From NCBI GenBank assembly GCA_903888645.1, contig CAISUK010000193.1:1-44111 (forward strand): a stretch of 44,111 nt of DNA. Direction: 5' to 3'. Below the pieces are notes generated by a model. It saw nothing but the letters and a program-made list of their open reading frames with translations, had not been told where the DNA came from and searched no databases. Every line of letters starts with the position of its first letter. Positions within the stretch are counted from its first letter, which is position 1. The DNA comes from an uncultured Pseudomonadota bacterium (GTDB taxonomy: Bacteria > Pseudomonadota > Gammaproteobacteria > Burkholderiales > Rhodocyclaceae). The position numbers were made by a program, and so were the translations under genes. Below, in pieces: positions 1-44,111 of the stretch.

Positions 1-1097
1 CCGGTATCGATGGCATCGGCCGCGGCGGTCCAGTCGTCCAGCTTCTTCTTCACGTCAGGCATCACATCAGCCATCTTCGACTTGGCGTTCTGCGTGGCGC
101 GCACGTGATTGGCGGTCACCACCGACTTGGTCGCATTGGGGTCGAGGACATGGACGCCCAAGGTGAGCAGAAAAGGTGCGCTGTATTGCAGGGCCGGCTG
201 CATCAGGTCGCCGATGAGCGATCCCATCTGCCACAAGGCGAACCGTTCCGGAAAACTCTTGATCGAGTAGAAGCGGGCCTCGAGCACGTCGGGGCTGGCT
301 TCCTTCCACAGCGTCAGGCCGCCCGGGTGAGGGTCCTGGATGGTATCGAAGTCGACGATCTGGTCACGCAGTTCGCGGCCGTCGTCGTAATGCAGGTCAG
401 GTGCGTCGGTCTGGGAAATGCGATCGGGATTGGTGAAGAGGGCGCACCAGTTGATCAGATCGGCGGCGTCGCAGACGCGATTGGGCAGCGACGCCGAACG
501 CAAGGTGGAGGACATCGAGTCGCGCAGCGCGAGGAGGGCATCGCGTTTGGATAGGTCATTGGCATCGCCGGGAAACGCTACGCTCAGCATCAGCCGGAAA
601 TCCCGAATCGTGTAATGGAATCCGGCGGTGAGCGAGTGCTGGGCGCCGTGTAAGAGGTGATCGGCGCGTTGCCGGGCGAGTTTGCGAAACAGATTGGTGT
701 TGCGCGCCGGCCGGCCGAACTGCTTGGCCTGATCTGCCTGATCGATATCCTCGACGCGCAGGTTGGCATACTGGCGCAATTGGCTGCGCACTTGCGGCGA
801 GGCAAACAGATGAAACTGGATGCCGGTTCCAGCGGGGCAATTGGCGTAGAGCGAGACCAGGACTTCGGCCATGCGCTCATCCGCCCCCGACTGCGGCATC
901 AGTTCCAACATGAATCCCATGCTGTCGCGGTTCACAAAAAGCTTCTCGGCGGCGAGATAGGCAGCGTAGGGCAGCCAGTTGGCGAACTGTTCGGCCGGTG
1001 TATCGGCCGGTTCGCCAATCTGAAAATGCCGCGCATGGCGCGAGTCTTTACGCGGGTTTGCGTCAGTGTCGGTCGGAGCGGATGAAGGTGCATTCAT
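1..1097 (-). CDS. Conjugative transfer ATPase, TraC/VirB4-like, N-terminal ~365 aa (partial, continues past window start)
   Basis: Minus-strand frame open from ATG at 1095-1097 (MNAPSSA...) to position 1. It is absent from the ORF track because it has no stop in the window. Hand translation near the edge reads ...VVTANHVRATQNAKSKMADVMPDVKKKLDDWTAAADAIDT. It sits directly after the TraV-like gene, as in MPF-G/F arrays. Confidence 0.7.
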   Translation of the reverse strand, partial: MNAPSSAPTDTDANPRKDSRHARHFQIGEPADTPAEQFANWLPYAAYLAAEKLFVNRDSMGFMLELMPQSGADERMAEVLVSLYANCPAGTGIQFHLFASPQVRSQLRQYANLRVEDIDQADQAKQFGRPARNTNLFRKLARQRADHLLHGAQHSLTAGFHYTIRDFRLMLSVAFPGDANDLSKRDALLALRDSMSSTLRSASLPNRVCDAADLINWCALFTNPDRISQTDAPDLHYDDGRELRDQIVDFDTIQDPHPGGLTLWKEASPDVLEARFYSIKSFPERFALWQMGSLIGDLMQPALQYSAPFLLTLGVHVLDPNATKSVVTANHVRATQNAKSKMADVMPDVKKKLDDWTAAADAIDT

Positions 1098-1104
1098 GAC
1101 GGGC

Positions 1105-1725
1105 TCACTGCGACCCTGGATTGCCGCTACCAGGCGCGGGCTGTAGCGGAGGAAATGCATTACCCGACGCCGATGGGCGAGGCAAGGGCAGGTTGAATGG
1201 AGTACCGGTTGACCCGGCGGGATCGGCATTCGTGTCGGCCGATGCCTTGGGCGGTCGCAGCGGTGCATAACTGTTGCGAATTTGCTGCTGCACGTGGTCG
1301 ATCAGCCACTCGCCGTTATCGACCTTCACGTACACAAATCCTTGGTCGAACAGGTCACCATCGGCGTCTTCCCAAGGCTTGATCCACAGTCGCAAGACGT
1401 GGGCCTGGGACCGTAGCGGACTAGAGACCACAGTGAGGTTGCCATCGCCTGCAGCCGCCGAAACTGCCGTGGGTTGAGGCCTCGATCGCTGCGTCATGGT
1501 GGTGGCGAGTGTCGACGCTGCGGGCTCGACGGAGGGTGCTGGCCGCTGGCCTGGCAGATTATGGTGAATGGCATTGGCGTAGGTACCGGAGACAGAGTCG
1601 CAGGCCACGCCTTCGGGGGCCCTGCAGGCGTACTTGGACTCGCCGCTCAACCCGGACATATTCATGCAACCGCTCAAGGCGAAAAGCAAGCAAGCGCCAG
1701 CCACGGCGATGACAGGAGACTTCAT
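1105..1725 (-). CDS. TraV-like conjugative transfer lipoprotein (TIGR03751-type)
   Basis: Signal peptide with lipobox (LFALSGC). Cys-containing N-terminal motif [15 protein letters not shown] is typical of TraV-like lipoproteins. ATGA start/stop overlap with the upstream gene at 1722-1725. Confidence 0.8.
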
Positions 1726-2561
1726 GGTTGTGGTTCCTCGGGCTTGTTTGATGCGGCCTGCGCGAGTCGTCCTTCAAGCACCGTGCGCCCGACAAAGCCT
1801 TCGCTGCGTGATCCGTCTGCCCAGACCAGGGTAGGTGTGGCTTGCACACCCAGTTGTCGGGCCAGCGCCAGGTTACGATCGATGGGGTGAGGGCACGGGG
1901 CGCCCGTGTTCAGTAACGTGCTGTCGCCCTGCTGCATCAGGCGTTGCCAGGCTTCCCTGCGATCTGCCGCGCACCAAATGGCGATGGGTTGCGCCTCACC
2001 CTGGAAGGGGACGAGAAAGGTATGGATCGTGACGTTGTCGATTCCGGCCAGTTCCACTTCCAGTTGCTTGCAATAGGGGCAGTTGGGATCGCTGAAGACC
2101 ACGATCACGCGTGTCCCATCGCCGCGGACGGTCTTGATCGCATCGTCGAGCGGCAGCTGGTCGATGCGTACCGGGAGCGCTGACGTGCGTGCTGTCTCCA
2201 CGGCCACGTCGGTTGATCCATTGGGAATACCCGTGTTGGCGGCCTGCGCCAACTTCGGGCCGGTGAGATCCTGCATCGTCACCGTGTCGAAGAGTCGACC
2301 GAAGAGGAAATAGCGTGGATTCCTGGCTGAAACGTAGGCGACGTTGCCGTTCATCCAGACTTCGTAGAGGCCGGCGACCGGGGCGCGCGTTACGGCCGTG
2401 AAGTGCGTACCCGGATGGGCCAGTTGCAAGACTTTCAACAATCGGGTTTCGTCAGCAGTTGCTGCATGGGCGACTTGAGCCATTCCGAGCCACCCGGCGA
2501 CCATGATCGTGACCAGGTGCGTGGCTCCCACTCGGCTGCCCACAAATTCAGTCGTTACCAT
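1722..2561 (-). CDS. DsbC-family thiol:disulfide interchange protein
   Basis: Thioredoxin-fold active site [12 protein letters not shown]-terminal signal peptide, C-terminal PT...G motif region. Embedded in the transfer operon. Confidence 0.85.
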
Positions 2562-3942
2562 CGTCGGCGGTCTCCAGGCTGCGGGCGTCTGGCGAAGCAG
2601 AAACCCGTTGGGTCGGGGTCGTACTCGCCGTCATCGGGACATCGATGCGCACGCCCTTGGTGATCACCACATCGATCTCGCGACCGGCATCCACTTCGAT
2701 GACCGGAAAGGTGTTCTCGGCCAGCTTGATGTAGTACTGGGCGAGGCGGTCGAGCGCCTTGCCGACGCCACTGCCGAGGCCGGCGCGATAGGCCTCCGCG
2801 CCGGAGGTGCTGGCCACGGTACCCAGTGCCGACGTGCTGTATTCCGTCGAGGAGGTGGCGAGTCCTTGGCCGATGCCGCTGACCACGCCGGCCAGCAGGG
2901 CATTGGCGAGCATCTGGCCCTGCTTGGTGACCAGTCGCCCGCGCATGCCGACTTTGCCGTCCTCGCCATAGACGCTGCCCTGGATCTTCACTTCCAGCGT
3001 CGCGCCGTCGGCACGCACGCAGGAGAGGTTCTCGGTACGCAGGTAGGCGCGCTCGGAGCTGATGTCGCCGTAGCCGGCGGCGATCACGAAGCAATCGCGG
3101 TAGCCGCCGCGAAACCGGTTGGGTAGCACGCTGTTGTCCGAAAGACGAATCAGGACCGGGTGGGGATTGGTCTGTGACTGCCCGCCGGTGGGGGCGTCCA
3201 GCCCGCCCAGCAGCATGCCGCGCGCAAAACTGACCGGCAGGAAGGTGGCGGTCGTGCGGGGACCCAAATCGGCCGATGTGGCGCCGGTCGCGGTGGCGGG
3301 AGTCACGTTGGTTCCAACCGCGGATTTCGCTCGGTCGACGAGGGAGATGCGGGTGATGGCCGGCACCGCCGGCGTCAATGGCGTGAGCGAAGTCAGGTCG
3401 CCTGGCGGTCCACTCGGCAGCATGCTCGCCGAAGGCGATTTAGCGGGTGGTGGGGCCGGCGGCAGGTTGGAGGCGGGTGGCATGCCAGTCGGCGTGGTTG
3501 CTGGTAAAGACGCTGATGGCACGGGCTCCGATGGCATTGGTGCCGGGGCCGCTTGTTGAGTGGACGTCAGCCGTTGTTCTAGTTCGCTAAAGCGCTGCAA
3601 GGTGCGCGCTTCAAAGGCCTGGCGGTCCTTGTTCAATCGCCCCTGTTCTTCGCGCTCATTCTCATACTGGGCGAGCTTGCGTCCGGCGTTACCGACCCAT
3701 TGATCGACCGGATTGACCTGACCGCCCGGCGGCATGACGCCGATATTGGTGACGGTGCCGGGTTGTCCAGCCGGCGACCGAGCCTCGTTCTTTGTTGTGC
3801 TGCCGGTCAAGGCAAAAATCAGCCAGAGGATGCCCACACCGCCCGCCACGATGACTCCGAGCAACGCATATTGGCGCTGTCTCGGCGAGAGACGCTCGAT
3901 CAGACCGCGCACGGCGTTGCCCGGCTGAGGCAGCTGATTCAT
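2548..3942 (-). CDS. TraB/VirB10-like ICE protein (TIGR03752-type)
   Basis: 464 aa. N-terminal TM segment, coiled-coil region, Pro-rich linker and conserved C-terminal beta domain. Position between the TraK-like and TraV-like genes. ATGA overlap at 3939-3942. Confidence 0.8.
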
Positions 3943-4823
3943 GGCGATGCCTCGCGGCGGATGACATAGACGGCCGTGCTCTCACCCGGCCGCAGGTTGT
4001 GGTGCTCGATGGCGACCGCGGCGACGTCGCCGCCCGTTTGACTGTTGGGACGATCGAACTCTTGTTCGGCCAGCACCATCTGGCCGCTGCTGATGTTCTG
4101 CAGCTGGTAGGTCTCGCCGATCAGGCCGCGACCCTCAAAACGGTGCATCAAGGTGAAACGCGCTTCGGTCCATAACTGGACCGTGCGGTGGACCGCTTCG
4201 ACATTGATGTCCGTAGGGACGTGGTCGGAGGCCATCGCCAGGAGCAAGAACTTCAGCGCCCGAACATGGCTCGGTGCGGCGCCGGCCGGCAGTATTGTGG
4301 CGGTTGCCGTCTGGTGAGCCTTGAGCGTCTTGTCGCGAATGACGATCGTGTCGGCGGGAGTGTCCGAGCGGCGCAGCAACAGCGTGTAAGTAGCGTTCGC
4401 CGACGAAATGAACAGGTTGATCGGTTTGAGCGATTCGCCGGCCGGGCGGATGTAGATTTCGCCTTTGTCACGATCGCACTCGAGAACGAGTTCGCCGTTG
4501 GGGTTCGTCGCTGGTGCATTGCCGCCCACCGGCGATGTTCCAGGGGCGGGCGGCAGCGCGGAATTGCTGCCGCAGTTGCTCGAGAGGATGTTGCCGAAGA
4601 CATCGGTGATCGGCGCATTCTCGATGCGGATGCGGGTGGGTTCCTTGATCGACAGGATGGCTTCGACCGCAACGCCATCGCTGGCTTCGACGAGTTGGAG
4701 CGCACGGACCGGCGTCGTCGCCACGACCGCAGCGAGCGTGATGACGATCATGCTGATGGGATGCGGCGAAAGCGCCATCGATTGCTGCCGCCACTCAGGG
4801 CAGGATGGCTTATTTGCTCGCAT
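3939..4823 (-). CDS. TraK-like (secretin/VirB9-like) ICE protein (TIGR03749-type)
   Basis: Signal peptide ...AAVVATTPVRA followed by a TraK-like N-terminal beta region (VAVEAILSIKEPTRIRIENAPITDVFGN). Start chosen at ATG 4823 (AGGA 9 nt upstream). ATG 4778 is an alternative. The track ORF extends to 4868. Confidence 0.75.
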   Translation of the reverse strand: MRANKPSCPEWRQQSMALSPHPISMIVITLAAVVATTPVRALQLVEASDGVAVEAILSIKEPTRIRIENAPITDVFGNILSSNCGSNSALPPAPGTSPVGGNAPATNPNGELVLECDRDKGEIYIRPAGESLKPINLFISSANATYTLLLRRSDTPADTIVIRDKTLKAHQTATATILPAGAAPSHVRALKFLLLAMASDHVPTDINVEAVHRTVQLWTEARFTLMHRFEGRGLIGETYQLQNISSGQMVLAEQEFDRPNSQTGGDVAAVAIEHHNLRPGESTAVYVIRREASP

Positions 4824-5376
4824 AGGGCAGTTCCTTGAAGGCATTGACGTGCATGCGGGCGCCGGCATAGCTGAACTCGATCTGGTAGGCCTTGAGATCG
4901 TTGGCGGTCTCGAAGCCGTTCACGAGCGTCCGCAGGCGGCCGCGGATGACGAGGGTTTGCCCCTCCTCATTGGCGACGAGTTGCTGGGGCGCAAAAATCG
5001 TTGCGGCATTGATCCGCTTGAGCCGCTCCGCTTCCACTTCCTGGCGCGTCTTGAGCGCACCGTACTGGTCGGGTTCGACGTAGCCGAGCAGGATGTCCTT
5101 CTTCCAGTCGATCGATGCCGGTGTCACATCAAGGATCAGCCAGGCGATAAAACTGCCCATCTGCTCGAGATACTCGCTGCTCGCCTTGTCGCGCGACACC
5201 CAGAAAGTCTTGTTGAGCGACGGCGGCACGACCACCGTGCGCACCGTCCCGAGCAGATTGATGATGACGAGCAGGGACAGGATCTGGCCCACGGCAAGGA
5301 GCCCGAGGGCGAGTCCCAGTCCACGATTGCGCCTGCGCATTGTCCGGATGTCGCTGTTGAGTCGATCGAAGTCCAT
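4810..5376 (-). CDS. TraE-like (VirB8-like) ICE protein (TIGR03746-type)
   Basis: 188 aa, single N-terminal TM helix (LGLALGLLAVGQILSLLVIINLL) followed by a periplasmic domain. Size and position match TraE-like proteins of MPF-G/F systems. Confidence 0.75.
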   Translation of the reverse strand: MDFDRLNSDIRTMRRRNRGLGLALGLLAVGQILSLLVIINLLGTVRTVVVPPSLNKTFWVSRDKASSEYLEQMGSFIAWLILDVTPASIDWKKDILLGYVEPDQYGALKTRQEVEAERLKRINAATIFAPQQLVANEEGQTLVIRGRLRTLVNGFETANDLKAYQIEFSYAGARMHVNAFKELPYASK

Positions 5377-5391
5377 GGAAATCGTTTCGCT

Positions 5392-5691
5392 TCAGCCGAC
5401 CATGCGGCGGATGTGAGAGGGCGGTGTTGCCCGCATCGCCGTCATCGGACTGGTCGGCAGATGCCAATACAGCCAGTGGATGGCGTAGGCGGGGTGCTTG
5501 TCCGCCTTCAGGCGCGAGATCCAGCGCGAGAGGAAGATGCCGGTGGCCAGGCAGACGGCGAAGGACAGCTTCGACCCCGACATATATCCCACGAAAAACA
5601 GGAAGAGCAGCGGCGCCGCAACGTCGACATCCCAGAAGCCAATCTTCCACTGGTCGTCGAGGCGGCGCGGAATATAGGTGTCAGTACCCAT
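5392..5691 (-). CDS. TraL-like conjugative transfer region protein (TIGR03750-type)
   Basis: 99 aa. N-terminal IPRRLDDQWKIGFWDVD motif and two TM segments, typical of TraL/VirB3-like proteins. Adjacent to the pilin-like gene. Confidence 0.75.
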   Translation of the reverse strand: MGTDTYIPRRLDDQWKIGFWDVDVAAPLLFLFFVGYMSGSKLSFAVCLATGIFLSRWISRLKADKHPAYAIHWLYWHLPTSPMTAMRATPPSHIRRMVG

Positions 5692-5720
5692 GACCTTGTC
5701 CTGAAAGGAATGACTTCAGC

Positions 5721-6071
5721 TCAGACGACGGCGCCCATGATCGCGCCGGCGATCACCAGGCCAACGGCAGCGAAGATGGCCAGTCCGACATAGAAAAGCA
5801 CCGGGCCGAAGTTGCGCAGCGCCGAGAGGGAAATCAGCGCGACGACGAAGCCCACAAAACCGACCAAGGCCTTGATGCCCGGTCCAAGTGCTGAGATCTG
5901 TGCCAGTGCCGAGGTGAGCGGCCCGGTAATGCCGGTGAAAGCGACCAGGTCGAGGGCGTAACCGGGCAGGGCGACGCCGAGTCCGAGCACCAGAATCGCC
6001 AGTGGCAGCGTCGTTCGCACCGAATTATGTGATATCGATATCGAGCGAGAACTTGGTATGGCAGGTTTCAT
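5721..6071 (-). CDS. ICE membrane protein, pilin-like (TIGR03745-type)
   Basis: 116 aa with a long leader and two Gly/Ala-rich hydrophobic helices. GGAG RBS 7 nt upstream. Canonical position before the TraL-like gene. Confidence 0.75.
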   Translation of the reverse strand: MKPAIPSSRSISISHNSVRTTLPLAILVLGLGVALPGYALDLVAFTGITGPLTSALAQISALGPGIKALVGFVGFVVALISLSALRNFGPVLFYVGLAIFAAVGLVIAGAIMGAVV

Positions 6072-6192
6072 CTAAATCTCCTGGGTTGGATTGAAAGGAA
6101 GGCTGGGAAGCTGCATTCGGATAGCCGCTCAAAAAACGCTGTGCCCGCTTTGCCGGCATCGGCGGCTGGGGTCGCAAGTGACCAGTGCATTG

Positions 6193-6867
6193 TCATGGCC
6201 GATCCTCTCCCCGGATAACGACTTCGACGCGGCGGTTCAGGGCGCGATCGGAAGCGTTGTCGTTTGATGCGATGTAGCAGCAAGCGCCTTGCGCGCTGAC
6301 GATCAGTGCAGACGCCAGCCTGGGATGTGATCGGCGCAGGTAATCGCGGACCGCGTGCGCGCGCGCCCAGGCCAGCGTTTCATTGGCGGCCTGTGGTCCC
6401 GTGCTGTCGGTACGGCCCGTGATCGTGACGCTATGCGCCGTGATGATGTCCGCGGTGGCCTGATCCAACCGCGCTTTTGCAGCGGGACCCAGCGTCGCGC
6501 TAGCGAACGCGAATGGAATGGTGATCGTTCGCGGCGATTCGGGCGGCCTTGCGGACGTGTTCACGATCGAATCGGGAATGATGGCTTGGCCGTGTGCAGG
6601 CAAATGGGTGCCGTCGATCCGTTGGTTTGAGTTGCCGGTGGCAAGTGTCTTGGGTGTTCGTGTCGGGCATGCCGGCGGGATGCATCGCGCGAATGCCGCG
6701 TCAGAATCGAAGTCGATCTGAGCAATCCGCGCGGCGGCTGCGACTGGTGTATCCGTGACTGCGTGGGCCGAAGGTTTCACGGGTGGTGGACTGCATGACG
6801 ACACGAGCAAGCCGAAGCCGCCAGAAATGGCGAGTCCGATTAAACGATGTTGGTATTGCGGCGTCAT
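6193..6867 (-). CDS. OmpA/MotB-domain lipoprotein (peptidoglycan-binding)
   Basis: Lipobox LLVSSC. C-terminal OmpA-like motif ITGRTDSTGPQAANETLAWARAHAVRDYL...NRRVEVVI. ATGA overlap with the transglycosylase gene at 6864-6867. Confidence 0.8.
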   Translation of the reverse strand: MTPQYQHRLIGLAISGGFGLLVSSCSPPPVKPSAHAVTDTPVAAAARIAQIDFDSDAAFARCIPPACPTRTPKTLATGNSNQRIDGTHLPAHGQAIIPDSIVNTSARPPESPRTITIPFAFASATLGPAAKARLDQATADIITAHSVTITGRTDSTGPQAANETLAWARAHAVRDYLRRSHPRLASALIVSAQGACCYIASNDNASDRALNRRVEVVIRGEDRP

Positions 6868-7400
6868 GGCGAAACCCTCACTGACATCAGTGCGGGAATC
6901 GCGGTCGCGGTTGGACGGAATGATTTGGCCGCATATGAGCGACCTTGCGAGGGCAAGTTGCGATAGACCCGCCAGGCATACTGGGCACGAGTCTTGGCGC
7001 AGGACTCCCGATCAAGCTGTGAGCACGCGGCGTTGTAGGCGCCGACACCATTCCACGTCGCGCCGTAGCGCGAAAAGCAGTCGGCGAGCAGCCACGCGCC
7101 GACCTGAATGTTGGTGCAGGGCTGGTAGAGATCGGTTTCCTTGATGCCATGGCGGGCCAAGGTATGCAGGTGGCCACTATTGATCTGCATGAGCCCGATG
7201 TCATAGGACCCGGTGTGCTGGGTGTGTGAGCGATTGATCGCCCTTGGGTTGAGGTTCGACTCGACCTTGGCGATGGCATAGAGCAGGTCGGCCGATACGC
7301 CGTAGCGCTGTGCTGCAGCCTCCCAGCAAGCCTGCGCAGGGGCGGGTGTGATCGCGAGGGTGGTCAAGGCAGCCAAGGTGACAGACGAAGACAGACGCAC
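6864..7400 (-). CDS. Lytic transglycosylase (SLT domain)
   Basis: Signal peptide and the SLT catalytic motif AIAKVESNLNPRAIN...YDIGLMQIN. GTG start with AGGA upstream. Confidence 0.85.
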   Translation of the reverse strand: MRLSSSVTLAALTTLAITPAPAQACWEAAAQRYGVSADLLYAIAKVESNLNPRAINRSHTQHTGSYDIGLMQINSGHLHTLARHGIKETDLYQPCTNIQVGAWLLADCFSRYGATWNGVGAYNAACSQLDRESCAKTRAQYAWRVYRNLPSQGRSYAAKSFRPTATAIPALMSVRVSP

Positions 7401-7600
7401 GAGGTCCTATCCAACAGATCCGGAAACACCCGCCAGTGGGCGGGCAACAAGGTCTGGGCCGTCGGCGGTGCGCGACGGTCGGGGTCGGGTTCGGGTGGTT
7501 ACATCACCTGGCGAGCCAGGTGATGCGAGGTGCGCGGGTCAGAAGCGGGTGTATTGCAGGTGAGTGGCGATGAATGACAACGGTTGAGGCGAGACTGATT

Positions 7601-8095
7601 TCAGCTGGAAGAACCTGTCCAACTTCGTTGGGCGCGTTCCACAATGTTGCGGCGTGCCTGTTGCAGGACGGCGGATCCCGAAATGTCCCAGGAGCGGCAG
7701 AGGGCGACGCATGCCGTTGTCAATTGGTCGAGTTGAAACTTGGGATTGGGGTGGCGGTTTTGTGGAGAGCGCTGCAGGTCCAGCAGACACTGATACTGCT
7801 GACGCCACATCGATTCGCGACGACGTGGCGTCAGCGGTTCGCGTAGCACCAGTTCGGTCCCCAGGAACTGAAAAATGAGTGAAGCGGCATTGTTGTGGGC
7901 AAAGACCAGCGAGACGCAAGCGCTGATGAGATCGGGGAAGCGGAAGGTTGGCGAGACGTTGTTGTGGCTGCGCAGCAGGCCGTAAAGCCAATCGTGCTCA
8001 TCGAGCCATAAGCGCGTCTCGATGACATCCTGCGTTTCGCTCTCCGCTGCGTGACGTGGGGCGGTGTGGCGATGAGTCGTTGTCGCGGTAATCAC
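7601..8095 (-). CDS. Hypothetical protein with internal tandem repeat (possible double ribbon-helix-helix)
   Basis: 164-aa ORF with a GTG start and GAGG 9-12 nt upstream. Two related segments: TFRFPDLISACVSLVFAHNNAASLIFQFL and KFQLDQLTTACVALCRSWDISGSAVLQQA. No family recognised. Confidence 0.5.
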   Translation of the reverse strand: MITATTTHRHTAPRHAAESETQDVIETRLWLDEHDWLYGLLRSHNNVSPTFRFPDLISACVSLVFAHNNAASLIFQFLGTELVLREPLTPRRRESMWRQQYQCLLDLQRSPQNRHPNPKFQLDQLTTACVALCRSWDISGSAVLQQARRNIVERAQRSWTGSSS

Positions 8096-8366
8096 GGCGC
8101 TGACCTCGATTCAGTGGCGATGGGTTGCAGTGCATTACGCATGACCGAAGTCTAGGCAGTTAGGACATTGGAGTCTCAGCGGAATGCCCGTCTTGTGGCG
8201 GGGATTTCGCGATTAGCATAGCGATCGATAGATTGCTTTCAATGCCAATTGCGAAATGCGATCGTTGGTCCGGATACCGGCAGGCTGAGCCAGGCGTACA
8301 TCCGTAGTCGACATACCCTTTAAGGCATCGATCGCTCGGGTCGAGCTTTCGCATGCGAGATTCATG

Positions 8367-9233
8367 CTACCAAGGCAGCTCGAGATAAAACGACTCGATT
8401 CGCGCAAACGACTCCTCAAATGCGGGCAGGTCATCACCGATATCATCAGCCAATCCAGCGTATTCGCTAGCAGCCATGGCCTTGATCTGTGCATCGCTGA
8501 TGGAGCGCGGGTTGGCTTCGATACCTCGCGAAGCGCAGGACTTAAGGATGTAGCCTGCGATCTGCATACGCTCGTGGTCCGACAAGGGCGCACAGCGACA
8601 CAGCAATAGGTACAAGTCATACACATCCTGCCGCCGATTGCGATGACGGAGTGGCTGCTGCAGCAATGCCCGGTACTTCTCGGCGATCAGGTTGCAAAGC
8701 CCATAGGTCTGGAGCTGCTCGCCGCCCTGCAGGGACAACACTTCGACGTCATACACAGCTTCGTTGTAACTGTGGTCAATCTTGACCACGTCGGGCGACA
8801 TTCCTGCCTTGAGGCGGGCCATGTGCGACGGATTACTGCGTGAAGCGTAGCCGATGCTCAGTTTCAGGGCCGGAAAACTCCCGACCTGGTTGGCCGGAGA
8901 TAGGATGGCGCCTTGCAGTCGACACACGATATCGTAAGGCAGTTGCTGATTTGTCCACTCGAGCTGTGCTTCAAGTTCGGCAAGCAAGGCCTCCTGGTCC
9001 GCACTGCTCCACATTTCGTGTGTGGAGAAGTCGATATCCTTGGTGAACCGGCTGCTGTCGTAGCGGATGGCCATGAGCAGCCCGCCCTTCATGATCATCC
9101 TTGAGCGCAAACCCACGGACGTACTGATGGTCATGAGGACGATATGCACCGCCTGGCGAAATCGGCGCTGATTGGCGGGTGCCGCTGCGACCCAGTGCGC
9201 CAAGTCCAACTCATGCAATTCCTCAGCGTTCAT
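8367..9233 (-). CDS. abiEii: AbiEii/AbiGii-family nucleotidyltransferase toxin (DUF1814)
   Basis: Motifs MKGGLLMAIRY...RFTKDIDF (NTase G-x-D-x-D) and KYRALLQQ...RRQDVYDLYLL. Start taken at ATG 9233 (MNAEELHELD...), overlapping the abiEi stop by 11 nt. The track ORF extends to 9344. Confidence 0.85.
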   Translation of the reverse strand: MNAEELHELDLAHWVAAAPANQRRFRQAVHIVLMTISTSVGLRSRMIMKGGLLMAIRYDSSRFTKDIDFSTHEMWSSADQEALLAELEAQLEWTNQQLPYDIVCRLQGAILSPANQVGSFPALKLSIGYASRSNPSHMARLKAGMSPDVVKIDHSYNEAVYDVEVLSLQGGEQLQTYGLCNLIAEKYRALLQQPLRHRNRRQDVYDLYLLLCRCAPLSDHERMQIAGYILKSCASRGIEANPRSISDAQIKAMAASEYAGLADDIGDDLPAFEESFARIESFYLELPW

Positions 9234-10146
9234 GTCCAGCCTCGCTCCGAGAGGCCAGCGACGGAACGTTGATCGACAGCTGCCAACGCTCCGAATAATT
9301 TGGCGAATACTCGTTTTCTGGATCGAGTTTGCGCGATCCGCCACGCTGAGCGCAGGTTTGCCAGGAGACTATCGTTGCGTGTTCCAAATGGCAGACTTCC
9401 GTCAGCAAGAATCCGGCACGAACCTTGTCGATGGCCGAGCCATTGCGCTCGACCTCATCGATGATTGTCCGTAAGTGCCGCGTTGCTTCTCCCTGAAAAA
9501 CATCGATGACGTGCTGAATACCACCGCACAAAGCCGGCTCGCGCAGCATGTCGAGAAAGACCCGACCGATCGTCGCTACGCGCAGTGGTGATCCCGGGAC
9601 GTGGCGAAAGGCTCCCAGTTGCGAGCGTTCGTGAAATTGCACTGCCGTTTGACCGATGCGGGTCAGGTTCAATCGCGTCAGCTTCGGCAATCCGCTGGCG
9701 ATATAGTCGTCAAACCGCTCCCCGAGCTCCTTGTGCATGCGTTCCCTGGCCTGTTGACGCCATTCGCCAGTTGGGGGCACCGACATGAATGCGACGGCGG
9801 GAAATCGGTCGGTTAGCCCATGATATTCCATGGCACTCAGATGTGAGACGTAGGCGAACGGATCAAGGCTGCAGGCGACCTGCTGGGCCGTGGCATGGCC
9901 TTGGCCGAAGAGCAAATAGGCATGTACGCCGCTCTTGAGCGGCAATCGCGTCAGCAGTCCGACATCGACCAGATGATCGACGACCCCGTGATACAGGGTC
10001 TTCGCTTCTGTATTTTTCCGAGCCATCTGCAGGAACACTGTCTTGGCCAGCTCATATGGCGATACGGCAGCCAGTCCGGCTGAGCTTAGTACCTGGCTCA
10101 CCCTGCTGATTTGTCCCTGCTCGACAATTACGGTAGGCATATACAT
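9223..10146 (-). CDS. abiEi: AbiEi-family type IV TA antitoxin / transcriptional regulator
   Basis: Contains the AbiEi-typical SHLSAMEYHGLTDRFP block. Sits immediately upstream of and overlapping abiEii. ATG at 10146 or 10140. The TTG at 10173 used by the track lies inside the predicted promoter. Confidence 0.8.
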   Translation of the reverse strand: MYMPTVIVEQGQISRVSQVLSSAGLAAVSPYELAKTVFLQMARKNTEAKTLYHGVVDHLVDVGLLTRLPLKSGVHAYLLFGQGHATAQQVACSLDPFAYVSHLSAMEYHGLTDRFPAVAFMSVPPTGEWRQQARERMHKELGERFDDYIASGLPKLTRLNLTRIGQTAVQFHERSQLGAFRHVPGSPLRVATIGRVFLDMLREPALCGGIQHVIDVFQGEATRHLRTIIDEVERNGSAIDKVRAGFLLTEVCHLEHATIVSWQTCAQRGGSRKLDPENEYSPNYSERWQLSINVPSLASRSEAGHER

Positions 10147-10189
10147 TGACTGATAACGTTGTCCTAAGGACAACGTTATCAGTCAATGT
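10143..10189. repeat. Pal1: perfect 47-bp palindrome (23-nt arms, 1 central nt)
   Basis: ACATTGACTGATAACGTTGTCCT-A-AGGACAACGTTATCAGTCAATGT read directly. Overlaps the abiEi start codon region and the predicted -10. Confidence 0.95.
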
Positions 10190-10201
10190 GATGATTGTCA
10201 A
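10173..10201 (-). promoter_or_regulatory. Candidate sigma70 promoter of abiEi-abiEii
   Basis: On the minus strand: perfect -35 TTGACA (10196-10201), 17-nt spacer, -10 TAACGT (10173-10178). Spacer and -10 lie inside Pal1. Confidence 0.5.
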
Positions 10202-10327
10202 GTCTTGGCGGTTATCGATGTTGGGCGACGAGGTGAGGCCGACGGAATTGCACCAGGCGGTTCGGAAGATGAGATTTTGAAACTATGGCAGACCAAGAGT
10301 CGATACACCCCAACATCGACATCGATT

Positions 10328-10374
10328 CCACTGACCGTATAATGCGTCCTTAGGACGCATTATACGGTCAGTGG
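10328..10374. repeat. Pal2: perfect 47-bp palindrome (23-nt arms, 1 central nt) related to Pal1
   Basis: CCACTGACCGTATAATGCGTCCT-T-AGGACGCATTATACGGTCAGTGG read directly. Shares the outer CAnTGAC and inner GTCCT blocks with Pal1. Each arm contains TATAAT. Confidence 0.95.
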
Positions 10375-10451
10375 CGGTGGCTGTTGATGTTGTCCCCAGG
10401 TGAAGCGCCAATTGAGCATCTTCGATCCAGGAAGTGGCAGAGCATTCGTTC

Positions 10452-11075
10452 TTAGCCGCGGCGATGGAAACACCCTAGCGTCCGCCCGACCAACACGCCG
10501 ACCACCAGTGGCGCACAAGGCAGCAGCAGCGTGGGCAATGTCAGCGGCACCACGAAGCCTATGACGGTTGCGCAGAGCACCACAATGCCCAGGCTGGCAT
10601 ATAACGCAAACATCTCCGGATCGTGCTGCAGGAATTCCTTGGCTTTGATCACTCGTGTGCATCCACCATCGGCGATGGCCGCCAGAACGAATACGGCGAG
10701 CCAGGGTAGCCAATAGAGCAAGGTCGACAGCCGATAGCTGGCAAGTAGAAACAAAGCGTCGACAGAGCGGAAGTAACTGTTGTTGAAAAGCCGCTGATTG
10801 ACCGAGAACATTTCCTGCGACACTGCGCCACTCACGCTGCCTGGCAAAGGCGCATCCTTCACCGCAGGGATCGGTGTTACGCTGGCCGTATCCTCTTGCA
10901 ACTTCAAGGCTCGATCGAGCATGCGCGTCGCAGTTTGGTGTCCCCAATAAGCCTCAGCGGCCTCATGCTCGGCGCGTAGCTGGGCCAGAAACCGTTCCGG
11001 CGGATTGGCCGAAGGTACATACAGCACCAGAATGAGCAGGCAAAGCAGCGAAAGCAAGGCGACGGCGCGGATCAT
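10452..11075 (-). CDS. ICE membrane protein, DUF4400 (TIGR03747-type)
   Basis: 207 aa with an N-terminal TM and three C-terminal TM segments. ATGA overlap with the traD stop (11072-11075). Canonical partner downstream of the MPF-G coupling protein. Confidence 0.75.
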   Translation of the reverse strand: MIRAVALLSLLCLLILVLYVPSANPPERFLAQLRAEHEAAEAYWGHQTATRMLDRALKLQEDTASVTPIPAVKDAPLPGSVSGAVSQEMFSVNQRLFNNSYFRSVDALFLLASYRLSTLLYWLPWLAVFVLAAIADGGCTRVIKAKEFLQHDPEMFALYASLGIVVLCATVIGFVVPLTLPTLLLPCAPLVVGVLVGRTLGCFHRRG

Positions 11076-12967
11076 GCCACTGCCTTCACTGACGCGCGAT
11101 CTGGATCGAGGATCGGAAACCGCCCCTTGATGATCCGGCCCCCTGACACCGAAGCGAAGTACTGAAGGTTGGGAAGCTTGCCAAGTACGTCGGCCGGTAC
11201 CATTTCCTCAAAGCTCTCGGCGAGCTGGGTGGAGTAGCTCGACGAGAAATCGCCGAGGTGGGCATCTGAGCCGTGGCTGAGACCCACTCGGACGGTATGA
11301 ATGGCCGTCTTGCCGAAGGTCTCGACGACGAAATCCTGAGTGGGCCGATCCTTGGTGCGCAAGGCGATCAGGTTATTGAGATTGCCTAGTGCCATGCGCG
11401 CAGCATCTTCGCTGCCCAACCGTTTGGCGAGGTCCGCCAGCGTCTGCATCGCGCAGGTCGTAAAAATACCGCCCTCGGCGCCCTTGTTGAGGATCTCGAT
11501 CAGCGGCGGGTTGATGACGTTCGATACCTCATCGACAAACAATGCGATGCGCCGATAACTGCCTAGGTTGTAGCGCATGCCGGCACGCGCCGCCTGGTCG
11601 GCCAGCGCCAGCGCTCCGATGGCCGATGCCACCGATGGATCCGGCAAAGAGTCCAGACACATATAAAGTACATGACCGGCGCGTTCGATCTTTTCGAAAT
11701 TCATGATGGGCCGGGTATCGTCGGCATCGAAGGGATCGGGGGAGAGGCTTCGTCCCAGATCGCCCGAGGTCAACATCGACAAGATGGGTAGCAGGTTGGC
11801 CGTGATCTTCTGGTAATGCTCACGGTTGTGGCGAAACGTCCGCACCTGGGCATCGATCACCTTGTTGCGCTGGTTCTGCGCGACGTGGTGCTCGTAATAG
11901 CCGACCAAGGCCATCAGGTCGGCGCTGGTGGCTTCCGACGGCCGTCTCATGCCGCCGCGATGGGCATCGTTGAGCAGTTTTTTCATGTCGGGCTGGTCGC
12001 GCCAGCCAGCGCCCAGCGTCTGCTCGTAATAGCGGCGCAAAGACGCCTCGAGGACTGGCTCGATGCCACCCTCGATGTACTTGGCGAGTTTCATCAGGTT
12101 GGGCCGCTCGTCGATTTCGATCAGGCCCTGCACCACTACATTGACCGCATCCCAGCCAAACGCGGAAAACGCGCCTGCCGTATCCGGCGGCATGATGGAC
12201 TGGATGCGCGAAGCAATCTCGGTGGGTTTTTGCCAGTTGAAGGTGAAGTCCAGCCGCACCCCACGATCCGGAAAGGCGGGATGAAACTCCATGAAAGTGC
12301 CTGGCTCGCGGTAGTCGGCGCAAGCACGTTCCACCACACGCTTCAAGCGCCGACTATTTTTCGGATCGATGACGATCACGACGTCGCCGCGCTGAATCGC
12401 CTGGGTGATCAGGTTGGCCAGCGCCACGCCCTTGCCGGACTGGGTGGTCCCGACCAACAGCGTGCCACCCTCGAAATTCTGCAACGGCCGACGTAGAGCA
12501 CCTTCCTTCGGTTCGACGCCATGGATGTAAGGGAGACCGATCTCGCCATCTGGCTGTGGTTTGCCGCCGTAGCCCAAAAGACCTAACAGGCGGGGCGATA
12601 CGGCAAATTTCCGGTAGTCGATCTTGGCAAGTTCGTAGAGTCGCTGCGAATGCACTGGCTGCCACTCAAAGCCAAAGCCGAGAAAAACCTCTGCCGGGTT
12701 CGTGCACCAGCGCGCCAGTTCGTCGGTGCCGATGACCTGAATGGCGCGCCCGCCCAAGGACGCACGCAGGACCAGCATGCGCAATGCCTGAGTCATACGC
12801 ATTACGCCCATCGCGAAACAGATGAGTGCCAGCGGCAGAGCCAGTTGTTCCGGCAGGAAACCAGTAGCACCAATCGCCATGAAATACAGCAGCGCCAGCC
12901 ACCAGACGAGCGCGGCATAGACTTCGTAGGCCCGCCGCCAGGGCATTTCGTAACGCCGCGCCAGCAT
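11072..12967 (-). CDS. traD: Type IV coupling protein TraD (TIGR03743-type)
   Basis: Two N-terminal TM helices, Walker A VGTTQSGKGVAL, Walker B-like IALFVDEVS. Start taken at ATG 12967, 1 nt after the upstream stop. The longer track ORF (to 13249) overlaps the upstream gene. Confidence 0.9.
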   Translation of the reverse strand: MLARRYEMPWRRAYEVYAALVWWLALLYFMAIGATGFLPEQLALPLALICFAMGVMRMTQALRMLVLRASLGGRAIQVIGTDELARWCTNPAEVFLGFGFEWQPVHSQRLYELAKIDYRKFAVSPRLLGLLGYGGKPQPDGEIGLPYIHGVEPKEGALRRPLQNFEGGTLLVGTTQSGKGVALANLITQAIQRGDVVIVIDPKNSRRLKRVVERACADYREPGTFMEFHPAFPDRGVRLDFTFNWQKPTEIASRIQSIMPPDTAGAFSAFGWDAVNVVVQGLIEIDERPNLMKLAKYIEGGIEPVLEASLRRYYEQTLGAGWRDQPDMKKLLNDAHRGGMRRPSEATSADLMALVGYYEHHVAQNQRNKVIDAQVRTFRHNREHYQKITANLLPILSMLTSGDLGRSLSPDPFDADDTRPIMNFEKIERAGHVLYMCLDSLPDPSVASAIGALALADQAARAGMRYNLGSYRRIALFVDEVSNVINPPLIEILNKGAEGGIFTTCAMQTLADLAKRLGSEDAARMALGNLNNLIALRTKDRPTQDFVVETFGKTAIHTVRVGLSHGSDAHLGDFSSSYSTQLAESFEEMVPADVLGKLPNLQYFASVSGGRIIKGRFPILDPDRASVKAVA

Positions 12968-12968
12968 C

Positions 12969-14672
12969 TCAGCTTCGCTCCTGCGGTACAAGAACAAACC
13001 CGGCCAGATCGAGGCCCGCGACAAAGCGCGGGTCGAGCACGATGCCGACCGTGACTTTGCCGTTGAACTCGCGCGACAAGGTCGGCGGTTCATCTTGGTT
13101 CGGCTTGACCAGCAAGGCTGTTTCGGCAAGTGCACGCATTGCCAAGGACGGCTGAACGCTACGTCTTGTGAATTCCTCCAGCGGAACGAACACCCCTTGG
13201 GCAATAGTGCATACCGTGGCCGGGCACATGGCCTGGTTGAGGGTGTCAATGGCCTTGGCCAGGGCGTCCCGAACCGCAGGATTTAGGCGCATGGGGGCTT
13301 GCAAAGCGAAGCGTGGCGATGGTGGTGCCGAATCTGTTTTTGGCGAGGCTGCCTTGGGCGTTGGGTCGACCGGAGTTATCGGTACTTCGTGATCGGCAGC
13401 GGGCTCAGTCGCAGGAATCAGTGAAAGCTGGGTGCCGCTTTTCACGGATTTCGGCGACGGCTGGGGGGTAGTTGTCGATGATGGTCTGAACTCCAGCATC
13501 TGGGGCAGCGCCGCTGGGGTTGGATGCATGGCCGCCAAGAGGATGGACGGGGAAGTCAGCTTGACGGCTTCCAACGGCGCCTTCACACCGGGTGGCAGGA
13601 TCGACCAGGTAGATCTACCGGCCGCCGCCGCTTCGAACACTTCGGCTGCCATGAACACCTCCAGCATGGTCTCAGGTGCTAGGCGCATCCCGGCCAGTTG
13701 ATCCGCCTCAAGCAAACGATGAACATCGTCTCCAGCGCCTGGCCACACTAGAAACAGCCCGTCTTGACCGAACCACAGTCGCGATTTCTCGCGATTGGGG
13801 ATCCAGGCTGCGTTGACCTGGGCCAGTCGTCGCAAGGCGTCAACCAAGTAGCGCTCGAGGTGCGAGCCATGCGCCGGCGAACCATGGCGATCGGCATTGG
13901 CGGCAAGGTTGCGATCAATCACCAGTGCTAGCGAGCGGCGAACGAGTTCGTCGAGGATATTGTGGTCGCGATAGATCGGAATGCCGCTGATACTTGCCAA
14001 GAGGTGTGGCACGATGACCGTGTTGCCTTCGGATAGATACAGCATCACAGCGGGTGATACCACTTGGGGCAGGGCGAACAAGCCCAGTCCTCGCGCTTCA
14101 ATTGTCTCTGGGCGCCATCTCAGGAAATAGCGCTTGCTGCCACGGCTTGTCAGCCAGTCGGCCAATGGCAGCAGAAAAGCTGGCCACGTTTCGCCAGAGT
14201 CATTGGTGACGATGACGTGACTCATCAGACGATGCAACTCACAGCACAGGCCGGCGAGGAATGTTGCGTGCCGCCAGCGTGGCTCCAATTGGCGGCGAGC
14301 GGTGATGTTCATCCGCCCGGCGAAGATGTGCGCGTCCGTACCCTGCAAACTGAAAAATGCGGTTTCCATTCCGAGTCGCAGCAGGCCGCCCGGCTGGTTG
14401 AAGTAGTTGTCGGCGGTCGCTGGCAGAAGATGGACGCAGGCCGCATAGCGGCGCACCAGCGTCATGACGTCGCGCTCAAAAGTGCTTGAGTCGGTGCCGT
14501 AGCAGAGCTTGATGCGGGCGATCAGCTGGGCTTCACCAGCCAGCAGTTCTTCAACCGGGATGGCAGCGAAACCCGGGTCCGGGGTAGTGTAGGTGCTGGC
14601 GAGAGGAGGGGGAATGGCCATGGCCGCGCTGCAAAGCATGGACGTCATGCGATCCGCCCATTCTTCGTTCAA
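12969..14672 (-). CDS. traI: TraI-like protein (MOBH / TraI_2-like putative relaxase)
   Basis: 567 aa with block RYAACVHLLPATADNYFNQPGGLLRLGMETAFF resembling the LPAS..HH..GGL..H.LE core of TraI_2 proteins. Pro-rich linker and C-terminal domain. Sits directly upstream of traD as in ICEclc. Start is TTG 14672 or ATG 14648. Confidence 0.6.
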   Translation of the reverse strand: MNEEWADRMTSMLCSAAMAIPPPLASTYTTPDPGFAAIPVEELLAGEAQLIARIKLCYGTDSSTFERDVMTLVRRYAACVHLLPATADNYFNQPGGLLRLGMETAFFSLQGTDAHIFAGRMNITARRQLEPRWRHATFLAGLCCELHRLMSHVIVTNDSGETWPAFLLPLADWLTSRGSKRYFLRWRPETIEARGLGLFALPQVVSPAVMLYLSEGNTVIVPHLLASISGIPIYRDHNILDELVRRSLALVIDRNLAANADRHGSPAHGSHLERYLVDALRRLAQVNAAWIPNREKSRLWFGQDGLFLVWPGAGDDVHRLLEADQLAGMRLAPETMLEVFMAAEVFEAAAAGRSTWSILPPGVKAPLEAVKLTSPSILLAAMHPTPAALPQMLEFRPSSTTTPQPSPKSVKSGTQLSLIPATEPAADHEVPITPVDPTPKAASPKTDSAPPSPRFALQAPMRLNPAVRDALAKAIDTLNQAMCPATVCTIAQGVFVPLEEFTRRSVQPSLAMRALAETALLVKPNQDEPPTLSREFNGKVTVGIVLDPRFVAGLDLAGFVLVPQERS

Positions 14673-14707
14673 CTATCCCGCCAGTCGCTTCGAAAAGCCT
14701 AATATTC

Positions 14708-15340
14708 CTAGGGGATATCCCGTTCTGACTCAACACTGGGGTGATGACTGGGGCCCAGCCTACGAAGATGACTCGCTGTCGTTTGCAGCGTAGTGCGAAT
14801 TGGGTAGGACGCCTGAATGCGGTGGTCCACATGAAAACGCTCAAACAGCTTGCAGAATGGACAAGGCTGACCGCGTTGAGCGACGGTGCCGACCGCGGCA
14901 ATGAACTTGCAGGCGCAATCTTGGCAGCTCAGAATGGATAACGCCGATGTGCTTGCCAGCCAGATACCTTCGATGTAGGAGACGAGGTTGAAAGCCCGGT
15001 CCAGGCTGATGCGGAAGGGTGGCAGGGTCGTAGCCTGGTAGGCGCGATAGGCAAGTATCAGCGCCTCGCCTGGTATGAGACCCTGGTCACGCAGCTGCTG
15101 GTACTTTGCACCGATGACGCAAGCGTCGATACGCATGATCAGGTTGGCCCCGTAATACCAATCGGCAGAATCCGGGGCGCGCCCACGGGGAATGCTGAGG
15201 ACATCCGGGAAGAATAGACTTTGAATCTGGCGTGGTGGGATGCCAGTGATCAGATGAATCGTCTTCAGGCGTGCGCCGAGCGCCGTCAATTTTTTTGCTT
15301 GCTGAACGGCACGGAGGTGCCGATCGCCTCGAGTCGGCAT
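14708..15340 (-). CDS. FlhC-like transcriptional activator subunit (SetC/AcaC-like)
   Basis: LTALGARL, PRGRAPDSADWY and AYRAYQ blocks align with FlhC. Four Cys arranged C-x2-C...C-x2-C (SCQDCACK...CPFCK), like the FlhC zinc site. Confidence 0.75.
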   Translation of the reverse strand: MPTRGDRHLRAVQQAKKLTALGARLKTIHLITGIPPRQIQSLFFPDVLSIPRGRAPDSADWYYGANLIMRIDACVIGAKYQQLRDQGLIPGEALILAYRAYQATTLPPFRISLDRAFNLVSYIEGIWLASTSALSILSCQDCACKFIAAVGTVAQRGQPCPFCKLFERFHVDHRIQASYPIRTTLQTTASHLRRLGPSHHPSVESERDIP

Positions 15341-15355
15341 GAGTGTCGGTTCCTT

Positions 15356-15652
15356 TCAGCGATCATTCATCGGCAAGGGCGGACGCACCAGGGACAGGGG
15401 CCCGGCCAGTGGGCGCGGTGTGCTCAGTAACACGACGAGATCGGTACGTGGCGGAAACAAGGTGGTGTCGCCAATGTGTATCACCAGAGACCACAGGTCG
15501 TCGAGGCTCATGTTCCGCAGATGGTCGGCCTGTGCCGTGTTTAAGGCGTATTTGGAGCACGCTGCCGCAGAGTCATTTTGAAGGCCGGCACGGATGACGG
15601 CCAGCACATGAAGATTGATCCATTCCACGTCGGTAAGAGTCCTTTGACTCAT
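15356..15652 (-). CDS. FlhD-like transcriptional activator subunit (SetD/AcaD-like)
   Basis: 98 aa. WINLHVLAVIRAGLQNDSAAA...LSLDDLWSL...LFPPR aligns with the FlhD helices. ATG 15652 has AGGA 9-12 nt upstream. Sits immediately upstream of the FlhC-like gene. Confidence 0.65.
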   Translation of the reverse strand: MSQRTLTDVEWINLHVLAVIRAGLQNDSAAACSKYALNTAQADHLRNMSLDDLWSLVIHIGDTTLFPPRTDLVVLLSTPRPLAGPLSLVRPPLPMNDR

Positions 15653-15940
15653 GGTCTTGTTCCTTGGTTGGCCCAAGTAATGTAGGTTTTTCGGGCATCG
15701 GTGGTCGAAAATTATCGTCAGATATTCCCGTCAAGATCCAGGTCTCGACGAGCCGGCTCAGCATACGTATTACATAGATGTCATGGCAATGGCGGATGCC
15801 ACGAATCTTTGTTCCTCGATGTTGTTGCCACACGCAAGGCCTGGCTAAAGCCGTCGATTGGGGATTCGCGGTGCTGTCGGTGAACGAAGGGACATGGTCG
15901 CGACGATTGCTGGTGCGCGTAGATCACTGCCGCTTACCTG

Positions 15941-15979
15941 CTGCAAGAAAATGCCACTCACCCGGGGGCGAGTGGCATT
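15941..15979 (-). terminator. Intrinsic terminator after the DUF932 gene
   Basis: 10-bp perfect stem AATGCCACTC/GAGTGGCATT (15950-15959 / 15970-15979) with a GC-rich loop. Followed on the minus strand by TTTCTT. Confidence 0.55.
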
Positions 15980-16053
15980 GTTGGGTTGCTTGCATTAATC
16001 CTTGCTGGAACCAAATGGTGACTCGGACAGCTTGCCTGGCTTCTTGCCCCAGG

Positions 16054-17118
16054 TCAGGCAGCTTCGGCCAGCCCCTTCCACTCATGGGCCGCCAAATCGA
16101 TCAGCCGGCCACCCAGCGCTTCAAACTCCGTCGCGCGATCGTAATCCTCGACCTCCTGGCTGTAGTGAGTCACGGCATTGACCAACCCGTAACCTGACAG
16201 CTGGCCTTCTTCGATCAGGTGGCGCAACACGCCGGCCCGCTCGTTGTCGTTCAAGGTATAGCGTTGCGCCAGTACCTCGACCGTCTTCACCGGGTCACCC
16301 AACAGCGGGATGTTCAAGGTCTTTTGCAGCTTCTGTGCCGTCTGGCGGAAGGTTGCCTCCGACACTGCCGCCTGCACCACGTCGCGCACTTTCAGGAAAA
16401 ACGCCTGGTCATCGGCACGCAAGGTGTCTTCCTGATAGACCTGAATGGCGTCATCCGTGCCACCCAGCGCCCGACCCACGTGCGTCTTGCGCAGCGAGCG
16501 GTCGGGGGCGATCAGGCCGTTGCGGCAGATCAGCCGGAACAGCAATGGCTGCACCGACAGCGTCCCCTGACCGACCTCCGAGTTCGAGATCACGACGCCG
16601 GCCTGCACGACATCACCGGGCGCCATTTCGTATTTCAGGCGTGGCGTGATGCACTTCAGGTACATCTTCGTCTCGGTCAGTTCGACCGACTCGAAGCGGA
16701 CCTCGGGCAGTTGCTGCAGGATGGGCAGCACACTTTCGGCCAGGTCGAAATTATCCAGACGACGATAGCGGTCGGACAATACCGCGCGCACCTGACCGTC
16801 CAGAGTTCGCAGCATGCGCCGGTCATCGTCGCTTTGCAGCCAGGTGTTCACGTTGCGGTCCAGCAACACCGGTTGCTCTTCGCGCATGCGCTCAAAATAC
16901 GCATACGGAATCTTCAATTTTTCGGCCAGTTGGCGTCGGGCCAGCGGCGTGACGCCATAGCGCACCGGACTGCCGCCTTCCTCGACGACGATTTTCGTCT
17001 CGCCACCCTCGGCGGTGGTGTGGTGCACGAGTTGCGAGGGCACGATCAAGTCCTTCTTCGAATGCAGCTGGCGCTCCAGTTCCTGCGCCAGACCAACGAG
17101 AGAACGTCCAATCTTCAT
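16054..17118 (-). CDS. DUF932 domain protein
   Basis: Blocks RAVLSDRYRRLDNFDL, TKMYLKCITP and VISNSEVGQGTLSVQPLLFRLICRNG are typical of DUF932. ATG 17118 has GGAGA upstream. The N-terminal extension in the track ORF is low-complexity. Confidence 0.75.
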   Translation of the reverse strand: MKIGRSLVGLAQELERQLHSKKDLIVPSQLVHHTTAEGGETKIVVEEGGSPVRYGVTPLARRQLAEKLKIPYAYFERMREEQPVLLDRNVNTWLQSDDDRRMLRTLDGQVRAVLSDRYRRLDNFDLAESVLPILQQLPEVRFESVELTETKMYLKCITPRLKYEMAPGDVVQAGVVISNSEVGQGTLSVQPLLFRLICRNGLIAPDRSLRKTHVGRALGGTDDAIQVYQEDTLRADDQAFFLKVRDVVQAAVSEATFRQTAQKLQKTLNIPLLGDPVKTVEVLAQRYTLNDNERAGVLRHLIEEGQLSGYGLVNAVTHYSQEVEDYDRATEFEALGGRLIDLAAHEWKGLAEAA

Positions 17119-17348
17119 AGCAATCTCCAATTCAAGAATGAGCGGGCACGGCATCACCCACTCGTGGGGATGCGCATCCCCAAGGGGGTTGATAACGAGC
17201 CGGCGATGGCCGGTCCCAAATGGCGCGAATCGAATCGCGCCTGAACTCCAGGGCTGTCTTCGCGGCACCGTGCGGTGTCGCCTGGTCTGACAACTACCAG
17301 TGGTGCAAAAGAAATTTTTCGCGGTCACCGCGCCCTGCAGCGACCCTG

Positions 17349-17390
17349 AAAAAGCGGGTGGGTCCCAATCGCAGCATGGGACCGCACCCC
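17349..17390 (-). terminator. Intrinsic terminator after the primase-like gene
   Basis: Hairpin GGTCCCA/TGGGACC extended by 5 more pairs across a 1-nt bulge. Followed on the minus strand by TTTTT (17349-17353). Confidence 0.55.
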
Positions 17391-17398
17391 GAATCAAT

Positions 17399-18409
17399 TT
17401 ACGCCGCACGAGATGCCTGAGCCGGCCAACGCTGCCGCCAGACATCGGCCCAATCGCTGCCCGCGTTCTTGGGAACGAACACGCGCACCTGCCGCAGGTT
17501 CGTTTTCTTCCCTTCGCGTTTCAATCGACGCGCCAGGGCATAGGCGAAGGCCTGGCCGGTGAAATCGCCATCGGCATCGTTGTCGGCATAAATGCATACC
17601 GCGCGTACCGTTTCCGGCATCCACAATTTCTCCAGGTTGCCGGCGCTGAGGCCAGCCCAGACCGGCTTGCCGGTCGCCAGGTGTACCGCGATACCGGTCT
17701 CGATGCCTTCGCTGATCGCCAGTTCCTCGGTGGCGTCGAAGAGACGCACTGCGGCTCCGTTGATACCGGCAGAGAGCACTTTTTTTGCATCGTGGGCCGC
17801 CAGCTTGCCGCCGTCCTGAAGGTAGGTCCGGTGCAGCGTCACGGCATGCCCATCAGCGCCCTGGATGCAGGCCAGCATGGCCGGGTACTCGGCGACCTTG
17901 CGTGACTTGCCGCTGGCATCTTTCTGGTAATAGCCGAGCGCGCCATGGCAGCGCAACACCTTCGGATACGCCGGCAGTGCCAAACTCCGGCCGCTCAGGT
18001 AGCGATCCACCTCGTCGCCTGCCGTGACCGGACGGGCTTCGTTCCAGATGCGCTGCGCAAGCTTCTTCATGGGCGTGGTGGTCGGCTCGGAAGTACGACA
18101 AGTCGCTGCCACAGGCATCACGCCAAGGCAGCGCTCGACATCACGCAATGCCGTGTTGAAGTCCACCCCCATTACCGCCTGCAGCAGCTTGAAACCGCCG
18201 CCCGGGCCACATTGGCGGCAGTGATAGTTGCCCTCGCCGAACTTGTCGGTGTACTGGAAGCGATCCGACCCGCCGCAGAGCGGGCAGGGCAGGTTGCGGC
18301 GCTTGAGAATGGTTTCTGCCACACCCAACGCCGCAAGGATCTCCGTCCAGCGACCATGGGCCCGCTGCTTGACCGTCTCGATGCGTTGCGCATAGTCACG
18401 ATCCTGCAT
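17399..18409 (-). CDS. Zn-ribbon + Toprim primase-like protein
   Basis: CPLCGGSDRF...YHCRQCG zinc ribbon (primase-helicase type). Toprim motifs ISEGIETG and YADNDADGD. ATG 18409 has GGGAG upstream. 14-nt overlap with the upstream GHKL gene. Confidence 0.8.
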   Translation of the reverse strand: MQDRDYAQRIETVKQRAHGRWTEILAALGVAETILKRRNLPCPLCGGSDRFQYTDKFGEGNYHCRQCGPGGGFKLLQAVMGVDFNTALRDVERCLGVMPVAATCRTSEPTTTPMKKLAQRIWNEARPVTAGDEVDRYLSGRSLALPAYPKVLRCHGALGYYQKDASGKSRKVAEYPAMLACIQGADGHAVTLHRTYLQDGGKLAAHDAKKVLSAGINGAAVRLFDATEELAISEGIETGIAVHLATGKPVWAGLSAGNLEKLWMPETVRAVCIYADNDADGDFTGQAFAYALARRLKREGKKTNLRQVRVFVPKNAGSDWADVWRQRWPAQASRAA

Positions 18410-20030
18410 GGTGGGCTCCCAGTGCGACTGGCTGGGTTTCGGCAAACAAGGCTACCGAATGTCCCGGCGCCGAACCCACCCCAACCGTGACCTGGAAGGC
18501 CTTGCCGTGGAGCAGGGGGTATTTGCCCAGCCGTAGTTCCTGCAACAGCGAATCCAGCGTCTGCACCGGATCGACCGAACGCAGGCGACGGATCAGGTCC
18601 GCCAGCGCGTCACGGTCGGCGTTCATGTCCGACTCCAGGTACTGCTCGTTTTCATCGACGAACGAGGAAACTTGACGGACCGGTTCGCCGCTGGTTTCGC
18701 CGGCGGGAATGTACAGGACATCCCTGTGGCAGACCCCACTGTCGACGATCTCGACCACGTCACCCCCGATGCGCACCAAAACAGACTCGCACAGGATCAC
18801 GGTCGGCCACACCCAGCGTCCTTCGAACTGCAAGCGCGTTTGTTCCATCACGGCTTCGACATGCGCTGTTTCATCTTCCAGAAAGCGCACATGCCGTTGC
18901 ACCCAGTGGTCGGGATGCAGACCGATCCAGTCGAAGACCAGGTAGCCCTTGGCCCGAGCCAGCATCCAGTGCGCCGCGTTGCTGTCGTCCATCCAGTTGA
19001 GCGATACCAGCGTCACCGCGCCACTTTCAATGGCTTGGCGAGACGGCGCCACTGATACCTGCCGGACATAGTCGCTGCTGCCGCTGTCATCCTGGATCGG
19101 GTAATCGACGATCGCATCGAACAACTGTGCTGGCAGCACATCGAGATCGTTGAGCAGGTCCAACTGTCCCCAGGCCTGCATGGCCCGATAGTAGGTATCG
19201 ACGAAGTTCGCCGGGGTGAGCTGGTTCTTGGCCGCCTCCAGCGTTCGCCGCCAGCAAGCCTTCAGCTCGGCGTCGATGCGTTTTTTCTGCACATCCTCGT
19301 CAATCAGCTTGTCGCGATCCGGCAGACGCGCCATGAACTGACGCGAGTCGAGATGGACGACATTGACCCGGTCGAGTCCGTAGCCGGTCGGCTTCGTGAC
19401 GCAAAAGCCTTGCAGGAACACCATCGTGTCGTGGCTATGCAGGCCATCTTGCTGACCGGCAAGGCGGATCAAGCCGATTGGGGTAGGCATGGTGGCAAGG
19501 TGTTCGGCGGCAAAGCGTCGCGTCAGTGCTTTGCCGTTGAACCATACCTCCACCGGAAACCCCAGGCACAGGGTCTCGATGCGGTTATCCAGATCGGGTA
19601 GCTCGACACCGTGCAACTCGATCCTGGTACCGGCAACGACTTCGGTGTTGTCTTCGACAGCGAAATACGCCTTGTCCAACGCCGCCGCGGTGTCGATATC
19701 GACGCGCTGGTGGTAGGACGTGACGACGCAGCGCGTCGCCGCATAGAGGCATTTCGAGAAGCCCACGCCGAAGGGATGTTCTTCGGCACTGATCGCCGCA
19801 TTCCAGCCGGACTCGTGGAAGCTCAAGAGCTTCTGGAAGTCGTCCAGGCCGCAGCCGTCATCCTGCACCTGCAGCAAGCGGGCGGTGGCATCGTAATGGA
19901 CATCGATGCGTGCAGCACCGGCGCGGCGGGCGTTCTGCAATAGCTCGGTGACCAGCGTGAAGCGGTCGCTGAAGGCGTAGCGCTGGTTGCGCAGGGCGGC
20001 GGCTTCGTTGAGTCGAATCTGTATTCGCAT
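18396..20030 (-). CDS. GHKL-superfamily ATPase (HATPase_c-like), unknown role
   Basis: Bergerat-fold motifs ELLQNARRAGA (E/N), VQDDGCGL (DxGxG) and HPFGVGF. ~400-aa C-terminal region without recognisable motifs. ATG 20030 has GGAG upstream. Confidence 0.7.
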   Translation of the reverse strand: MRIQIRLNEAAALRNQRYAFSDRFTLVTELLQNARRAGAARIDVHYDATARLLQVQDDGCGLDDFQKLLSFHESGWNAAISAEEHPFGVGFSKCLYAATRCVVTSYHQRVDIDTAAALDKAYFAVEDNTEVVAGTRIELHGVELPDLDNRIETLCLGFPVEVWFNGKALTRRFAAEHLATMPTPIGLIRLAGQQDGLHSHDTMVFLQGFCVTKPTGYGLDRVNVVHLDSRQFMARLPDRDKLIDEDVQKKRIDAELKACWRRTLEAAKNQLTPANFVDTYYRAMQAWGQLDLLNDLDVLPAQLFDAIVDYPIQDDSGSSDYVRQVSVAPSRQAIESGAVTLVSLNWMDDSNAAHWMLARAKGYLVFDWIGLHPDHWVQRHVRFLEDETAHVEAVMEQTRLQFEGRWVWPTVILCESVLVRIGGDVVEIVDSGVCHRDVLYIPAGETSGEPVRQVSSFVDENEQYLESDMNADRDALADLIRRLRSVDPVQTLDSLLQELRLGKYPLLHGKAFQVTVGVGSAPGHSVALFAETQPVALGAHHAGS

Positions 20031-20098
20031 GACATGCTCCATGATTTTCGGCGGAACCCGAGCGCATTGGGTCGGGCCCACCTGGGGAAATGATTTGG

Positions 20099-20416
20099 TC
20101 AGCCGGGAAGGCAGACCGCTGGGGTGAACAACTGGCCAGCAGCGAGTGCTTCGCTCAGGCTGTGCCTGAGGAATGCTGGTGGCAGCAGGTGCTGGGTACT
20201 CTGGATCCGGCCCTCATGATCGAGCCGCTCGACCTTCAGGCCGATCAAGTGCCAATGCACCCGGTAGGCGAGTCGGTCTGCGCCGGCGATGACGAACATC
20301 CGTCCCGGCTGGCCCGTCAAAACTTCGCTTTCCTTGACCAGGAACTCGATCTCTTCCGGCGACTTCACCGTGATGAGCGATGGTCTTTGATTTGCAGTGC
20401 GTGCTTGGGTTTGCAT
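20099..20416 (-). CDS. Hypothetical protein (105 aa)
   Basis: ATG 20416 preceded by GAGGAGA. Sensible composition. Operon-packed, 11 nt after the upstream ORF stop. Confidence 0.5.
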   Translation of the reverse strand: MQTQARTANQRPSLITVKSPEEIEFLVKESEVLTGQPGRMFVIAGADRLAYRVHWHLIGLKVERLDHEGRIQSTQHLLPPAFLRHSLSEALAAGQLFTPAVCLPG

Positions 20417-20426
20417 GGCTGTCTCC

Positions 20427-20687
20427 TCAAAGCACCGACGACAGGCAGGGGCTGCCGTCTTCCGGCGCGCACCCATTGATGCAGGGCGCGCTTCGAGCGA
20501 AAGGAAGGTCGCCGCTCGTCGCACGGGGCTCGCGAATTGCCGATGCCGGTGGCGCTTGGCAGTCGTCGCGTGTTTGCTCCTGCCGGATCTTGTCCAGCAA
20601 TATCGCGTCTTGATAGTCGATGCTTCCGGCAATGCCGTAGCCGACAAATATCGCCAGCAGGCAGCAGACATCCTTGAAAGTGATCAT
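20427..20687 (-). CDS. Hypothetical small membrane protein (86 aa)
   Basis: ATG 20687 preceded by AAGGAA. N-terminal hydrophobic helix CCLLAIFVGYGIAGSI. Confidence 0.4.
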   Translation of the reverse strand: MITFKDVCCLLAIFVGYGIAGSIDYQDAILLDKIRQEQTRDDCQAPPASAIREPRATSGDLPFARSAPCINGCAPEDGSPCLSSVL

Positions 20688-20752
20688 GATGATTTCCTTG
20701 GTTAGCTTGAGCTTCCGCGTTGCCGTGGAAGCTCGATGAATGGGGAACGGGG

Positions 20753-21316
20753 TCAGGCGAACAGGTCGCCATGCGCGGACACCCGCTTGATCTGCTCGTT
20801 GATCCACTGGGGGTTCTTGATCAGTCGAGCCTCGATCCACTCGGGGCGATGGACGACGGCATCGCGTACCCATTCCGGGTATCGCTTGATCGTGGCAGCG
20901 AGCCATGTCCTGACGCCATCGCGAATGTGGTCGCGCATCTCCTCGGCGTCGACTAATCCGCAGTAGGCGATCGGCGACAGAGGACTGCAGCCGACGACCC
21001 GCAGGCAACTCACGAAGGAGAAGGGTTTCCCTTCCTTATCGCGTTCTGTGAATACCCAGCGCAGCGTATCGAACTTTTCTTCGAGGGGTGTCGCCGGCTC
21101 TGCCAGTTGGCTGATTTCGTGAAGCAGGCGCCAATGCAGGAAGACGATGTCTTCCTCGCTCCATTCGATGGGTGAGTCGTCGTCGAGCATGGTTTCAGAA
21201 GTGCTGCAATCAGGGACGGCTGCCGTCCGCGGGTGCAACATCGCGGCGAAGGATGGCGCTGAGGGTCCTGCTGGTGCAGCGCTGAAATCACTGGGGAAAA
21301 TCGTCGGGTTGAACAT
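20753..21316 (-). CDS. Hypothetical acidic protein (187 aa)
   Basis: ATG 21316 preceded by GGAGA. Protein-like composition with an acidic stretch (MLDDDSPIEWSEEDIVF). First gene after a 525-bp divergent intergenic region. Confidence 0.55.
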   Translation of the reverse strand: MFNPTIFPSDFSAAPAGPSAPSFAAMLHPRTAAVPDCSTSETMLDDDSPIEWSEEDIVFLHWRLLHEISQLAEPATPLEEKFDTLRWVFTERDKEGKPFSFVSCLRVVGCSPLSPIAYCGLVDAEEMRDHIRDGVRTWLAATIKRYPEWVRDAVVHRPEWIEARLIKNPQWINEQIKRVSAHGDLFA

Positions 21317-21853
21317 CGTTGTCTCCAAGACAGGCAGGAGGCAACGCGCACCATGACTGGAGGCGTAAGCCCCCAGGGGGTATGGAACGACCGGCGGATA
21401 CAGATCGCGGTCGGCTTCGGGAAAAACTCCAGGACTGGCTAATTCGGCTGTCGTAAAACGCCGGGATCGGGTTGCCAGCGACCGATCGAGTCAAACTTTC
21501 GGGGGAGGGGTGTCAGGGTAAAGTCAGGGACGCCTCACCTCTGCCTCGAAAGCTTACCTCGATGGCATGGATGCGACAGGCACGCGAATTGGTTGCCGAT
21601 ACAAACGTCGCGCGCAGTTCCACTGAAATCGTACAGCGCGAAATCTGAGACTCCAAGGCTTGCCATCGTTGCATGCAGGGCTAGCTACTGCATGGCATAA
21701 CGATAGCGGTCGAAGTTTTCCGGGTCAATAGCGATTGAACGGTTCAATCGCGCTCAATGCCGAAATCCCCCTCAGGCGGCGGTCATTTCGGGTGGCGATT
21801 GCATGCGCTGCGTCGGAAGATTGCTCTGACCGGATTATTTCGAGGAGCAATGC

Positions 21854-22594
21854 ATGTCGGAAACACAAAACGTCAAGGTGGATCAGGGTGGCGTCAATGC
21901 CCGAATTCTTGCCAAGGAAGCCAAGGCCGACTTCCGGCGGGTCGAGGCAGCCAGCCTCAAGATGCCTACCCGCTTTACCAGCGCCGAGGGCAAGCGCTTC
22001 TTTGCACGCTTGTTCAATACCCTGCAACTCAACACGCACTTCATTTCGGTGATCGCCCGCACACGCCTGGACCACGTCGATATCGCCAAGATTGAGACCA
22101 CCATCCGAACCCAGATGGACGCAGTCACCGAGAACCTCAACAAGGCGATCGACTGTGCCGAGGCGCTCTTCAAGGCCCATGGCATTAACAGCACCGCAAC
22201 CTATGACACGGTACCGCTGGACGTGGACGTCCATGTGCTGTCCTCGATCGGTCGCCGCTTTCTTGAGGTCTTGGGGAAACTTGACCAGGTGATGCCTTTG
22301 CTGCAAACACTCGAGATTCATGAAGTAATCACCACCCAGGCCGTGGATATCCAGCGGGCGAGCCTGAAACGGCAGGTGCGCGACGTGGCCAACGGGGCGC
22401 GCAACTTTGCAACCGGGCTGCGACGAAGGATGAATATGATGATTGCAACGGATGGTGTGGAATCCCTCACCGCAACCGATAAAGAGACAACGGTCCAGAG
22501 TGGCACCGATAGGTTCGATGAAGTCGCATCGGATGACTCTGCATTGGCGATCGGATCGGACTTGCAGGACTCCGAAACCGCGACATCCAAATAG
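21854..22594 (+). CDS. ICE protein, DUF1845 / PFL_4669-like (TIGR03761-type)
   Basis: GAGGAG RBS. Blocks ATYDTVPLDVDVHVLSSIGRRFLEVLGKLDQVMPLLQTLEIHEVIT and GLRRRMN match my recollection of DUF1845 proteins. The opposite-strand 326-aa ORF has non-protein-like composition. Confidence 0.55.
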   Translation: MSETQNVKVDQGGVNARILAKEAKADFRRVEAASLKMPTRFTSAEGKRFFARLFNTLQLNTHFISVIARTRLDHVDIAKIETTIRTQMDAVTENLNKAIDCAEALFKAHGINSTATYDTVPLDVDVHVLSSIGRRFLEVLGKLDQVMPLLQTLEIHEVITTQAVDIQRASLKRQVRDVANGARNFATGLRRRMNMMIATDGVESLTATDKETTVQSGTDRFDEVASDDSALAIGSDLQDSETATSK

Positions 22595-23065
22595 CATTTC
22601 AGAGTCCGGTTTATTTGGGTTCCACTCTAGCAAGGAAATGCCTCTCCCAATCGCCCGCGTATTCCCTCCCTTACGGTAGGTGTATCGCCAGCGGACTGGT
22701 GGCAACTGCCCGAAGCCAATAAGCTACATCCCGGTGAGCACTGCATCGATCATTGACTGCAGTGTTCATCTCCGCCACTCTGATGGCGGCGTCGCAGTCG
22801 ATACCTGCCCCATTTCCGGCGATTGGCTTGCCCGAGCATTGCGGGGTCAAGCACAGATCGGCCGATCAAGCCCGATACGGACGCCTATGACAGCAAGGCG
22901 TCGTGATCCTCTTCGTTATCTATTCATTCATGCCACGTGATGGGGACGCTCGTGGCGTGCCGACGAGATTTGCGTTCCATATCGGCTCGCGCCCTTCTGA
23001 CCAAGCGCGGCCGCGAAAGAGCAGGTCATATCCCTTTCCGCCGTCAGCCGAGCCGAGGACCGATC

Positions 23066-23329
23066 ATGCCCAGCATATGCACCAGTTCACTCATAACGAC
23101 ATTGTCATCTCAATTAATTTCTACTCGCCCTTCAATTCAAACGCTCCCCGAAACTGGCTTTCTTCGCCAGCCGCAGGTGTTGGCGTTTGTGCCAATCTCC
23201 AAATCGACACTCTGGCGACGCATCCAGGCGCGCACCTTTCCCGAGCCCGTCAAGCTCTCGGAGCGGGTGACGGTCTGGCGCGCCGAAGATATCCGCCGCT
23301 GGATTGCGAAGCAGGGCCAGACGACCTGA
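23066..23329 (+). CDS. alpA: AlpA-family regulator / excisionase-like protein
   Basis: C-terminal HTH block FLRQPQVLAFVPISKSTLWRRIQARTFPEPVKLSERVTVWRAEDIRRWI is typical of Phage_AlpA. ATG 23066 has GAGGA upstream. Confidence 0.8.
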   Translation: MPSICTSSLITTLSSQLISTRPSIQTLPETGFLRQPQVLAFVPISKSTLWRRIQARTFPEPVKLSERVTVWRAEDIRRWIAKQGQTT

Positions 23330-23365
23330 TTAAGTAACTAACAGCGGGTCCTGTGAATGTAGGTC

Positions 23366-23408
23366 ACCGTGCGCAGCCAGTCAGAGACTGAGCGCACGGT
23401 TTCCTCCT
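23366..23408 (+). terminator. Hairpin / weak terminator after alpA
   Basis: ACCGTGCGC...GCGCACGGT 9-bp stem extended by CAGTC/GACTG, followed by TTCCTCC. Confidence 0.4.
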
Positions 23409-23566
23409 GGCTGATTCCATGTCTGGGTCGTTCCCCGGCAAGCACATGACATTCCCCTGATAACGAAAGCCCCCGCATTTCAAGCCGATTTCGCCTGGCG
23501 ATTGAGGCGTCGAGGCTCGAAGATTCGTACCGGTGACACTCCAAGAGATTTAGGGAGAGATCGGTA

Positions 23567-24508
23567 ATGCAAGACAATCAGGAGGCTGTTCGCTACCGCG
23601 AAAACGCGATGCAATCGGTGCAGATGTTGCGCGATGTGCTTGACGGTGATACCTACGAAGTCGTGGCGCTACGCTTTGGCGTCACGCGCACGGCGGTCGA
23701 GCGACGCATCAAGTCTATCGCCGTCCAGCTCACCCAGATCGTGGGCGTCGAAGGGCTCACCGAGGAGGGTGCCGCATTTGTCCGTCGTCTGCGCCTGCAT
23801 CGAGAAGCCATATTACATGCGCTGGAAAGCTTCGAACCGCAGCTGCCGGTTGGACTTCGGGCGGCGCGCGTGATGTCCCAACCGGAGGTTAAACAGGGGG
23901 CCGTTCGCATCAAAGGGCGTACCAGTCGCACCGCGCATGACCTGGCGCTCTACTACTTGCTGTTCGCAACCGGTTTGCGTCCGCTCGAAATTGCCCGCCT
24001 CGAAGTGCGTGACTATCTGCATGCCGATGGCAGCGTTCGGCGGGAGTCGGAACTACGCGCCGATACGGCCATCAACCGCAAGTTGCGGCCACTCTACTTT
24101 AGCAGCAGCAAACTGGACGATATGCTCACAGACTACTTCAGCGAACAGCTGCAGAACCATCATGGCCTGAGTACGCAGGGGCATTACCGCGGACTTGAGC
24201 CAAGCAGCCGCCTGTTTCTGTCCCCGGTTGGTGAGGCCTACCCGATAGAGCCCAACGGCGATTCGGGACAAAACCGATTTGTGTGCCGAAAGCTCCTGGA
24301 TATCTACCGCAAGTTGTTTCGTTATGCCGAAATCAAGGGTATGGGTTCGCAGTCGGCGCGCCTGACCCTCATATCGCGGATGTATGAACGTGGTGCTGAT
24401 GAAGATCAGGTCGGCACGATTCTGGGCATAGCCGAGCGCAGCGCCGTGCGTCAACTGTTGCCTCGGCCCAAGCCAACGCTGGCGGAATTACTTGACGAAT
24501 TGGTCTGA
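23567..24508 (+). CDS. Tyrosine-recombinase-fold protein with N-terminal HTH; catalytic residues apparently missing
   Basis: Box I-like ATGLRPLEIARLEVRDY is present. At the expected HxxR position the sequence is QSAR, the LGH position reads LGI, and there is no Tyr in the last ~40 residues (ILGIAERSAVRQLLPRPKPTLAELLDELV). The N-terminus YEVVALRFGVTRTAVERRIKSI looks like a sigma-r4/LuxR-type HTH. Confidence 0.6.
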   Translation: MQDNQEAVRYRENAMQSVQMLRDVLDGDTYEVVALRFGVTRTAVERRIKSIAVQLTQIVGVEGLTEEGAAFVRRLRLHREAILHALESFEPQLPVGLRAARVMSQPEVKQGAVRIKGRTSRTAHDLALYYLLFATGLRPLEIARLEVRDYLHADGSVRRESELRADTAINRKLRPLYFSSSKLDDMLTDYFSEQLQNHHGLSTQGHYRGLEPSSRLFLSPVGEAYPIEPNGDSGQNRFVCRKLLDIYRKLFRYAEIKGMGSQSARLTLISRMYERGADEDQVGTILGIAERSAVRQLLPRPKPTLAELLDELV

Positions 24509-24516
24509 GAAGGCAC

Positions 24517-25725
24517 ATGGAAAGCCAGCGTCTTGCCATCAAGGGTCGGGTCATTGAGATGACAGATTCATTGTTGCAGGAAAGGCTGGCCGAAGTGCAC
24601 GACACCCCCGAGCGGCCACGCTGTCTCTGCGTTCCGGGCGGGGTGGAGATGTATGTGGCGCGGCATCGCCAGTTCGTGGTCAAGCGTATGCCGGAGAGTG
24701 GTCATACCCACCACCCAAGCTGTCCCTCGTATGCGCCAGAGGTGCAGCAATCCGGACTCGGCGAACTTCTCGGCGAAGCCGTGCTGGAGACAGAGCCTGG
24801 GCGGGTCGAGCTGCGCGTGGATTTTCCGTGGACGCGGAGGCGCGGGCGCGGCGTGGTGCTTGGCGAACCCCAGGACGTGGCAGATGTCGCGGTACCGCAG
24901 CGGCGCATGTCACTGCGGGCCTTGTTGCATTTCCTGTTCGAACGTGCCGGCTTCAATCGCTGGAGTCCGGCCATGGCAGGCAAGCGCAACCAGGGTGTGC
25001 TGCGCAAGTATCTGTTGGAAGCCGCCGAAGATGTCACGGTTAAGGATTTGCCACTGGGTGAACGCCTTTACGTTCCTGAAACCTTCAGCGAAAGTGGCAA
25101 GGCCGAAGCGGCGCAAAGGCGGCGAGAAAAGCTGGCAGTCCTGCGTCCTCGGGAGGGACAGTGCCCGCTGGCCGTGGTGATCGGCGAATTCAAATCGAGC
25201 GAGGCGACGCTGCATGGGCAACGGATTTGGATCCGGCATATGCCGGATGCTCCGCTCTTGATCGCCACCGGCAGTTGGAACCGGATCGAGCGGGTTTTCG
25301 GGCCCTTGTTCGAAGCGCGAGACGCCGATTCCAGGCATGCGGTCCGGCTGATCCTGATCGCACTGATCCGCGCACGTCGCGAATACACTTACGAGATCGA
25401 CGCAGCCAGCATGATGCTGACCAGCGCGCAGTGGATTCCGGTCGAGGGTGTGCACGAATTGCCAATGATCGACGCCTTGATCGCCCAGGAGCGCCGCTTC
25501 ATCAAGCCGATGCGCTATGACGCCAGGAGCGCAGCCGCCTTTCCGAATGCCTTGCTGCTCGATGCCGGGTCGCTGCCGATACCGCTTCATGTAATCAGCA
25601 CTTACATGAATCCAGAGGAGCGCTCAATGAAGGAGAAGGCAATATCGACGGGTAACCGGGAGGCCTGGTTGTGGCTGACCGATCAATCGATGCCGGCTTT
25701 TCCAACGATTGTTGGACGAGGCTGA
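24517..25725 (+). CDS. DUF1173-like protein (Cys/His-rich N-terminus)
   Basis: 402 aa. N-terminal RPRCLCVPGG...HTHHPSCPSY cluster. C-terminal ERRFIKPMRYD...FPNALLLD...IPLHVIS block. Starts 8 nt after the recombinase-like gene stop. Confidence 0.55.
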   Translation: MESQRLAIKGRVIEMTDSLLQERLAEVHDTPERPRCLCVPGGVEMYVARHRQFVVKRMPESGHTHHPSCPSYAPEVQQSGLGELLGEAVLETEPGRVELRVDFPWTRRRGRGVVLGEPQDVADVAVPQRRMSLRALLHFLFERAGFNRWSPAMAGKRNQGVLRKYLLEAAEDVTVKDLPLGERLYVPETFSESGKAEAAQRRREKLAVLRPREGQCPLAVVIGEFKSSEATLHGQRIWIRHMPDAPLLIATGSWNRIERVFGPLFEARDADSRHAVRLILIALIRARREYTYEIDAASMMLTSAQWIPVEGVHELPMIDALIAQERRFIKPMRYDARSAAAFPNALLLDAGSLPIPLHVISTYMNPEERSMKEKAISTGNREAWLWLTDQSMPAFPTIVGRG

Positions 25726-25779
25726 TGTAGCCGATGCAAACCACTACCGGAAACTAATCGTCGGGAGGACGCCGCGCTT

Positions 25780-25809
25780 TTGAATGAGACTGCACATAGT
25801 GGGTAAAAT
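25780..25809 (+). promoter_or_regulatory. Candidate sigma70 promoter of the Phd-like gene
   Basis: -35 TTGAAT (25780-25785), 18-nt spacer, -10 TAAAAT (25804-25809). AGGAGG RBS 6 nt before ATG 25848. Confidence 0.55.
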
Positions 25810-25847
25810 AGGTAATATGAGCATCTTGGGTAAGCTAGGAGGCTTTC

Positions 25848-26276
25848 ATGGCAGACGCACTCCCCTCCCGTTCAGATGCTTTGGAACGACTCGCGCGCGA
25901 CTTGCCGTCCTTTACTGCCACCAAGCTGGTGGCCGGGATGCAGACGGTGACCAGTGCGGTGATGGCCAAAGGCGCCGTCGTCATCACTCGCCATGACCAG
26001 CCGACCATGGTGTTGGCGTCGGTTGACCGCTACCTGGCACTGGAGCAGGCGGCTGAGCCAAATCTTGACGCGCTGACCCGCCAGTTTGACGACATGTTCG
26101 CTCGGATGCAGGGTACATCGGCAGTACAAGGCATGGCCGACGCTTTCGCCATGACCACGCGCGCACTGGGTGAGGCCGCCATGAAGGCGGCTCATGGCAA
26201 ACCCACGGCGAAGTGGTGCGTCACGAGTTGCCCGAGTCCGCACGAGTTTGCGCTCATGATGGCGCCCCCTGACTAA
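25848..26276 (+). CDS. Phd/YefM-family antitoxin-like protein (solitary)
   Basis: Phd-type core KGAVVITRHDQPTMVLASVDRYLAL. 142 aa with a C-terminal extension. No toxin ORF adjacent. Confidence 0.65.
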   Translation: MADALPSRSDALERLARDLPSFTATKLVAGMQTVTSAVMAKGAVVITRHDQPTMVLASVDRYLALEQAAEPNLDALTRQFDDMFARMQGTSAVQGMADAFAMTTRALGEAAMKAAHGKPTAKWCVTSCPSPHEFALMMAPPD

Positions 26277-26463
26277 GGTCGGTGTCGAGATCAGGTAAGG
26301 CGCTTACGCTGAAATGCGGCAAGCCGTGGCGAATGGCCGGAACGAAGCTGCCCTTGTCAGGAAATTATGAGTTATCAGCGGTAAAAGGCTGCTTACGGTT
26401 TGACCATCCGTTTCAACGGCCTCTATATCTACATTTTAACCGGACTGCATGCCGTAAGGGGTT

Positions 26464-27375
26464 CTATATTTTGGCAAAGAAGCGCCGCAAGTGGTGGGAG
26501 ACTTCCATCGGCGCCTCCTCGGGCAGAAAGTGGCCGCAGTCGATTCCAGCCCCGGTCGCGAATTGTGCCTTCTCGCGCCATACCGCGAGCACGTCATAGT
26601 TGCGGCCGACAAATCCATTAGCTCCCCATAGTGCGAGGAGTGGGCAGCTTATCCGGTGGACTTCGTCTTCCCGATCATGCTCCAGGTCGATGCCGGCCGC
26701 CGCGCGGTAGTCGTCGCAACTGGCGCGGATGGCTTCCGGATCGGCAAAGCAGCGCACGTATTCGGCGAGAGCCTGCGGCGCAAAAGCCTTTTCGTTGCCA
26801 TGGCTCCAGCGAGACAGGCAACCGCGCAGCCAGGCTTCCGGGTCGGCACCGATCATGCGCTCGGGCAGCGGTGGCGCCTGAATCAGGAAGAACCAGTGAA
26901 AATATGCGGTGGCCAACGCTTGGTCAGTCAGTGCCAGTGTCGTCGACGTCGGCGCTATGTCCATCACACAGGCAGCAGTAACGCGTGCTGCGTGATCGAG
27001 ACAGAGGCGATGCACAACTCTCGCGCCACGGTCGTGGCCAGCAACATAAAACGTCTCATGGCCAAGAACCGTCATGAGATCCGCAATGTCCTGCGCCATT
27101 GCTCGCTTCGATTGGTTCGCGGCACGGGGAACCGAACGGGGCTTCCCGGAATCGCCGTAGCCTCGCAAGTCAGGAATGACGAGCGAGAAATTGTCAGCCA
27201 GCAGCGGCGCTACACGATGCCAGATGACGTGAGTCTGGGGATAGCCGTGCAGCAAAACAAGTGTTGGCTTGCCGGCATTTTCGCGGGCCAGAAAATGGAT
27301 GATCGTGCCATTCACCGGAATTTGCCGCGGGACAAAGGTCGAGTCGAACAGGGTCACAGTAGGCGTTGGGTACAC
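26464..27375 (-). CDS. Alpha/beta hydrolase, haloacetate dehalogenase H-1 / epoxide hydrolase-like
   Basis: [32 protein letters not shown] and nucleophile elbow [11 protein letters not shown] start. Confidence 0.8.
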
Positions 27376-27505
27376 AATTTAGCGAGACGGGCTGACCCTA
27401 GTTTAGGGCATCCCAAACTAAACGCGCAATTCAGCAATCCGAAGGTGCGCTGGAGAAACTGCGATTAAGCAACGGCTACGCCGTTAACAACAGTATTGTT
27501 CAACA

Positions 27506-27958
27506 TTAATCAGAGTTGATTACAAGTCGGTTTTGGATGTTGCTATAAGCCATCGCCACAACGTCTTTTAGACGATGTCGTACATGATTGAGCGCTGCAA
27601 TGTTGTCTGAGAGGCCATTGTCTAAAACTCCAATAATGACATCAGTCGTACTGTCAATTAGACCGTTGAAGTGCTCAAGGGAGATTTTGAGATAGAGGTG
27701 ATTGACTATGGCCTCTTGGAGCATGATCTTCGTGACGATTGGATTCTGAATGATGGCCATCAAGCTGTAAATGGTCTGCGTCACCATCTCGCCTTCCATC
27801 TCTTTGGCTTTGTTTAAGCTCAGTTCGGTAAATGTTGCTCTAACCTGCGGATACTTAGCGTAGTAATTTTCCATTACAGGTTTAGTGATATCTCCGAGGT
27901 TCTCGGCAGCGAGACCAAGTGCTTCTTCTATCAGATTAATGTCTTGGGTAGGATTCAC
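27506..27958 (-). CDS. Globin-like protein
   Basis: 150 aa, AT-rich gene. N-terminal ENLGDITKPVMENYYAKYPQVRATF resembles the bacterial globin-family A/B helices. GTG start with AAGGAAA upstream. Confidence 0.5.
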   Translation of the reverse strand: MNPTQDINLIEEALGLAAENLGDITKPVMENYYAKYPQVRATFTELSLNKAKEMEGEMVTQTIYSLMAIIQNPIVTKIMLQEAIVNHLYLKISLEHFNGLIDSTTDVIIGVLDNGLSDNIAALNHVRHRLKDVVAMAYSNIQNRLVINSD

Positions 27959-27987
27959 GATATATTTTCCTTTTGTGCTGCCAATTA

Positions 27988-27995
27988 AAAAAACT
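27988..27995. repeat. Target-site duplication AAAAAACT (left copy)
   Basis: Identical 8-mer abuts both ends of the ISL3 element. Confidence 0.85.
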
Positions 27996-29492
27996 GGCTC
28001 TTTTGAATTTTGAGTGGGTTAAGCGGCATGGGGGTTGATCTTGCTGAAGTCGAGTTTGCCGGCGAGGAGGAATACGACGGTGCGGATCGTGGAGAAATTG
28101 CCATAGCCACGTGCCTTGCGCTTGGCGGCCTGGAACAGGCCGTTGATGGCTTCGAGGAAGCCGTTGGTCTGGCGCGTTTGGGACCATGTGACGATGCCAT
28201 CGAGATGGTTACGGATCATCTTCGCCACCTCCTTCATCGGTTCGACTTTAGAGCGCATCACATTGGTGGTCCATTGCGTGAGCATGTCGCGCACGACATT
28301 GACCTGCTTACGCTCCAGAATCTCGCGCAGCTGCTCCTTGTAGAGCCAGGCGCGGGCCGTGCGTTTGGTGGTCACTTGCGCGATGAGCGCATCCAGATCG
28401 GCACGGGCATCCGGCGCGAGACTAGCGCGATCCCGCAGGAGCTTCCAACGCAAGCCCTTCAAGCTCGGATCGGTCTTCTGCTCGATACGCCGGGTCTTGT
28501 CGACGGCGGTGCTCGCGTGGGCGATGACATGGAATTTGTCGAAGGTAATCCGGGCGTTGGGCAGGTGCTTGGTGACGCCCTTGATGAAGGCCGGCGACAT
28601 GTCGATGGAAATGGACTCGACGGTCTGCGGATCACCGCCGTGGGCAGTGAAGTCGGCGGCGAATGCCTTGATCGTGTCAGCATCCCGCCCTTCGGTGACG
28701 AACAGCACCCGGCGCAGGTCGGCATCGGCTACCAAAGTAATGTAGTCATGCCCGCGGGCCTTGGATGTCTCGTCGGCCGCCAAGCGTTTGACCGCCGAGA
28801 AGTCCGCCTGGTCCAGTCCCAGCGCGACGTAACGCTTGCAGATCGCCACGACCTGATGCCAAGACAAGCCCACCAGCCGGGACACCGCGGCGAAGGTCAT
28901 TTCCCGGCACATCGCCATGATCAGCGCCTCGAAGAGCAGGGTAAAGCCAGCGAGCCGTCCGGCCCAATCCGGTTCGACCTGCCGAATGCCGCCATCGGGC
29001 AAGCGCACACGCGGGACGCGAACTTCCAGATGGCACTCATGCTGAAAGAAGTTCAAGTGCCGGTAGCGCTTGATCACGGTGTCGTGCGCTGGATGCACGC
29101 CCTCGATGCCCGAGACGGCAAAGCGGCTGCCGGCGATGAAGTCGACGGCAATGGCCAAGGTCTTCTTCGCGACGTCGAACTCGACACCGTTGATGTACCA
29201 CGGCGAGGTAATGCCCAGGGCGGCTTCGAACAACTTGGCGGTCATGTCGCGGTCACTCAAGTTTCACAGGGGGCGCGCATCTTACCCACGCGCTCGGTTT
29301 GGCAATCGCCGCGTTGTCTCCATGGCTGGATGAACAACCCCGCTGCATCCAGCCACGGGACAGCGTATCGGCCGATTCCAGGCGTCAAGGGTGCGCTTCG
29401 CCGGGCTGCGATAACCCCGCAGCCCGCCCTTGACCCCCGGCCTCGGCCTACCAGCGTCGTCACGCATTACCCACTCAAAATTCAAAAGAGGC
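27996..29492 (-). mobile_element. ISL3-family insertion sequence, 1497 bp, apparently intact
   Basis: 24-bp terminal inverted repeats GGCTCTTTTGAATTTTGAGTGGGT / GCCTCTTTTGAATTTTGAGTGGGT (1 mismatch). Single transposase ORF and an 8-bp direct repeat of the target. Confidence 0.9.
28019..29260 (-). CDS. ISL3-family transposase
   Basis: 413 aa. Blocks GITSPWYINGVEFD, RYRHLNFFQHECHLEVRVPRVRLPDG, ISIDMSPAFIKG and NGFLEAINGLFQAAKRKARGY are characteristic of ISL3 transposases. Confidence 0.9.
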   Translation of the reverse strand: MSDRDMTAKLFEAALGITSPWYINGVEFDVAKKTLAIAVDFIAGSRFAVSGIEGVHPAHDTVIKRYRHLNFFQHECHLEVRVPRVRLPDGGIRQVEPDWAGRLAGFTLLFEALIMAMCREMTFAAVSRLVGLSWHQVVAICKRYVALGLDQADFSAVKRLAADETSKARGHDYITLVADADLRRVLFVTEGRDADTIKAFAADFTAHGGDPQTVESISIDMSPAFIKGVTKHLPNARITFDKFHVIAHASTAVDKTRRIEQKTDPSLKGLRWKLLRDRASLAPDARADLDALIAQVTTKRTARAWLYKEQLREILERKQVNVVRDMLTQWTTNVMRSKVEPMKEVAKMIRNHLDGIVTWSQTRQTNGFLEAINGLFQAAKRKARGYGNFSTIRTVVFLLAGKLDFSKINPHAA

Positions 29493-29500
29493 AAAAAACT
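29493..29500. repeat. Target-site duplication AAAAAACT (right copy)
   Basis: Identical to 27988-27995. Confidence 0.85.
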
Positions 29501-29685
29501 GGACATGTGAGTTATTTGATATCGCTTGATGGCTGAGCGAATGAAGTGGCTATGGGCATAGTTACCCCATTTCTGGTGGGTCGATATTGCTGGCTTCAGC
29601 GTTCTTATCTGTCATGGTCAAGCTGTCCTTTCATTTAAGATAACCGCCAGCATCGGCTGTCGAAGAGGTAGTTGAAAAACGATTC

Positions 29686-29715
29686 TTGGATAGAAAACAA
29701 GCGATTGTTTATAAT
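29686..29715 (+). promoter_or_regulatory. Orphan promoter with embedded AAACAA-GCGA-TTGTTT palindrome
   Basis: -35 TTGGAT (29686-29691), 18-nt spacer, perfect -10 TATAAT (29710-29715). The palindrome at 29695-29710 lies in the spacer. No intact gene lies downstream; the IS66 remnant starts ~29787. Confidence 0.45.
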
Positions 29716-29786
29716 ACTCGGTGCAAGCTGTTAAAAAATTGATTTGTATCAAGAAAATGAATCGGCTCGTGAATATTAGGTAATGT

Positions 29787-30374
29787 GTACAAAAAGTCGT
29801 TCCGCCACGGGGTGACGGAACTGGCCTGTCTGGCGCATTGCCGACGAAAGTCCTTCGACCTGCAGGCGGCAGGTGGTCATCGATGGCGGAGGAGGGATTG
29901 CGGCGCATCGGCGAACTCTATGCCATCTAAGCGCAGGCCAAGGATGGTGGCCCTGATGCGCGCTTGGTGCTGCGCCAGCAGGCGTCCTTGCCGCGATTGC
30001 AGGCACTGCTTGAATGGCTGATCGCGCAGCGCTTGAGGACAGCCGACGCCAGTGGTCTGGCGCATGCCATCGACAACACTTTGAAGCGCTGGCGGGCGCA
30101 GATTTGCTATGTCGATAGCGGCATCTGGCCGATCGACAACAACATGGTGGAGAACGCCATCCGCCCGATCACCCTGGGGCGCCGCAATTGGCTCTTTACC
30201 GACTAGGAACTGGCGGGCTGTCCCGCCGCCGCGATTCAGAGCCTGCTCGCAACCGCCAACCTCAATGGGCTGGAACCCTATGCCTGGCTCAAGGATACTT
30301 TGGAAAAACTGCCAGCTTGGCCTTATAGCCGGATCGATGCGTTGTTGCCACTCGCGAAAATAAACGCCGAATAA
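29787..30374 (+). pseudogene. IS66-family transposase, C-terminal remnant
   Basis: GVTELACLAHCRRKSFDL, EEGLRRIGELYAI, IWPIDNNMVENAIRPITLGRRNWLF and NGLEPYAWLKDTLEKLPAWP blocks. 5'-truncated, with a frameshift near 29880 and in-frame TAA (29928) and TAG (30204). Confidence 0.8.
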
Positions 30375-30434
30375 CTCGGCTGGTTTGGTAGATCACTTAC
30401 GAAAGGGACATCCTGAGGGAACAAAAAGGGACAG

Positions 30435-30760
30435 TTGGAGTCGGACTCGCCGGTAGTACCCGGGGTGTGGCTACGACTACGCCACACACTGAAGGCGATC
30501 CAACTGAAGCACTGGAAGCGAGGTGGCGCGATCTACCGGGAACTGATCAACCTTGGAGCGGCTGTAGCACGTAGCTCAGAGGGTAGCGTGAAACCCTCGC
30601 TGGGCGGCGGAACAGCAAAGGCAACATCAAGCGGGTACTGACCATTGCCAAATTCGACAAAAGTGGTTAGCCCCATCTCTTATGACCTCAACGACTCGAA
30701 CTGCCGGGTGCGGACCCGCATGCTGAGTGGTGTGGCAGGCAGGTGTTCGGCCTGCAGTGG
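30435..30760 (+). pseudogene. Group II intron reverse transcriptase/maturase, C-terminal remnant
   Basis: LRLRHTLKAIQLKHWKRGGAIYRELINLGA matches the maturase C-terminus (..RRRLR..QWKRGRT.YRELR.LG). Frameshifted afterwards. A ..RVRTRM.SGV.GR tail is also seen. Confidence 0.5.
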
Positions 30761-30784
30761 CCGTCCCCTATGCCGTTTGTCATC

Positions 30785-31030
30785 GGAATTTACAGTCTGA
30801 AGCCCCTCCATTCGGGGTTTCATCATGAGCCTACGTTAGATCAAGAATCGCGGCTCATTTCCCAAAGACGACGTAGTGCGCAAAGTGTTTTATCGGGCGC
30901 TCAGCAACATCAGCCGGAAATATGCAATGCCGATTGATCACTGTAAGGCTGCGATGTTCGCTTTATTATTCAGTTCGAAGGCCAGATAACACAACATCTA
31001 ATTCCAAACCTGTTTACACATATTCGGGAC
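30785..31030 (+). pseudogene. IS256-family transposase, C-terminal remnant
   Basis: IKNRGSFPKDDVVRKVFYRALSNISRKYAMPIDHCKAAMFALLF matches the IS256 transposase C-terminus (..FP.DDSV.K..YLA...ISKKW.MPI.NW). An in-frame stop and a frameshift lie upstream. Stop at 30987-30989. Confidence 0.6.
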
Positions 31031-31034
31031 AGCC

Positions 31035-31724
31035 TCACCGTCGTTTTTTTGAGGTCTGTTTTTTCACGCTAGCATCTGAGCGAAGGCCCTGTAGTAGGGT
31101 ATCTGCCATCTTGTCTCCGACTTCTTCTGCAGTCATTGTGCCTGTGGCGGAATACCACTCTATGGTCCAATTCAGTGCGCCGAGAATCGAAAACACCGTA
31201 ACCCGCATGTCAAGATCGGCCCTGAAATCACCAGACTCGATCCCCTGTGTCAGTATGTTAGTGAATGATTGCGCATACTGACGCCGCATTTCAACAGCGC
31301 GGGTGCGATTTTCACCGGACAAATAGCGCCACTGTTGGAAAACAACACTATACTTTTTCAAGTTTTCTGAAATTGCTGTCATGTGAGCTTTAATAGCACT
31401 GCGCATTCGAGCTTCAGGGGGTTCTAGAGAAGCAGCGATATTGGACTCAATGGACAGAAATCGCTTAATGCCAGATTCGACAATTTCTAGAAGTAGTGCT
31501 TCTTTGCTATCAATGTGAGCGTAAAGACTGCCTGGAAGAATCCCGACTTTCTTTGCAATGTCTCGCATCGAAGTTGCGGTGTAACCGTTTTCTCCGAAGA
31601 GCTCAATGGCTGCTTTATATATTGCCATCCGTGGTCCGGATGCTTCTTGAGGTGCATTGACTTTAGGCGTGACCAAAAAAATGTCCTCCAGAGCAGGGAG
31701 TATGAGCTTAACATTATGAGGCAT
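31035..31724 (-). CDS. TetR-family transcriptional regulator
   Basis: HTH block IYKAAIELFGENGYTATSMRDIAKKVGILPGSLYAHIDSKEALL. 229 aa. Confidence 0.9.
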   Translation of the reverse strand: MPHNVKLILPALEDIFLVTPKVNAPQEASGPRMAIYKAAIELFGENGYTATSMRDIAKKVGILPGSLYAHIDSKEALLLEIVESGIKRFLSIESNIAASLEPPEARMRSAIKAHMTAISENLKKYSVVFQQWRYLSGENRTRAVEMRRQYAQSFTNILTQGIESGDFRADLDMRVTVFSILGALNWTIEWYSATGTMTAEEVGDKMADTLLQGLRSDASVKKQTSKKRR

Positions 31725-32213
31725 TACTGTCCAGAGAGTGAGCGGAGCTCAGGCCATGGGACATCACAACGGTCGAATGTCTAGCTTTTTTCTGATATTG
31801 CCAACCCAACGTGCTTGCTGTGTTTCTTGCGGGCAATGGCAAAGCCGATTTGGTGCAAGCCCTGAAGCCCTTGTTGCGTATCAATACTTTTTTTGTACGG
31901 GCGGCAGTATGGCGCTGGCGGCAGCCACAAAGAGCTCTGTGTTGATCATCGGCCCGTCAATGCTTCCGCTGGTCTGGGTGTGGTGACCGGCGTGTTTCAT
32001 ATCCAGAGCGTATAAAAGCCTACGATAGCCGTCTGACAACATGTTCCGTGGCTTCAACGGTGTCGCTTCCAAATGTCTTGACTCTTATCTTGACCGGTTT
32101 CGGATCCTCGACGGATCCAGTTCTTCGGGCTGAAACTCTCGTGATTTCTTGGCATTGGCTGCTGGGGGCTAACAACATGTCGTCAATTGACTCGAGCCGC
32201 GCCTAAAAGATTG

Positions 32214-32273
32214 TTGACAAGCTTTGTATCAATGAAGTAGCATTCAAAAAAATAAAAACAAGTGATTGTTTTT
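32214..32273 (+). promoter_or_regulatory. Candidate promoter of the P450 operon with downstream 20-bp palindrome (putative TetR operator)
   Basis: -35 TTGACA (32214-32219), 18-nt spacer, -10 TAGCAT (32238-32243). Palindrome AAAAACAA-GTGA-TTGTTTTT at 32254-32273. Confidence 0.55.
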
Positions 32274-32318
32274 TTATCGCATCAAGTTTTTAAACCTAAA
32301 ACTAGGAAGGAGATTGGA

Positions 32319-33560
32319 ATGAATCAGAGGAGCGTTGCGGTGCTAGTCGAAGCGGGGGCGCCAACGGAGGAGGAATTGAAGGGCGAGTTTGGCCGGGACA
32401 TATACCGTGATTTTGACTACGATGATCCGAGATTCAATACCCAGTTCAATGAGGTGCTGGAGTCTCATCTGCAGCATTGTCCGGTGGCACGAAGCAATGT
32501 CGGGACTGGTTTCTGGTGGGTCAGCCGTAACGAAGATGTACGCAAGTGTGCCCAGGACTGGAAGACGTTTTCCAATGCGGGCGGATACCAACCGAATCGT
32601 CCTGACGGTCTGCCTTATCTCTATCCGGAAGAGTCTGATCCTCCGCGCCACACGGCGTGGCGGAATGCCCTGAATCCCCACCTCAGCCCGACGACGGTTG
32701 CTGGCTACGAAGATGCCATTCGCAGCGATTGCAACGAGCTGATCGATAACTTCATCAACAAGGGCGAGTGCGAATTCATCAGTGAATTTGGTGCAGTGGT
32801 ACCCGGCTGGGCGTTCTTCAAGAACATCCTCGGCGTGCCAATCAAAGACCTAAAAATGCTGGTCGATGGCGTTGAAATGGGTACCTTCGCTGCACCGGAA
32901 GAGCGTGCCCATCACATGGGCATCGTCTTTGAGTATCTGGGCAACTATCTGACCCAGCGCTCGAAAGAAGGTCCTCGTGGCGACATGGTGGATACCATTC
33001 TCAAAGGCGTGACCTACGAAGATGGAACCGAAGCCCCTTGGGACCACAAACTGAGCGTCCTGGTGGATATCTGCTTTGGCGGCATTGCCACCACCACCTA
33101 TGTGATGGCGTCTGCACTACATCATCTGGCCACGCATCCGGCAGACCGCAAGTTGCTGGCAGAAAATTTGAGCATGATGCCCAATGCAATTGAAGAATTT
33201 GCTCGTGTGTTTCCGCCGATTGTTGGTATCGGACGCACCTGTACCCGTGATGTAAGCGTAGCGGGCACCGACATGAAAAAGGGTGACTTCCTGATGCTCG
33301 CTTATTCGGCCAGCTCCCGCGACCCCCGAGCGATTGAAAACGCCGCCACGGTGGACATTACCCGAGACAATGTACTTCATACGACGTTCGGTGCCGGTCC
33401 TCACCGCTGCATTGGCTCAAATCTGGCCCGCCTCGAACTCCGCATCGTCATGGAAGAATGGCTCAAGCGCATTCCTGAGTTCTCCCTGAAACCGGGCACC
33501 AAGCCAGAATATCTGACCGGCTTCCTGCGCTCCATTCGCAAACTTGAGTTTGTGTTCTGA
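32319..33560 (+). CDS. Cytochrome P450 monooxygenase
   Basis: Heme-binding loop FGAGPHRCIGSNLA and I-helix-like CFGGIATTT. GGAAGGAG RBS before ATG 32319. Confidence 0.9.
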   Translation: MNQRSVAVLVEAGAPTEEELKGEFGRDIYRDFDYDDPRFNTQFNEVLESHLQHCPVARSNVGTGFWWVSRNEDVRKCAQDWKTFSNAGGYQPNRPDGLPYLYPEESDPPRHTAWRNALNPHLSPTTVAGYEDAIRSDCNELIDNFINKGECEFISEFGAVVPGWAFFKNILGVPIKDLKMLVDGVEMGTFAAPEERAHHMGIVFEYLGNYLTQRSKEGPRGDMVDTILKGVTYEDGTEAPWDHKLSVLVDICFGGIATTTYVMASALHHLATHPADRKLLAENLSMMPNAIEEFARVFPPIVGIGRTCTRDVSVAGTDMKKGDFLMLAYSASSRDPRAIENAATVDITRDNVLHTTFGAGPHRCIGSNLARLELRIVMEEWLKRIPEFSLKPGTKPEYLTGFLRSIRKLEFVF

Positions 33561-33564
33561 CCAC

Positions 33565-34086
33565 ATGGTAACCGCCACCGCCCGCCAATCCGCCACGAGA
33601 AGCAATGAAGAGTCGCCAGTGAGTCTGACGCGCGACAAGTTGCAAGCGGTGATTGAAACCTGCGAATTCGACCGCTGGATGAATCTGAAGGTTGAGGCAC
33701 TGGACGACATAACGCTGACCATGCGCTTGCCGTTCCGCCCCGAGATCGTGGGCACACCAAAGGTCGATCGACTTCATGGGGGCGTAGTTGCGAGCTTGAT
33801 CGACGCGGCCGGTTGCTATCTGCTGATCGCGCTTCTGAACAAGCGGGTGTCGACGATCAATCTCGTAGTCGATTTCCTACGCCCCGCACATGGCGAACTG
33901 ATCGCTGTCGCGCGAATGGTCAAGATGGGGCGTAGGGTCTGCAACCTTACAGTCGAGGTGACCGGGGCGGATGGCAAGCTTGCCGCCACTGGGCGCCTAA
34001 CCATCGTGCCATCAAATGTGACTGTAGGTGAAGAAGACCACATGATCAGATCAACTACCTCAAGTGGTTCCGAGAAGAGCAGTTAA
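33565..34086 (+). CDS. PaaI/hotdog-fold thioesterase
   Basis: LHGGVVASLIDAAGC...INLVVDFLRPA...GRRVCNLTVEV pattern of PaaI-type thioesterases. ATG lies 4 nt after the P450 stop. Confidence 0.75.
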   Translation: MVTATARQSATRSNEESPVSLTRDKLQAVIETCEFDRWMNLKVEALDDITLTMRLPFRPEIVGTPKVDRLHGGVVASLIDAAGCYLLIALLNKRVSTINLVVDFLRPAHGELIAVARMVKMGRRVCNLTVEVTGADGKLAATGRLTIVPSNVTVGEEDHMIRSTTSSGSEKSS

Positions 34087-34176
34087 GGCGGGCGTAGTGG
34101 CTTTGCACCGCGACATAGTCGAACTCTACTGCCGTGCGAGATGCTCGGCACCAAACAAATTAAAAGGAAAACTGAA

Positions 34177-35832
34177 ATGACGAAAGTTGCAATGACGAAA
34201 GAAGCCGACTTCGACGCAGTAGTGATCGGCGCGGGATTTACCGGTCTGTATCAGACCTATCGCCTGCGCGAGTTGGGTTACCGCGTACTGGGGATTGAGG
34301 GGTCAGACAACATTGGCGGTGTCTGGCATTACAACCGCTATCCAGGTTGTCGCATCGATTCGGAGAGCGAAGTTTATGGCTACTTCTGGAACGAACAGCT
34401 AAAGCAAGAGTGGAACTGGACCGAGCGCTTTGCCGGTCAGCCCGAAATCCTGAAATATATCCATCGGGCAGCCGAGATCATGGACATCCGCAAGGATTAC
34501 ATCTTCAACTCCAGGGTTAAAAAGGCGGTGTACGACGAAGAGTCCAACCTCTGGACGCTTCAATTCCAGGAGCCCGATCGTGCGCCCCTAACGGCGCGCT
34601 TCGTCTTCTCGGCACTCGGGCCCCTGTCAGCGCCACAGATGCCCAAGATCCCCGGCATCAACACCTTCAAGGGGCAAAGCTTCCACACAGCCGCTTGGCC
34701 GCGCGACCCTAACGGCTTTGGCTCGGCCAAGCTCGATTTCGCCAACAAGCGGGTGGCAGTGATAGGCCTGGGGTCGACCGGTGTGCAGGTGATTCAGGAG
34801 ATGGGAAAAGTGGCCGGGCAACTGACGGTGTTCCTGCTCGAGCCGAACTGGTGCACGCCGCTGGGCAACGGGCCCATGACGAAGGACCGCATGGACTACA
34901 TTAAGTCGCACTACACCGAGTTCACCGCCAAGTGCGATTCGTCCATCGCTGGATTTCCTCACGAATTTGTTCCGAAGAACCTATTCGATGTTCCGAAGGA
35001 GGAACGTGACGCCAAGCTGGAAGAACTGTATAAGGGCCCGGGCTTCTCGCTGTGGCTCGGGGCATATCAGGATGTCCTGGTGGACCCCGCTGCGAACAAG
35101 TATGTGTCTGATTTCGTGGCAAACAAAATCCGCGAACGGGTCAAGGATCAGCGCATTGCTGAACTGCTGATCCCCAAGGATCATGGTTTCGGGATAAAGC
35201 GGGTTCCGCTCGAGACCAAGTATTACGAGGTCTACAACCAAGACAATGTCTCGGTTGTCGATCTGAAATCGACACCGATCACCCGAATCACCCCAGAGGG
35301 CATCCAGACAACCGATGGCTTGCACGAGTTCGACGTCATCATTTACGCCACTGGCTTCGACGCGATCAGGGGATCGTGGGACCGCATCGACATCCGCGGA
35401 AAGGGTGGTGTTGCGCTGAAAGACCAATGGGATACCAATGGGGTCAAGACCTACATGGGTCTGCAAAGCCCTGGGTTCCCCAACTTCTTCACGATGGTCG
35501 GTCCTCAGAATGGTGCCACCTTCTGCAACATCCCGCGTTGCTCGGCGCTTATTGTTGACTGGCTGACTGAGATGATGGCCCATGTGAAGGAAGCCGGCAT
35601 CCAGCGCATTGAAGCCGATCAACAGGCGGCCGAAGAGTGGACGACCTACTGCGGCAAGCTGATGAGTAAGCTATTGTTGGGCCACACGGACTCGTGGTTC
35701 ACCGGGATCAACTTGAACATCAAGGGCCGCGACAAGCGCGATGTGTTGTTGTTCGTCGGTGGCAACCCCAAGTTCCGAGATTACTGCAACGACGTGCAAA
35801 AGCACGATTACAAGGGGTATCACCTGTCGTGA
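34177..35832 (+). CDS. Baeyer-Villiger (flavin-containing) monooxygenase
   Basis: FAD site VVIGAGFTGL, GGVWHYNRYPGCRIDSES, BVMO fingerprint FKGQSFHTAAWP and second Rossmann motif VAVIGLGSTG. Confidence 0.9.
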   Translation: MTKVAMTKEADFDAVVIGAGFTGLYQTYRLRELGYRVLGIEGSDNIGGVWHYNRYPGCRIDSESEVYGYFWNEQLKQEWNWTERFAGQPEILKYIHRAAEIMDIRKDYIFNSRVKKAVYDEESNLWTLQFQEPDRAPLTARFVFSALGPLSAPQMPKIPGINTFKGQSFHTAAWPRDPNGFGSAKLDFANKRVAVIGLGSTGVQVIQEMGKVAGQLTVFLLEPNWCTPLGNGPMTKDRMDYIKSHYTEFTAKCDSSIAGFPHEFVPKNLFDVPKEERDAKLEELYKGPGFSLWLGAYQDVLVDPAANKYVSDFVANKIRERVKDQRIAELLIPKDHGFGIKRVPLETKYYEVYNQDNVSVVDLKSTPITRITPEGIQTTDGLHEFDVIIYATGFDAIRGSWDRIDIRGKGGVALKDQWDTNGVKTYMGLQSPGFPNFFTMVGPQNGATFCNIPRCSALIVDWLTEMMAHVKEAGIQRIEADQQAAEEWTTYCGKLMSKLLLGHTDSWFTGINLNIKGRDKRDVLLFVGGNPKFRDYCNDVQKHDYKGYHLS

Positions 35833-35964
35833 TCCCTCAGGGCCTTGGCTCTCATAGCGAGGCTATTGCGGAAATACACAAAAAATGAAAAACACCTGCA
35901 GCGCGGCGTCCATCGGGATGTCGCACTGCAGTCCGTGTGATTCAAACAAGATGGAGCAAAACCG

Positions 35965-36708
35965 ATGATTAAACTTTCTGGCAAAACGGCAGTGGTGACC
36001 GGCGGCGCGCGTGGCTTGGGTTCTGCCATCGTTACAGGACTGGCAGCCGAAGGGGCACATGTCCTGGTGGTGGACAGAAACAGGGAAGCGGCCGATGACA
36101 TGGTTGCTCAAATCAAGGCGACCGGTGGTTCTGCTTCCGCCGAGACCCTGGACATTGGCAACCGCGAGGAAGTCATGGCCTTCGGCCGTCGCATTGTCGA
36201 GCAATACGGCAAAATTGACGTGCTGGTGAACAATGCCGGCATCGCTCCCGTCGTCAAGCTGGACGATCCCAGCCTGATGCAAATGTGGGATAAGGTTATT
36301 GACGTGAACCTGAACGGACAATGGGATATCACCATTGCCCTGCTGCCCGCATTGAAGCAAGCTGGCACAAGCATCATATTTGTCGCGTCGATAGCCGCGT
36401 TCACGGCACCGAGATCAAGCGCTGCCTATGGCGCGTCCAAGTTCGCCATCCGCTCGTTGGTGCAGTATTTCGCCCGTGAGCTCGGGCCGCTGGGTGTACG
36501 GGTCAACGCACTGGCGCCGGGACGGATGAAGAGTGACTTGATGACAGCCTCCGGCCCGGCGGCTGAAAAATTCCTTGAACGGGTTCCTCTGGGACGTAAT
36601 GGCGAGACCCATGAAATTGCCGGCCCCGCAGTGTTCCTTGCCTCCGACATGTCGTCCTACGTAACAGGGGTCACGATCCCCGTCGATGGCGGTTTCCTGG
36701 CGCTGTGA
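35965..36708 (+). CDS. Short-chain dehydrogenase/reductase (SDR)
   Basis: TGGARGLGSAI, NNAG and YGASK catalytic motif. GGAG RBS. Confidence 0.9.
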   Translation: MIKLSGKTAVVTGGARGLGSAIVTGLAAEGAHVLVVDRNREAADDMVAQIKATGGSASAETLDIGNREEVMAFGRRIVEQYGKIDVLVNNAGIAPVVKLDDPSLMQMWDKVIDVNLNGQWDITIALLPALKQAGTSIIFVASIAAFTAPRSSAAYGASKFAIRSLVQYFARELGPLGVRVNALAPGRMKSDLMTASGPAAEKFLERVPLGRNGETHEIAGPAVFLASDMSSYVTGVTIPVDGGFLAL

Positions 36709-36836
36709 GGGGCAATGACGTGTCGGGCACATCCCGCGACGATGGCTAACTTAGCACCACACTCGCTGCGGCTGGAGACGCTGGAATATCGCGATCTAAT
36801 CAGGGCTTCCAGTCAGCTGCAATCAGGAGAAGACAC

Positions 36837-37802
36837 ATGACACTGACCAAGATTGAGCCGTTCCTGCCGACGGATCTCACGCAGACAGGCAGTGGCCTGA
36901 ACCGGCCGGAATGCGTTTTAGCAGCCCGAGACGGATCGCTTTACACCGGCGACTGGACGCTGGGCATCGCACGAATCGCGCCCGACGGAACCACCGGCCC
37001 CGCGGTCGAGGCCGATCTGATTGCGCAAGGCTTTCTGCCAAATGGCATCGCACTGACGGCAGATGGTGACTTTTTGTTCGCCAATCTGGGCGAGGCGGGT
37101 GGTGTCTGGCGCGTCGGCCCGCGTGGAGCGGCCCGGCCCTTTGCGACAGAGGTTGCAGGCCGCCCGATTCCTCCCGCCAATTTTGTGCTGGTAGACGGCG
37201 ACAGGGTCTGGATCACTGTCAGTGCGTCGACGCGCAAGCACCAGCACTTCACTGCTGAAGAGAAGACCGGCCAAATACTGTTGGTGCAAGATGGCAAGAT
37301 CACCGTCGCGGCAGACCGGCTGACCTGGACGAACGAACTGCGGATATCACCCGACGGCAACTACCTTTTCGTCAATGAAACCTTTGCCTGCCGCACCGCC
37401 CGGTACGACGTGTCGGCAGACGGCGTGTTGACCAATCCGGTCTGGCTCACCTTTCCAGGAGGTACCTTCCCCGATGGCATGGCCTTCGATGTGGAGGGCG
37501 CGCTGTGGCTCATCTGCGTCGTGTCCAACCGCCTGATCCGCGTCGCACCGGATCTGAGCTGGACCGTCGTGTTTGAAGACATCGACCCCAGCGCGCTTGA
37601 GACAATTGCCTCGGCGCACGCCAAGGGTTGCCTGACACGGGACCAAATCGTGCAAAGCCGTGGATCTTGCGTGTCGAACCTGTCCAGCGTCGCCTTCGGC
37701 GGACCGGACCTGAAGACGCTCTATTTGGGCGGACTGGGGATTGGCGCGGTGCAGGTATTGCAATCTCCGGTAGCGGGAATGCCGATGGAGCATTGGCGAT
37801 AA
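36837..37802 (+). CDS. SMP-30/gluconolactonase/LRE-family lactonase-like protein
   Basis: Repeated beta-propeller signatures (PECVLAARDGSLYTGD, PNGIALTADGDFLF, PDGMAFDVEGALW). AGGAGA RBS. Confidence 0.75.
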   Translation: MTLTKIEPFLPTDLTQTGSGLNRPECVLAARDGSLYTGDWTLGIARIAPDGTTGPAVEADLIAQGFLPNGIALTADGDFLFANLGEAGGVWRVGPRGAARPFATEVAGRPIPPANFVLVDGDRVWITVSASTRKHQHFTAEEKTGQILLVQDGKITVAADRLTWTNELRISPDGNYLFVNETFACRTARYDVSADGVLTNPVWLTFPGGTFPDGMAFDVEGALWLICVVSNRLIRVAPDLSWTVVFEDIDPSALETIASAHAKGCLTRDQIVQSRGSCVSNLSSVAFGGPDLKTLYLGGLGIGAVQVLQSPVAGMPMEHWR

Positions 37803-37934
37803 GAACGTCCTGACCGGCGCGAAAGTGTGGCGGTCGGACAAATCAAAATTTCAGTTAACAAGCCGGTGCCATGGAAACCGGAGCGCGGATAATTCCGTGC
37901 CTCGCGATTTTTGCACTGGGATAGAGGAAAAGAG

Positions 37935-39137
37935 ATGTCGCACTTTCCGCTTCAAGGTGTAGTGGTTGTAGATCTGACTCAGATCTACAACGGCCCCTAT
38001 GCAACCTATCTGCTGGCACTAGCCGGCGCAAAGGTGATCAAAATCGAACCACCCGGTGGCGAATCTCTGCGCCGCCGGGGTGTGGTAGGTGGGGCCGCGC
38101 TGCCCTTTGCAATGCTGAACGGAGCCAAGAAATCCCTCTGTCTGGATCTGAAGTCTGAGCTTGGCAAGCGCGCTTTGCTTGATCTTGTTGCTGGCGCCGA
38201 CGTCCTGGTGGAGAACTTTGCACCGGGGGCGATGGATCGGCTCGGTCTTGGCTATGACTATCTCAAGACGTTGAATCCGCGGTTGATCTACGCAGCCAGT
38301 TCTGGCTATGGCAGCACCGGTCCTTACCGCAAATATCCTGCCATGGATCTGACCGTGCAGGCTATCTCCGGTGTGATGGAGACGACGGGTTTCCCGGATC
38401 GCCCTCCGGTCAAGGCGGGGCCAGCCATATGCGATTTTTTTGCCGGCATCCATCTTCATGCTGCCGTCTTGACCGCACTCTATGACCGCGAACGAACGGG
38501 CGAGGCAAGGCGTGTCGAAGTGGCCATGCAGGATGCCGTCTTTGCCTCTCTCGGCTCCAGCTTTGGATTGTGGTGGGGCTCACAGGGCTCCCAAGGCAAA
38601 AACGACCTGCCCGCGCGCACTGGCAACCGCCATGGAGGCATGGCAGAAGCTCCTTACAATGTTTACCCTGCTGCGGATGGTTGGGTGGCGATCATCTGTG
38701 TGGGCGAACTGCACTGGAAAAAGCTGACTACGGTGATGGACCGTCCCGAACTTCCGGCCGATCCGCGTTTTGCCGATCTCAAGTCGCGTGTCGCCAACGT
38801 GGACGCCGTCGACGAGGCCGTGTCCTCGTGGACGCGGACGCGGACGAAAAAGGCCATCTTTGAAGAACTGATCGCCAACGGCGTACCGTGCGCACCGGTG
38901 CGCAACCTGGACGAAGTGGTCCATGACCAGAACATGCATGAGCGAGGCGCGCTGCAGTATCAAGATCATCCGGAATATGGGCGCATCATCGTGCAACAAA
39001 CACCCATACGGTTCGATGGGCTGGAGCCAATGACGATTCCCCCCAGCCACAAACTGGGCGAAGATGCTCGCGACGTGCTGTCTACGATGACCACGCTGAA
39101 GGACGAGGAGATCGACCAGATCTGTGGCAAGGTATGA
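37935..39137 (+). CDS. Family III CoA-transferase (CaiB/BaiF type)
   Basis: N-terminal PLQGVVVVDLTQIYNGPYATYLLALAGAKVIKIEPPGG and ENFAPG, typical of the family. Confidence 0.85.
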   Translation: MSHFPLQGVVVVDLTQIYNGPYATYLLALAGAKVIKIEPPGGESLRRRGVVGGAALPFAMLNGAKKSLCLDLKSELGKRALLDLVAGADVLVENFAPGAMDRLGLGYDYLKTLNPRLIYAASSGYGSTGPYRKYPAMDLTVQAISGVMETTGFPDRPPVKAGPAICDFFAGIHLHAAVLTALYDRERTGEARRVEVAMQDAVFASLGSSFGLWWGSQGSQGKNDLPARTGNRHGGMAEAPYNVYPAADGWVAIICVGELHWKKLTTVMDRPELPADPRFADLKSRVANVDAVDEAVSSWTRTRTKKAIFEELIANGVPCAPVRNLDEVVHDQNMHERGALQYQDHPEYGRIIVQQTPIRFDGLEPMTIPPSHKLGEDARDVLSTMTTLKDEEIDQICGKV

Positions 39138-39193
39138 CGCATAGCGCCGAATTGCACGCTGGAAACAGCAGCAGACCAAACGCATCGCGAACT

Positions 39194-39224
39194 GGCTGAA
39201 AATGTCGTGCCGACATTTTCAGCC
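39194..39224. terminator. Perfect 14-bp-stem hairpin between convergent operons
   Basis: GGCTGAAAATGTCG-TGC-CGACATTTTCAGCC read directly. No flanking U-tract, so terminator function is inferred from position only. Confidence 0.45.
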
Positions 39225-39313
39225 ACCGTCCGCTAAAGTGAGTACCAGTGCACCTCGCCGAGCAGGTCTGTGACGATTATTCCCTGTTTAGTCTTCGTTA
39301 ATCTACGGCGCAT

Positions 39314-40501
39314 TCAAGTTGGCAGGAGCGTTCGCTCGCCACGACGCAGGGGCATTGCATAGCGAAGGAACTCCCGAGGATTAGCCAGGCTAAGCACGGC
39401 GGTGACTTCTTCACCGTTGCAACACAAAGCTACGAACTTTTCTTCGGCGGGCGAGCCAGTCACATAAACAATGCGGGGGTTCGCGCCGACCTTGCCAACA
39501 AACTGCAGCCGGGAACCATGCTGGTCAGACCAGAAGTAATGGTCATCAATGACGGGTACTTCGTCGGACTTGCCGCAAATGACTTTTGCCACCCGCGTCG
39601 CCTGGTCAGTCGTTATCGTCCAGTGGAAAGTTGGACTGCAAACGCCATCCATATGACAGCAGGTGGCATCGCCAACACCAAAAATCAGGGGGTCATTCGT
39701 TCTGCCATGAACGTCGCAAATCAAACCGTGATGAAGACCCAGCCCCGTTTCTGCCAGCCAATCGATATTGGTTTTCTGCCCTACGCCCACGATGACAATA
39801 TCCACCGGCAGACTTTCTCCGCTGGAGAGTTCCAGTGCATTCAGCGCATCATCGCCGTGCACTTGGCTCACGGGCGAACCGCAGCGAAAACGGATGCCCT
39901 TGGTTTCATGCCACTGCTGAATGATCTTGCCGAGCTCAACACCCATAGATCGAATCAGTGGCGCTTCCGCGGCTTCGATGACGGTAACCTCGCAATCCAG
40001 AGATATGGCCACCGACGCGATTTCAAGGCCGATGAATCCGGCGCCCACAATCCCGACCCTCGATTTAGCCTGAAGCGCCTTGTTCAGACGACGGGCATCG
40101 TCTGCGCTACGCAACACATGGACATTCTTCTTTCCTTGAAACATCGTCGGCAGAATCGGCCTTGCGCCCGTAGCAATCACCAATTGGTCATAAGTAATGG
40201 CGTCACCGCCTTGCACGGTCAGCTTTTGCGCAGCCCGGTCTAACCCAATGGCCTTGTGCCCAAGCAGGAGTTCGACTTTCAATTCAGCCAGGGCTTCGAC
40301 AGTCATCAGTCGAATGTTTTCGTCGGTAGACTTGCCCAGAAGGTAATTTTTTGACAAGGGCGGCCGATCGTAGGGCAGTTCATTCTCGTCCGAGAGCATG
40401 AAAATTTTTCCGGCATACGCGTGATCCCTTAGTGCCTGTGCCGTTCGGACGGCAGCAAGTCCTCCGCCTACGATTACGGCGTGCTCAATATCTGATGCCA
40501 T
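39314..40501 (-). CDS. FAD-dependent pyridine nucleotide-disulfide oxidoreductase (ferredoxin reductase type)
   Basis: VIVGGGLAAVRTA, PYDRPPLSK and second dinucleotide site VGIVGAGFIGLEIA. Confidence 0.85.
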   Translation of the reverse strand: MASDIEHAVIVGGGLAAVRTAQALRDHAYAGKIFMLSDENELPYDRPPLSKNYLLGKSTDENIRLMTVEALAELKVELLLGHKAIGLDRAAQKLTVQGGDAITYDQLVIATGARPILPTMFQGKKNVHVLRSADDARRLNKALQAKSRVGIVGAGFIGLEIASVAISLDCEVTVIEAAEAPLIRSMGVELGKIIQQWHETKGIRFRCGSPVSQVHGDDALNALELSSGESLPVDIVIVGVGQKTNIDWLAETGLGLHHGLICDVHGRTNDPLIFGVGDATCCHMDGVCSPTFHWTITTDQATRVAKVICGKSDEVPVIDDHYFWSDQHGSRLQFVGKVGANPRIVYVTGSPAEEKFVALCCNGEEVTAVLSLANPREFLRYAMPLRRGERTLLPT

Positions 40502-40588
40502 TATTTATTCTCCATTAGGGCAACGCGTTCGTGATAACGGGGTCCCGCTGGAGACCCCGTTTGGGTTTCAAAACTTACCAGGTCAAGA

Positions 40589-41761
40589 TCAGGAAATGCG
40601 GGATTTGACCTCTTCATGGAATGCGGTTAGTCGACTCTCTGCGGTATTGAACATCAAGCGCCCAAAGCCCTTTGAGTGGGCTACCGTACCCAGACTGTTA
40701 ATGATGGTGGAATTCTCACCCACCACTTTCAGGAAGTGCGCCCAGTCCCGCTCGTTCTGCTTGGCCCACGCTTCTTCGGACATGCCTGCTGGCACCGGAC
40801 CAACGATTCCCCAAGCATCAATGATGGTCTCTTCTGCGGAGACAGGCCAGATCGTCCACATCTGCAAATGGGTTGGGAAGCAACTGAAGATGGTGTTGGG
40901 GAACGCCAGATAATGACAGACGTTGGCACCGTGATGATCTGCCTTGTCTTTCATGCGCTCGGTAAAGCCTGCTACGGGCAGCGTCATCCAGGAATGCGGC
41001 GGACAGACATGTATCTTCGCATCCCGCCACAACATCAGTCCGGCGAGAGTCTCCTGATGCGTGAATGGTACATGCCAGGTTTCGTTGAAGGCATCCACCA
41101 CGACTTTCCAGTTGGCATGCAGCTCCACCGTGGTCCGGTACCGGGTTTGAAAGCCATCCATCCGATAATGGCCGATTTCACCCCACAAGTCACCCAAGTA
41201 CTCCTGCAATGACGGTGCGTCGTTGGAAAAATTGATCCAGACAAAGCCGGACCACTCCACTGCGCGAATCGGCGTCGCACGCAGATTCGTCAACGTAGCT
41301 TCATCGAACGATTCCCGTAAAGGTACATTGGTGACCTCCCCGGCCAGATTATAGGCAAAGCCATGCCAAGGGCATTTTACTTTTCCTGCCTTGCATTGGC
41401 CTGACTCCTTTACCAGACGGGCACCCCGGTGTTGACAGACGTTATGCCAGGCGGCAATCCTTCCATCATCCATGCGGGTGATGACCACGGACTGGCGCAG
41501 CCGATCCCACACTACAAGATCGCGAGGAGACTGGACATCCCAGGAAGGACATACCGGAAACCAGGACTGCATGAAGATCTTTTCGTACTCACGGGCATAT
41601 TGATCCGGATCCGTGTAGACCTTTCCGTCCACAAAGCTTGGCGGCAGGGGATACTGCTTTTCTTCCGCAGTAGGAAACAGATGTCTGTCCACCGGACACC
41701 GTGCAGCTGCGGCGTGACCATCAGGTTCCGGTGCGTCGTTCGTATCACGTTCTTTCGTCAT
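40589..41761 (-). CDS. Rieske (2Fe-2S) non-heme iron oxygenase, alpha-type subunit
   Basis: Rieske motif CQHRGARL...CPWHGFAY. C-terminal catalytic domain with a NETWHVPFTH-like iron-ligand region. Confidence 0.85.
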   Translation of the reverse strand: MTKERDTNDAPEPDGHAAAARCPVDRHLFPTAEEKQYPLPPSFVDGKVYTDPDQYAREYEKIFMQSWFPVCPSWDVQSPRDLVVWDRLRQSVVITRMDDGRIAAWHNVCQHRGARLVKESGQCKAGKVKCPWHGFAYNLAGEVTNVPLRESFDEATLTNLRATPIRAVEWSGFVWINFSNDAPSLQEYLGDLWGEIGHYRMDGFQTRYRTTVELHANWKVVVDAFNETWHVPFTHQETLAGLMLWRDAKIHVCPPHSWMTLPVAGFTERMKDKADHHGANVCHYLAFPNTIFSCFPTHLQMWTIWPVSAEETIIDAWGIVGPVPAGMSEEAWAKQNERDWAHFLKVVGENSTIINSLGTVAHSKGFGRLMFNTAESRLTAFHEEVKSRIS

Positions 41762-41968
41762 GTCTTGCCTCCATTTTGTCCTTTGGACGTTTCACCTTCG
41801 TTTAATCATGCGGCCATACACGCAGAGGGGGAAAAAATAGCCGTGCCATACACTTGTGGATTACAGCGCGCCTTGTTGCCAAACATCGATATCAGGGCGT
41901 TTGCTCCCCTTCGTCACTTGGGCAAGGGAATGTTGTCAGCACTTGACCCAACGATGCGCGACGATGAC

Positions 41969-41984
41969 AAACAATCATTTGTTT
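41969..41984. promoter_or_regulatory. Third copy of the AAACAA-N4-TTGTTT palindrome
   Basis: AAACAA-TCAT-TTGTTT in the divergent region between the Rieske oxygenase gene and the adenosyltransferase gene. Confidence 0.4.
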
Positions 41985-42093
41985 CATGACTTTAGCCTGT
42001 TGTCGCCGAACAGTCAACCGCGAGATTTGTCCGATGAATTTTGCGGTCGCCGCAGAGGAACGGCATCAAAGCTTCCAGCTTATAATCACTTCG

Positions 42094-42642
42094 ATGGGGC
42101 ATCGACTGACGAAGATTTATACACGCACCGGCGACGCCGGCACCACGGGCCTTGGTGACGGCAGCCGCATCGGCAAAGACTCGGCACGCATTGCCGCAAT
42201 GGGTGATGTCGATGAACTCAACTCGCTGATCGGCGTCATTCTTTGCGAAGAGTTGCCGGGCGACCTGCCCGACCTGCTGAGGAGCGTGCAACATGACCTG
42301 TTTGATCTTGGCGGCGAAATGTCGATCCCCGGGGCCGTCTTGCTCAAGGCTACGCAGCCGTCACGCCTCGAAGCAGCAATCGACCGCTACAACGCCGATC
42401 TGGCACCCTTGAAAGAATTCATCCTGCCCGGTGGCAACCGCGCTGCGGCGCAGATGCATGTGGCTCGCACCGTCTGCCGCCGCGCCGAACGCGCGCTAGT
42501 GACGGTAGCGCATGAGCAACAAATCTCGGACGCCAGCCGGCAGTACCTGAACCGGCTATCCGACCTGCTATTTGTGCTTTGCCGCTGGATCAACAAAACC
42601 AGCGGCGGCGATGTGCTCTGGCAAAAAGGCAAGAACGCCTGA
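42094..42642 (+). CDS. PduO-type ATP:cob(I)alamin adenosyltransferase
   Basis: N-terminal KIYTRTGDAGTTGL, GDVDELNS, VQHDLFDLG and LPGG blocks. Confidence 0.85.
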   Translation: MGHRLTKIYTRTGDAGTTGLGDGSRIGKDSARIAAMGDVDELNSLIGVILCEELPGDLPDLLRSVQHDLFDLGGEMSIPGAVLLKATQPSRLEAAIDRYNADLAPLKEFILPGGNRAAAQMHVARTVCRRAERALVTVAHEQQISDASRQYLNRLSDLLFVLCRWINKTSGGDVLWQKGKNA

Positions 42643-42861
42643 TTCGCGACCGTTGCTGGCGCTGTAAAAGTCTGCCCTGTTGATAGGGCTAGGGACCAGG
42701 CAAACAGTTATACGCACTGACCGTTTTTGTTGACGCCGCGTCACCAGCGCCACAGGGATATCCTTCGGTCACACCAACTTTCACCTGCTGCCGCGTCGAG
42801 CGGAGTGCCGACCGTCTAACGCCAATACCAGCTTGCTATTCATTCACTCCGAGCCAATCCT

Positions 42862-43896
42862 TTAGCTTTTCTCGAATTTTTCTGCCATATTCATTATGCG
42901 GAAGAACAAATCGTCATAGCCAGCCTCTTTTTTCTGGTCAAAGCGCGGATCTGCATTTTCCAGAAATGCGTCAGCGATCAATTTCCAATCACTCCGCGAA
43001 AAATGATCACGACAACCGGGCAAAATACTGCCTTCCTCCAAACTCATATGTTCCCACAACCGGTCTGCGTACTGCTCTACTGCCTTGGCAACGACTTCCA
43101 TATGCGTGAGATCGGGCACTTTCTCGTAGGCCGACAAAGCCACCTCAATGGCTTCAATGAGCGCAGGCTCTTCTTTATGCTGTTGCTCCAAAACAGACAC
43201 TACCTGTGCAGCTTCGGGCATATAACTACAAAGTCGACCGAACAGGTACTGCTCTTCTTTCGGATGATGCAGATCCTGAGTAAAACGTCGGAAATAAAGC
43301 ACAATAGATTTAGCAAGCCGCAAATCGAGACGACCACCGTCTTCCCTGGCCTTCTCCAAGGCACGCTTAAAACCGTGCATGACCGAGCCGAGCGAGCGGT
43401 GTTCACCTCGAATCGCTGACATTGCAGCATTCATTTCAGGTGTAACCGCATTACTTTCCACGGTCGAAACGAGAACTGGAATCGATGTATGAGCAAGAAC
43501 CTTTTGTGTCTGTGACCCAAGCAGCAGGCCTTTAAGTCCTCGCTGTCCATGAGAAGCCATGAAAATCAGATCACATCCCAATTCTTCTGCCGTATCGAGG
43601 ATCGCCTCATAGGGCCGATCAGAAGTCTTGGCAACGGAACGACAAGGGACGCCGGAATCACGGGCGACGATCTCTGCCTTGGCCAGAATCCCCCTGGTCG
43701 CGTCCTTGGGGTTTTCGGCAAACGCGGCGGGAGACATCACTCGCACCAAGGCACCTTCATCCGTCGCACCCAAGTCAGCGCGCGCATGAAGGAAGACGAG
43801 TTCAGCACCGAGGGATTTAGCAAACCTGACCGCCTTGGATGAAGTGGAAACTGAAAGATCCGACTCGTCTATCGGTACAAGAATTAGGCGATACAA
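42862..43896 (-). CDS. Universal stress protein domain fused to hemerythrin-like (HHE) domain
   Basis: N-terminal USP (ILVPIDESD...FMASHG...GSQTQKVL...PVLV). C-terminal half has H-rich hemerythrin-type helices (IRGEHRSL, DLHHPKEEQYLF, EQQHKEE). Confidence 0.75.
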   Translation of the reverse strand: MYRLILVPIDESDLSVSTSSKAVRFAKSLGAELVFLHARADLGATDEGALVRVMSPAAFAENPKDATRGILAKAEIVARDSGVPCRSVAKTSDRPYEAILDTAEELGCDLIFMASHGQRGLKGLLLGSQTQKVLAHTSIPVLVSTVESNAVTPEMNAAMSAIRGEHRSLGSVMHGFKRALEKAREDGGRLDLRLAKSIVLYFRRFTQDLHHPKEEQYLFGRLCSYMPEAAQVVSVLEQQHKEEPALIEAIEVALSAYEKVPDLTHMEVVAKAVEQYADRLWEHMSLEEGSILPGCRDHFSRSDWKLIADAFLENADPRFDQKKEAGYDDLFFRIMNMAEKFEKS

Positions 43897-43969
43897 AGTG
43901 TTCTCCTCAACTGAAGCCTCAACAGCTCAGGGCTCTGCCCAGCGGCATTGCAAAAATGACGCATCATGT

Positions 43970-44111
43970 TCAACCAATTTTCTGGAGTTCTTCATCCAGA
44001 TTAGTCAGCTTCTTGGGCGTTTCGGACTGCAGTAAAAACGTCGCCAGGCTGGGCACTAGAATCAGCGCACCAAGCATATTCCACAGGAACATGAACGCCA
44101 GCAACAGTCCC
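43970..44111 (-). CDS. C-terminal end of an RND/MMPL-type membrane transporter (partial)
   Basis: Hand translation of the minus strand gives GLLLAFMFLWNMLGALILVPSLATFLLQSETPKKLTNLDEELQKIG-stop (TGA at 43970-43972). The hydrophobic terminal TM is typical of RND/MMPL permeases. Confidence 0.5.
   Translation of the reverse strand, partial: GLLLAFMFLWNMLGALILVPSLATFLLQSETPKKLTNLDEELQKIG

Follow-up and report, generated by a model that had tools for sequence, protein, structure and literature searches.

AbiE is among the most widespread toxin-antitoxin families of phage defence, but studies of its regulation, to our knowledge, cover only two proteins. In a 44,111-nucleotide stretch of DNA from an uncultured Rhodocyclaceae bacterium (contig CAISUK010000193.1; hereafter the window), an abiE operon is preceded by two long, perfect palindromes, Pal1 and Pal2, which raises the question of what these sequences do. 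Our analysis points to the two palindromes as a putative pair of operator sites for the AbiEi antitoxin-repressor that is encoded directly downstream, and we consider this reading probable. The palindromes are a control-site hallmark of one clade of AbiE cassettes, in which a known mechanism is varied, and do not represent a new kind of system.

The operon consists of two genes on the minus strand. The gene abiEi (9223..10146) encodes the antitoxin and predicted repressor of 307 aa, which is matched by the PADLOC AbiEi model PDLC02237 (E = 6e-96), and abiEii (8367..9233) encodes a putative nucleotidyltransferase toxin with a PF08843 (DUF1814) domain (E = 2e-25) and a match to PADLOC model PDLC02306 (E = 1e-104). 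The likely ATG of abiEii at 9233 is preceded by a GAGG motif and gives an 11-nt overlap with the end of abiEi (stop codon 9225-9223). An AbiEii nucleotidyltransferase domain, an AbiEi antitoxin and the overlapping bicistron of AbiE systems, which are classed as type IV toxin-antitoxin and abortive-infection systems, are thus all present, and an AbiEii gene also follows AbiEi in 154 related loci. For abiEi, ATG codons are found at 10146-10144 and 10140-10138, with no Shine-Dalgarno motif nearby. Upstream of the operon, profile matches identify genes for DUF4400, TraD and a TraI_2 relaxase.

With Pfam, AbiEi gave a sub-threshold match to AbiEi_1 and nothing above threshold, NCBIfam gave zero matches across five local proteins, and a sequence search of the PDB with AbiEi gave no match. 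The likeness of AbiEi to solved structures is found at fold level only: the AlphaFold2 model (pLDDT 83) is matched best by 6Y8Q (AbiEi, E = 2e-4) and second by 1ZEL (Rv2827c), followed by winged-helix regulators. A winged-helix antitoxin fold with a C-terminal domain is therefore predicted for this protein.

Pal1 (10143..10189) and Pal2 (10328..10374) were described in an earlier sequence-only reading as two perfect 47-bp palindromes of the same build, with arms related at 13 of 23 ungapped positions and centres 185 bp apart, and re-measurement gave the same values throughout. The arms of Pal1 (10143-10165 and 10167-10189) and of Pal2 (10328-10350 and 10352-10374) are 100% complementary and are separated by one central nucleotide, at 10166 and 10351, respectively. 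In the middle lies the core GTCCT-N-AGGAC, present as GTCCT-A-AGGAC in Pal1 (GTCCTAAGGAC, 10161..10171) and as GTCCT-T-AGGAC in Pal2 (GTCCTTAGGAC, 10346..10356); this core is invariant across 106 aligned palindromes. A perfect palindrome with 23-nt arms is expected by chance about 6e-10 times per 44 kb. As single strands, Pal1 and Pal2 fold at -24.2 kcal/mol (z-score -13.6) and -26.6 kcal/mol (z-score -14.0), respectively. The earlier suggestion that Pal1 abuts the abiEi start codons also holds, with the first ATG lying within the outer end of the Pal1 arm.

That the palindromes belong to abiE is indicated by their distribution. In a protein-led sample of 435 kb, made up of the surroundings of 73 AbiEi homologues and the window, searched for perfect palindromes with arms of at least 12 nt, the GTCCT-N-AGGAC core was found in 121 of 123 long perfect palindromes, all of them positioned between -445 and +2 relative to the abiEi start. 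Two palindromes are present in 46 of these loci and one in 22, while three to four are present in some relatives. The arms are most often 23 nt long (49 of 121; range 15-34), and the centres of the proximal palindromes mostly lie 20-30 nt upstream of the start codon. The same association was obtained from the DNA side. A protein-blind pattern scan of metagenomes returned 114 stretches, 107 of them with arms of at least 18 nt, and an AbiEi gene lies immediately downstream in the correct orientation of 100 of these 107 palindromes, the others being mostly at contig ends. Co-occurrence with the cognate abiEi, as expected of operators, is therefore seen in both directions of search: nearly every homologue of this AbiEi clade carries the palindromes upstream, usually as a pair. 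More than 2000 clade homologues were detected, including on Xanthomonas, Klebsiella, Salmonella and E. coli plasmids. A megablast search for close DNA relatives on plasmids gave none, and a literature search for the core motif returned unrelated primers and eukaryotic sequences only. Copies on phages, which might act as decoys, were also sought; a search of viral sequences with a less strict pattern returned 24 matches, all with arms of 6-13 nt, which corresponds to chance.

Both palindromes overlie promoter motifs, as had been proposed from the sequence, and this is upheld by the hexamers in the window as well as by family-wide enrichment. On the minus strand, the predicted abiE promoter (P_abiE) has a -35 TTGACA at 10196..10201, 17 nt before a -10 TAACGT at 10173..10178, which lies within the Pal1 arm. 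The promoter scan missed this -10, since TAACGT is a weak match (3/6) to TATAAT, but TTGAC at the -35 position is invariant among the closest relatives. The start of P_abiE is predicted at about 10166, the centre of Pal1, so that Pal1 spans the -10 to about +23. On the plus strand, a promoter in Pal2 (P_div) has a -35 TCGACA at 10316..10321 followed after 16 nt by a -10 TATAAT at 10338..10343, matching 11 of 12 consensus positions in the scan. It faces away from abiE, and from a predicted start at about 10350-10351 its transcript would enter the 3' end of the DUF4400 gene in antisense. Pal2 carries TATAAT in each arm, and the leftward promoter that the sequence-only reading had also envisaged was recovered by the scan on the minus strand (10359..10387; TCAACA at 10387-10382, 17 nt, TATAAT at 10364-10359; 10 of 12 consensus positions). 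The -35 elements of P_abiE and P_div are located 7-12 bp outside their palindromes, in the spacer between Pal1 and Pal2.

This geometry agrees with that of the family. When TTGACA-like hexamers were counted as those with at least 5 of 6 matches, they peaked at -36, -33 and -38 from the centre of proximal palindromes on the abiEi-facing side only (45/125 palindromes, compared with 3/125 on the mirrored side; Wilcoxon p = 1e-4). Distal palindromes showed the hexamers on the outward side in 45/123 cases (-36 to -38) and on the abiEi-facing side in 8/123 (peak at -36), and spacers of 16-18 nt were found in 42/123 outward and 13/123 abiEi-facing cases (p = 4e-7). In the distal class, a TAnAAT-gC-GTCCT motif is strongly conserved, with TAnAAT as the -10 region. 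Distal promoters do not all point the same way: they usually face outward, while a minority faces abiEi, as at the distal site on the E. coli plasmid NZ_CP116083.1. As the distal promoter usually faces away from abiEi, the two promoters form a back-to-back divergent pair. No conserved ORF was found downstream of the distal promoter, where the 286 candidate ORFs formed 246 clusters, and clusters with shared members came from near-identical loci only. A small RNA with its own terminator was considered as well and rejected, with a terminator-like site past the distal promoter at 3/39 loci and at 2/39 in the control orientation.

Divergent control regions of this kind are well known from tetR/tetA and merR/merT, in which back-to-back promoters each have an operator at the start. 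The arrangement at abiE is similar in its outward sigma-70 promoters, with both -35 elements in a short spacer and a palindromic operator on each promoter, but in tetR/tetA and merR/merT each promoter serves a defined gene, whereas the distal promoter of the window clade has no conserved downstream gene.

Autoregulation of AbiEi through inverted repeats had been invoked as a precedent, and the 23-nt arms in the window match the 23-bp repeats of both studied proteins (PMC3985639, PMC7319586). In Streptococcus agalactiae, AbiEi binds and represses a 23-bp IR1-N3-IR2 promoter site, and the transcript begins 26 nt ahead of the ATG (Dy et al. 2014, PMC3985639); a further source on this operator is Hampton et al. 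2018 (cited in PMC7319586). The two systems share two inverted 23-bp repeats in the promoter upstream of overlapping abiEi-abiEii genes, a repressor with a winged helix and a C-terminal domain (the window model matches the 6Y8Q fold) and a short leader, which was measured at 26 nt in S. agalactiae and is predicted at about 20 nt in the window. They differ in that the S. agalactiae repeats are 3 nt apart with 4 mismatches in 23, compared with a 1-nt gap and perfect repeats in the window, and in the core, which is TGTTGCTTTTA... there and GTCCT-N-AGGAC in the window clade. In addition, the S. agalactiae operator spans the -35 to the -10, whereas the window palindrome has its centre at the predicted start and extends from the -10 to +23; the window clade usually has a second palindrome, and the AbiEi proteins lack detectable sequence similarity.

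In Mycobacterium tuberculosis, the region from -1 to -131 holds two pairs of 23-bp inverted repeats to which Rv2827c binds; all four repeats are bound, with Kd values that differ widely (0.02 to 11 uM; PMC7319586). As in the window, the Rv2827c-Rv2826c region has two sets of 23-bp inverted repeats that overlap the promoter, in M. tuberculosis within the roughly 130 bp that precede an AbiEi-like gene, and the protein has a related fold, 1ZEL being the second-best model match. However, M. tuberculosis has 13 bp between the two repeats of a pair and a 4-bp gap between the pairs (PMC7319586), whereas in the window clade the arms are 1 nt apart, the distance between pairs is 81-230 bp and every pair is perfect. 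Also, no divergent promoter is described for M. tuberculosis (Beck et al. 2020, PMC7319586).

The operator reading is supported by the resemblance of the AbiEi model to S. agalactiae AbiEi and Rv2827c, and in the window two inverted repeats of about 23 bp overlap the predicted -10 and start of the abiE promoter, as an operator would. We infer that AbiEi binds and represses at both palindromes and that the two sites may cooperate. One AbiEi monomer would bind each 23-bp arm, after the example of S. agalactiae AbiEi, and at each promoter bound AbiEi would lie over the -10 and the start, resulting in negative autoregulation from two sites. The Pal1 promoter (TTGACA, 17 nt, TAACGT) would drive the overlapping abiEi-abiEii genes, and the Pal2 promoter (TCGACA, 16 nt, TATAAT) would fire away from abiE, divergently from the Pal1 promoter; the second -35 at Pal2 may allow this site to fire toward abiE as well. 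Points that weigh against this reading are the weak -10 of Pal1, the lack of a Shine-Dalgarno motif at the abiEi ATG, the varying direction of the distal promoter and the want of a conserved ORF or enriched terminator beyond it.

Looping or dual control by the two sites had also been suggested, and the spacing of the palindromes gives some weak support for an interaction. Centre-to-centre distances cluster at about 84, 95, 105, 117 and 129 bp, and for the 105 pairs the Rayleigh statistic peaks at 11.25-11.5 bp (z = 21). This value falls to about 6.6 after collapse to 60 clusters at 70% protein identity, and the periodicity is no longer significant when the proteins are clustered at 60% identity. 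The 185 bp in the window corresponds to 84 + 9 x 11.2.

One property of the arms is not accounted for by sequence-specific recognition through a single protein. The outer 10 bp show no conservation between loci or between the two palindromes of one locus, and yet they are strictly Watson-Crick symmetric. Complementarity by position is 100% to position 17, 90% at 20 and 58% at 23, and is at background from 24, and 21 of 25 pairs covary (score 0.85, compared with 0.17 in shuffles and at most 0.16 in slid controls). Identity of the outer arms within a locus is 30%, compared with 26% for shuffled pairings, a statistically detectable but tiny difference; the idea that the outer arms of a locus carry a recognition sequence in common was rejected. 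The outer motif CAnTGACnG, noted earlier as a CAnTGAC common to Pal1 and Pal2, is indeed present in both but is peculiar to the window, as the outer arms of the two palindromes in a locus are unrelated family-wide.

These observations could be accounted for if the palindromes act as cruciforms or single-stranded DNA hairpins and AbiEi or RNA polymerase senses the structure, alone or beside the sequence. Such a reading is compatible with AbiEi binding but implies a different mechanism, and we regard it as unlikely. In its favour are the perfect complementarity with a drop at the arm ends, the unconstrained outer sequence, the covariation and the stable folding of the hairpins described above. 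In addition, 12 of the 14 groups with identical arms have central nucleotides that differ as A versus T, as loop inversion would give, and divergent promoters would probably send negative supercoils into the spacer; the twin-domain model is the established basis for such transcription-driven supercoiling. However, template-switch correction of quasi-palindromes can keep symmetry passively, without any function of the hairpin, A/T differences are expected in any case because the centre is A or T in 87% of palindromes, and the sharp arm boundary at 22-24 nt fits the known 23-bp protein site of AbiEi. The symmetric but unconserved outer arms offer a natural test case for selection on DNA structure versus concerted evolution of palindromes.

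Extrusion would render the promoters responsive to supercoiling or replication, given that they are centred on the palindromes. A specific and quite unlikely form of this idea is a structural switch, in which extrusion decides on occupancy by AbiEi or RNA polymerase and is driven by supercoiling from the divergent promoters, by replication or by phage-altered topology. It would cover the outer-arm symmetry, the strong outward promoter without a product and the phasing of about 11.3 bp, and, if true, it would provide a DNA-topology input for the derepression of AbiE during phage infection.

Action at the RNA level is very unlikely. Here, Pal1 would hide the abiEi start codon in read-through transcripts, or both palindromes would be RNase III sites, roadblocks or insulators. 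The abiEi ATG does lie in the Pal1 stem, no terminator-like site was found in 9900-10700, so that no intrinsic terminator separates DUF4400 from abiE, and the promoter in Pal2 that matches 10 of 12 positions faces abiE, as the distal promoter does on the E. coli plasmid. The tra operon or this abiE-facing promoter would be the sources of read-through. On the other hand, with predicted starts at the palindrome centres the main transcripts would carry one arm only, and distal promoters with a recognisable -35 mostly face away from abiEi. G-U pairs are virtually absent from the 106 palindromes, unlike in selected RNA helices, neither palindrome is trailed by a U-tract (no T-run follows either), and Rfam gave sub-threshold matches to microRNA hairpin models only (22-36 bits, compared with gathering scores of 80-100), with no match to a known RNA family.

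That the palindromes are REP-like repeats, mobile-element ends or recombination sites, a transfer origin or a single-strand initiation site is extremely improbable and already contradicted: the locus adjoins relaxase, coupling-protein and DUF4400 genes and has the hairpin-rich build typical of transfer origins, recombination and initiation sites, but Pal1 and Pal2 are the only long, short-loop palindromes of their kind in the 44 kb, where a dispersed element would have many gene-independent copies, they occur in other genomes only upstream of abiEi, they are placed to one side of the cassette instead of flanking it, homologues of DUF4400, TraD or SLT are found at none of about 210 other palindrome-bearing loci, and the same sites are present on chromosomes and on a 4.7-kb non-conjugative plasmid. 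Dispersal of the REP type, which the sequence-only reading had itself named as the outcome that would count against it, was thus looked for and the palindromes were found elsewhere only before abiEi. The same reading had proposed a coupling of abiE expression to read-through from the conjugation operon, which finds no support: the about 210 other loci show no recurrent ICE or conjugation context, and the pairs travel with abiE into chromosomes and small non-conjugative plasmids.

With AbiEi operators as the preferred reading, a cis-regulatory signature is defined for a large proteobacterial AbiE clade of more than 2000 homologues. It consists of the GTCCT-N-AGGAC core, perfect 22-24-bp arms, promoters that are centred on the palindromes and usually a second, outward-firing site. 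This signature can be used to annotate the AbiE cassettes of the clade and their boundaries, and it yields testable predictions in tractable hosts, for example with the 4.7-kb E. coli plasmid NZ_CP116083.1. In the window, a lone half-site on the plus strand (10378..10400) is located 3 nt beyond Pal2 and matches a Pal1 arm at 17 of 23 positions; it may represent what is left of a third palindrome, or an additional binding site.

Pal1 (10143-10189) and Pal2 (10328-10374), the putative operators upstream of abiEi, are each built from two arms (10143-10165 and 10167-10189, and 10328-10350 and 10352-10374, respectively) that are 100% complementary around a single central nucleotide. The arms of Pal1 and Pal2 are identical at 13 of 23 positions, both palindromes contain the 11-bp core GTCCT-N-AGGAC, and 185 bp separate their centres (10166 and 10351); on recheck, the description given in the sequence-only reading was exact in all these respects. 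Single-strand folding yields -24.2 kcal/mol for Pal1 and -26.6 kcal/mol for Pal2, with z-scores near -14. A search of the 44 kb window found no further comparable palindrome and no extra copy of this architecture. The hexamers proposed earlier on both strands are also present, comprising P_abiE, the predicted abiE promoter, on the minus strand (TTGACA at 10201-10196, 17 nt, TAACGT at 10178-10173) and a predicted outward promoter at Pal2 on the plus strand (TCGACA at 10316-10321, 16 nt, TATAAT at 10338-10343). A promoter scan additionally picked up a minus-strand mirror promoter within Pal2 (TCAACA at 10387-10382, 17 nt, TATAAT at 10364-10359). In the spacer (10190-10327), 10215-10225 and 10309-10319 form a perfect inverted repeat of 11 nt.

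Every gene in the vicinity of the palindromes is encoded on the minus strand. Genes for a DUF932 protein, an FlhC-like regulator (14708-15340), a TraI_2 relaxase, the coupling protein TraD and a DUF4400 protein are followed, after the end of the DUF4400 gene at 10452, by Pal2, Pal1 and the antitoxin gene abiEi (307 aa; PADLOC E = 6e-96), of which the ATG at 10146 is located within a Pal1 arm. The toxin gene abiEii (PF08843; PADLOC E = 1e-104) starts with an ATG at 9233, with an 11-nt overlap with the abiEi stop codon, and is followed by SLT (6864-7400) and OmpA-like genes. An imperfect inverted repeat with 18-nt arms, 89% complementarity and an 8-nt loop is situated 3' of abiEii at 7795-7838, amid small ORFs. 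The backbone at 6193-17445, which includes DUF932 and the OmpA-like gene, is that of a MOBH-type conjugative element, in which abiE resembles a cargo insertion separating DUF4400 from the other transfer genes; no close DNA relative was found in the plasmid collection. AbiEi has no sequence-level match in Pfam or PDB. The two best PDB matches of its AlphaFold2 model (25 homologues, pLDDT 83) are 6Y8Q, the AbiEi of Streptococcus agalactiae, and 1ZEL, Rv2827c of Mycobacterium tuberculosis.

The association between palindromes and AbiEi was surveyed from both directions. An AbiEi-homologue profile retrieved 73 genome loci (32-66% identity) from Betaproteobacteria, Desulfobulbaceae, Xanthomonas and other groups. 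Together with the window, these loci (435 kb) contain 123 palindromes that are perfect over at least 12 nt per arm around a 1-nt centre, most often with 23-nt arms. The core [GA]TCCT-N-AGGA[CT] is found in 121 of them, and all of these fall within -445 to +2 relative to the estimated start of abiEi. Two palindromes are present in 46 loci, one in 22, three in one and four in one, and the four palindrome-free loci are truncated or very distant. For the converse test, metagenomes were scanned by DNA only with the pattern AATNCGTCCTNAGGACGNATT, resulting in 114 stretches, 107 of which have arms of at least 18 nt. An AbiEi gene lies directly downstream in the correct orientation in 100 of these 107, and the seven exceptions are mostly contig ends. 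Two exceptions are orphans without an AbiEi gene nearby. The first, in metagenome locus L150 (1560-1604, perfect, 22-nt arms), sits 245 nt ahead of a SoFic-like defence gene (Fic domain, 1827-3005) and may be a leftover or else a second target of regulation; the second, in locus L137 (2698-2731, GGGAATAATTCGTCCTGAGGACGAATTATTCCC, arms of 16-18 nt), lies between two unrelated same-strand genes. The most distant AbiEi homologue (32% identity, locus L073) is preceded by a palindrome at 2880-2931 with an altered 2-nt centre, GTCC-TT-GGAC, suggesting that the core diverges along with the protein over larger evolutionary distances.

When the palindromes are aligned on their centres, TCCT-N-AGGA is invariant, the flanking G/C pair is nearly so, and the next C/G pair is usually kept. 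A TAnnnT hexamer occupies -13 to -8, strongly TAnAAT in the distal class (farther from abiEi) and weaker in the proximal class, and the outer 10 arm positions are without sequence information. TTGACA-like hexamers (at least 5/6 matches) have sharply defined positions outside the palindromes. For proximal palindromes they peak at -36, -33 and -38 on the side firing towards abiEi, with spacers of 16-18 nt in 45/125 cases versus 3/125 on the mirrored side; for distal palindromes they peak at -36 to -38 on the side firing away from abiEi (45/123), versus 8/123 for the -36 peak on the side facing abiEi. A -10 located at -13 to -8 puts the predicted start at the symmetry centre. The arrangement predicted as usual is therefore a pair of back-to-back divergent promoters, with the -35 boxes in the spacer and the palindromes covering the -10-to-+23 regions, and the two promoters of the window conform to it. 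No Shine-Dalgarno motif was found close to the abiEi ATG, either at 10146-10166 on the minus strand or in the homologues; the invariant AGGA of the core would fall at +2 to +5 of the predicted transcript, 15-20 nt ahead of the ATG.

Twin palindromes are also present on plasmids of Klebsiella (NZ_AP022203.1, locus L214, 1080-1265), where the promoters are divergent, Xanthomonas citri (pA, locus L213, 1010-1185) and Escherichia coli (NZ_CP116083.1, 4715 bp, locus L212, 1040-1230). The distal E. coli site has the variant core ATCCT-A-AGGAT and a promoter (TTGACT, 17 nt, TAAAAT) directed towards abiEi, and Pal2 could additionally fire towards abiE in the same way. These small plasmids are tractable models for experiments.

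The best-supported reading is two-site negative autoregulation by AbiEi, for which we infer binding, repression and start sites. It is supported by two precedents: S. agalactiae AbiEi binds a 23-bp IR1-N3-IR2 and represses its own promoter, which starts 26 nt before the ATG (PMC3985639), and Rv2827c recognises two 23-bp repeat pairs in the 131 bp before its start codon (PMC7319586). As in S. agalactiae, one AbiEi monomer would bind each 23-bp arm, and AbiEi would occlude the -10 and start of P_abiE on Pal1 and those of the outward, possibly also the inward, promoter on Pal2. Pal1 and Pal2 are predicted to follow the operator principle known for AbiEi, in a clade whose sequences are far from those of the two proteins studied so far. 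This clade differs from them in its repeat gap (1 nt versus 3 or 13 nt), its perfect symmetry, its different and invariant core, its centring on the predicted start site instead of the -35/-10 interval, and the usual second site on an outward-facing promoter. A literature search found no paper mentioning GTCCT-N-AGGAC. The palindrome system is useful and clean and not surprising in kind, and two real puzzles remain. One is the outward promoter without a product, as candidate ORFs downstream of it form no clusters across loci and terminators are not enriched there. The other is the symmetric yet unconserved arms.

Arm complementarity is 100% up to position 17, 97% at 19, 90% at 20, 77% at 22 and 58% at 23, and reaches background from 24. 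Within one locus, the outer positions of a proximal and a distal arm are only 30% identical, versus 26% in shuffled pairings, so the shared outer CAnTGAC(nG) motif noted earlier is present in the window but atypical of the family. Among 106 protein-ascertained palindromes, both partners vary in 21 of the 25 pairs. The covariation score is 0.85, whereas shuffles score 0.17 and slid controls no more than 0.16. A structure-dependent DNA switch would fit selection for an extrudable hairpin as the source of this symmetry. Template-switch correction of quasi-palindromes is known to occur and could produce the symmetry passively, and the data do not separate these two sources. Where palindromes share identical arms, 12/14 groups show an A/T difference at the central base, which fits loop inversion and is equally expected from an A/T-rich centre. 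As for an RNA hairpin within read-through transcripts, G-U pairs are virtually absent, and the covariation points to a DNA-level constraint or homogenising process rather than an RNA helix. A REP element, transfer origin or recombination site is the weakest alternative, and dispersal independent of abiE, which the sequence-only reading named as a refutation of its proposal, was not seen: the palindromes track AbiEi genes in both surveys, and a looser pattern matched only arms of chance length in viral contigs.

The proposed coupling of abiE to the conjugation operon is not supported, as DUF4400, TraD and SLT neighbours occur in 0 of about 210 other loci; chromosomes and a 4.7-kb non-conjugative plasmid also carry the cassette together with its palindromes. 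Read-through from DUF4400 into abiE is physically possible in the window, since no terminator separates them.

Centre-to-centre distances cluster near 84, 95, 105, 117 and 129 bp, and a Rayleigh scan of 105 unique pairs peaks at 11.25-11.5 bp (z = 21). Collapsing to 60 protein clusters at 70% identity leaves z at about 6.6; with clustering at 60% the periodicity is not significant, yet the largest cluster internally shows the same steps. This is suggestive, not proof, of helical phasing between the two sites. The 185 bp in the window (84 + 9 x 11.2) results from about 47 more spacer nucleotides than in the closest relatives. Three or four tandem palindromes, spaced by about 103-136 bp, are found upstream in five related loci (L066, L177, L187, L106 and L145) and may be duplicated control regions. 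Since some relatives carry such extra copies, a lone half-site in the window, TGGCTGTTGATGTTGTCCCCAGG at 10378-10400, may be what is left of a third palindrome; it is identical to a Pal1 arm at 17/23 positions, is separated from the outer end of Pal2 by 3 nt and overlaps the TCAACA -35.

Follow-up and report, generated by a model that had tools for sequence, protein, structure and literature searches.

A GHKL-type ATPase gene that overlaps a conjugative primase gene in a probable 'phn island'-type ICE

What role does a GHKL-type ATPase play when its gene runs into that of a Toprim protein? The question is raised by two minus-strand genes in a 44,111-nucleotide stretch of DNA from an uncultured member of the Rhodocyclaceae (contig CAISUK010000193.1), the whole of which is referred to here as the window. 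An earlier note, made from the sequence alone, had observed that GHKL plus Toprim is the domain logic of type IIB topoisomerases and of several MORC/paraMORC-like conflict systems, and had also offered an establishment or replication module and a defence or anti-defence device. The pair comprises the following features.

18396..20030, minus strand: GHKL-type ATPase gene (544 aa; acidic, pI 5.2)
19581..20030, minus strand: Bergerat-fold ATP-binding domain, residues 1-150 (Pfam HATPase_c_3; hhalign to MutL and HtpG; motif conservation)
19131..19580, minus strand: candidate transducer/S5-like module, residues ~151-300 (secondary structure, weak Foldseek matches, conservation)
18399..19130, minus strand: C-terminal alpha/beta region, residues ~301-544 (AF2 model; no detectable relative)
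18396..18409, minus strand: 14 nt shared by the two genes, from the primase ATG to the ATPase stop codon TGA (ORF coordinates)
17399..18409, minus strand: stand-alone DnaG-like conjugative primase gene (336 aa; basic, pI 9.3)
18194..18298, minus strand: primase-type zinc ribbon (CPLC...CRQC), residues 38-72 (Pfam Zn_Ribbon_Prim, E 1.8e-10)
17741..18067, minus strand: DUF7146, residues 115-223 (Pfam), a conserved region ahead of Toprim in the primase family
17429..17722, minus strand: Toprim domain, residues 230-327 (Pfam Toprim_3, E 4.6e-18; motif definition from PMC5512222)

The primase gene lies within a minus-strand ORF at 17399..18445, in which the ATG at 18409 gives a product of 336 aa with the N-terminus MQDRDY. 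The Zn_Ribbon_Prim, DUF7146 and Toprim_3 matches all score above the Pfam cut-offs, and together with eight relatives they confirm the primase-type zinc ribbon and intact Toprim domain that the earlier note had read here. Residues E234, G235, E237, D276 and D278, from the motifs SEGIETG (E234/E237) and DNDADGD (D276xD278), are invariant in these relatives down to 33% identity, as are the basic residues HRT193-195, K202, K210 and R222 of DUF7146. A third motif, DWAD, is a candidate for the 'DaN-' motif that precedes strand 4 in DnaG-like Toprim primases (PMC5512222); D319, W320 and D322 are invariant and the N position is A, S or L. Residues 12-327 match positions 17-348 of the 667-position model phrog_510, 'DNA primase' (E 7.5e-67), and the protein marginally matches the DnaG-like parts of DRT models in PADLOC v2 (E ~3e-4). 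PDB sequence searches with the primase, alone and as a family profile, returned nothing significant (best profile E 0.18), and therefore no match to Top6A; neither TP6A_N nor another 5Y-CAP domain was found in it by Pfam or PHROG. Toprim_3-type domains are those of DnaG-like primases of T4SS elements (PMC5512222). By its zinc ribbon, DUF7146 and Toprim domain with E and DxD, the Toprim protein is identified at the sequence level as an ordinary stand-alone DnaG-like conjugative primase.

Like RP4 TraC1, R64/ColIb Sog and the primase domain of the phage-plasmid P4 alpha protein, this protein has a zinc ribbon followed by a Toprim core (E, DxD) and its gene, like those of TraC1 and Sog, lies on a T4SS element; both TraC1 and SogL pass into the recipient and act as primases there (PMC5512222). 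In contrast to all three, it is short (336 aa) and stands alone, lacking helicase, ArdC and peptidase modules, and its candidate 'DaN-' signature is DW[A/S/L]D. Although conjugative primases belong to textbook knowledge, no ATPase partner has to our knowledge been described for them, and we know of no account of coupling to a GHKL ATPase for TraC, Sog or their IncC/SXT homologues. Unlike the locus analysed here, IncC and SXT plasmids carry a Toprim homologue without the ATPase. The view that a 'plasmid primase' label leaves the ATPase partner unexplained is supported.

The ATPase gene occupies a minus-strand ORF at 18396..20081 (561 aa counted from GTG). The ATG at 20030, with GGAG 6 nt upstream (20040-20037), gives 544 aa with the N-terminus MRIQIRLNE, the point at which all homologues begin (MQIQVRINE). 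The intact Bergerat motifs previously claimed for this 544-aa GHKL protein are confirmed: ELLQNA (E29, N33), DDGCGL (57-62) and FGVGF (87-91) are all present, within motifs I (ELLQNARRAGA), II (DDGCGL), III (PFGVGF) and IV (GT135), and in a 52-sequence family alignment E29, N33, D57, G59, G61, G88 and G90 are invariant and T135 is conserved at 90% or more. Both the ATPase and the Toprim protein look catalytically intact on the strength of their motifs. HATPase_c_3 passes its curated Pfam cut-off over residues 27-132 (E 4.8e-6), whereas the other ~400 residues match no Pfam model. With the family profile, hhalign aligns E. coli MutL (prob 97.4, residues 24-175) and HtpG (96.9, ending at ~165), as against a prob of 10% for GyrB; MutL is also the best PDB phmmer match, and no sequence match extends beyond residue ~177.

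The ATPase shares E-x3-N, DxGxG, FGVGF and GT with MutL and Hsp90/HtpG (the GHL branch, HATPase_c_3), FGVGF being the Hsp90-like form of motif III, and it is acidic like Hsp90. Unlike in either protein, the homology ends at about residue 175 and the family-specific motifs ESGW, LQG, LPDRD and HW are present. MutL_C was not found by Pfam and NCBIfam MutL models reach 15-21 bits against cut-offs of 180-750; Pfam HSP90 gives no match, and there is no significant Hsp90 middle or C-terminal domain. The AF2 model has a pLDDT of 89.5 (92.5 for residues 145-544 modelled alone). In Foldseek the top PDB matches of the whole model are the Hsp90-family proteins TRAP1, Hsc82, HtpG and GRP94, and those in BFVD are RIIA, Hsp90 and topo-II ATPases. 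Hsp90 likeness over the full length was ruled out: because residues 145-544 alone have no PDB match at E<=1e-3, the whole-protein resemblance stems from the ATP-binding domain, and the description of the C-terminus as uncharacterised is borne out.

Residues ~151-300 are predicted to be beta-rich with long helices and carry the family motifs LQG (Q207 and G208 invariant) and LPDRD (P237 and D238 invariant, R239 at 90% or more). Foldseek matches of this second module are weak (TRAP1 middle region, E 0.034; MORC2, E 0.11, prob 0.93, 156 columns), and GyrB/ParE transducers score E>1 against the model without its ATP-binding domain; the module may tentatively be called transducer-like from its model, and a gamma-phosphate sensor might be provided by the conserved R235/R239 or by Q207. 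The C-terminal region is strongly acidic (pI 4.6 for residues 301-450) and contains the invariant H375-W376; it closes with a disordered tail of ~9 residues, which the first codons of the primase gene overprint. The pI values of 5.2 for the ATPase and 9.3 for the primase give the two proteins complementary charges.

This domain content bears on the suggestion of a type IIB topoisomerase-like machine split over two genes, or of a conflict system of the MORC/paraMORC kind, with the GHKL protein gating DNA cleavage by the Toprim protein. [quoted passage not shown] Here the GHKL gene comes first, the two genes are translationally coupled and both products keep their catalytic motifs, and the type IIB relatives Topo VIII and Mini-A themselves live on mobile elements (PMC4117785, PMC7671362). 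However, type IIB topoisomerases possess a 5Y-CAP with a catalytic tyrosine, and the B-A tandem of Topo VI is invariable (PMC7671362), whereas here that tandem arrangement is not kept, pairing is not obligatory, and the Toprim protein is a primase that matches primase families full-length, with a zinc ribbon and DUF7146 but no 5Y-CAP/TP6A_N and no catalytic tyrosine. The ATPase shows neither an H2TH domain nor a significant transducer match, and its 10% hhalign probability for GyrB compares with 97% for MutL/HtpG, over residues ~19-175 only. Like MORC/paraMORC proteins, it is a stand-alone GHKL protein with a C-terminal extension peculiar to its family, and its second module may be S5-like, but the R-M genes (methylases), SFII helicases and nucleases of the paraMORC neighbourhood (PMC2292703) are absent from a context of conjugative DNA processing, the ATPase has no nuclease or TIR C-terminal domain, and it matches nothing in PADLOC or PHROG. 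We therefore regard the topoisomerase and MORC reading as very improbable, and neither of these two suggestions in the earlier note is supported.

The overlap of 14 nt reported for the two genes is confirmed at 18396-18409, with a GGGAG Shine-Dalgarno-like site at 18420-18416, inside the ATPase gene and 6 nt upstream of the primase ATG. Junctions were read from ORFs, the ATPase tail being too variable for tblastn end coordinates; the widely varying junction that tblastn ends had suggested was ruled out by this ORF-based analysis, which gave the same overlap in most loci. The pair recurs beyond this element: all loci of a widespread ICE family that extend far enough have it, and about 62 of 77 related loci, Pseudomonas and Burkholderia ICEs among them, retain exactly this overlap at ATPase identities of 49-78%. 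The overlap was lost in at least four lineages (gaps of 3, 35-39, ~155 and ~290 nt), in which both genes remain intact.

The ICE family, of the 'phn island' type, is characterised by a MOBH relaxase, an F-type T4SS and FlhDC plus AcaB-like regulators, and it maintains an invariant order of ATPase, primase, DUF932, FlhD, FlhC and TraI. In the window the pair is flanked as follows.

21854..22594, plus strand: candidate AcaB-like regulator gene, divergent (sub-threshold AcaB PF08900, E 0.0017)
20099..21328, minus strand: two or three small conserved genes upstream of the ATPase gene (conservation)
16054..17115, minus strand: DUF932 gene (Pfam DUF932; phrog_1362, E 5e-56; synteny)
15356-15676, minus strand: FlhD-like activator gene (synteny)
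14708-15340, minus strand: FlhC-like activator gene (Pfam FlhC; synteny)
12969-14672, minus strand: TraI_2 relaxase gene, after the FlhC-like gene (Pfam TraI_2; synteny)

A co-directional block runs from a divergent regulatory region through ATPase/primase, DUF932 and FlhDC to traI and traD, with the DUF932 gene (no PADLOC match) always directly downstream of the primase gene in the ICE family. TraI_2, TraD, TraK, TraB and TraV were found within the window; it contains no tRNA gene or recognisable element ends, oriT was not located, and close relatives of the locus sit inside chromosomes. The small upstream genes ('up191', 20753-21328; 'up190', conserved part ~20099-20440) are conserved at 47-77% identity in all ICE-family loci, have no Pfam, PADLOC or PHROG match, and are probably the start of an operon shared with the ATPase. 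The idea that the real partner of the ATPase gene might be a small gene upstream was rejected, since BLASTP clusters of the upstream ORFs are confined to the ICE family and two further loci (L001, L091). The Piscinibacter homologue of the AcaB-like candidate is labelled DUF1845 in RefSeq. Between the divergent genes (21329-21853) lie a promoter-like site at 21728-21700 on the minus strand and a perfect 10-nt inverted repeat at 21731-21751, both no more than suggestive on the promoter/terminator and inverted-repeat scans used.

This arrangement resembles the 'phn island' of Delftia sp. Cs1-4, which has traD, traI (TraI_2), FlhC, a 'primase' a few genes on and an F-type T4SS (PMC3318190), and which a review classes as an ICE from an 'unidentified family' (PMC9960961); the ATPase is mentioned in neither paper. 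An Rts1 deletion study (PMC10838148) mentions neither primase nor ATPase, and a literature search across GHKL+Toprim, Hsp90-like, DUF932 and paraMORC contexts found no description of the ATPase family or the pair. On gene content and order, the ATPase and primase are best explained as backbone genes of a 'phn island'-type ICE organised much like SXT/IncC. Because everything in the ICE family is syntenic, the adjacency of the two genes could by itself reflect common descent, a point that counts against our preferred reading of the pair.

The ATPase family comprises at least 831 clusters at 50% identity (E<=1e-30), and a scan of 185,579 species-representative genomes gave at least 530 loci. Its members, named merely 'ATP-binding protein' in databases, stand alone, are specific to conjugative elements (plasmids and ICEs, MOBH elements included), are essentially absent from phage genomes and are uniformly acidic (pI 4.7-6.0). 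The longest members were scanned for informative extra domains and none was found. An apparent ATPase-primase fusion in one locus (L052) proved an artefact, its ATPase stopping at 11599.

One rival explanation gives the two proteins independent functions, with the primase priming unaided, the overlap being operon compaction inherited in one ICE lineage and the ATPase having a role unrelated to priming. On plasmids the primase family outnumbers the ATPase roughly 50-fold (3590 records, 2930 of them conjugative, vs 76), the overlap was lost several times with the genes retained, and no ATPase-primase fusion occurs among the 150 best family representatives. Moreover, 10 of the 21 informative loci outside the ICE family (L002, L003, L004, L006, L092, L095, L102, L104, L154 and L168) have no primase gene within 6-10 kb, and on plasmid pGSUB1, which carries AcaB, FlhDC and MobH together, the ATPase gene (adjoining tmk) and the primase gene (adjoining RNR) lie 105 kb apart on opposite strands. 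Against independence, the exact overlap persists while the ATPase has diverged to 49% identity, and the other 11 of the 21 distant loci have a same-strand primase gene within 6-8 kb, in two cases of a different, DnaG-type, family; in L167 and L169 the primase gene follows the ATPase gene by just 55-80 nt. Outside the ICE family, then, a nearby primase gene recurs, but pairing is not obligate. With the primase family mostly lacking the ATPase and about half of distant ATPases lacking an adjacent primase, we infer that the partnership is facultative. Fully independent functions are possible, although we consider them doubtful.

A further possibility is that the ATPase acts early in the recipient as an anti-defence or establishment factor, in a logic like that of phage RIIA (itself a GHKL protein) or of acidic anti-restriction proteins, and neutralises a host system instead of serving replication. 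RIIA proteins are its best viral fold matches (E 6e-12 to 1e-8), the family is acidic throughout, its distant members are found in long runs of small co-directional genes of unknown function, as is typical of early/leading regions, and within the ICE family the ATPase evolves faster than its neighbours (58-78% identity vs 65-87% for the primase and 74-91% for DUF932). An acidic ATPase amid small early genes fits an anti-defence role just as well. The RIIA matches, however, are no better than those of any GHKL-plus-second-domain protein (TMq 0.35-0.41), and the near-absence of the family from phage genomes counts against this role. 'Leading region' status is conjectural for a locus whose oriT was not located, and PADLOC, whose models cover defence and not anti-defence, gives no match. 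We rate this explanation as improbable.

Alternatively, the ATPase could, in the manner of MutL, load or activate a UvrD/Rep-type helicase where the relaxase has nicked the DNA, with the primase then priming the displaced strand. It would thereby provide the unwinding that is beyond MOBH (TraI_2) relaxases, as these lack a helicase domain; MutL activates UvrD at a nick. No protein gives a better alignment to the ATPase N-terminal domain than MutL does, the family occurs on MOBH elements, and genes for UvrD-type helicases lie near several distant members. Yet the similarity is limited to a generic ATP-binding domain and is equal for HtpG, the MutL C-terminal domain is missing, helicase genes are common in mobile elements anyway, and no linked helicase gene is present in the window. 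This explanation is a long shot, somewhat less probable than an anti-defence role.

The context favours the establishment/replication module among the readings first offered, and we give roughly an even chance to the proposal that the pair is such an early module, with the ATPase as an accessory to the conjugative primase. A replication theme among the neighbours of distant members speaks for it: an RNR gene separates the ATPase and primase genes at some loci, tmk and RNR adjoin the ATPase and primase genes of pGSUB1, and genes for DnaG-type primase, UvrD, RadC or SSB occur nearby at others. The operon block would act in early DNA replication or establishment, where the primase, like RP4 TraC and R64 Sog, would prime the single strand that is transferred or arises in rolling-circle replication. 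The ATPase may be an ATP-driven dimerising accessory, a matchmaker or remodeller after the manner of MutL or Hsp90, which would be made in a fixed ratio with the basic primase and would help the primase or the same replication step with no cutting or passage of DNA by the ATPase itself. A more specific version, which we consider rather unlikely, is a dedicated complex of a kind as yet undescribed, in which an ATP-gated GHKL dimer would load, position or remodel the DnaG-like primase, for example by keeping it export-competent for the T4SS or by assembling it on the incoming single strand. If the dedicated complex were real, the orphan ATPase family would represent a general 'establishment ATPase' of MOBH-type conjugative elements, and the novel acidic C-terminal domain would be its client-binding part.

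The case against a topoisomerase or defence-system identity for the pair prevents a tempting mis-annotation. The ATPase defines a large, well-folded family that is evidently active, judging by its conserved motifs, and whose C-terminal half, as modelled, has no known fold; it might reveal a new use of GHKL ATPases in protein remodelling, helicase or primase loading, or anti-defence. How DNA becomes established soon after transfer is poorly understood in the case of MOBH elements, among them the SXT/IncC relatives and environmental ICEs with catabolic and resistance cargo, and the function of this ATPase, once found, would annotate hundreds of elements.

The overlapping gene pair described in the earlier note was confirmed in its coordinates and its features, including both open reading frames, the zinc ribbon and Toprim domain of the second protein, and the ELLQNA, DDGCGL and FGVGF motifs of the ATPase:

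18396–20030, minus strand: ATPase gene, 544 aa; ATG at 20030, end at 18396, with GGAG 6 nt upstream of the ATG
17399–18409, minus strand: Toprim protein gene, 336 aa; ATG at 18409, end at 17399, with GGGAG 6 nt upstream of the ATG
18396–18409, minus strand: 14-nt overlap of the two genes

The start of the 544-aa ATPase coincides with that of all homologues, and a conserved 'HA' near its C-terminus is explained by overprinting: the ATG of the primase gene and the codon after it fall there.

The ATPase is very probably enzymatically active, judging from a 52-sequence alignment extending to 21–25% identity, in which E29, N33, D57, G59, G61, G88 and G90 do not vary and T135 reaches at least 90% conservation. 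Its sole Pfam match is HATPase_c_3 (residues 27–132), and the best name borne by any of the more than 400 close relatives found by sequence search is 'ATP-binding protein'. Searched against 1.84 billion representatives, the profile drew 831 clusters (E<=1e-30), of which the best 150 were all end-to-end alignments (length 514–798 aa), and the longest family members carry no informative extra domain. Against MutL and HtpG of E. coli the profile reaches ~97% probability, over residues ~19–175 only; that the protein is a MutL-like helicase loader is a further rival reading of its role. In a structure search of the kind proposed in the earlier note, the confident AlphaFold model (pLDDT 89.5) had Hsp90-family proteins as all of its best PDB matches, with RIIA, Hsp90-like and topoisomerase II ATPases as the best viral matches. 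Residues 145–544 modelled alone (pLDDT 92.5) gave no PDB match at E<=1e-3, the strongest being to the middle region of TRAP1 (E 0.034) and to MORC2 (E 0.11). Because profile matches are limited to residues ~19–175 and residues 145–544 lack a significant PDB match, we assign the protein as GHL-type with a candidate transducer-like module, which is plausible but unproven, and regard residues ~300–544, which include an invariant H375–W376, as a novel domain.

The ATPase family is present in 76 plasmid records and essentially absent among 50,697 phage records, and neither PADLOC nor PHROG yielded a match for it. A role as an anti-defence factor is another rival reading. The ATPase is an orphan, active-looking and specific to conjugative elements.

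Turning to the Toprim protein, three Pfam domains exceed their curated cut-offs: Zn_Ribbon_Prim (residues 38–72), DUF7146 (115–223) and Toprim_3 (230–327), the Toprim acidic residues E234, E237, D276 and D278 being invariant. PHROG 510, 'DNA primase', matches residues 12–327 (E 7.5e-67) over model positions 17–348 of 667. Homologues bearing the label 'toprim domain-containing protein' are present in 3590 plasmid records, of which 2930 are conjugative; IncC-type plasmids are included. Toprim_2/3/4 are the DnaG-like primases of T4SS elements according to Iyer et al. (PMC5512222), who also note that TraC1 and SogL pass into the recipient and prime DNA synthesis there. On this domain evidence the protein is an ordinary conjugative primase, itself already known. 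It has no 5Y-CAP domain and so lacks the defining feature of the type IIB topoisomerase A subunit (PMC7671362); with a probability of only 10% for the ATPase profile against GyrB, the split type IIB topoisomerase suggested in the earlier note is disfavoured. The MORC/paraMORC-like conflict system also suggested there is likewise disfavoured on the features that define paraMORC.

Past the primase gene, the same strand carries in order DUF932, FlhD-like, FlhC-like, TraI_2 (MOBH) relaxase, TraD and DUF4400 genes, then an AbiEi/AbiEii insertion followed by SLT, OmpA, TraK, TraB, DsbC and TraV. Other features of the element are:

8367–10173, minus strand: AbiEii toxin gene (Pfam E 2e-25), preceded by a gene that matches AbiEi faintly
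15950–15979: near-perfect palindrome with 14-nt arms, AATGCCACTCACCC GG GGGCGAGTGGCATT, in the 377-nt gap between the DUF932 and FlhD-like genes
Upstream of the ATPase gene: two or three short conserved genes without an assigned function
21728–21700, minus strand: promoter-like site in the intergenic region 21329–21853, shared with a divergent gene
21731–21751: perfect 10-nt inverted repeat, overlapping the promoter-like site
21854–22594, plus strand: the divergent gene, 246 aa, with a sub-threshold AcaB match and a Piscinibacter homologue labelled DUF1845
22937–25725, plus strand: AlpA-like gene, tyrosine recombinase with N-terminal HTH_23, and DUF1173, in a row
26464–35832: cargo of alpha/beta hydrolase, TetR regulator, cytochrome P450 and flavin monooxygenase genes

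By gene content the element is conjugative and organised like SXT/IncC, and since close relatives lie in chromosomes of Rhodocyclales and Burkholderiales, we consider it an ICE. It shares the order traD, traI, FlhC ... primase with the 'phn island' of Delftia sp. Cs1-4 (PMC3318190), classed by a review as an ICE of unidentified family (PMC9960961). The inverted repeat is a candidate operator of the operon containing the ATPase and primase genes. For the palindrome, candidate roles are operator, attenuator or component of an oriT. The AlpA-like/recombinase/DUF1173 trio, which also adjoins the module in an ICE of Pseudomonas helleri (L089, 5603–8144), may represent a conserved unit for recombination or excision. 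The AbiEi/AbiEii insertion interrupts the transfer operon between the DUF4400/TraJ-like and SLT genes and looks like type IV toxin–antitoxin or abortive-infection cargo in the backbone; the 26464–35832 cargo (G+C 0.49–0.56 versus ~0.61) looks like a set of genes for catabolism or oxidation. The Rubrivivax sp. RP6-9 chromosome (NZ_CP187368.1) has two whole-module copies (L064 and L068), at 1.28 Mb and 5.74 Mb, and hence a pair of related ICEs; two copies are likewise present in Dechloromonas sp. CZR5 (L018, L022).

Linkage of the pair was surveyed in 80 GTDB loci, 80 metagenome loci and several look-ups. In the ICE family, the order ATPase, primase, DUF932, FlhD, FlhC, TraI holds for every locus of sufficient length. 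Culturable carriers of the block include Thauera butanivorans NBRC 103042, Dechloromonas agitata DSM 13637, Achromobacter ruhlandii LMG 1866, Piscinibacter sakaiensis 201-F6, Burkholderia vietnamiensis and Pseudomonas helleri. By ORF-based analysis the exact 14-nt overlap recurs in ~62 of 77 loci, spanning ATPase identities of 49–78% and including Pseudomonas helleri; deviating loci show overlaps of 8–11 nt or gaps of 3, 35–39, ~155 or ~290 nt. Within this one family, ATPase and primase are tightly and persistently coupled.

The gene neighbourhood, a survey of which the earlier note proposed, has a fixed order in the ICE family but loosens beyond it. The primase gene adjoins the ATPase gene in L167 and L169, and lies 1.4–5.4 kb off on the same strand in L005, L100, L101, L108 and L109; two Nitrospirota elements have a different, DnaG-type primase 7–8 kb upstream, and ten loci outside the family have no primase gene within 6–10 kb. 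A ribonucleotide reductase (RNR) gene lies between the two in L001 (9949–12411) and L091 (11998–14496), inserted exactly there in one plasmid lineage. On the complete SXT/IncC-like MOBH plasmid pGSUB1 (NZ_CP010312.1), the primase gene lies beside RNR and the ATPase gene beside tmk, with primase and ATPase genes 105 kb apart (nucleotide-supply genes at 97961–100129 and 204899–205555). Association of ATPase and primase is facultative, so that independent function of the two stays a serious rival.

Nucleotide-supply genes adjoining either gene in distant relatives encode class II/III ribonucleotide reductase and dTMP kinase, and thyX lies elsewhere on pGSUB1. This Geoalkalibacter plasmid, whose ATPase is a distant homologue, also carries a type IV CRISPR-Cas system (csf1-5, 156529–163120), two TrfA initiators and several genes of the IscB/TnpB kind. 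In Nitrospirota (Manganitrophus) loci L093 (6132–7271) and L096 (6151–7281), a 376-aa protein, found by phmmer with the DUF932 protein as query, is encoded 2.7 kb upstream of the ATPase gene, within a block of Gp3-like, DnaG-type primase, UvrD, RadC, 376-aa, 854-aa, ATPase, 389-aa and 1282-aa proteins; both loci share the large uncharacterised proteins on either side of the ATPase.

No description of the ATPase family or its coupling to a conjugative primase was found in the literature searched, and as far as that literature shows both are undescribed. With a median pI of 5.05 the family is acidic; the primase, at pI 9.3, is basic. Translational coupling, this charge complementarity, a primase/RNR/tmk/UvrD/SSB theme that recurs, and the lack of a nuclease or DNA-cleavage module lead us to infer that the block is probably an early replication/establishment operon. 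In it the ATPase would be an accessory driven by ATP, acting as matchmaker or remodeller and assisting either the primase itself or the replication step that the primase serves.

Follow-up and report, generated by a model that had tools for sequence, protein, structure and literature searches.

A tyrosine-recombinase-fold protein without the catalytic tyrosine and its DUF1173 neighbour: a possible DNA-binding module of proteobacterial conjugative elements

What might a protein do that is built like a site-specific recombinase and lacks the residues for recombination, and what might it have to do with the DUF1173 protein encoded directly downstream? These questions are raised by a locus on contig CAISUK010000193.1 from an uncultured Rhodocyclaceae bacterium, of which we analysed a stretch of 44,111 nt (the window). 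An earlier note, made from the letters of this DNA, had described two open reading frames of 313 and 402 amino acids with a gap of 8 nt between them, and both are there on the + strand; we call them orfA and orfB. The features to which we refer are the following.

21854..22594, + strand: AcaB / PFL_4669-like gene (weak similarity), conserved backbone upstream of alpA (PF08900 E=0.0017, TIGR03761 E=0.027, both scores below the cut-offs)
23066..23329, + strand: alpA, 87 aa from the ATG at 23066 (Pfam Phage_AlpA, E=5e-10; context)
23567..24508, + strand: orfA, 313-aa pseudo-recombinase with the tyrosine recombinase fold and no nucleophile (ORF, Pfam, AlphaFold/Foldseek)
23567..23836, + strand: N-terminal helical domain of orfA, HTH-like, about residues 1-90, in place of the recombinase core-binding domain (profiles, model)
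23864..24505, + strand: catalytic-domain-like region of orfA, about residues 100-313, with ATGLRPLE, K172, QSAR, LGI and L297 (Pfam, XerD alignment)
24509..24516, + strand: orfA-orfB spacer, 8 nt (sequence)
24517..25725, + strand: orfB, 402-aa DUF1173 protein (PF06666 match, AlphaFold model)
24622..24723, + strand: zinc-binding motif of orfB, C36-x-C38 ... H65-x3-C69 (invariance, PMC3045609)
25159..25431, + strand: beta-rich middle domain of orfB, about residues 215-305, possibly OB-fold-like, as a lead (hairpins in the model, sub-threshold Foldseek)
25450..25686, + strand: C-terminal alpha/beta region of orfB, about residues 312-390, PD-(D/E)XK-like remnant (conservation, PMC3045609)

Both are genuine genes and not chance ORFs in GC-rich DNA, because there are hundreds of homologues, those of orfA keeping an intact frame of 313-330 aa with many invariant residues, and because the dN/dS values of 0.125 for orfA and 0.138 for orfB indicate purifying selection on both. 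Sequence inspection revealed a Shine-Dalgarno-like run, GAGAAGG, that overlaps the stop codon of orfA and suggests that the translation of orfB is coupled to that of orfA. In 65 related loci among the best 80 of 354, the gap between the genes ranges from 6 to 107 nt, with modes at 7 and 29, and in a Piscinibacter plasmid they overlap by 4 nt.

By both fold and profile, OrfA belongs to the tyrosine recombinase superfamily. Its residues 120-294 match the Pfam family Phage_integrase (PF00589) with 27.1 bits, which is exactly the gathering cut-off (E=4.3e-6), and its AlphaFold model (pLDDT 84) matches XerA, IntI, Tn1549 Int, XerH and Cre in Foldseek with E values of 1e-7 to 1e-4, at a probability of 1.0 for XerA, IntI, XerH and Cre. 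PHROGs returned generic integrase matches for OrfA and nothing for OrfB; neither protein was matched in PADLOC at E<=0.1, and sequence searches of PDB chains with both gave no matches. The N-terminal domain is made up of helices at residues 4-25, 30-37, 41-59, 68-77 and 79-87 in the model. Sub-threshold Pfam matches to HTH_23, HTH_28 and HTH_Tnp_4 cover residues 19-51, and Pfam gave no Phage_int_SAM signal in this domain. The RTAVERRIK helix is invariant in the family, and the sole match of the family profile in the PDB was a weak one to a LysR-type HTH (E=0.3).

The earlier note had read QSAR where HxxR is expected and LGI where LGH is expected, and comparison across the family bears out this degeneracy, as the nucleophile and both histidines are absent throughout. 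In hhalign and MAFFT alignments to E. coli XerD, which are individually weak (hhalign probability 5%) yet agree mutually and fit the spacing of the motifs, R148, K172, H244, R247, H270 and Y279 of XerD align with R138, K172, Q262, R265, I288 and L297 of OrfA, leaving no intact Tyr/His set. R138 is held by the conserved motif ATGLRPLEIARLEV, R265 by QSAR and I288 by LGI. Thus, Arg-I, Lys and Arg-II are retained, and they are strictly conserved within the orfA subfamily, while His-I is replaced by Q (Q, L or R across homologues), His-III by I and the nucleophilic Tyr by L. Among 120 family representatives, the Tyr position is occupied by L, Q, R, H or M and never by Y, and the 79 further homologues taken from the loci have no Tyr there either, so that the R-K-H-R-H/W-Y set is found in none of them. 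OrfA does lack a C-terminal tyrosine altogether, as had been claimed; in its 199 homologues, a Tyr after residue 274 occurs once (1/120 and 0/79), and this stray residue sits at the position of S292. Because it has no nucleophile and neither histidine, OrfA is, judging by its sequence, incapable of standard strand cleavage and exchange. OrfA relatives on plasmids have K or T instead of Arg-I. Short homologues of 220 aa, also dead recombinases, sit among methyltransferases and ArdR on Pseudomonas plasmids.

OrfB matches DUF1173 (PF06666) over its full length (profile positions 2-384 of 386; E=2.9e-95; 319.8 bits for a cut-off of 25). The Cys/His cluster that had been noticed in it consists of C36, C38, H65 and C69, which, with P59, form the only invariant columns among 50 diverse DUF1173 representatives (27-63% identity), and a CxC...Hx3-5C zinc motif has been described for the family (PMC3045609). 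The AlphaFold model has a pLDDT of 94 and a pTM of 0.91, and Foldseek found nothing for it in the PDB and BFVD at E<=0.001. Below significance, at E 4e-3 to 0.1, the best-ranking matches are without exception OB-fold proteins, namely RPA32, Stn1, PolD DP1, LEF-3 and SSB. They possibly belong to the middle domain, which has long beta hairpins in the model; this assignment is one we infer, the aligned residues not being displayed in the Foldseek output. The C-terminal block reads RRFxKPxRYD ... LLLD349 ... PLHV, with R326, F328, L347 and D349 nearly invariant, and E188, E224 and K240 are, like D349, nearly invariant in DUF1173. The block had been likened to a PD-(D/E)xK core without the expected acidic residues, and it is the same region for which remote homology to the PD-(D/E)XK clan, without the active-site signature, has been published (PMC3045609). 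Its secondary structure is compatible with such a core, and there is a weak VRR-NUC match (probability 0.75, E about 0.1); PDB nucleases are absent from the top Foldseek matches of OrfB. PLHV is the strand that follows D349, and no (D/E)xK is retained across the family, for which reason we rejected OrfB as an active PD-(D/E)XK nuclease. A literature search on DUF1173 yielded no paper on a pairing with a recombinase-like protein, and a look-up of P0095 gave no gene recorded with exactly this product name.

The earlier note had inferred the pairing from a single locus, and co-occurrence statistics now substantiate it for the DUF1173 subfamily of orfB. The two genes are adjacent in 71 of the 76 informative genomes among the best 80 of 354 loci, where the related loci are the closest 80, found with a narrower DUF1173 alignment, so that pairing is sampled above the 37-45% identity range; ICE-bearing strains of this family include Achromobacter ruhlandii LMG 1866, Thauera butanivorans NBRC 103042, Dechloromonas agitata DSM 13637 and Alicycliphilus denitrificans Ylb10. 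The OrfA partner is also adjacent in all four PLSDB plasmids whose DUF1173 protein is at least 45% identical. The identities of OrfA and OrfB are correlated across loci (r=0.85). Nucleotide homology between loci begins at orfA or about 110 nt before it and stops at the orfB stop codon, and the non-coding DNA upstream of the pair is not conserved across differing contexts. The surroundings differ, for instance, between Ferribacterium, Piscinibacter and Janthinobacterium, and variable cargo is found upstream, downstream and, in three loci, between the two genes. As the core of our best overall explanation, which is a tentative one, orfA and orfB may constitute a single module, inherited together and probably coupled in translation, of conjugative elements in beta- and gamma-proteobacteria, namely chromosomal ICEs and some plasmids.

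The position of the module within these elements is not the one first proposed, which was next to alpA at an ICE edge. Neither a tRNA nor an integrase nor an att-like repeat is present in the window, where we also found no active recombinase gene. Past orfB, the backbone continues in 29 of 67 related loci (among the best 80 of 354), the further genes being Gp3-like, SbcD-like and SMC-like; the edge location was thus rejected, and the pair is internal to the backbone. This backbone is of the MOBH/F type and includes an FlhC-like activator, and the pair adjoins insertion hot spots for cargo genes. In the window, it has the transfer backbone on one side and inserted catabolic cargo on the other, and its backbone block contains a DUF932 gene and a Toprim primase. 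The proximity to alpA holds as a frequent arrangement but not as an obligatory link: among 74 orfA-bearing loci from the best 80 of 354, alpA precedes orfA on the same strand in 49, follows it on the opposite strand in 3 and is missing from the examined DNA in 22, of which 13 have at least 3 kb of upstream sequence and 9 have less. The AcaB-like gene is 68-92% identical in related loci, and in three of nine related backbones seeded with it, the pair was not found within the examined flank and, therefore, may be dispensable. Around the pair, searches for repeats, inverted ones included, gave chance-level matches only, as did searches for junction copies elsewhere in the window, and neither inverted arms nor att repeats, nor any conserved repeats, were found near orfA. 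The vicinity of the pair yielded no conserved candidate binding site, scanning for promoters and terminators gave nothing over the shuffled background, and megablast of positions 20000-27000 against PLSDB gave no match.

On plasmids, DUF1173 is found in 2,904 of the 72,556 PLSDB entries (about 4%), of which 2,433 are typed as conjugative, mostly without a recombinase-like partner and among early or establishment-type genes. Its neighbours include traC-traD-traG, with a 4-nt overlap and beside the relaxase gene traA; DUF932, antirestriction, ParB-like, and methylase-helicase or strawberry-notch genes; thermonuclease, Dcm, PLD, H-NS and PsiA; and orphan methylases, TA systems and restriction genes. 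A zeta-toxin-family protein is encoded 15 nt upstream of DUF1173 in Acinetobacter and Alicycliphilus plasmids, and in IncHI and IncF plasmids the place upstream is taken by Dcm and a small ORF. Neighbour types such as those in the first three of these groups count, according to PMC5512222, among the early-phase effectors of conjugative elements, and DUF1173/PF06666 is absent from the supplementary tables of a leading-region study (PMC11541004). Across these other elements, the gene context speaks more for conjugative DNA processing or early establishment than for excision control.

We therefore propose, as a possibility to which we give somewhat less than even weight, that the pair is a non-catalytic DNA-binding module that processes or establishes the DNA of its element. 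OrfA would be a putative sequence-specific DNA binder that uses the recombinase clamp, a phosphate-contacting Arg/Lys/Arg pocket and its HTH-like N-terminal domain, whereas OrfB, with its zinc ribbon, helical domain, OB-like barrel and degenerate nuclease fold, would bind single-stranded or branched DNA without cutting it. Single-strand binding is consistent with the weak, sub-threshold structural similarity of OrfB to OB folds. On the DNA of their own element, the two proteins would form a nucleoprotein complex without catalytic activity, its address being provided by OrfA, and their most likely role would be in conjugative DNA processing or early establishment, that is, in protecting, holding or handing over incoming or excised DNA; that the pair catalyses or directs integration seems less likely. 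In other element lineages, DUF1173 may fulfil this role by itself or together with other partners.

Given that the pair follows alpA and the AcaB-like gene in most ICE loci, its position is equally compatible with a regulatory role, in which OrfA would be an HTH transcription factor within an AcaB-like/AlpA/FlhDC-like ICE cascade and OrfB a co-regulator or sensor, together controlling excision or transfer competence. The same-strand arrangement directly downstream of these genes in 49 of 74 loci, the HTH-like N-terminus of OrfA and the FlhC-like activator in the backbone would fit this role, but we consider it unlikely: neither alpA nor the AcaB-like gene accompanies the pair in 22 loci (at least 3 kb of upstream DNA being present in 13), the pair is on the strand opposite to them in 3 and beside rep/par or helicase genes on plasmids, the non-coding DNA upstream of it varies between contexts, and DUF1173 is elsewhere tied to the Dtr operon and establishment-type genes and not to regulators. 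The tightly spaced, lineage-specific partners upstream of DUF1173 (the zeta-toxin family; Dcm with a small ORF) and the antirestriction genes, orphan methylases, TA systems and restriction genes near it could instead speak for a module of conflict, acting in anti-defence, in the exclusion of rival elements or in addiction. The dead recombinase might poison or decoy the recombinases of the host or of other elements, or DUF1173 might neutralise host defence with a partner that depends on the lineage. Both variants taken together seem quite unlikely to us, since neither protein was matched in PADLOC or to known anti-defence families, although this role overlaps with processing and establishment and is hard to separate from them by sequence.

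Intergenic cargo hot spots are normal for ICE backbones, for example in SXT/R391-type elements. This bears on a further reading, in which the pair is a cryptic but active DNA-rearrangement system, with OrfB contributing the cleavage chemistry and OrfA site recognition and synapsis, that creates cargo hot spots or moves the cassette. In its favour, homology ends exactly at the cassette edges, cargo varies on both sides and lies between the genes in 3 loci, the pair is on the strand opposite to alpA in 3 loci, the OrfA subfamily strictly retains Arg-I, Lys and Arg-II, and E188, E224, K240 and D349 are near-invariant in DUF1173. Nevertheless, we hold it to be improbable, as no terminal or junction repeats were found, DUF1173 has no conserved (D/E)xK (see also PMC3045609), Arg-I is K or T in plasmid relatives of OrfA, and the hot spots are ordinary. 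A split active site, in which the Arg-Lys-Arg pocket of OrfA would activate the scissile phosphate and OrfB would supply the nucleophile or a metal-bound water in trans (candidates are E188, E224, K240, D349 or the Cys/His cluster), is very improbable, but if it existed, conjugative elements would encode a site-specific DNA-processing enzyme of a new kind, which could explain the cargo hot spots around the cassette. As to a decaying integrase pseudogene that lies beside DUF1173 by chance, the loss of three of the six catalytic residues would agree with it, but the dN/dS of 0.125 for orfA, the intact frame and invariant residues in hundreds of homologues of 313-330 aa and the synteny preserved across genera contradict it, and we rejected it as hardly credible.

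The non-catalytic DNA-binding module that we tentatively favour would matter beyond this locus. DUF1173 is a widespread plasmid family of unknown function, with a confident predicted architecture that has no significant match in the PDB or BFVD, and its carriers include IncHI plasmids, an IncF multireplicon plasmid and Acinetobacter baumannii plasmids from clinical isolates. The tie between the orfB subfamily and a putative DNA binder that looks sequence-specific may thus offer an experimental route to its function. OrfA-type proteins are annotated as 'site-specific integrase' in the source records, which would be a systematic mis-annotation and can mislead integrase-based boundaries in ICE and prophage finders.

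How does the pair compare with known systems? OrfA shares with canonical tyrosine recombinases (XerC/D, XerA, XerH, IntI, Cre) the overall two-domain fold, box I ATGLRxxE with Arg-I, the beta-hairpin Lys and Arg-II, in a spacing like that of XerD. However, in the OrfA family, His-I is replaced by Q/L/R, His/Trp-III by I and the Tyr nucleophile by L/Q/R/H/M, and its N-terminal domain gives HTH-type signals in place of Phage_int_SAM. [quoted passage not shown] These dead recombinase-fold proteins appear to be the closest precedent for OrfA: they likewise lack the catalytic tyrosine, reside on mobile elements of Gamma- and Betaproteobacteria and share their operon with an accessory protein that has no known fold, and they are thought to bind DNA without processing it, a role that we propose for OrfA as a putative one. 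In contrast, Tfp and GinC exceed 550 aa, with a central recombinase-like part, whereas OrfA has 313; their operons hold two active recombinases (intA/intB, ginA/ginB), while the window revealed no active recombinase gene; TnpC-like coiled-coil proteins, Srap and GinD, are their partners and not DUF1173; and OrfA, unlike them, retains both arginines. We thus rejected OrfA as a member of the Tfp/GinC group on size, operon and partner, a separation drawn from the descriptions in PMC10214605, and OrfA may represent a second, compact class of non-catalytic tyrosine-recombinase-fold proteins beside them. For OrfB, the counterparts are the partner-less DUF1173 proteins of an IncF multireplicon plasmid and of IncHI1, IncHI1B/FIB, Acinetobacter MOBF/MPF_F, Burkholderia and Rhizobiaceae Ti-type plasmids, which also span the full-length family, have the zinc motif and are associated with conjugative elements, but are just 25-37% identical to it and have as neighbours the zeta-toxin family, Dcm, traG and thermonuclease instead of a recombinase-like protein. 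Finally, ArdC-type and other early-phase proteins of conjugative elements are non-catalytic DNA binders proposed to act on transferred DNA (PMC5512222). Their likeness to OrfA and OrfB would be in the likely mode of action only and not in sequence or fold. Their genes, like those of DUF1173, are found near DUF932, ParB-like and methylase-helicase genes.

The two genes of the pair lie 8 nt apart on the plus strand of the window, with a GAGAAGG run overlapping the stop codon of the first.

Genes of the pair
23567-24508, plus strand: orfA, a 313-aa ORF
24517-25725, plus strand: orfB, a 402-aa ORF, full-length DUF1173 (Pfam, E=2.9e-95)

In Pfam, orfA matches Phage_integrase over residues 120-294 at 27.1 bits, which is exactly the gathering score, and gives sub-threshold HTH_23/HTH_28 signals over residues 19-49; an NCBIfam search of both genes returned nothing beyond this result. 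At 90% identity, the relatives of orfA form 763 clusters and those of orfB at least 1,068, and an exhaustive search counted 1,622 DUF1173 proteins among 50%-identity representatives. Sources that name orfA homologues call them "integrase" or "site-specific integrase". Both genes are under purifying selection, and the median pairwise dN/dS of orfA is 0.125. Thus, the gene is not decaying, and the reading of orfA as a pseudogene is the only rival explanation that is excluded. The pair is clearly functional, an uncharacterised two-gene module.

The earlier note had proposed that the two proteins are partners, and their families do co-occur elsewhere. Scanning one genome per species with the DUF1173 alignment gave 354 confirmed loci, of which the closest 80 (62-80% identity) were analysed. 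Among the 76 informative loci of these 80, orfA lies directly upstream of DUF1173 in 71, with gaps of 6-107 nt. Genes are inserted between the two in three others (a Usp-MarR gene in loci L078 and L082, and a 1,664-aa methylase-helicase in L060), and orfA is absent from two, of which one (L079) is probably truncated at its contig end. In the reverse direction, DUF1173 follows orfA in all four of the inspected homologues that have enough downstream sequence. The identities of OrfA and OrfB to the window copies correlate (r=0.85), and on PLSDB plasmids with DUF1173 at least 45% identical, an adjacent orfA homologue was found in 4/4 (Piscinibacter, two Janthinobacterium and Aquincola). In the seven plasmid loci whose annotation was inspected and in which its identity is at most 37%, DUF1173 has no recombinase-like gene beside it. 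The pairing is real and restricted to one DUF1173 subfamily, within which orfA and orfB are one evolutionary unit; our literature search found no published description of it. On a Janthinobacterium plasmid, an annotated tyrosine-type recombinase/integrase gene (L090 5543-6607, minus strand), close to rep and parAB, lies 370 nt upstream of the dead one and is divergent from it.

The solved structures matched in Foldseek by an AlphaFold model of OrfA (built on 21 family members, mean pLDDT 84) are tyrosine recombinases only, with XerA (5hxy) best at E=1e-7, followed by IntI, Tn1549 Int, XerH and Cre, all at probability 1.0. TM-scores against recombinases are about 0.45, as would be expected if the two domains were oriented unlike those of DNA-bound crystal forms, and the failure of sequence-only searches against the PDB indicates that the family is strongly diverged. 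We aligned the family to E. coli XerD with hhalign, at a probability of only 5%, and with MAFFT; the two methods give concordant alignments, consistent with the spacing of the motifs. Both pair the XerD catalytic residues R148/K172/H244/R247/H270/Y279 with R138/K172/Q262/R265/I288/L297 of OrfA.

Residues at the catalytic positions in 120 OrfA family representatives
Arg-I position: R 120
Lys position: K 106, R 14
His-I position: Q 103, L 12, R 5
Arg-II position: R 120
His-III position: I 119, S 1
Tyr position: L 80, Q 29, R 9, H 1, M 1

As the earlier note had read from the single protein, this is a catalytically degenerate recombinase: both His positions and the Tyr position are replaced, the latter by L, Q, R, H or M, and an intact Tyr/His set was found in none of the 120 representatives. 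Known tyrosine recombinases have their nucleophile on the C-terminal side of the LGH motif, which makes this conclusion independent of alignment details: a tyrosine after residue 274 occurs in one of the 120, away from the nucleophile position, and in none of another 79 distinct homologues, whose sequences were translated from genomic loci. OrfA lacks a canonical nucleophile. Arg-I itself changes to K or T in remoter plasmid relatives, namely those of Piscinibacter and Janthinobacterium and the 220-aa forms of Pseudomonas and Shewanella. These 220-aa homologues (for instance, L095 4914-5576 and L096 4914-5576), labelled integrases, consist of the catalytic domain only, have no Tyr and carry T or K at Arg-I; they occur on plasmids of Pseudomonas, Shewanella, Aeromonas and Burkholderia, and DUF1173 is absent. 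In Pseudomonas plasmids, such short homologues lie amid orphan methylases and ArdR.

Across 50 DUF1173 representatives (27-63% identity), just five columns are invariant (C36, C38, P59, H65 and C69), and the nearly invariant ones include E188, E224, K240, R326, D349, W384 and W386. The one substantive paper on DUF1173 reports the same zinc motif, along with a remote relationship of the C-terminal region to PD-(D/E)XK nucleases, whose active-site signature that region lacks (PMC3045609). The nuclease-core-like block singled out in the earlier note (RRFxKPxRYD, LLLD, PLHV) is this region, in which OrfB retains D349 with no (D/E)xK after it. The OrfB model is very confident (pLDDT 94, pTM 0.91), and Foldseek found no match for it in PDB or BFVD at E<=0.001. 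Its best sub-threshold structural matches, to the OB-fold proteins RPA32, Stn1, PolD DP1, LEF-3 and phage SSB and to one VRR-NUC domain, suggest likenesses that we treat as leads only.

On the minus strand, at 1-21.3 kb, the conjugative element in the window encodes TraV, DsbC, TraB/TrbI, TraK, a coupling protein and a TraI_2 (MOBH-type) relaxase, as well as an FlhC-like activator, DUF932 and a Toprim primase. On the plus strand follow a weakly AcaB/PFL_4669-like gene, alpA, orfA and orfB. Between orfB and the window end lie genes for an alpha/beta hydrolase and an ISL3 transposase, then catabolic genes, among them a TetR regulator, P450, FMO, SDR, CoA-transferase and Rieske oxygenase. Metagenomic contigs repeat the backbone order (FlhC, DUF932, primase, HATPase, a 251-aa gene, AlpA, the 313-aa gene, DUF1173) with different cargo after DUF1173, and the stop codon of orfB is where nucleotide homology between loci always breaks off. 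The location at the ICE edge that was first proposed for the pair does not hold. Of the 67 genome loci that extend far enough, 29 have a Gp3-like gene after orfB, mostly no more than 150-900 nt away, with an SbcD-like and then an SMC-like gene downstream (for instance, L087 7446-10024 and L115 9983-15282). The pair thus lies in the interior of the backbone, with insertion hot spots on either side; no tRNA or att-like repeat was found in the window, nor an integrase among its ORFs scanned. The Gp3-like gene belongs to PF18897, "recombination directionality factor-like"; the SbcD-like gene has no Pfam match, and the SMC/SbcC-like gene has 825 aa. All three are absent from the window, where cargo takes their place. 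In locus L115, three consecutive Phage_integrase genes (3093-6308; 416, 321 and 336 aa) lie directly upstream of the pair, with Mu-transposase-like and IstB_IS21-like genes further upstream; these resemble a recombinase-in-trio and an IS21-type element, and they show that the upstream side is an insertion hot spot as well.

Other features of the window
8367-9344, minus strand: AbiEii, of a type IV toxin-antitoxin/abortive-infection pair with AbiEi
9223-10173, minus strand: AbiEi, of the same pair
27506-27958, minus strand: 150-aa ORF with no family match
28019-29260, minus strand: ISL3-family transposase gene, adjoining the 150-aa ORF

The AbiEi/AbiEii pair sits inside the transfer backbone, with an OmpA-like gene on one side and the genes for DUF4400 and the coupling protein on the other. 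A block at 14708-15340, 16054-18445 and 18396-20081 (all minus strand) contains the FlhC-like, DUF932, Zn-ribbon/Toprim primase and HATPase_c_3 genes, in an order kept in related contigs. Right after orfB, a 142-aa ORF (25848-26276, plus strand) shows only a weak, sub-threshold resemblance to Phd/YefM antitoxins over one stretch (E about 1e-3), with no recognisable toxin partner and no conservation in related loci. GC falls to 0.49 at 27-28 kb, and 27001-29260 was probably acquired separately, as an insertion in the cargo.

DUF1173 was detected by tblastn on 2,904 of 72,556 PLSDB plasmids, 2,433 of them typed conjugative. Among the contexts inspected, it adjoins thermonuclease, Dcm, PLD, H-NS and PsiA on IncHI1, IncHI1B/FIB and one IncF multireplicon plasmid. 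On a Ti-type Ancylobacter plasmid (L118 2561-6194), it is the fourth and last gene after traC-traD-traG, overlapping traG by 4 nt, and the operon adjoins the relaxase gene traA. On Agrobacterium/Sinorhizobium plasmids, its neighbours are a methyltransferase-helicase or strawberry-notch giant protein, DUF932, antirestriction and ParB-like genes; a giant helicase gene of like kind adjoins the orfA-orfB pair in the Piscinibacter plasmid, and the gene between orfA and orfB in L060 has methylase and helicase domains. Methylase-helicase dyads, ArdC-type proteins and ParB-like domains have been described as early-phase effectors on transferred DNA (PMC5512222). It is mainly on these neighbourhoods that we prefer a role in DNA processing or establishment, in which OrfA would bind a specific site, OrfB would bind single-stranded or branched DNA without cutting it, and the target of their complex might be the DNA of the element itself, around transfer or excision.

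Three rivals are to be weighed against this role. The pair could be a regulator in the AlpA cascade, and the earlier note's placement next to alpA stands for 49 of the 74 loci with orfA, where alpA is upstream on the same strand; in 22, alpA is absent from the fetched DNA (13 of these with at least 3 kb upstream), and in three it is downstream on the opposite strand. In L036, L085 and L086, alpA and the AcaB-like gene are both downstream of the pair on the opposite strand. Among nine informative contigs seeded with the AcaB-like gene, six have the pair within the fetched flank, and one of the other three has a type III restriction-modification system after that gene. A conflict or addiction module might also be considered, and here a zeta-toxin-family gene, found 15 nt upstream of DUF1173 on Acinetobacter and Alicycliphilus plasmids, is a second, independent tight partnership of DUF1173. 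These loci (L092 1474-3837 and L116 3315-6197) are from A. baumannii MOBF/MPF_F plasmids and Alicycliphilus pALIDE201, and similar DUF1173 matches occur on Acidovorax and Comamonas plasmids. The third rival is a cryptic composite enzyme.

The interpretation of the earlier note, that of a dead recombinase that could serve as a DNA-binding adaptor for a DUF1173 partner, is partly supported, and its underlying observation is confirmed. As a whole, the element resembles SXT/IncC-type MOBH/F-type systems, but from Betaproteobacteria-like hosts, and its ICE family is possibly the Delftia "phn island" type, said to have a P4-type integrase, Tra genes and an FlhC gene (PMC9960961). For OrfA, the nearest precedent is Tfp/GinC, which has the recombinase fold without RHRY and occurs in strand-biased circularizing integrative elements and GInts (PMC10214605). 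However, Tfp/GinC proteins are much larger, are encoded in operons with two active recombinases, and have partners, Srap and GinD, of a different kind from DUF1173. OrfA is thus not a member of this group and at most works like them; the theme of the dead recombinase-fold accessory protein is joined here to a very widespread plasmid protein, with a function that the context suggests.
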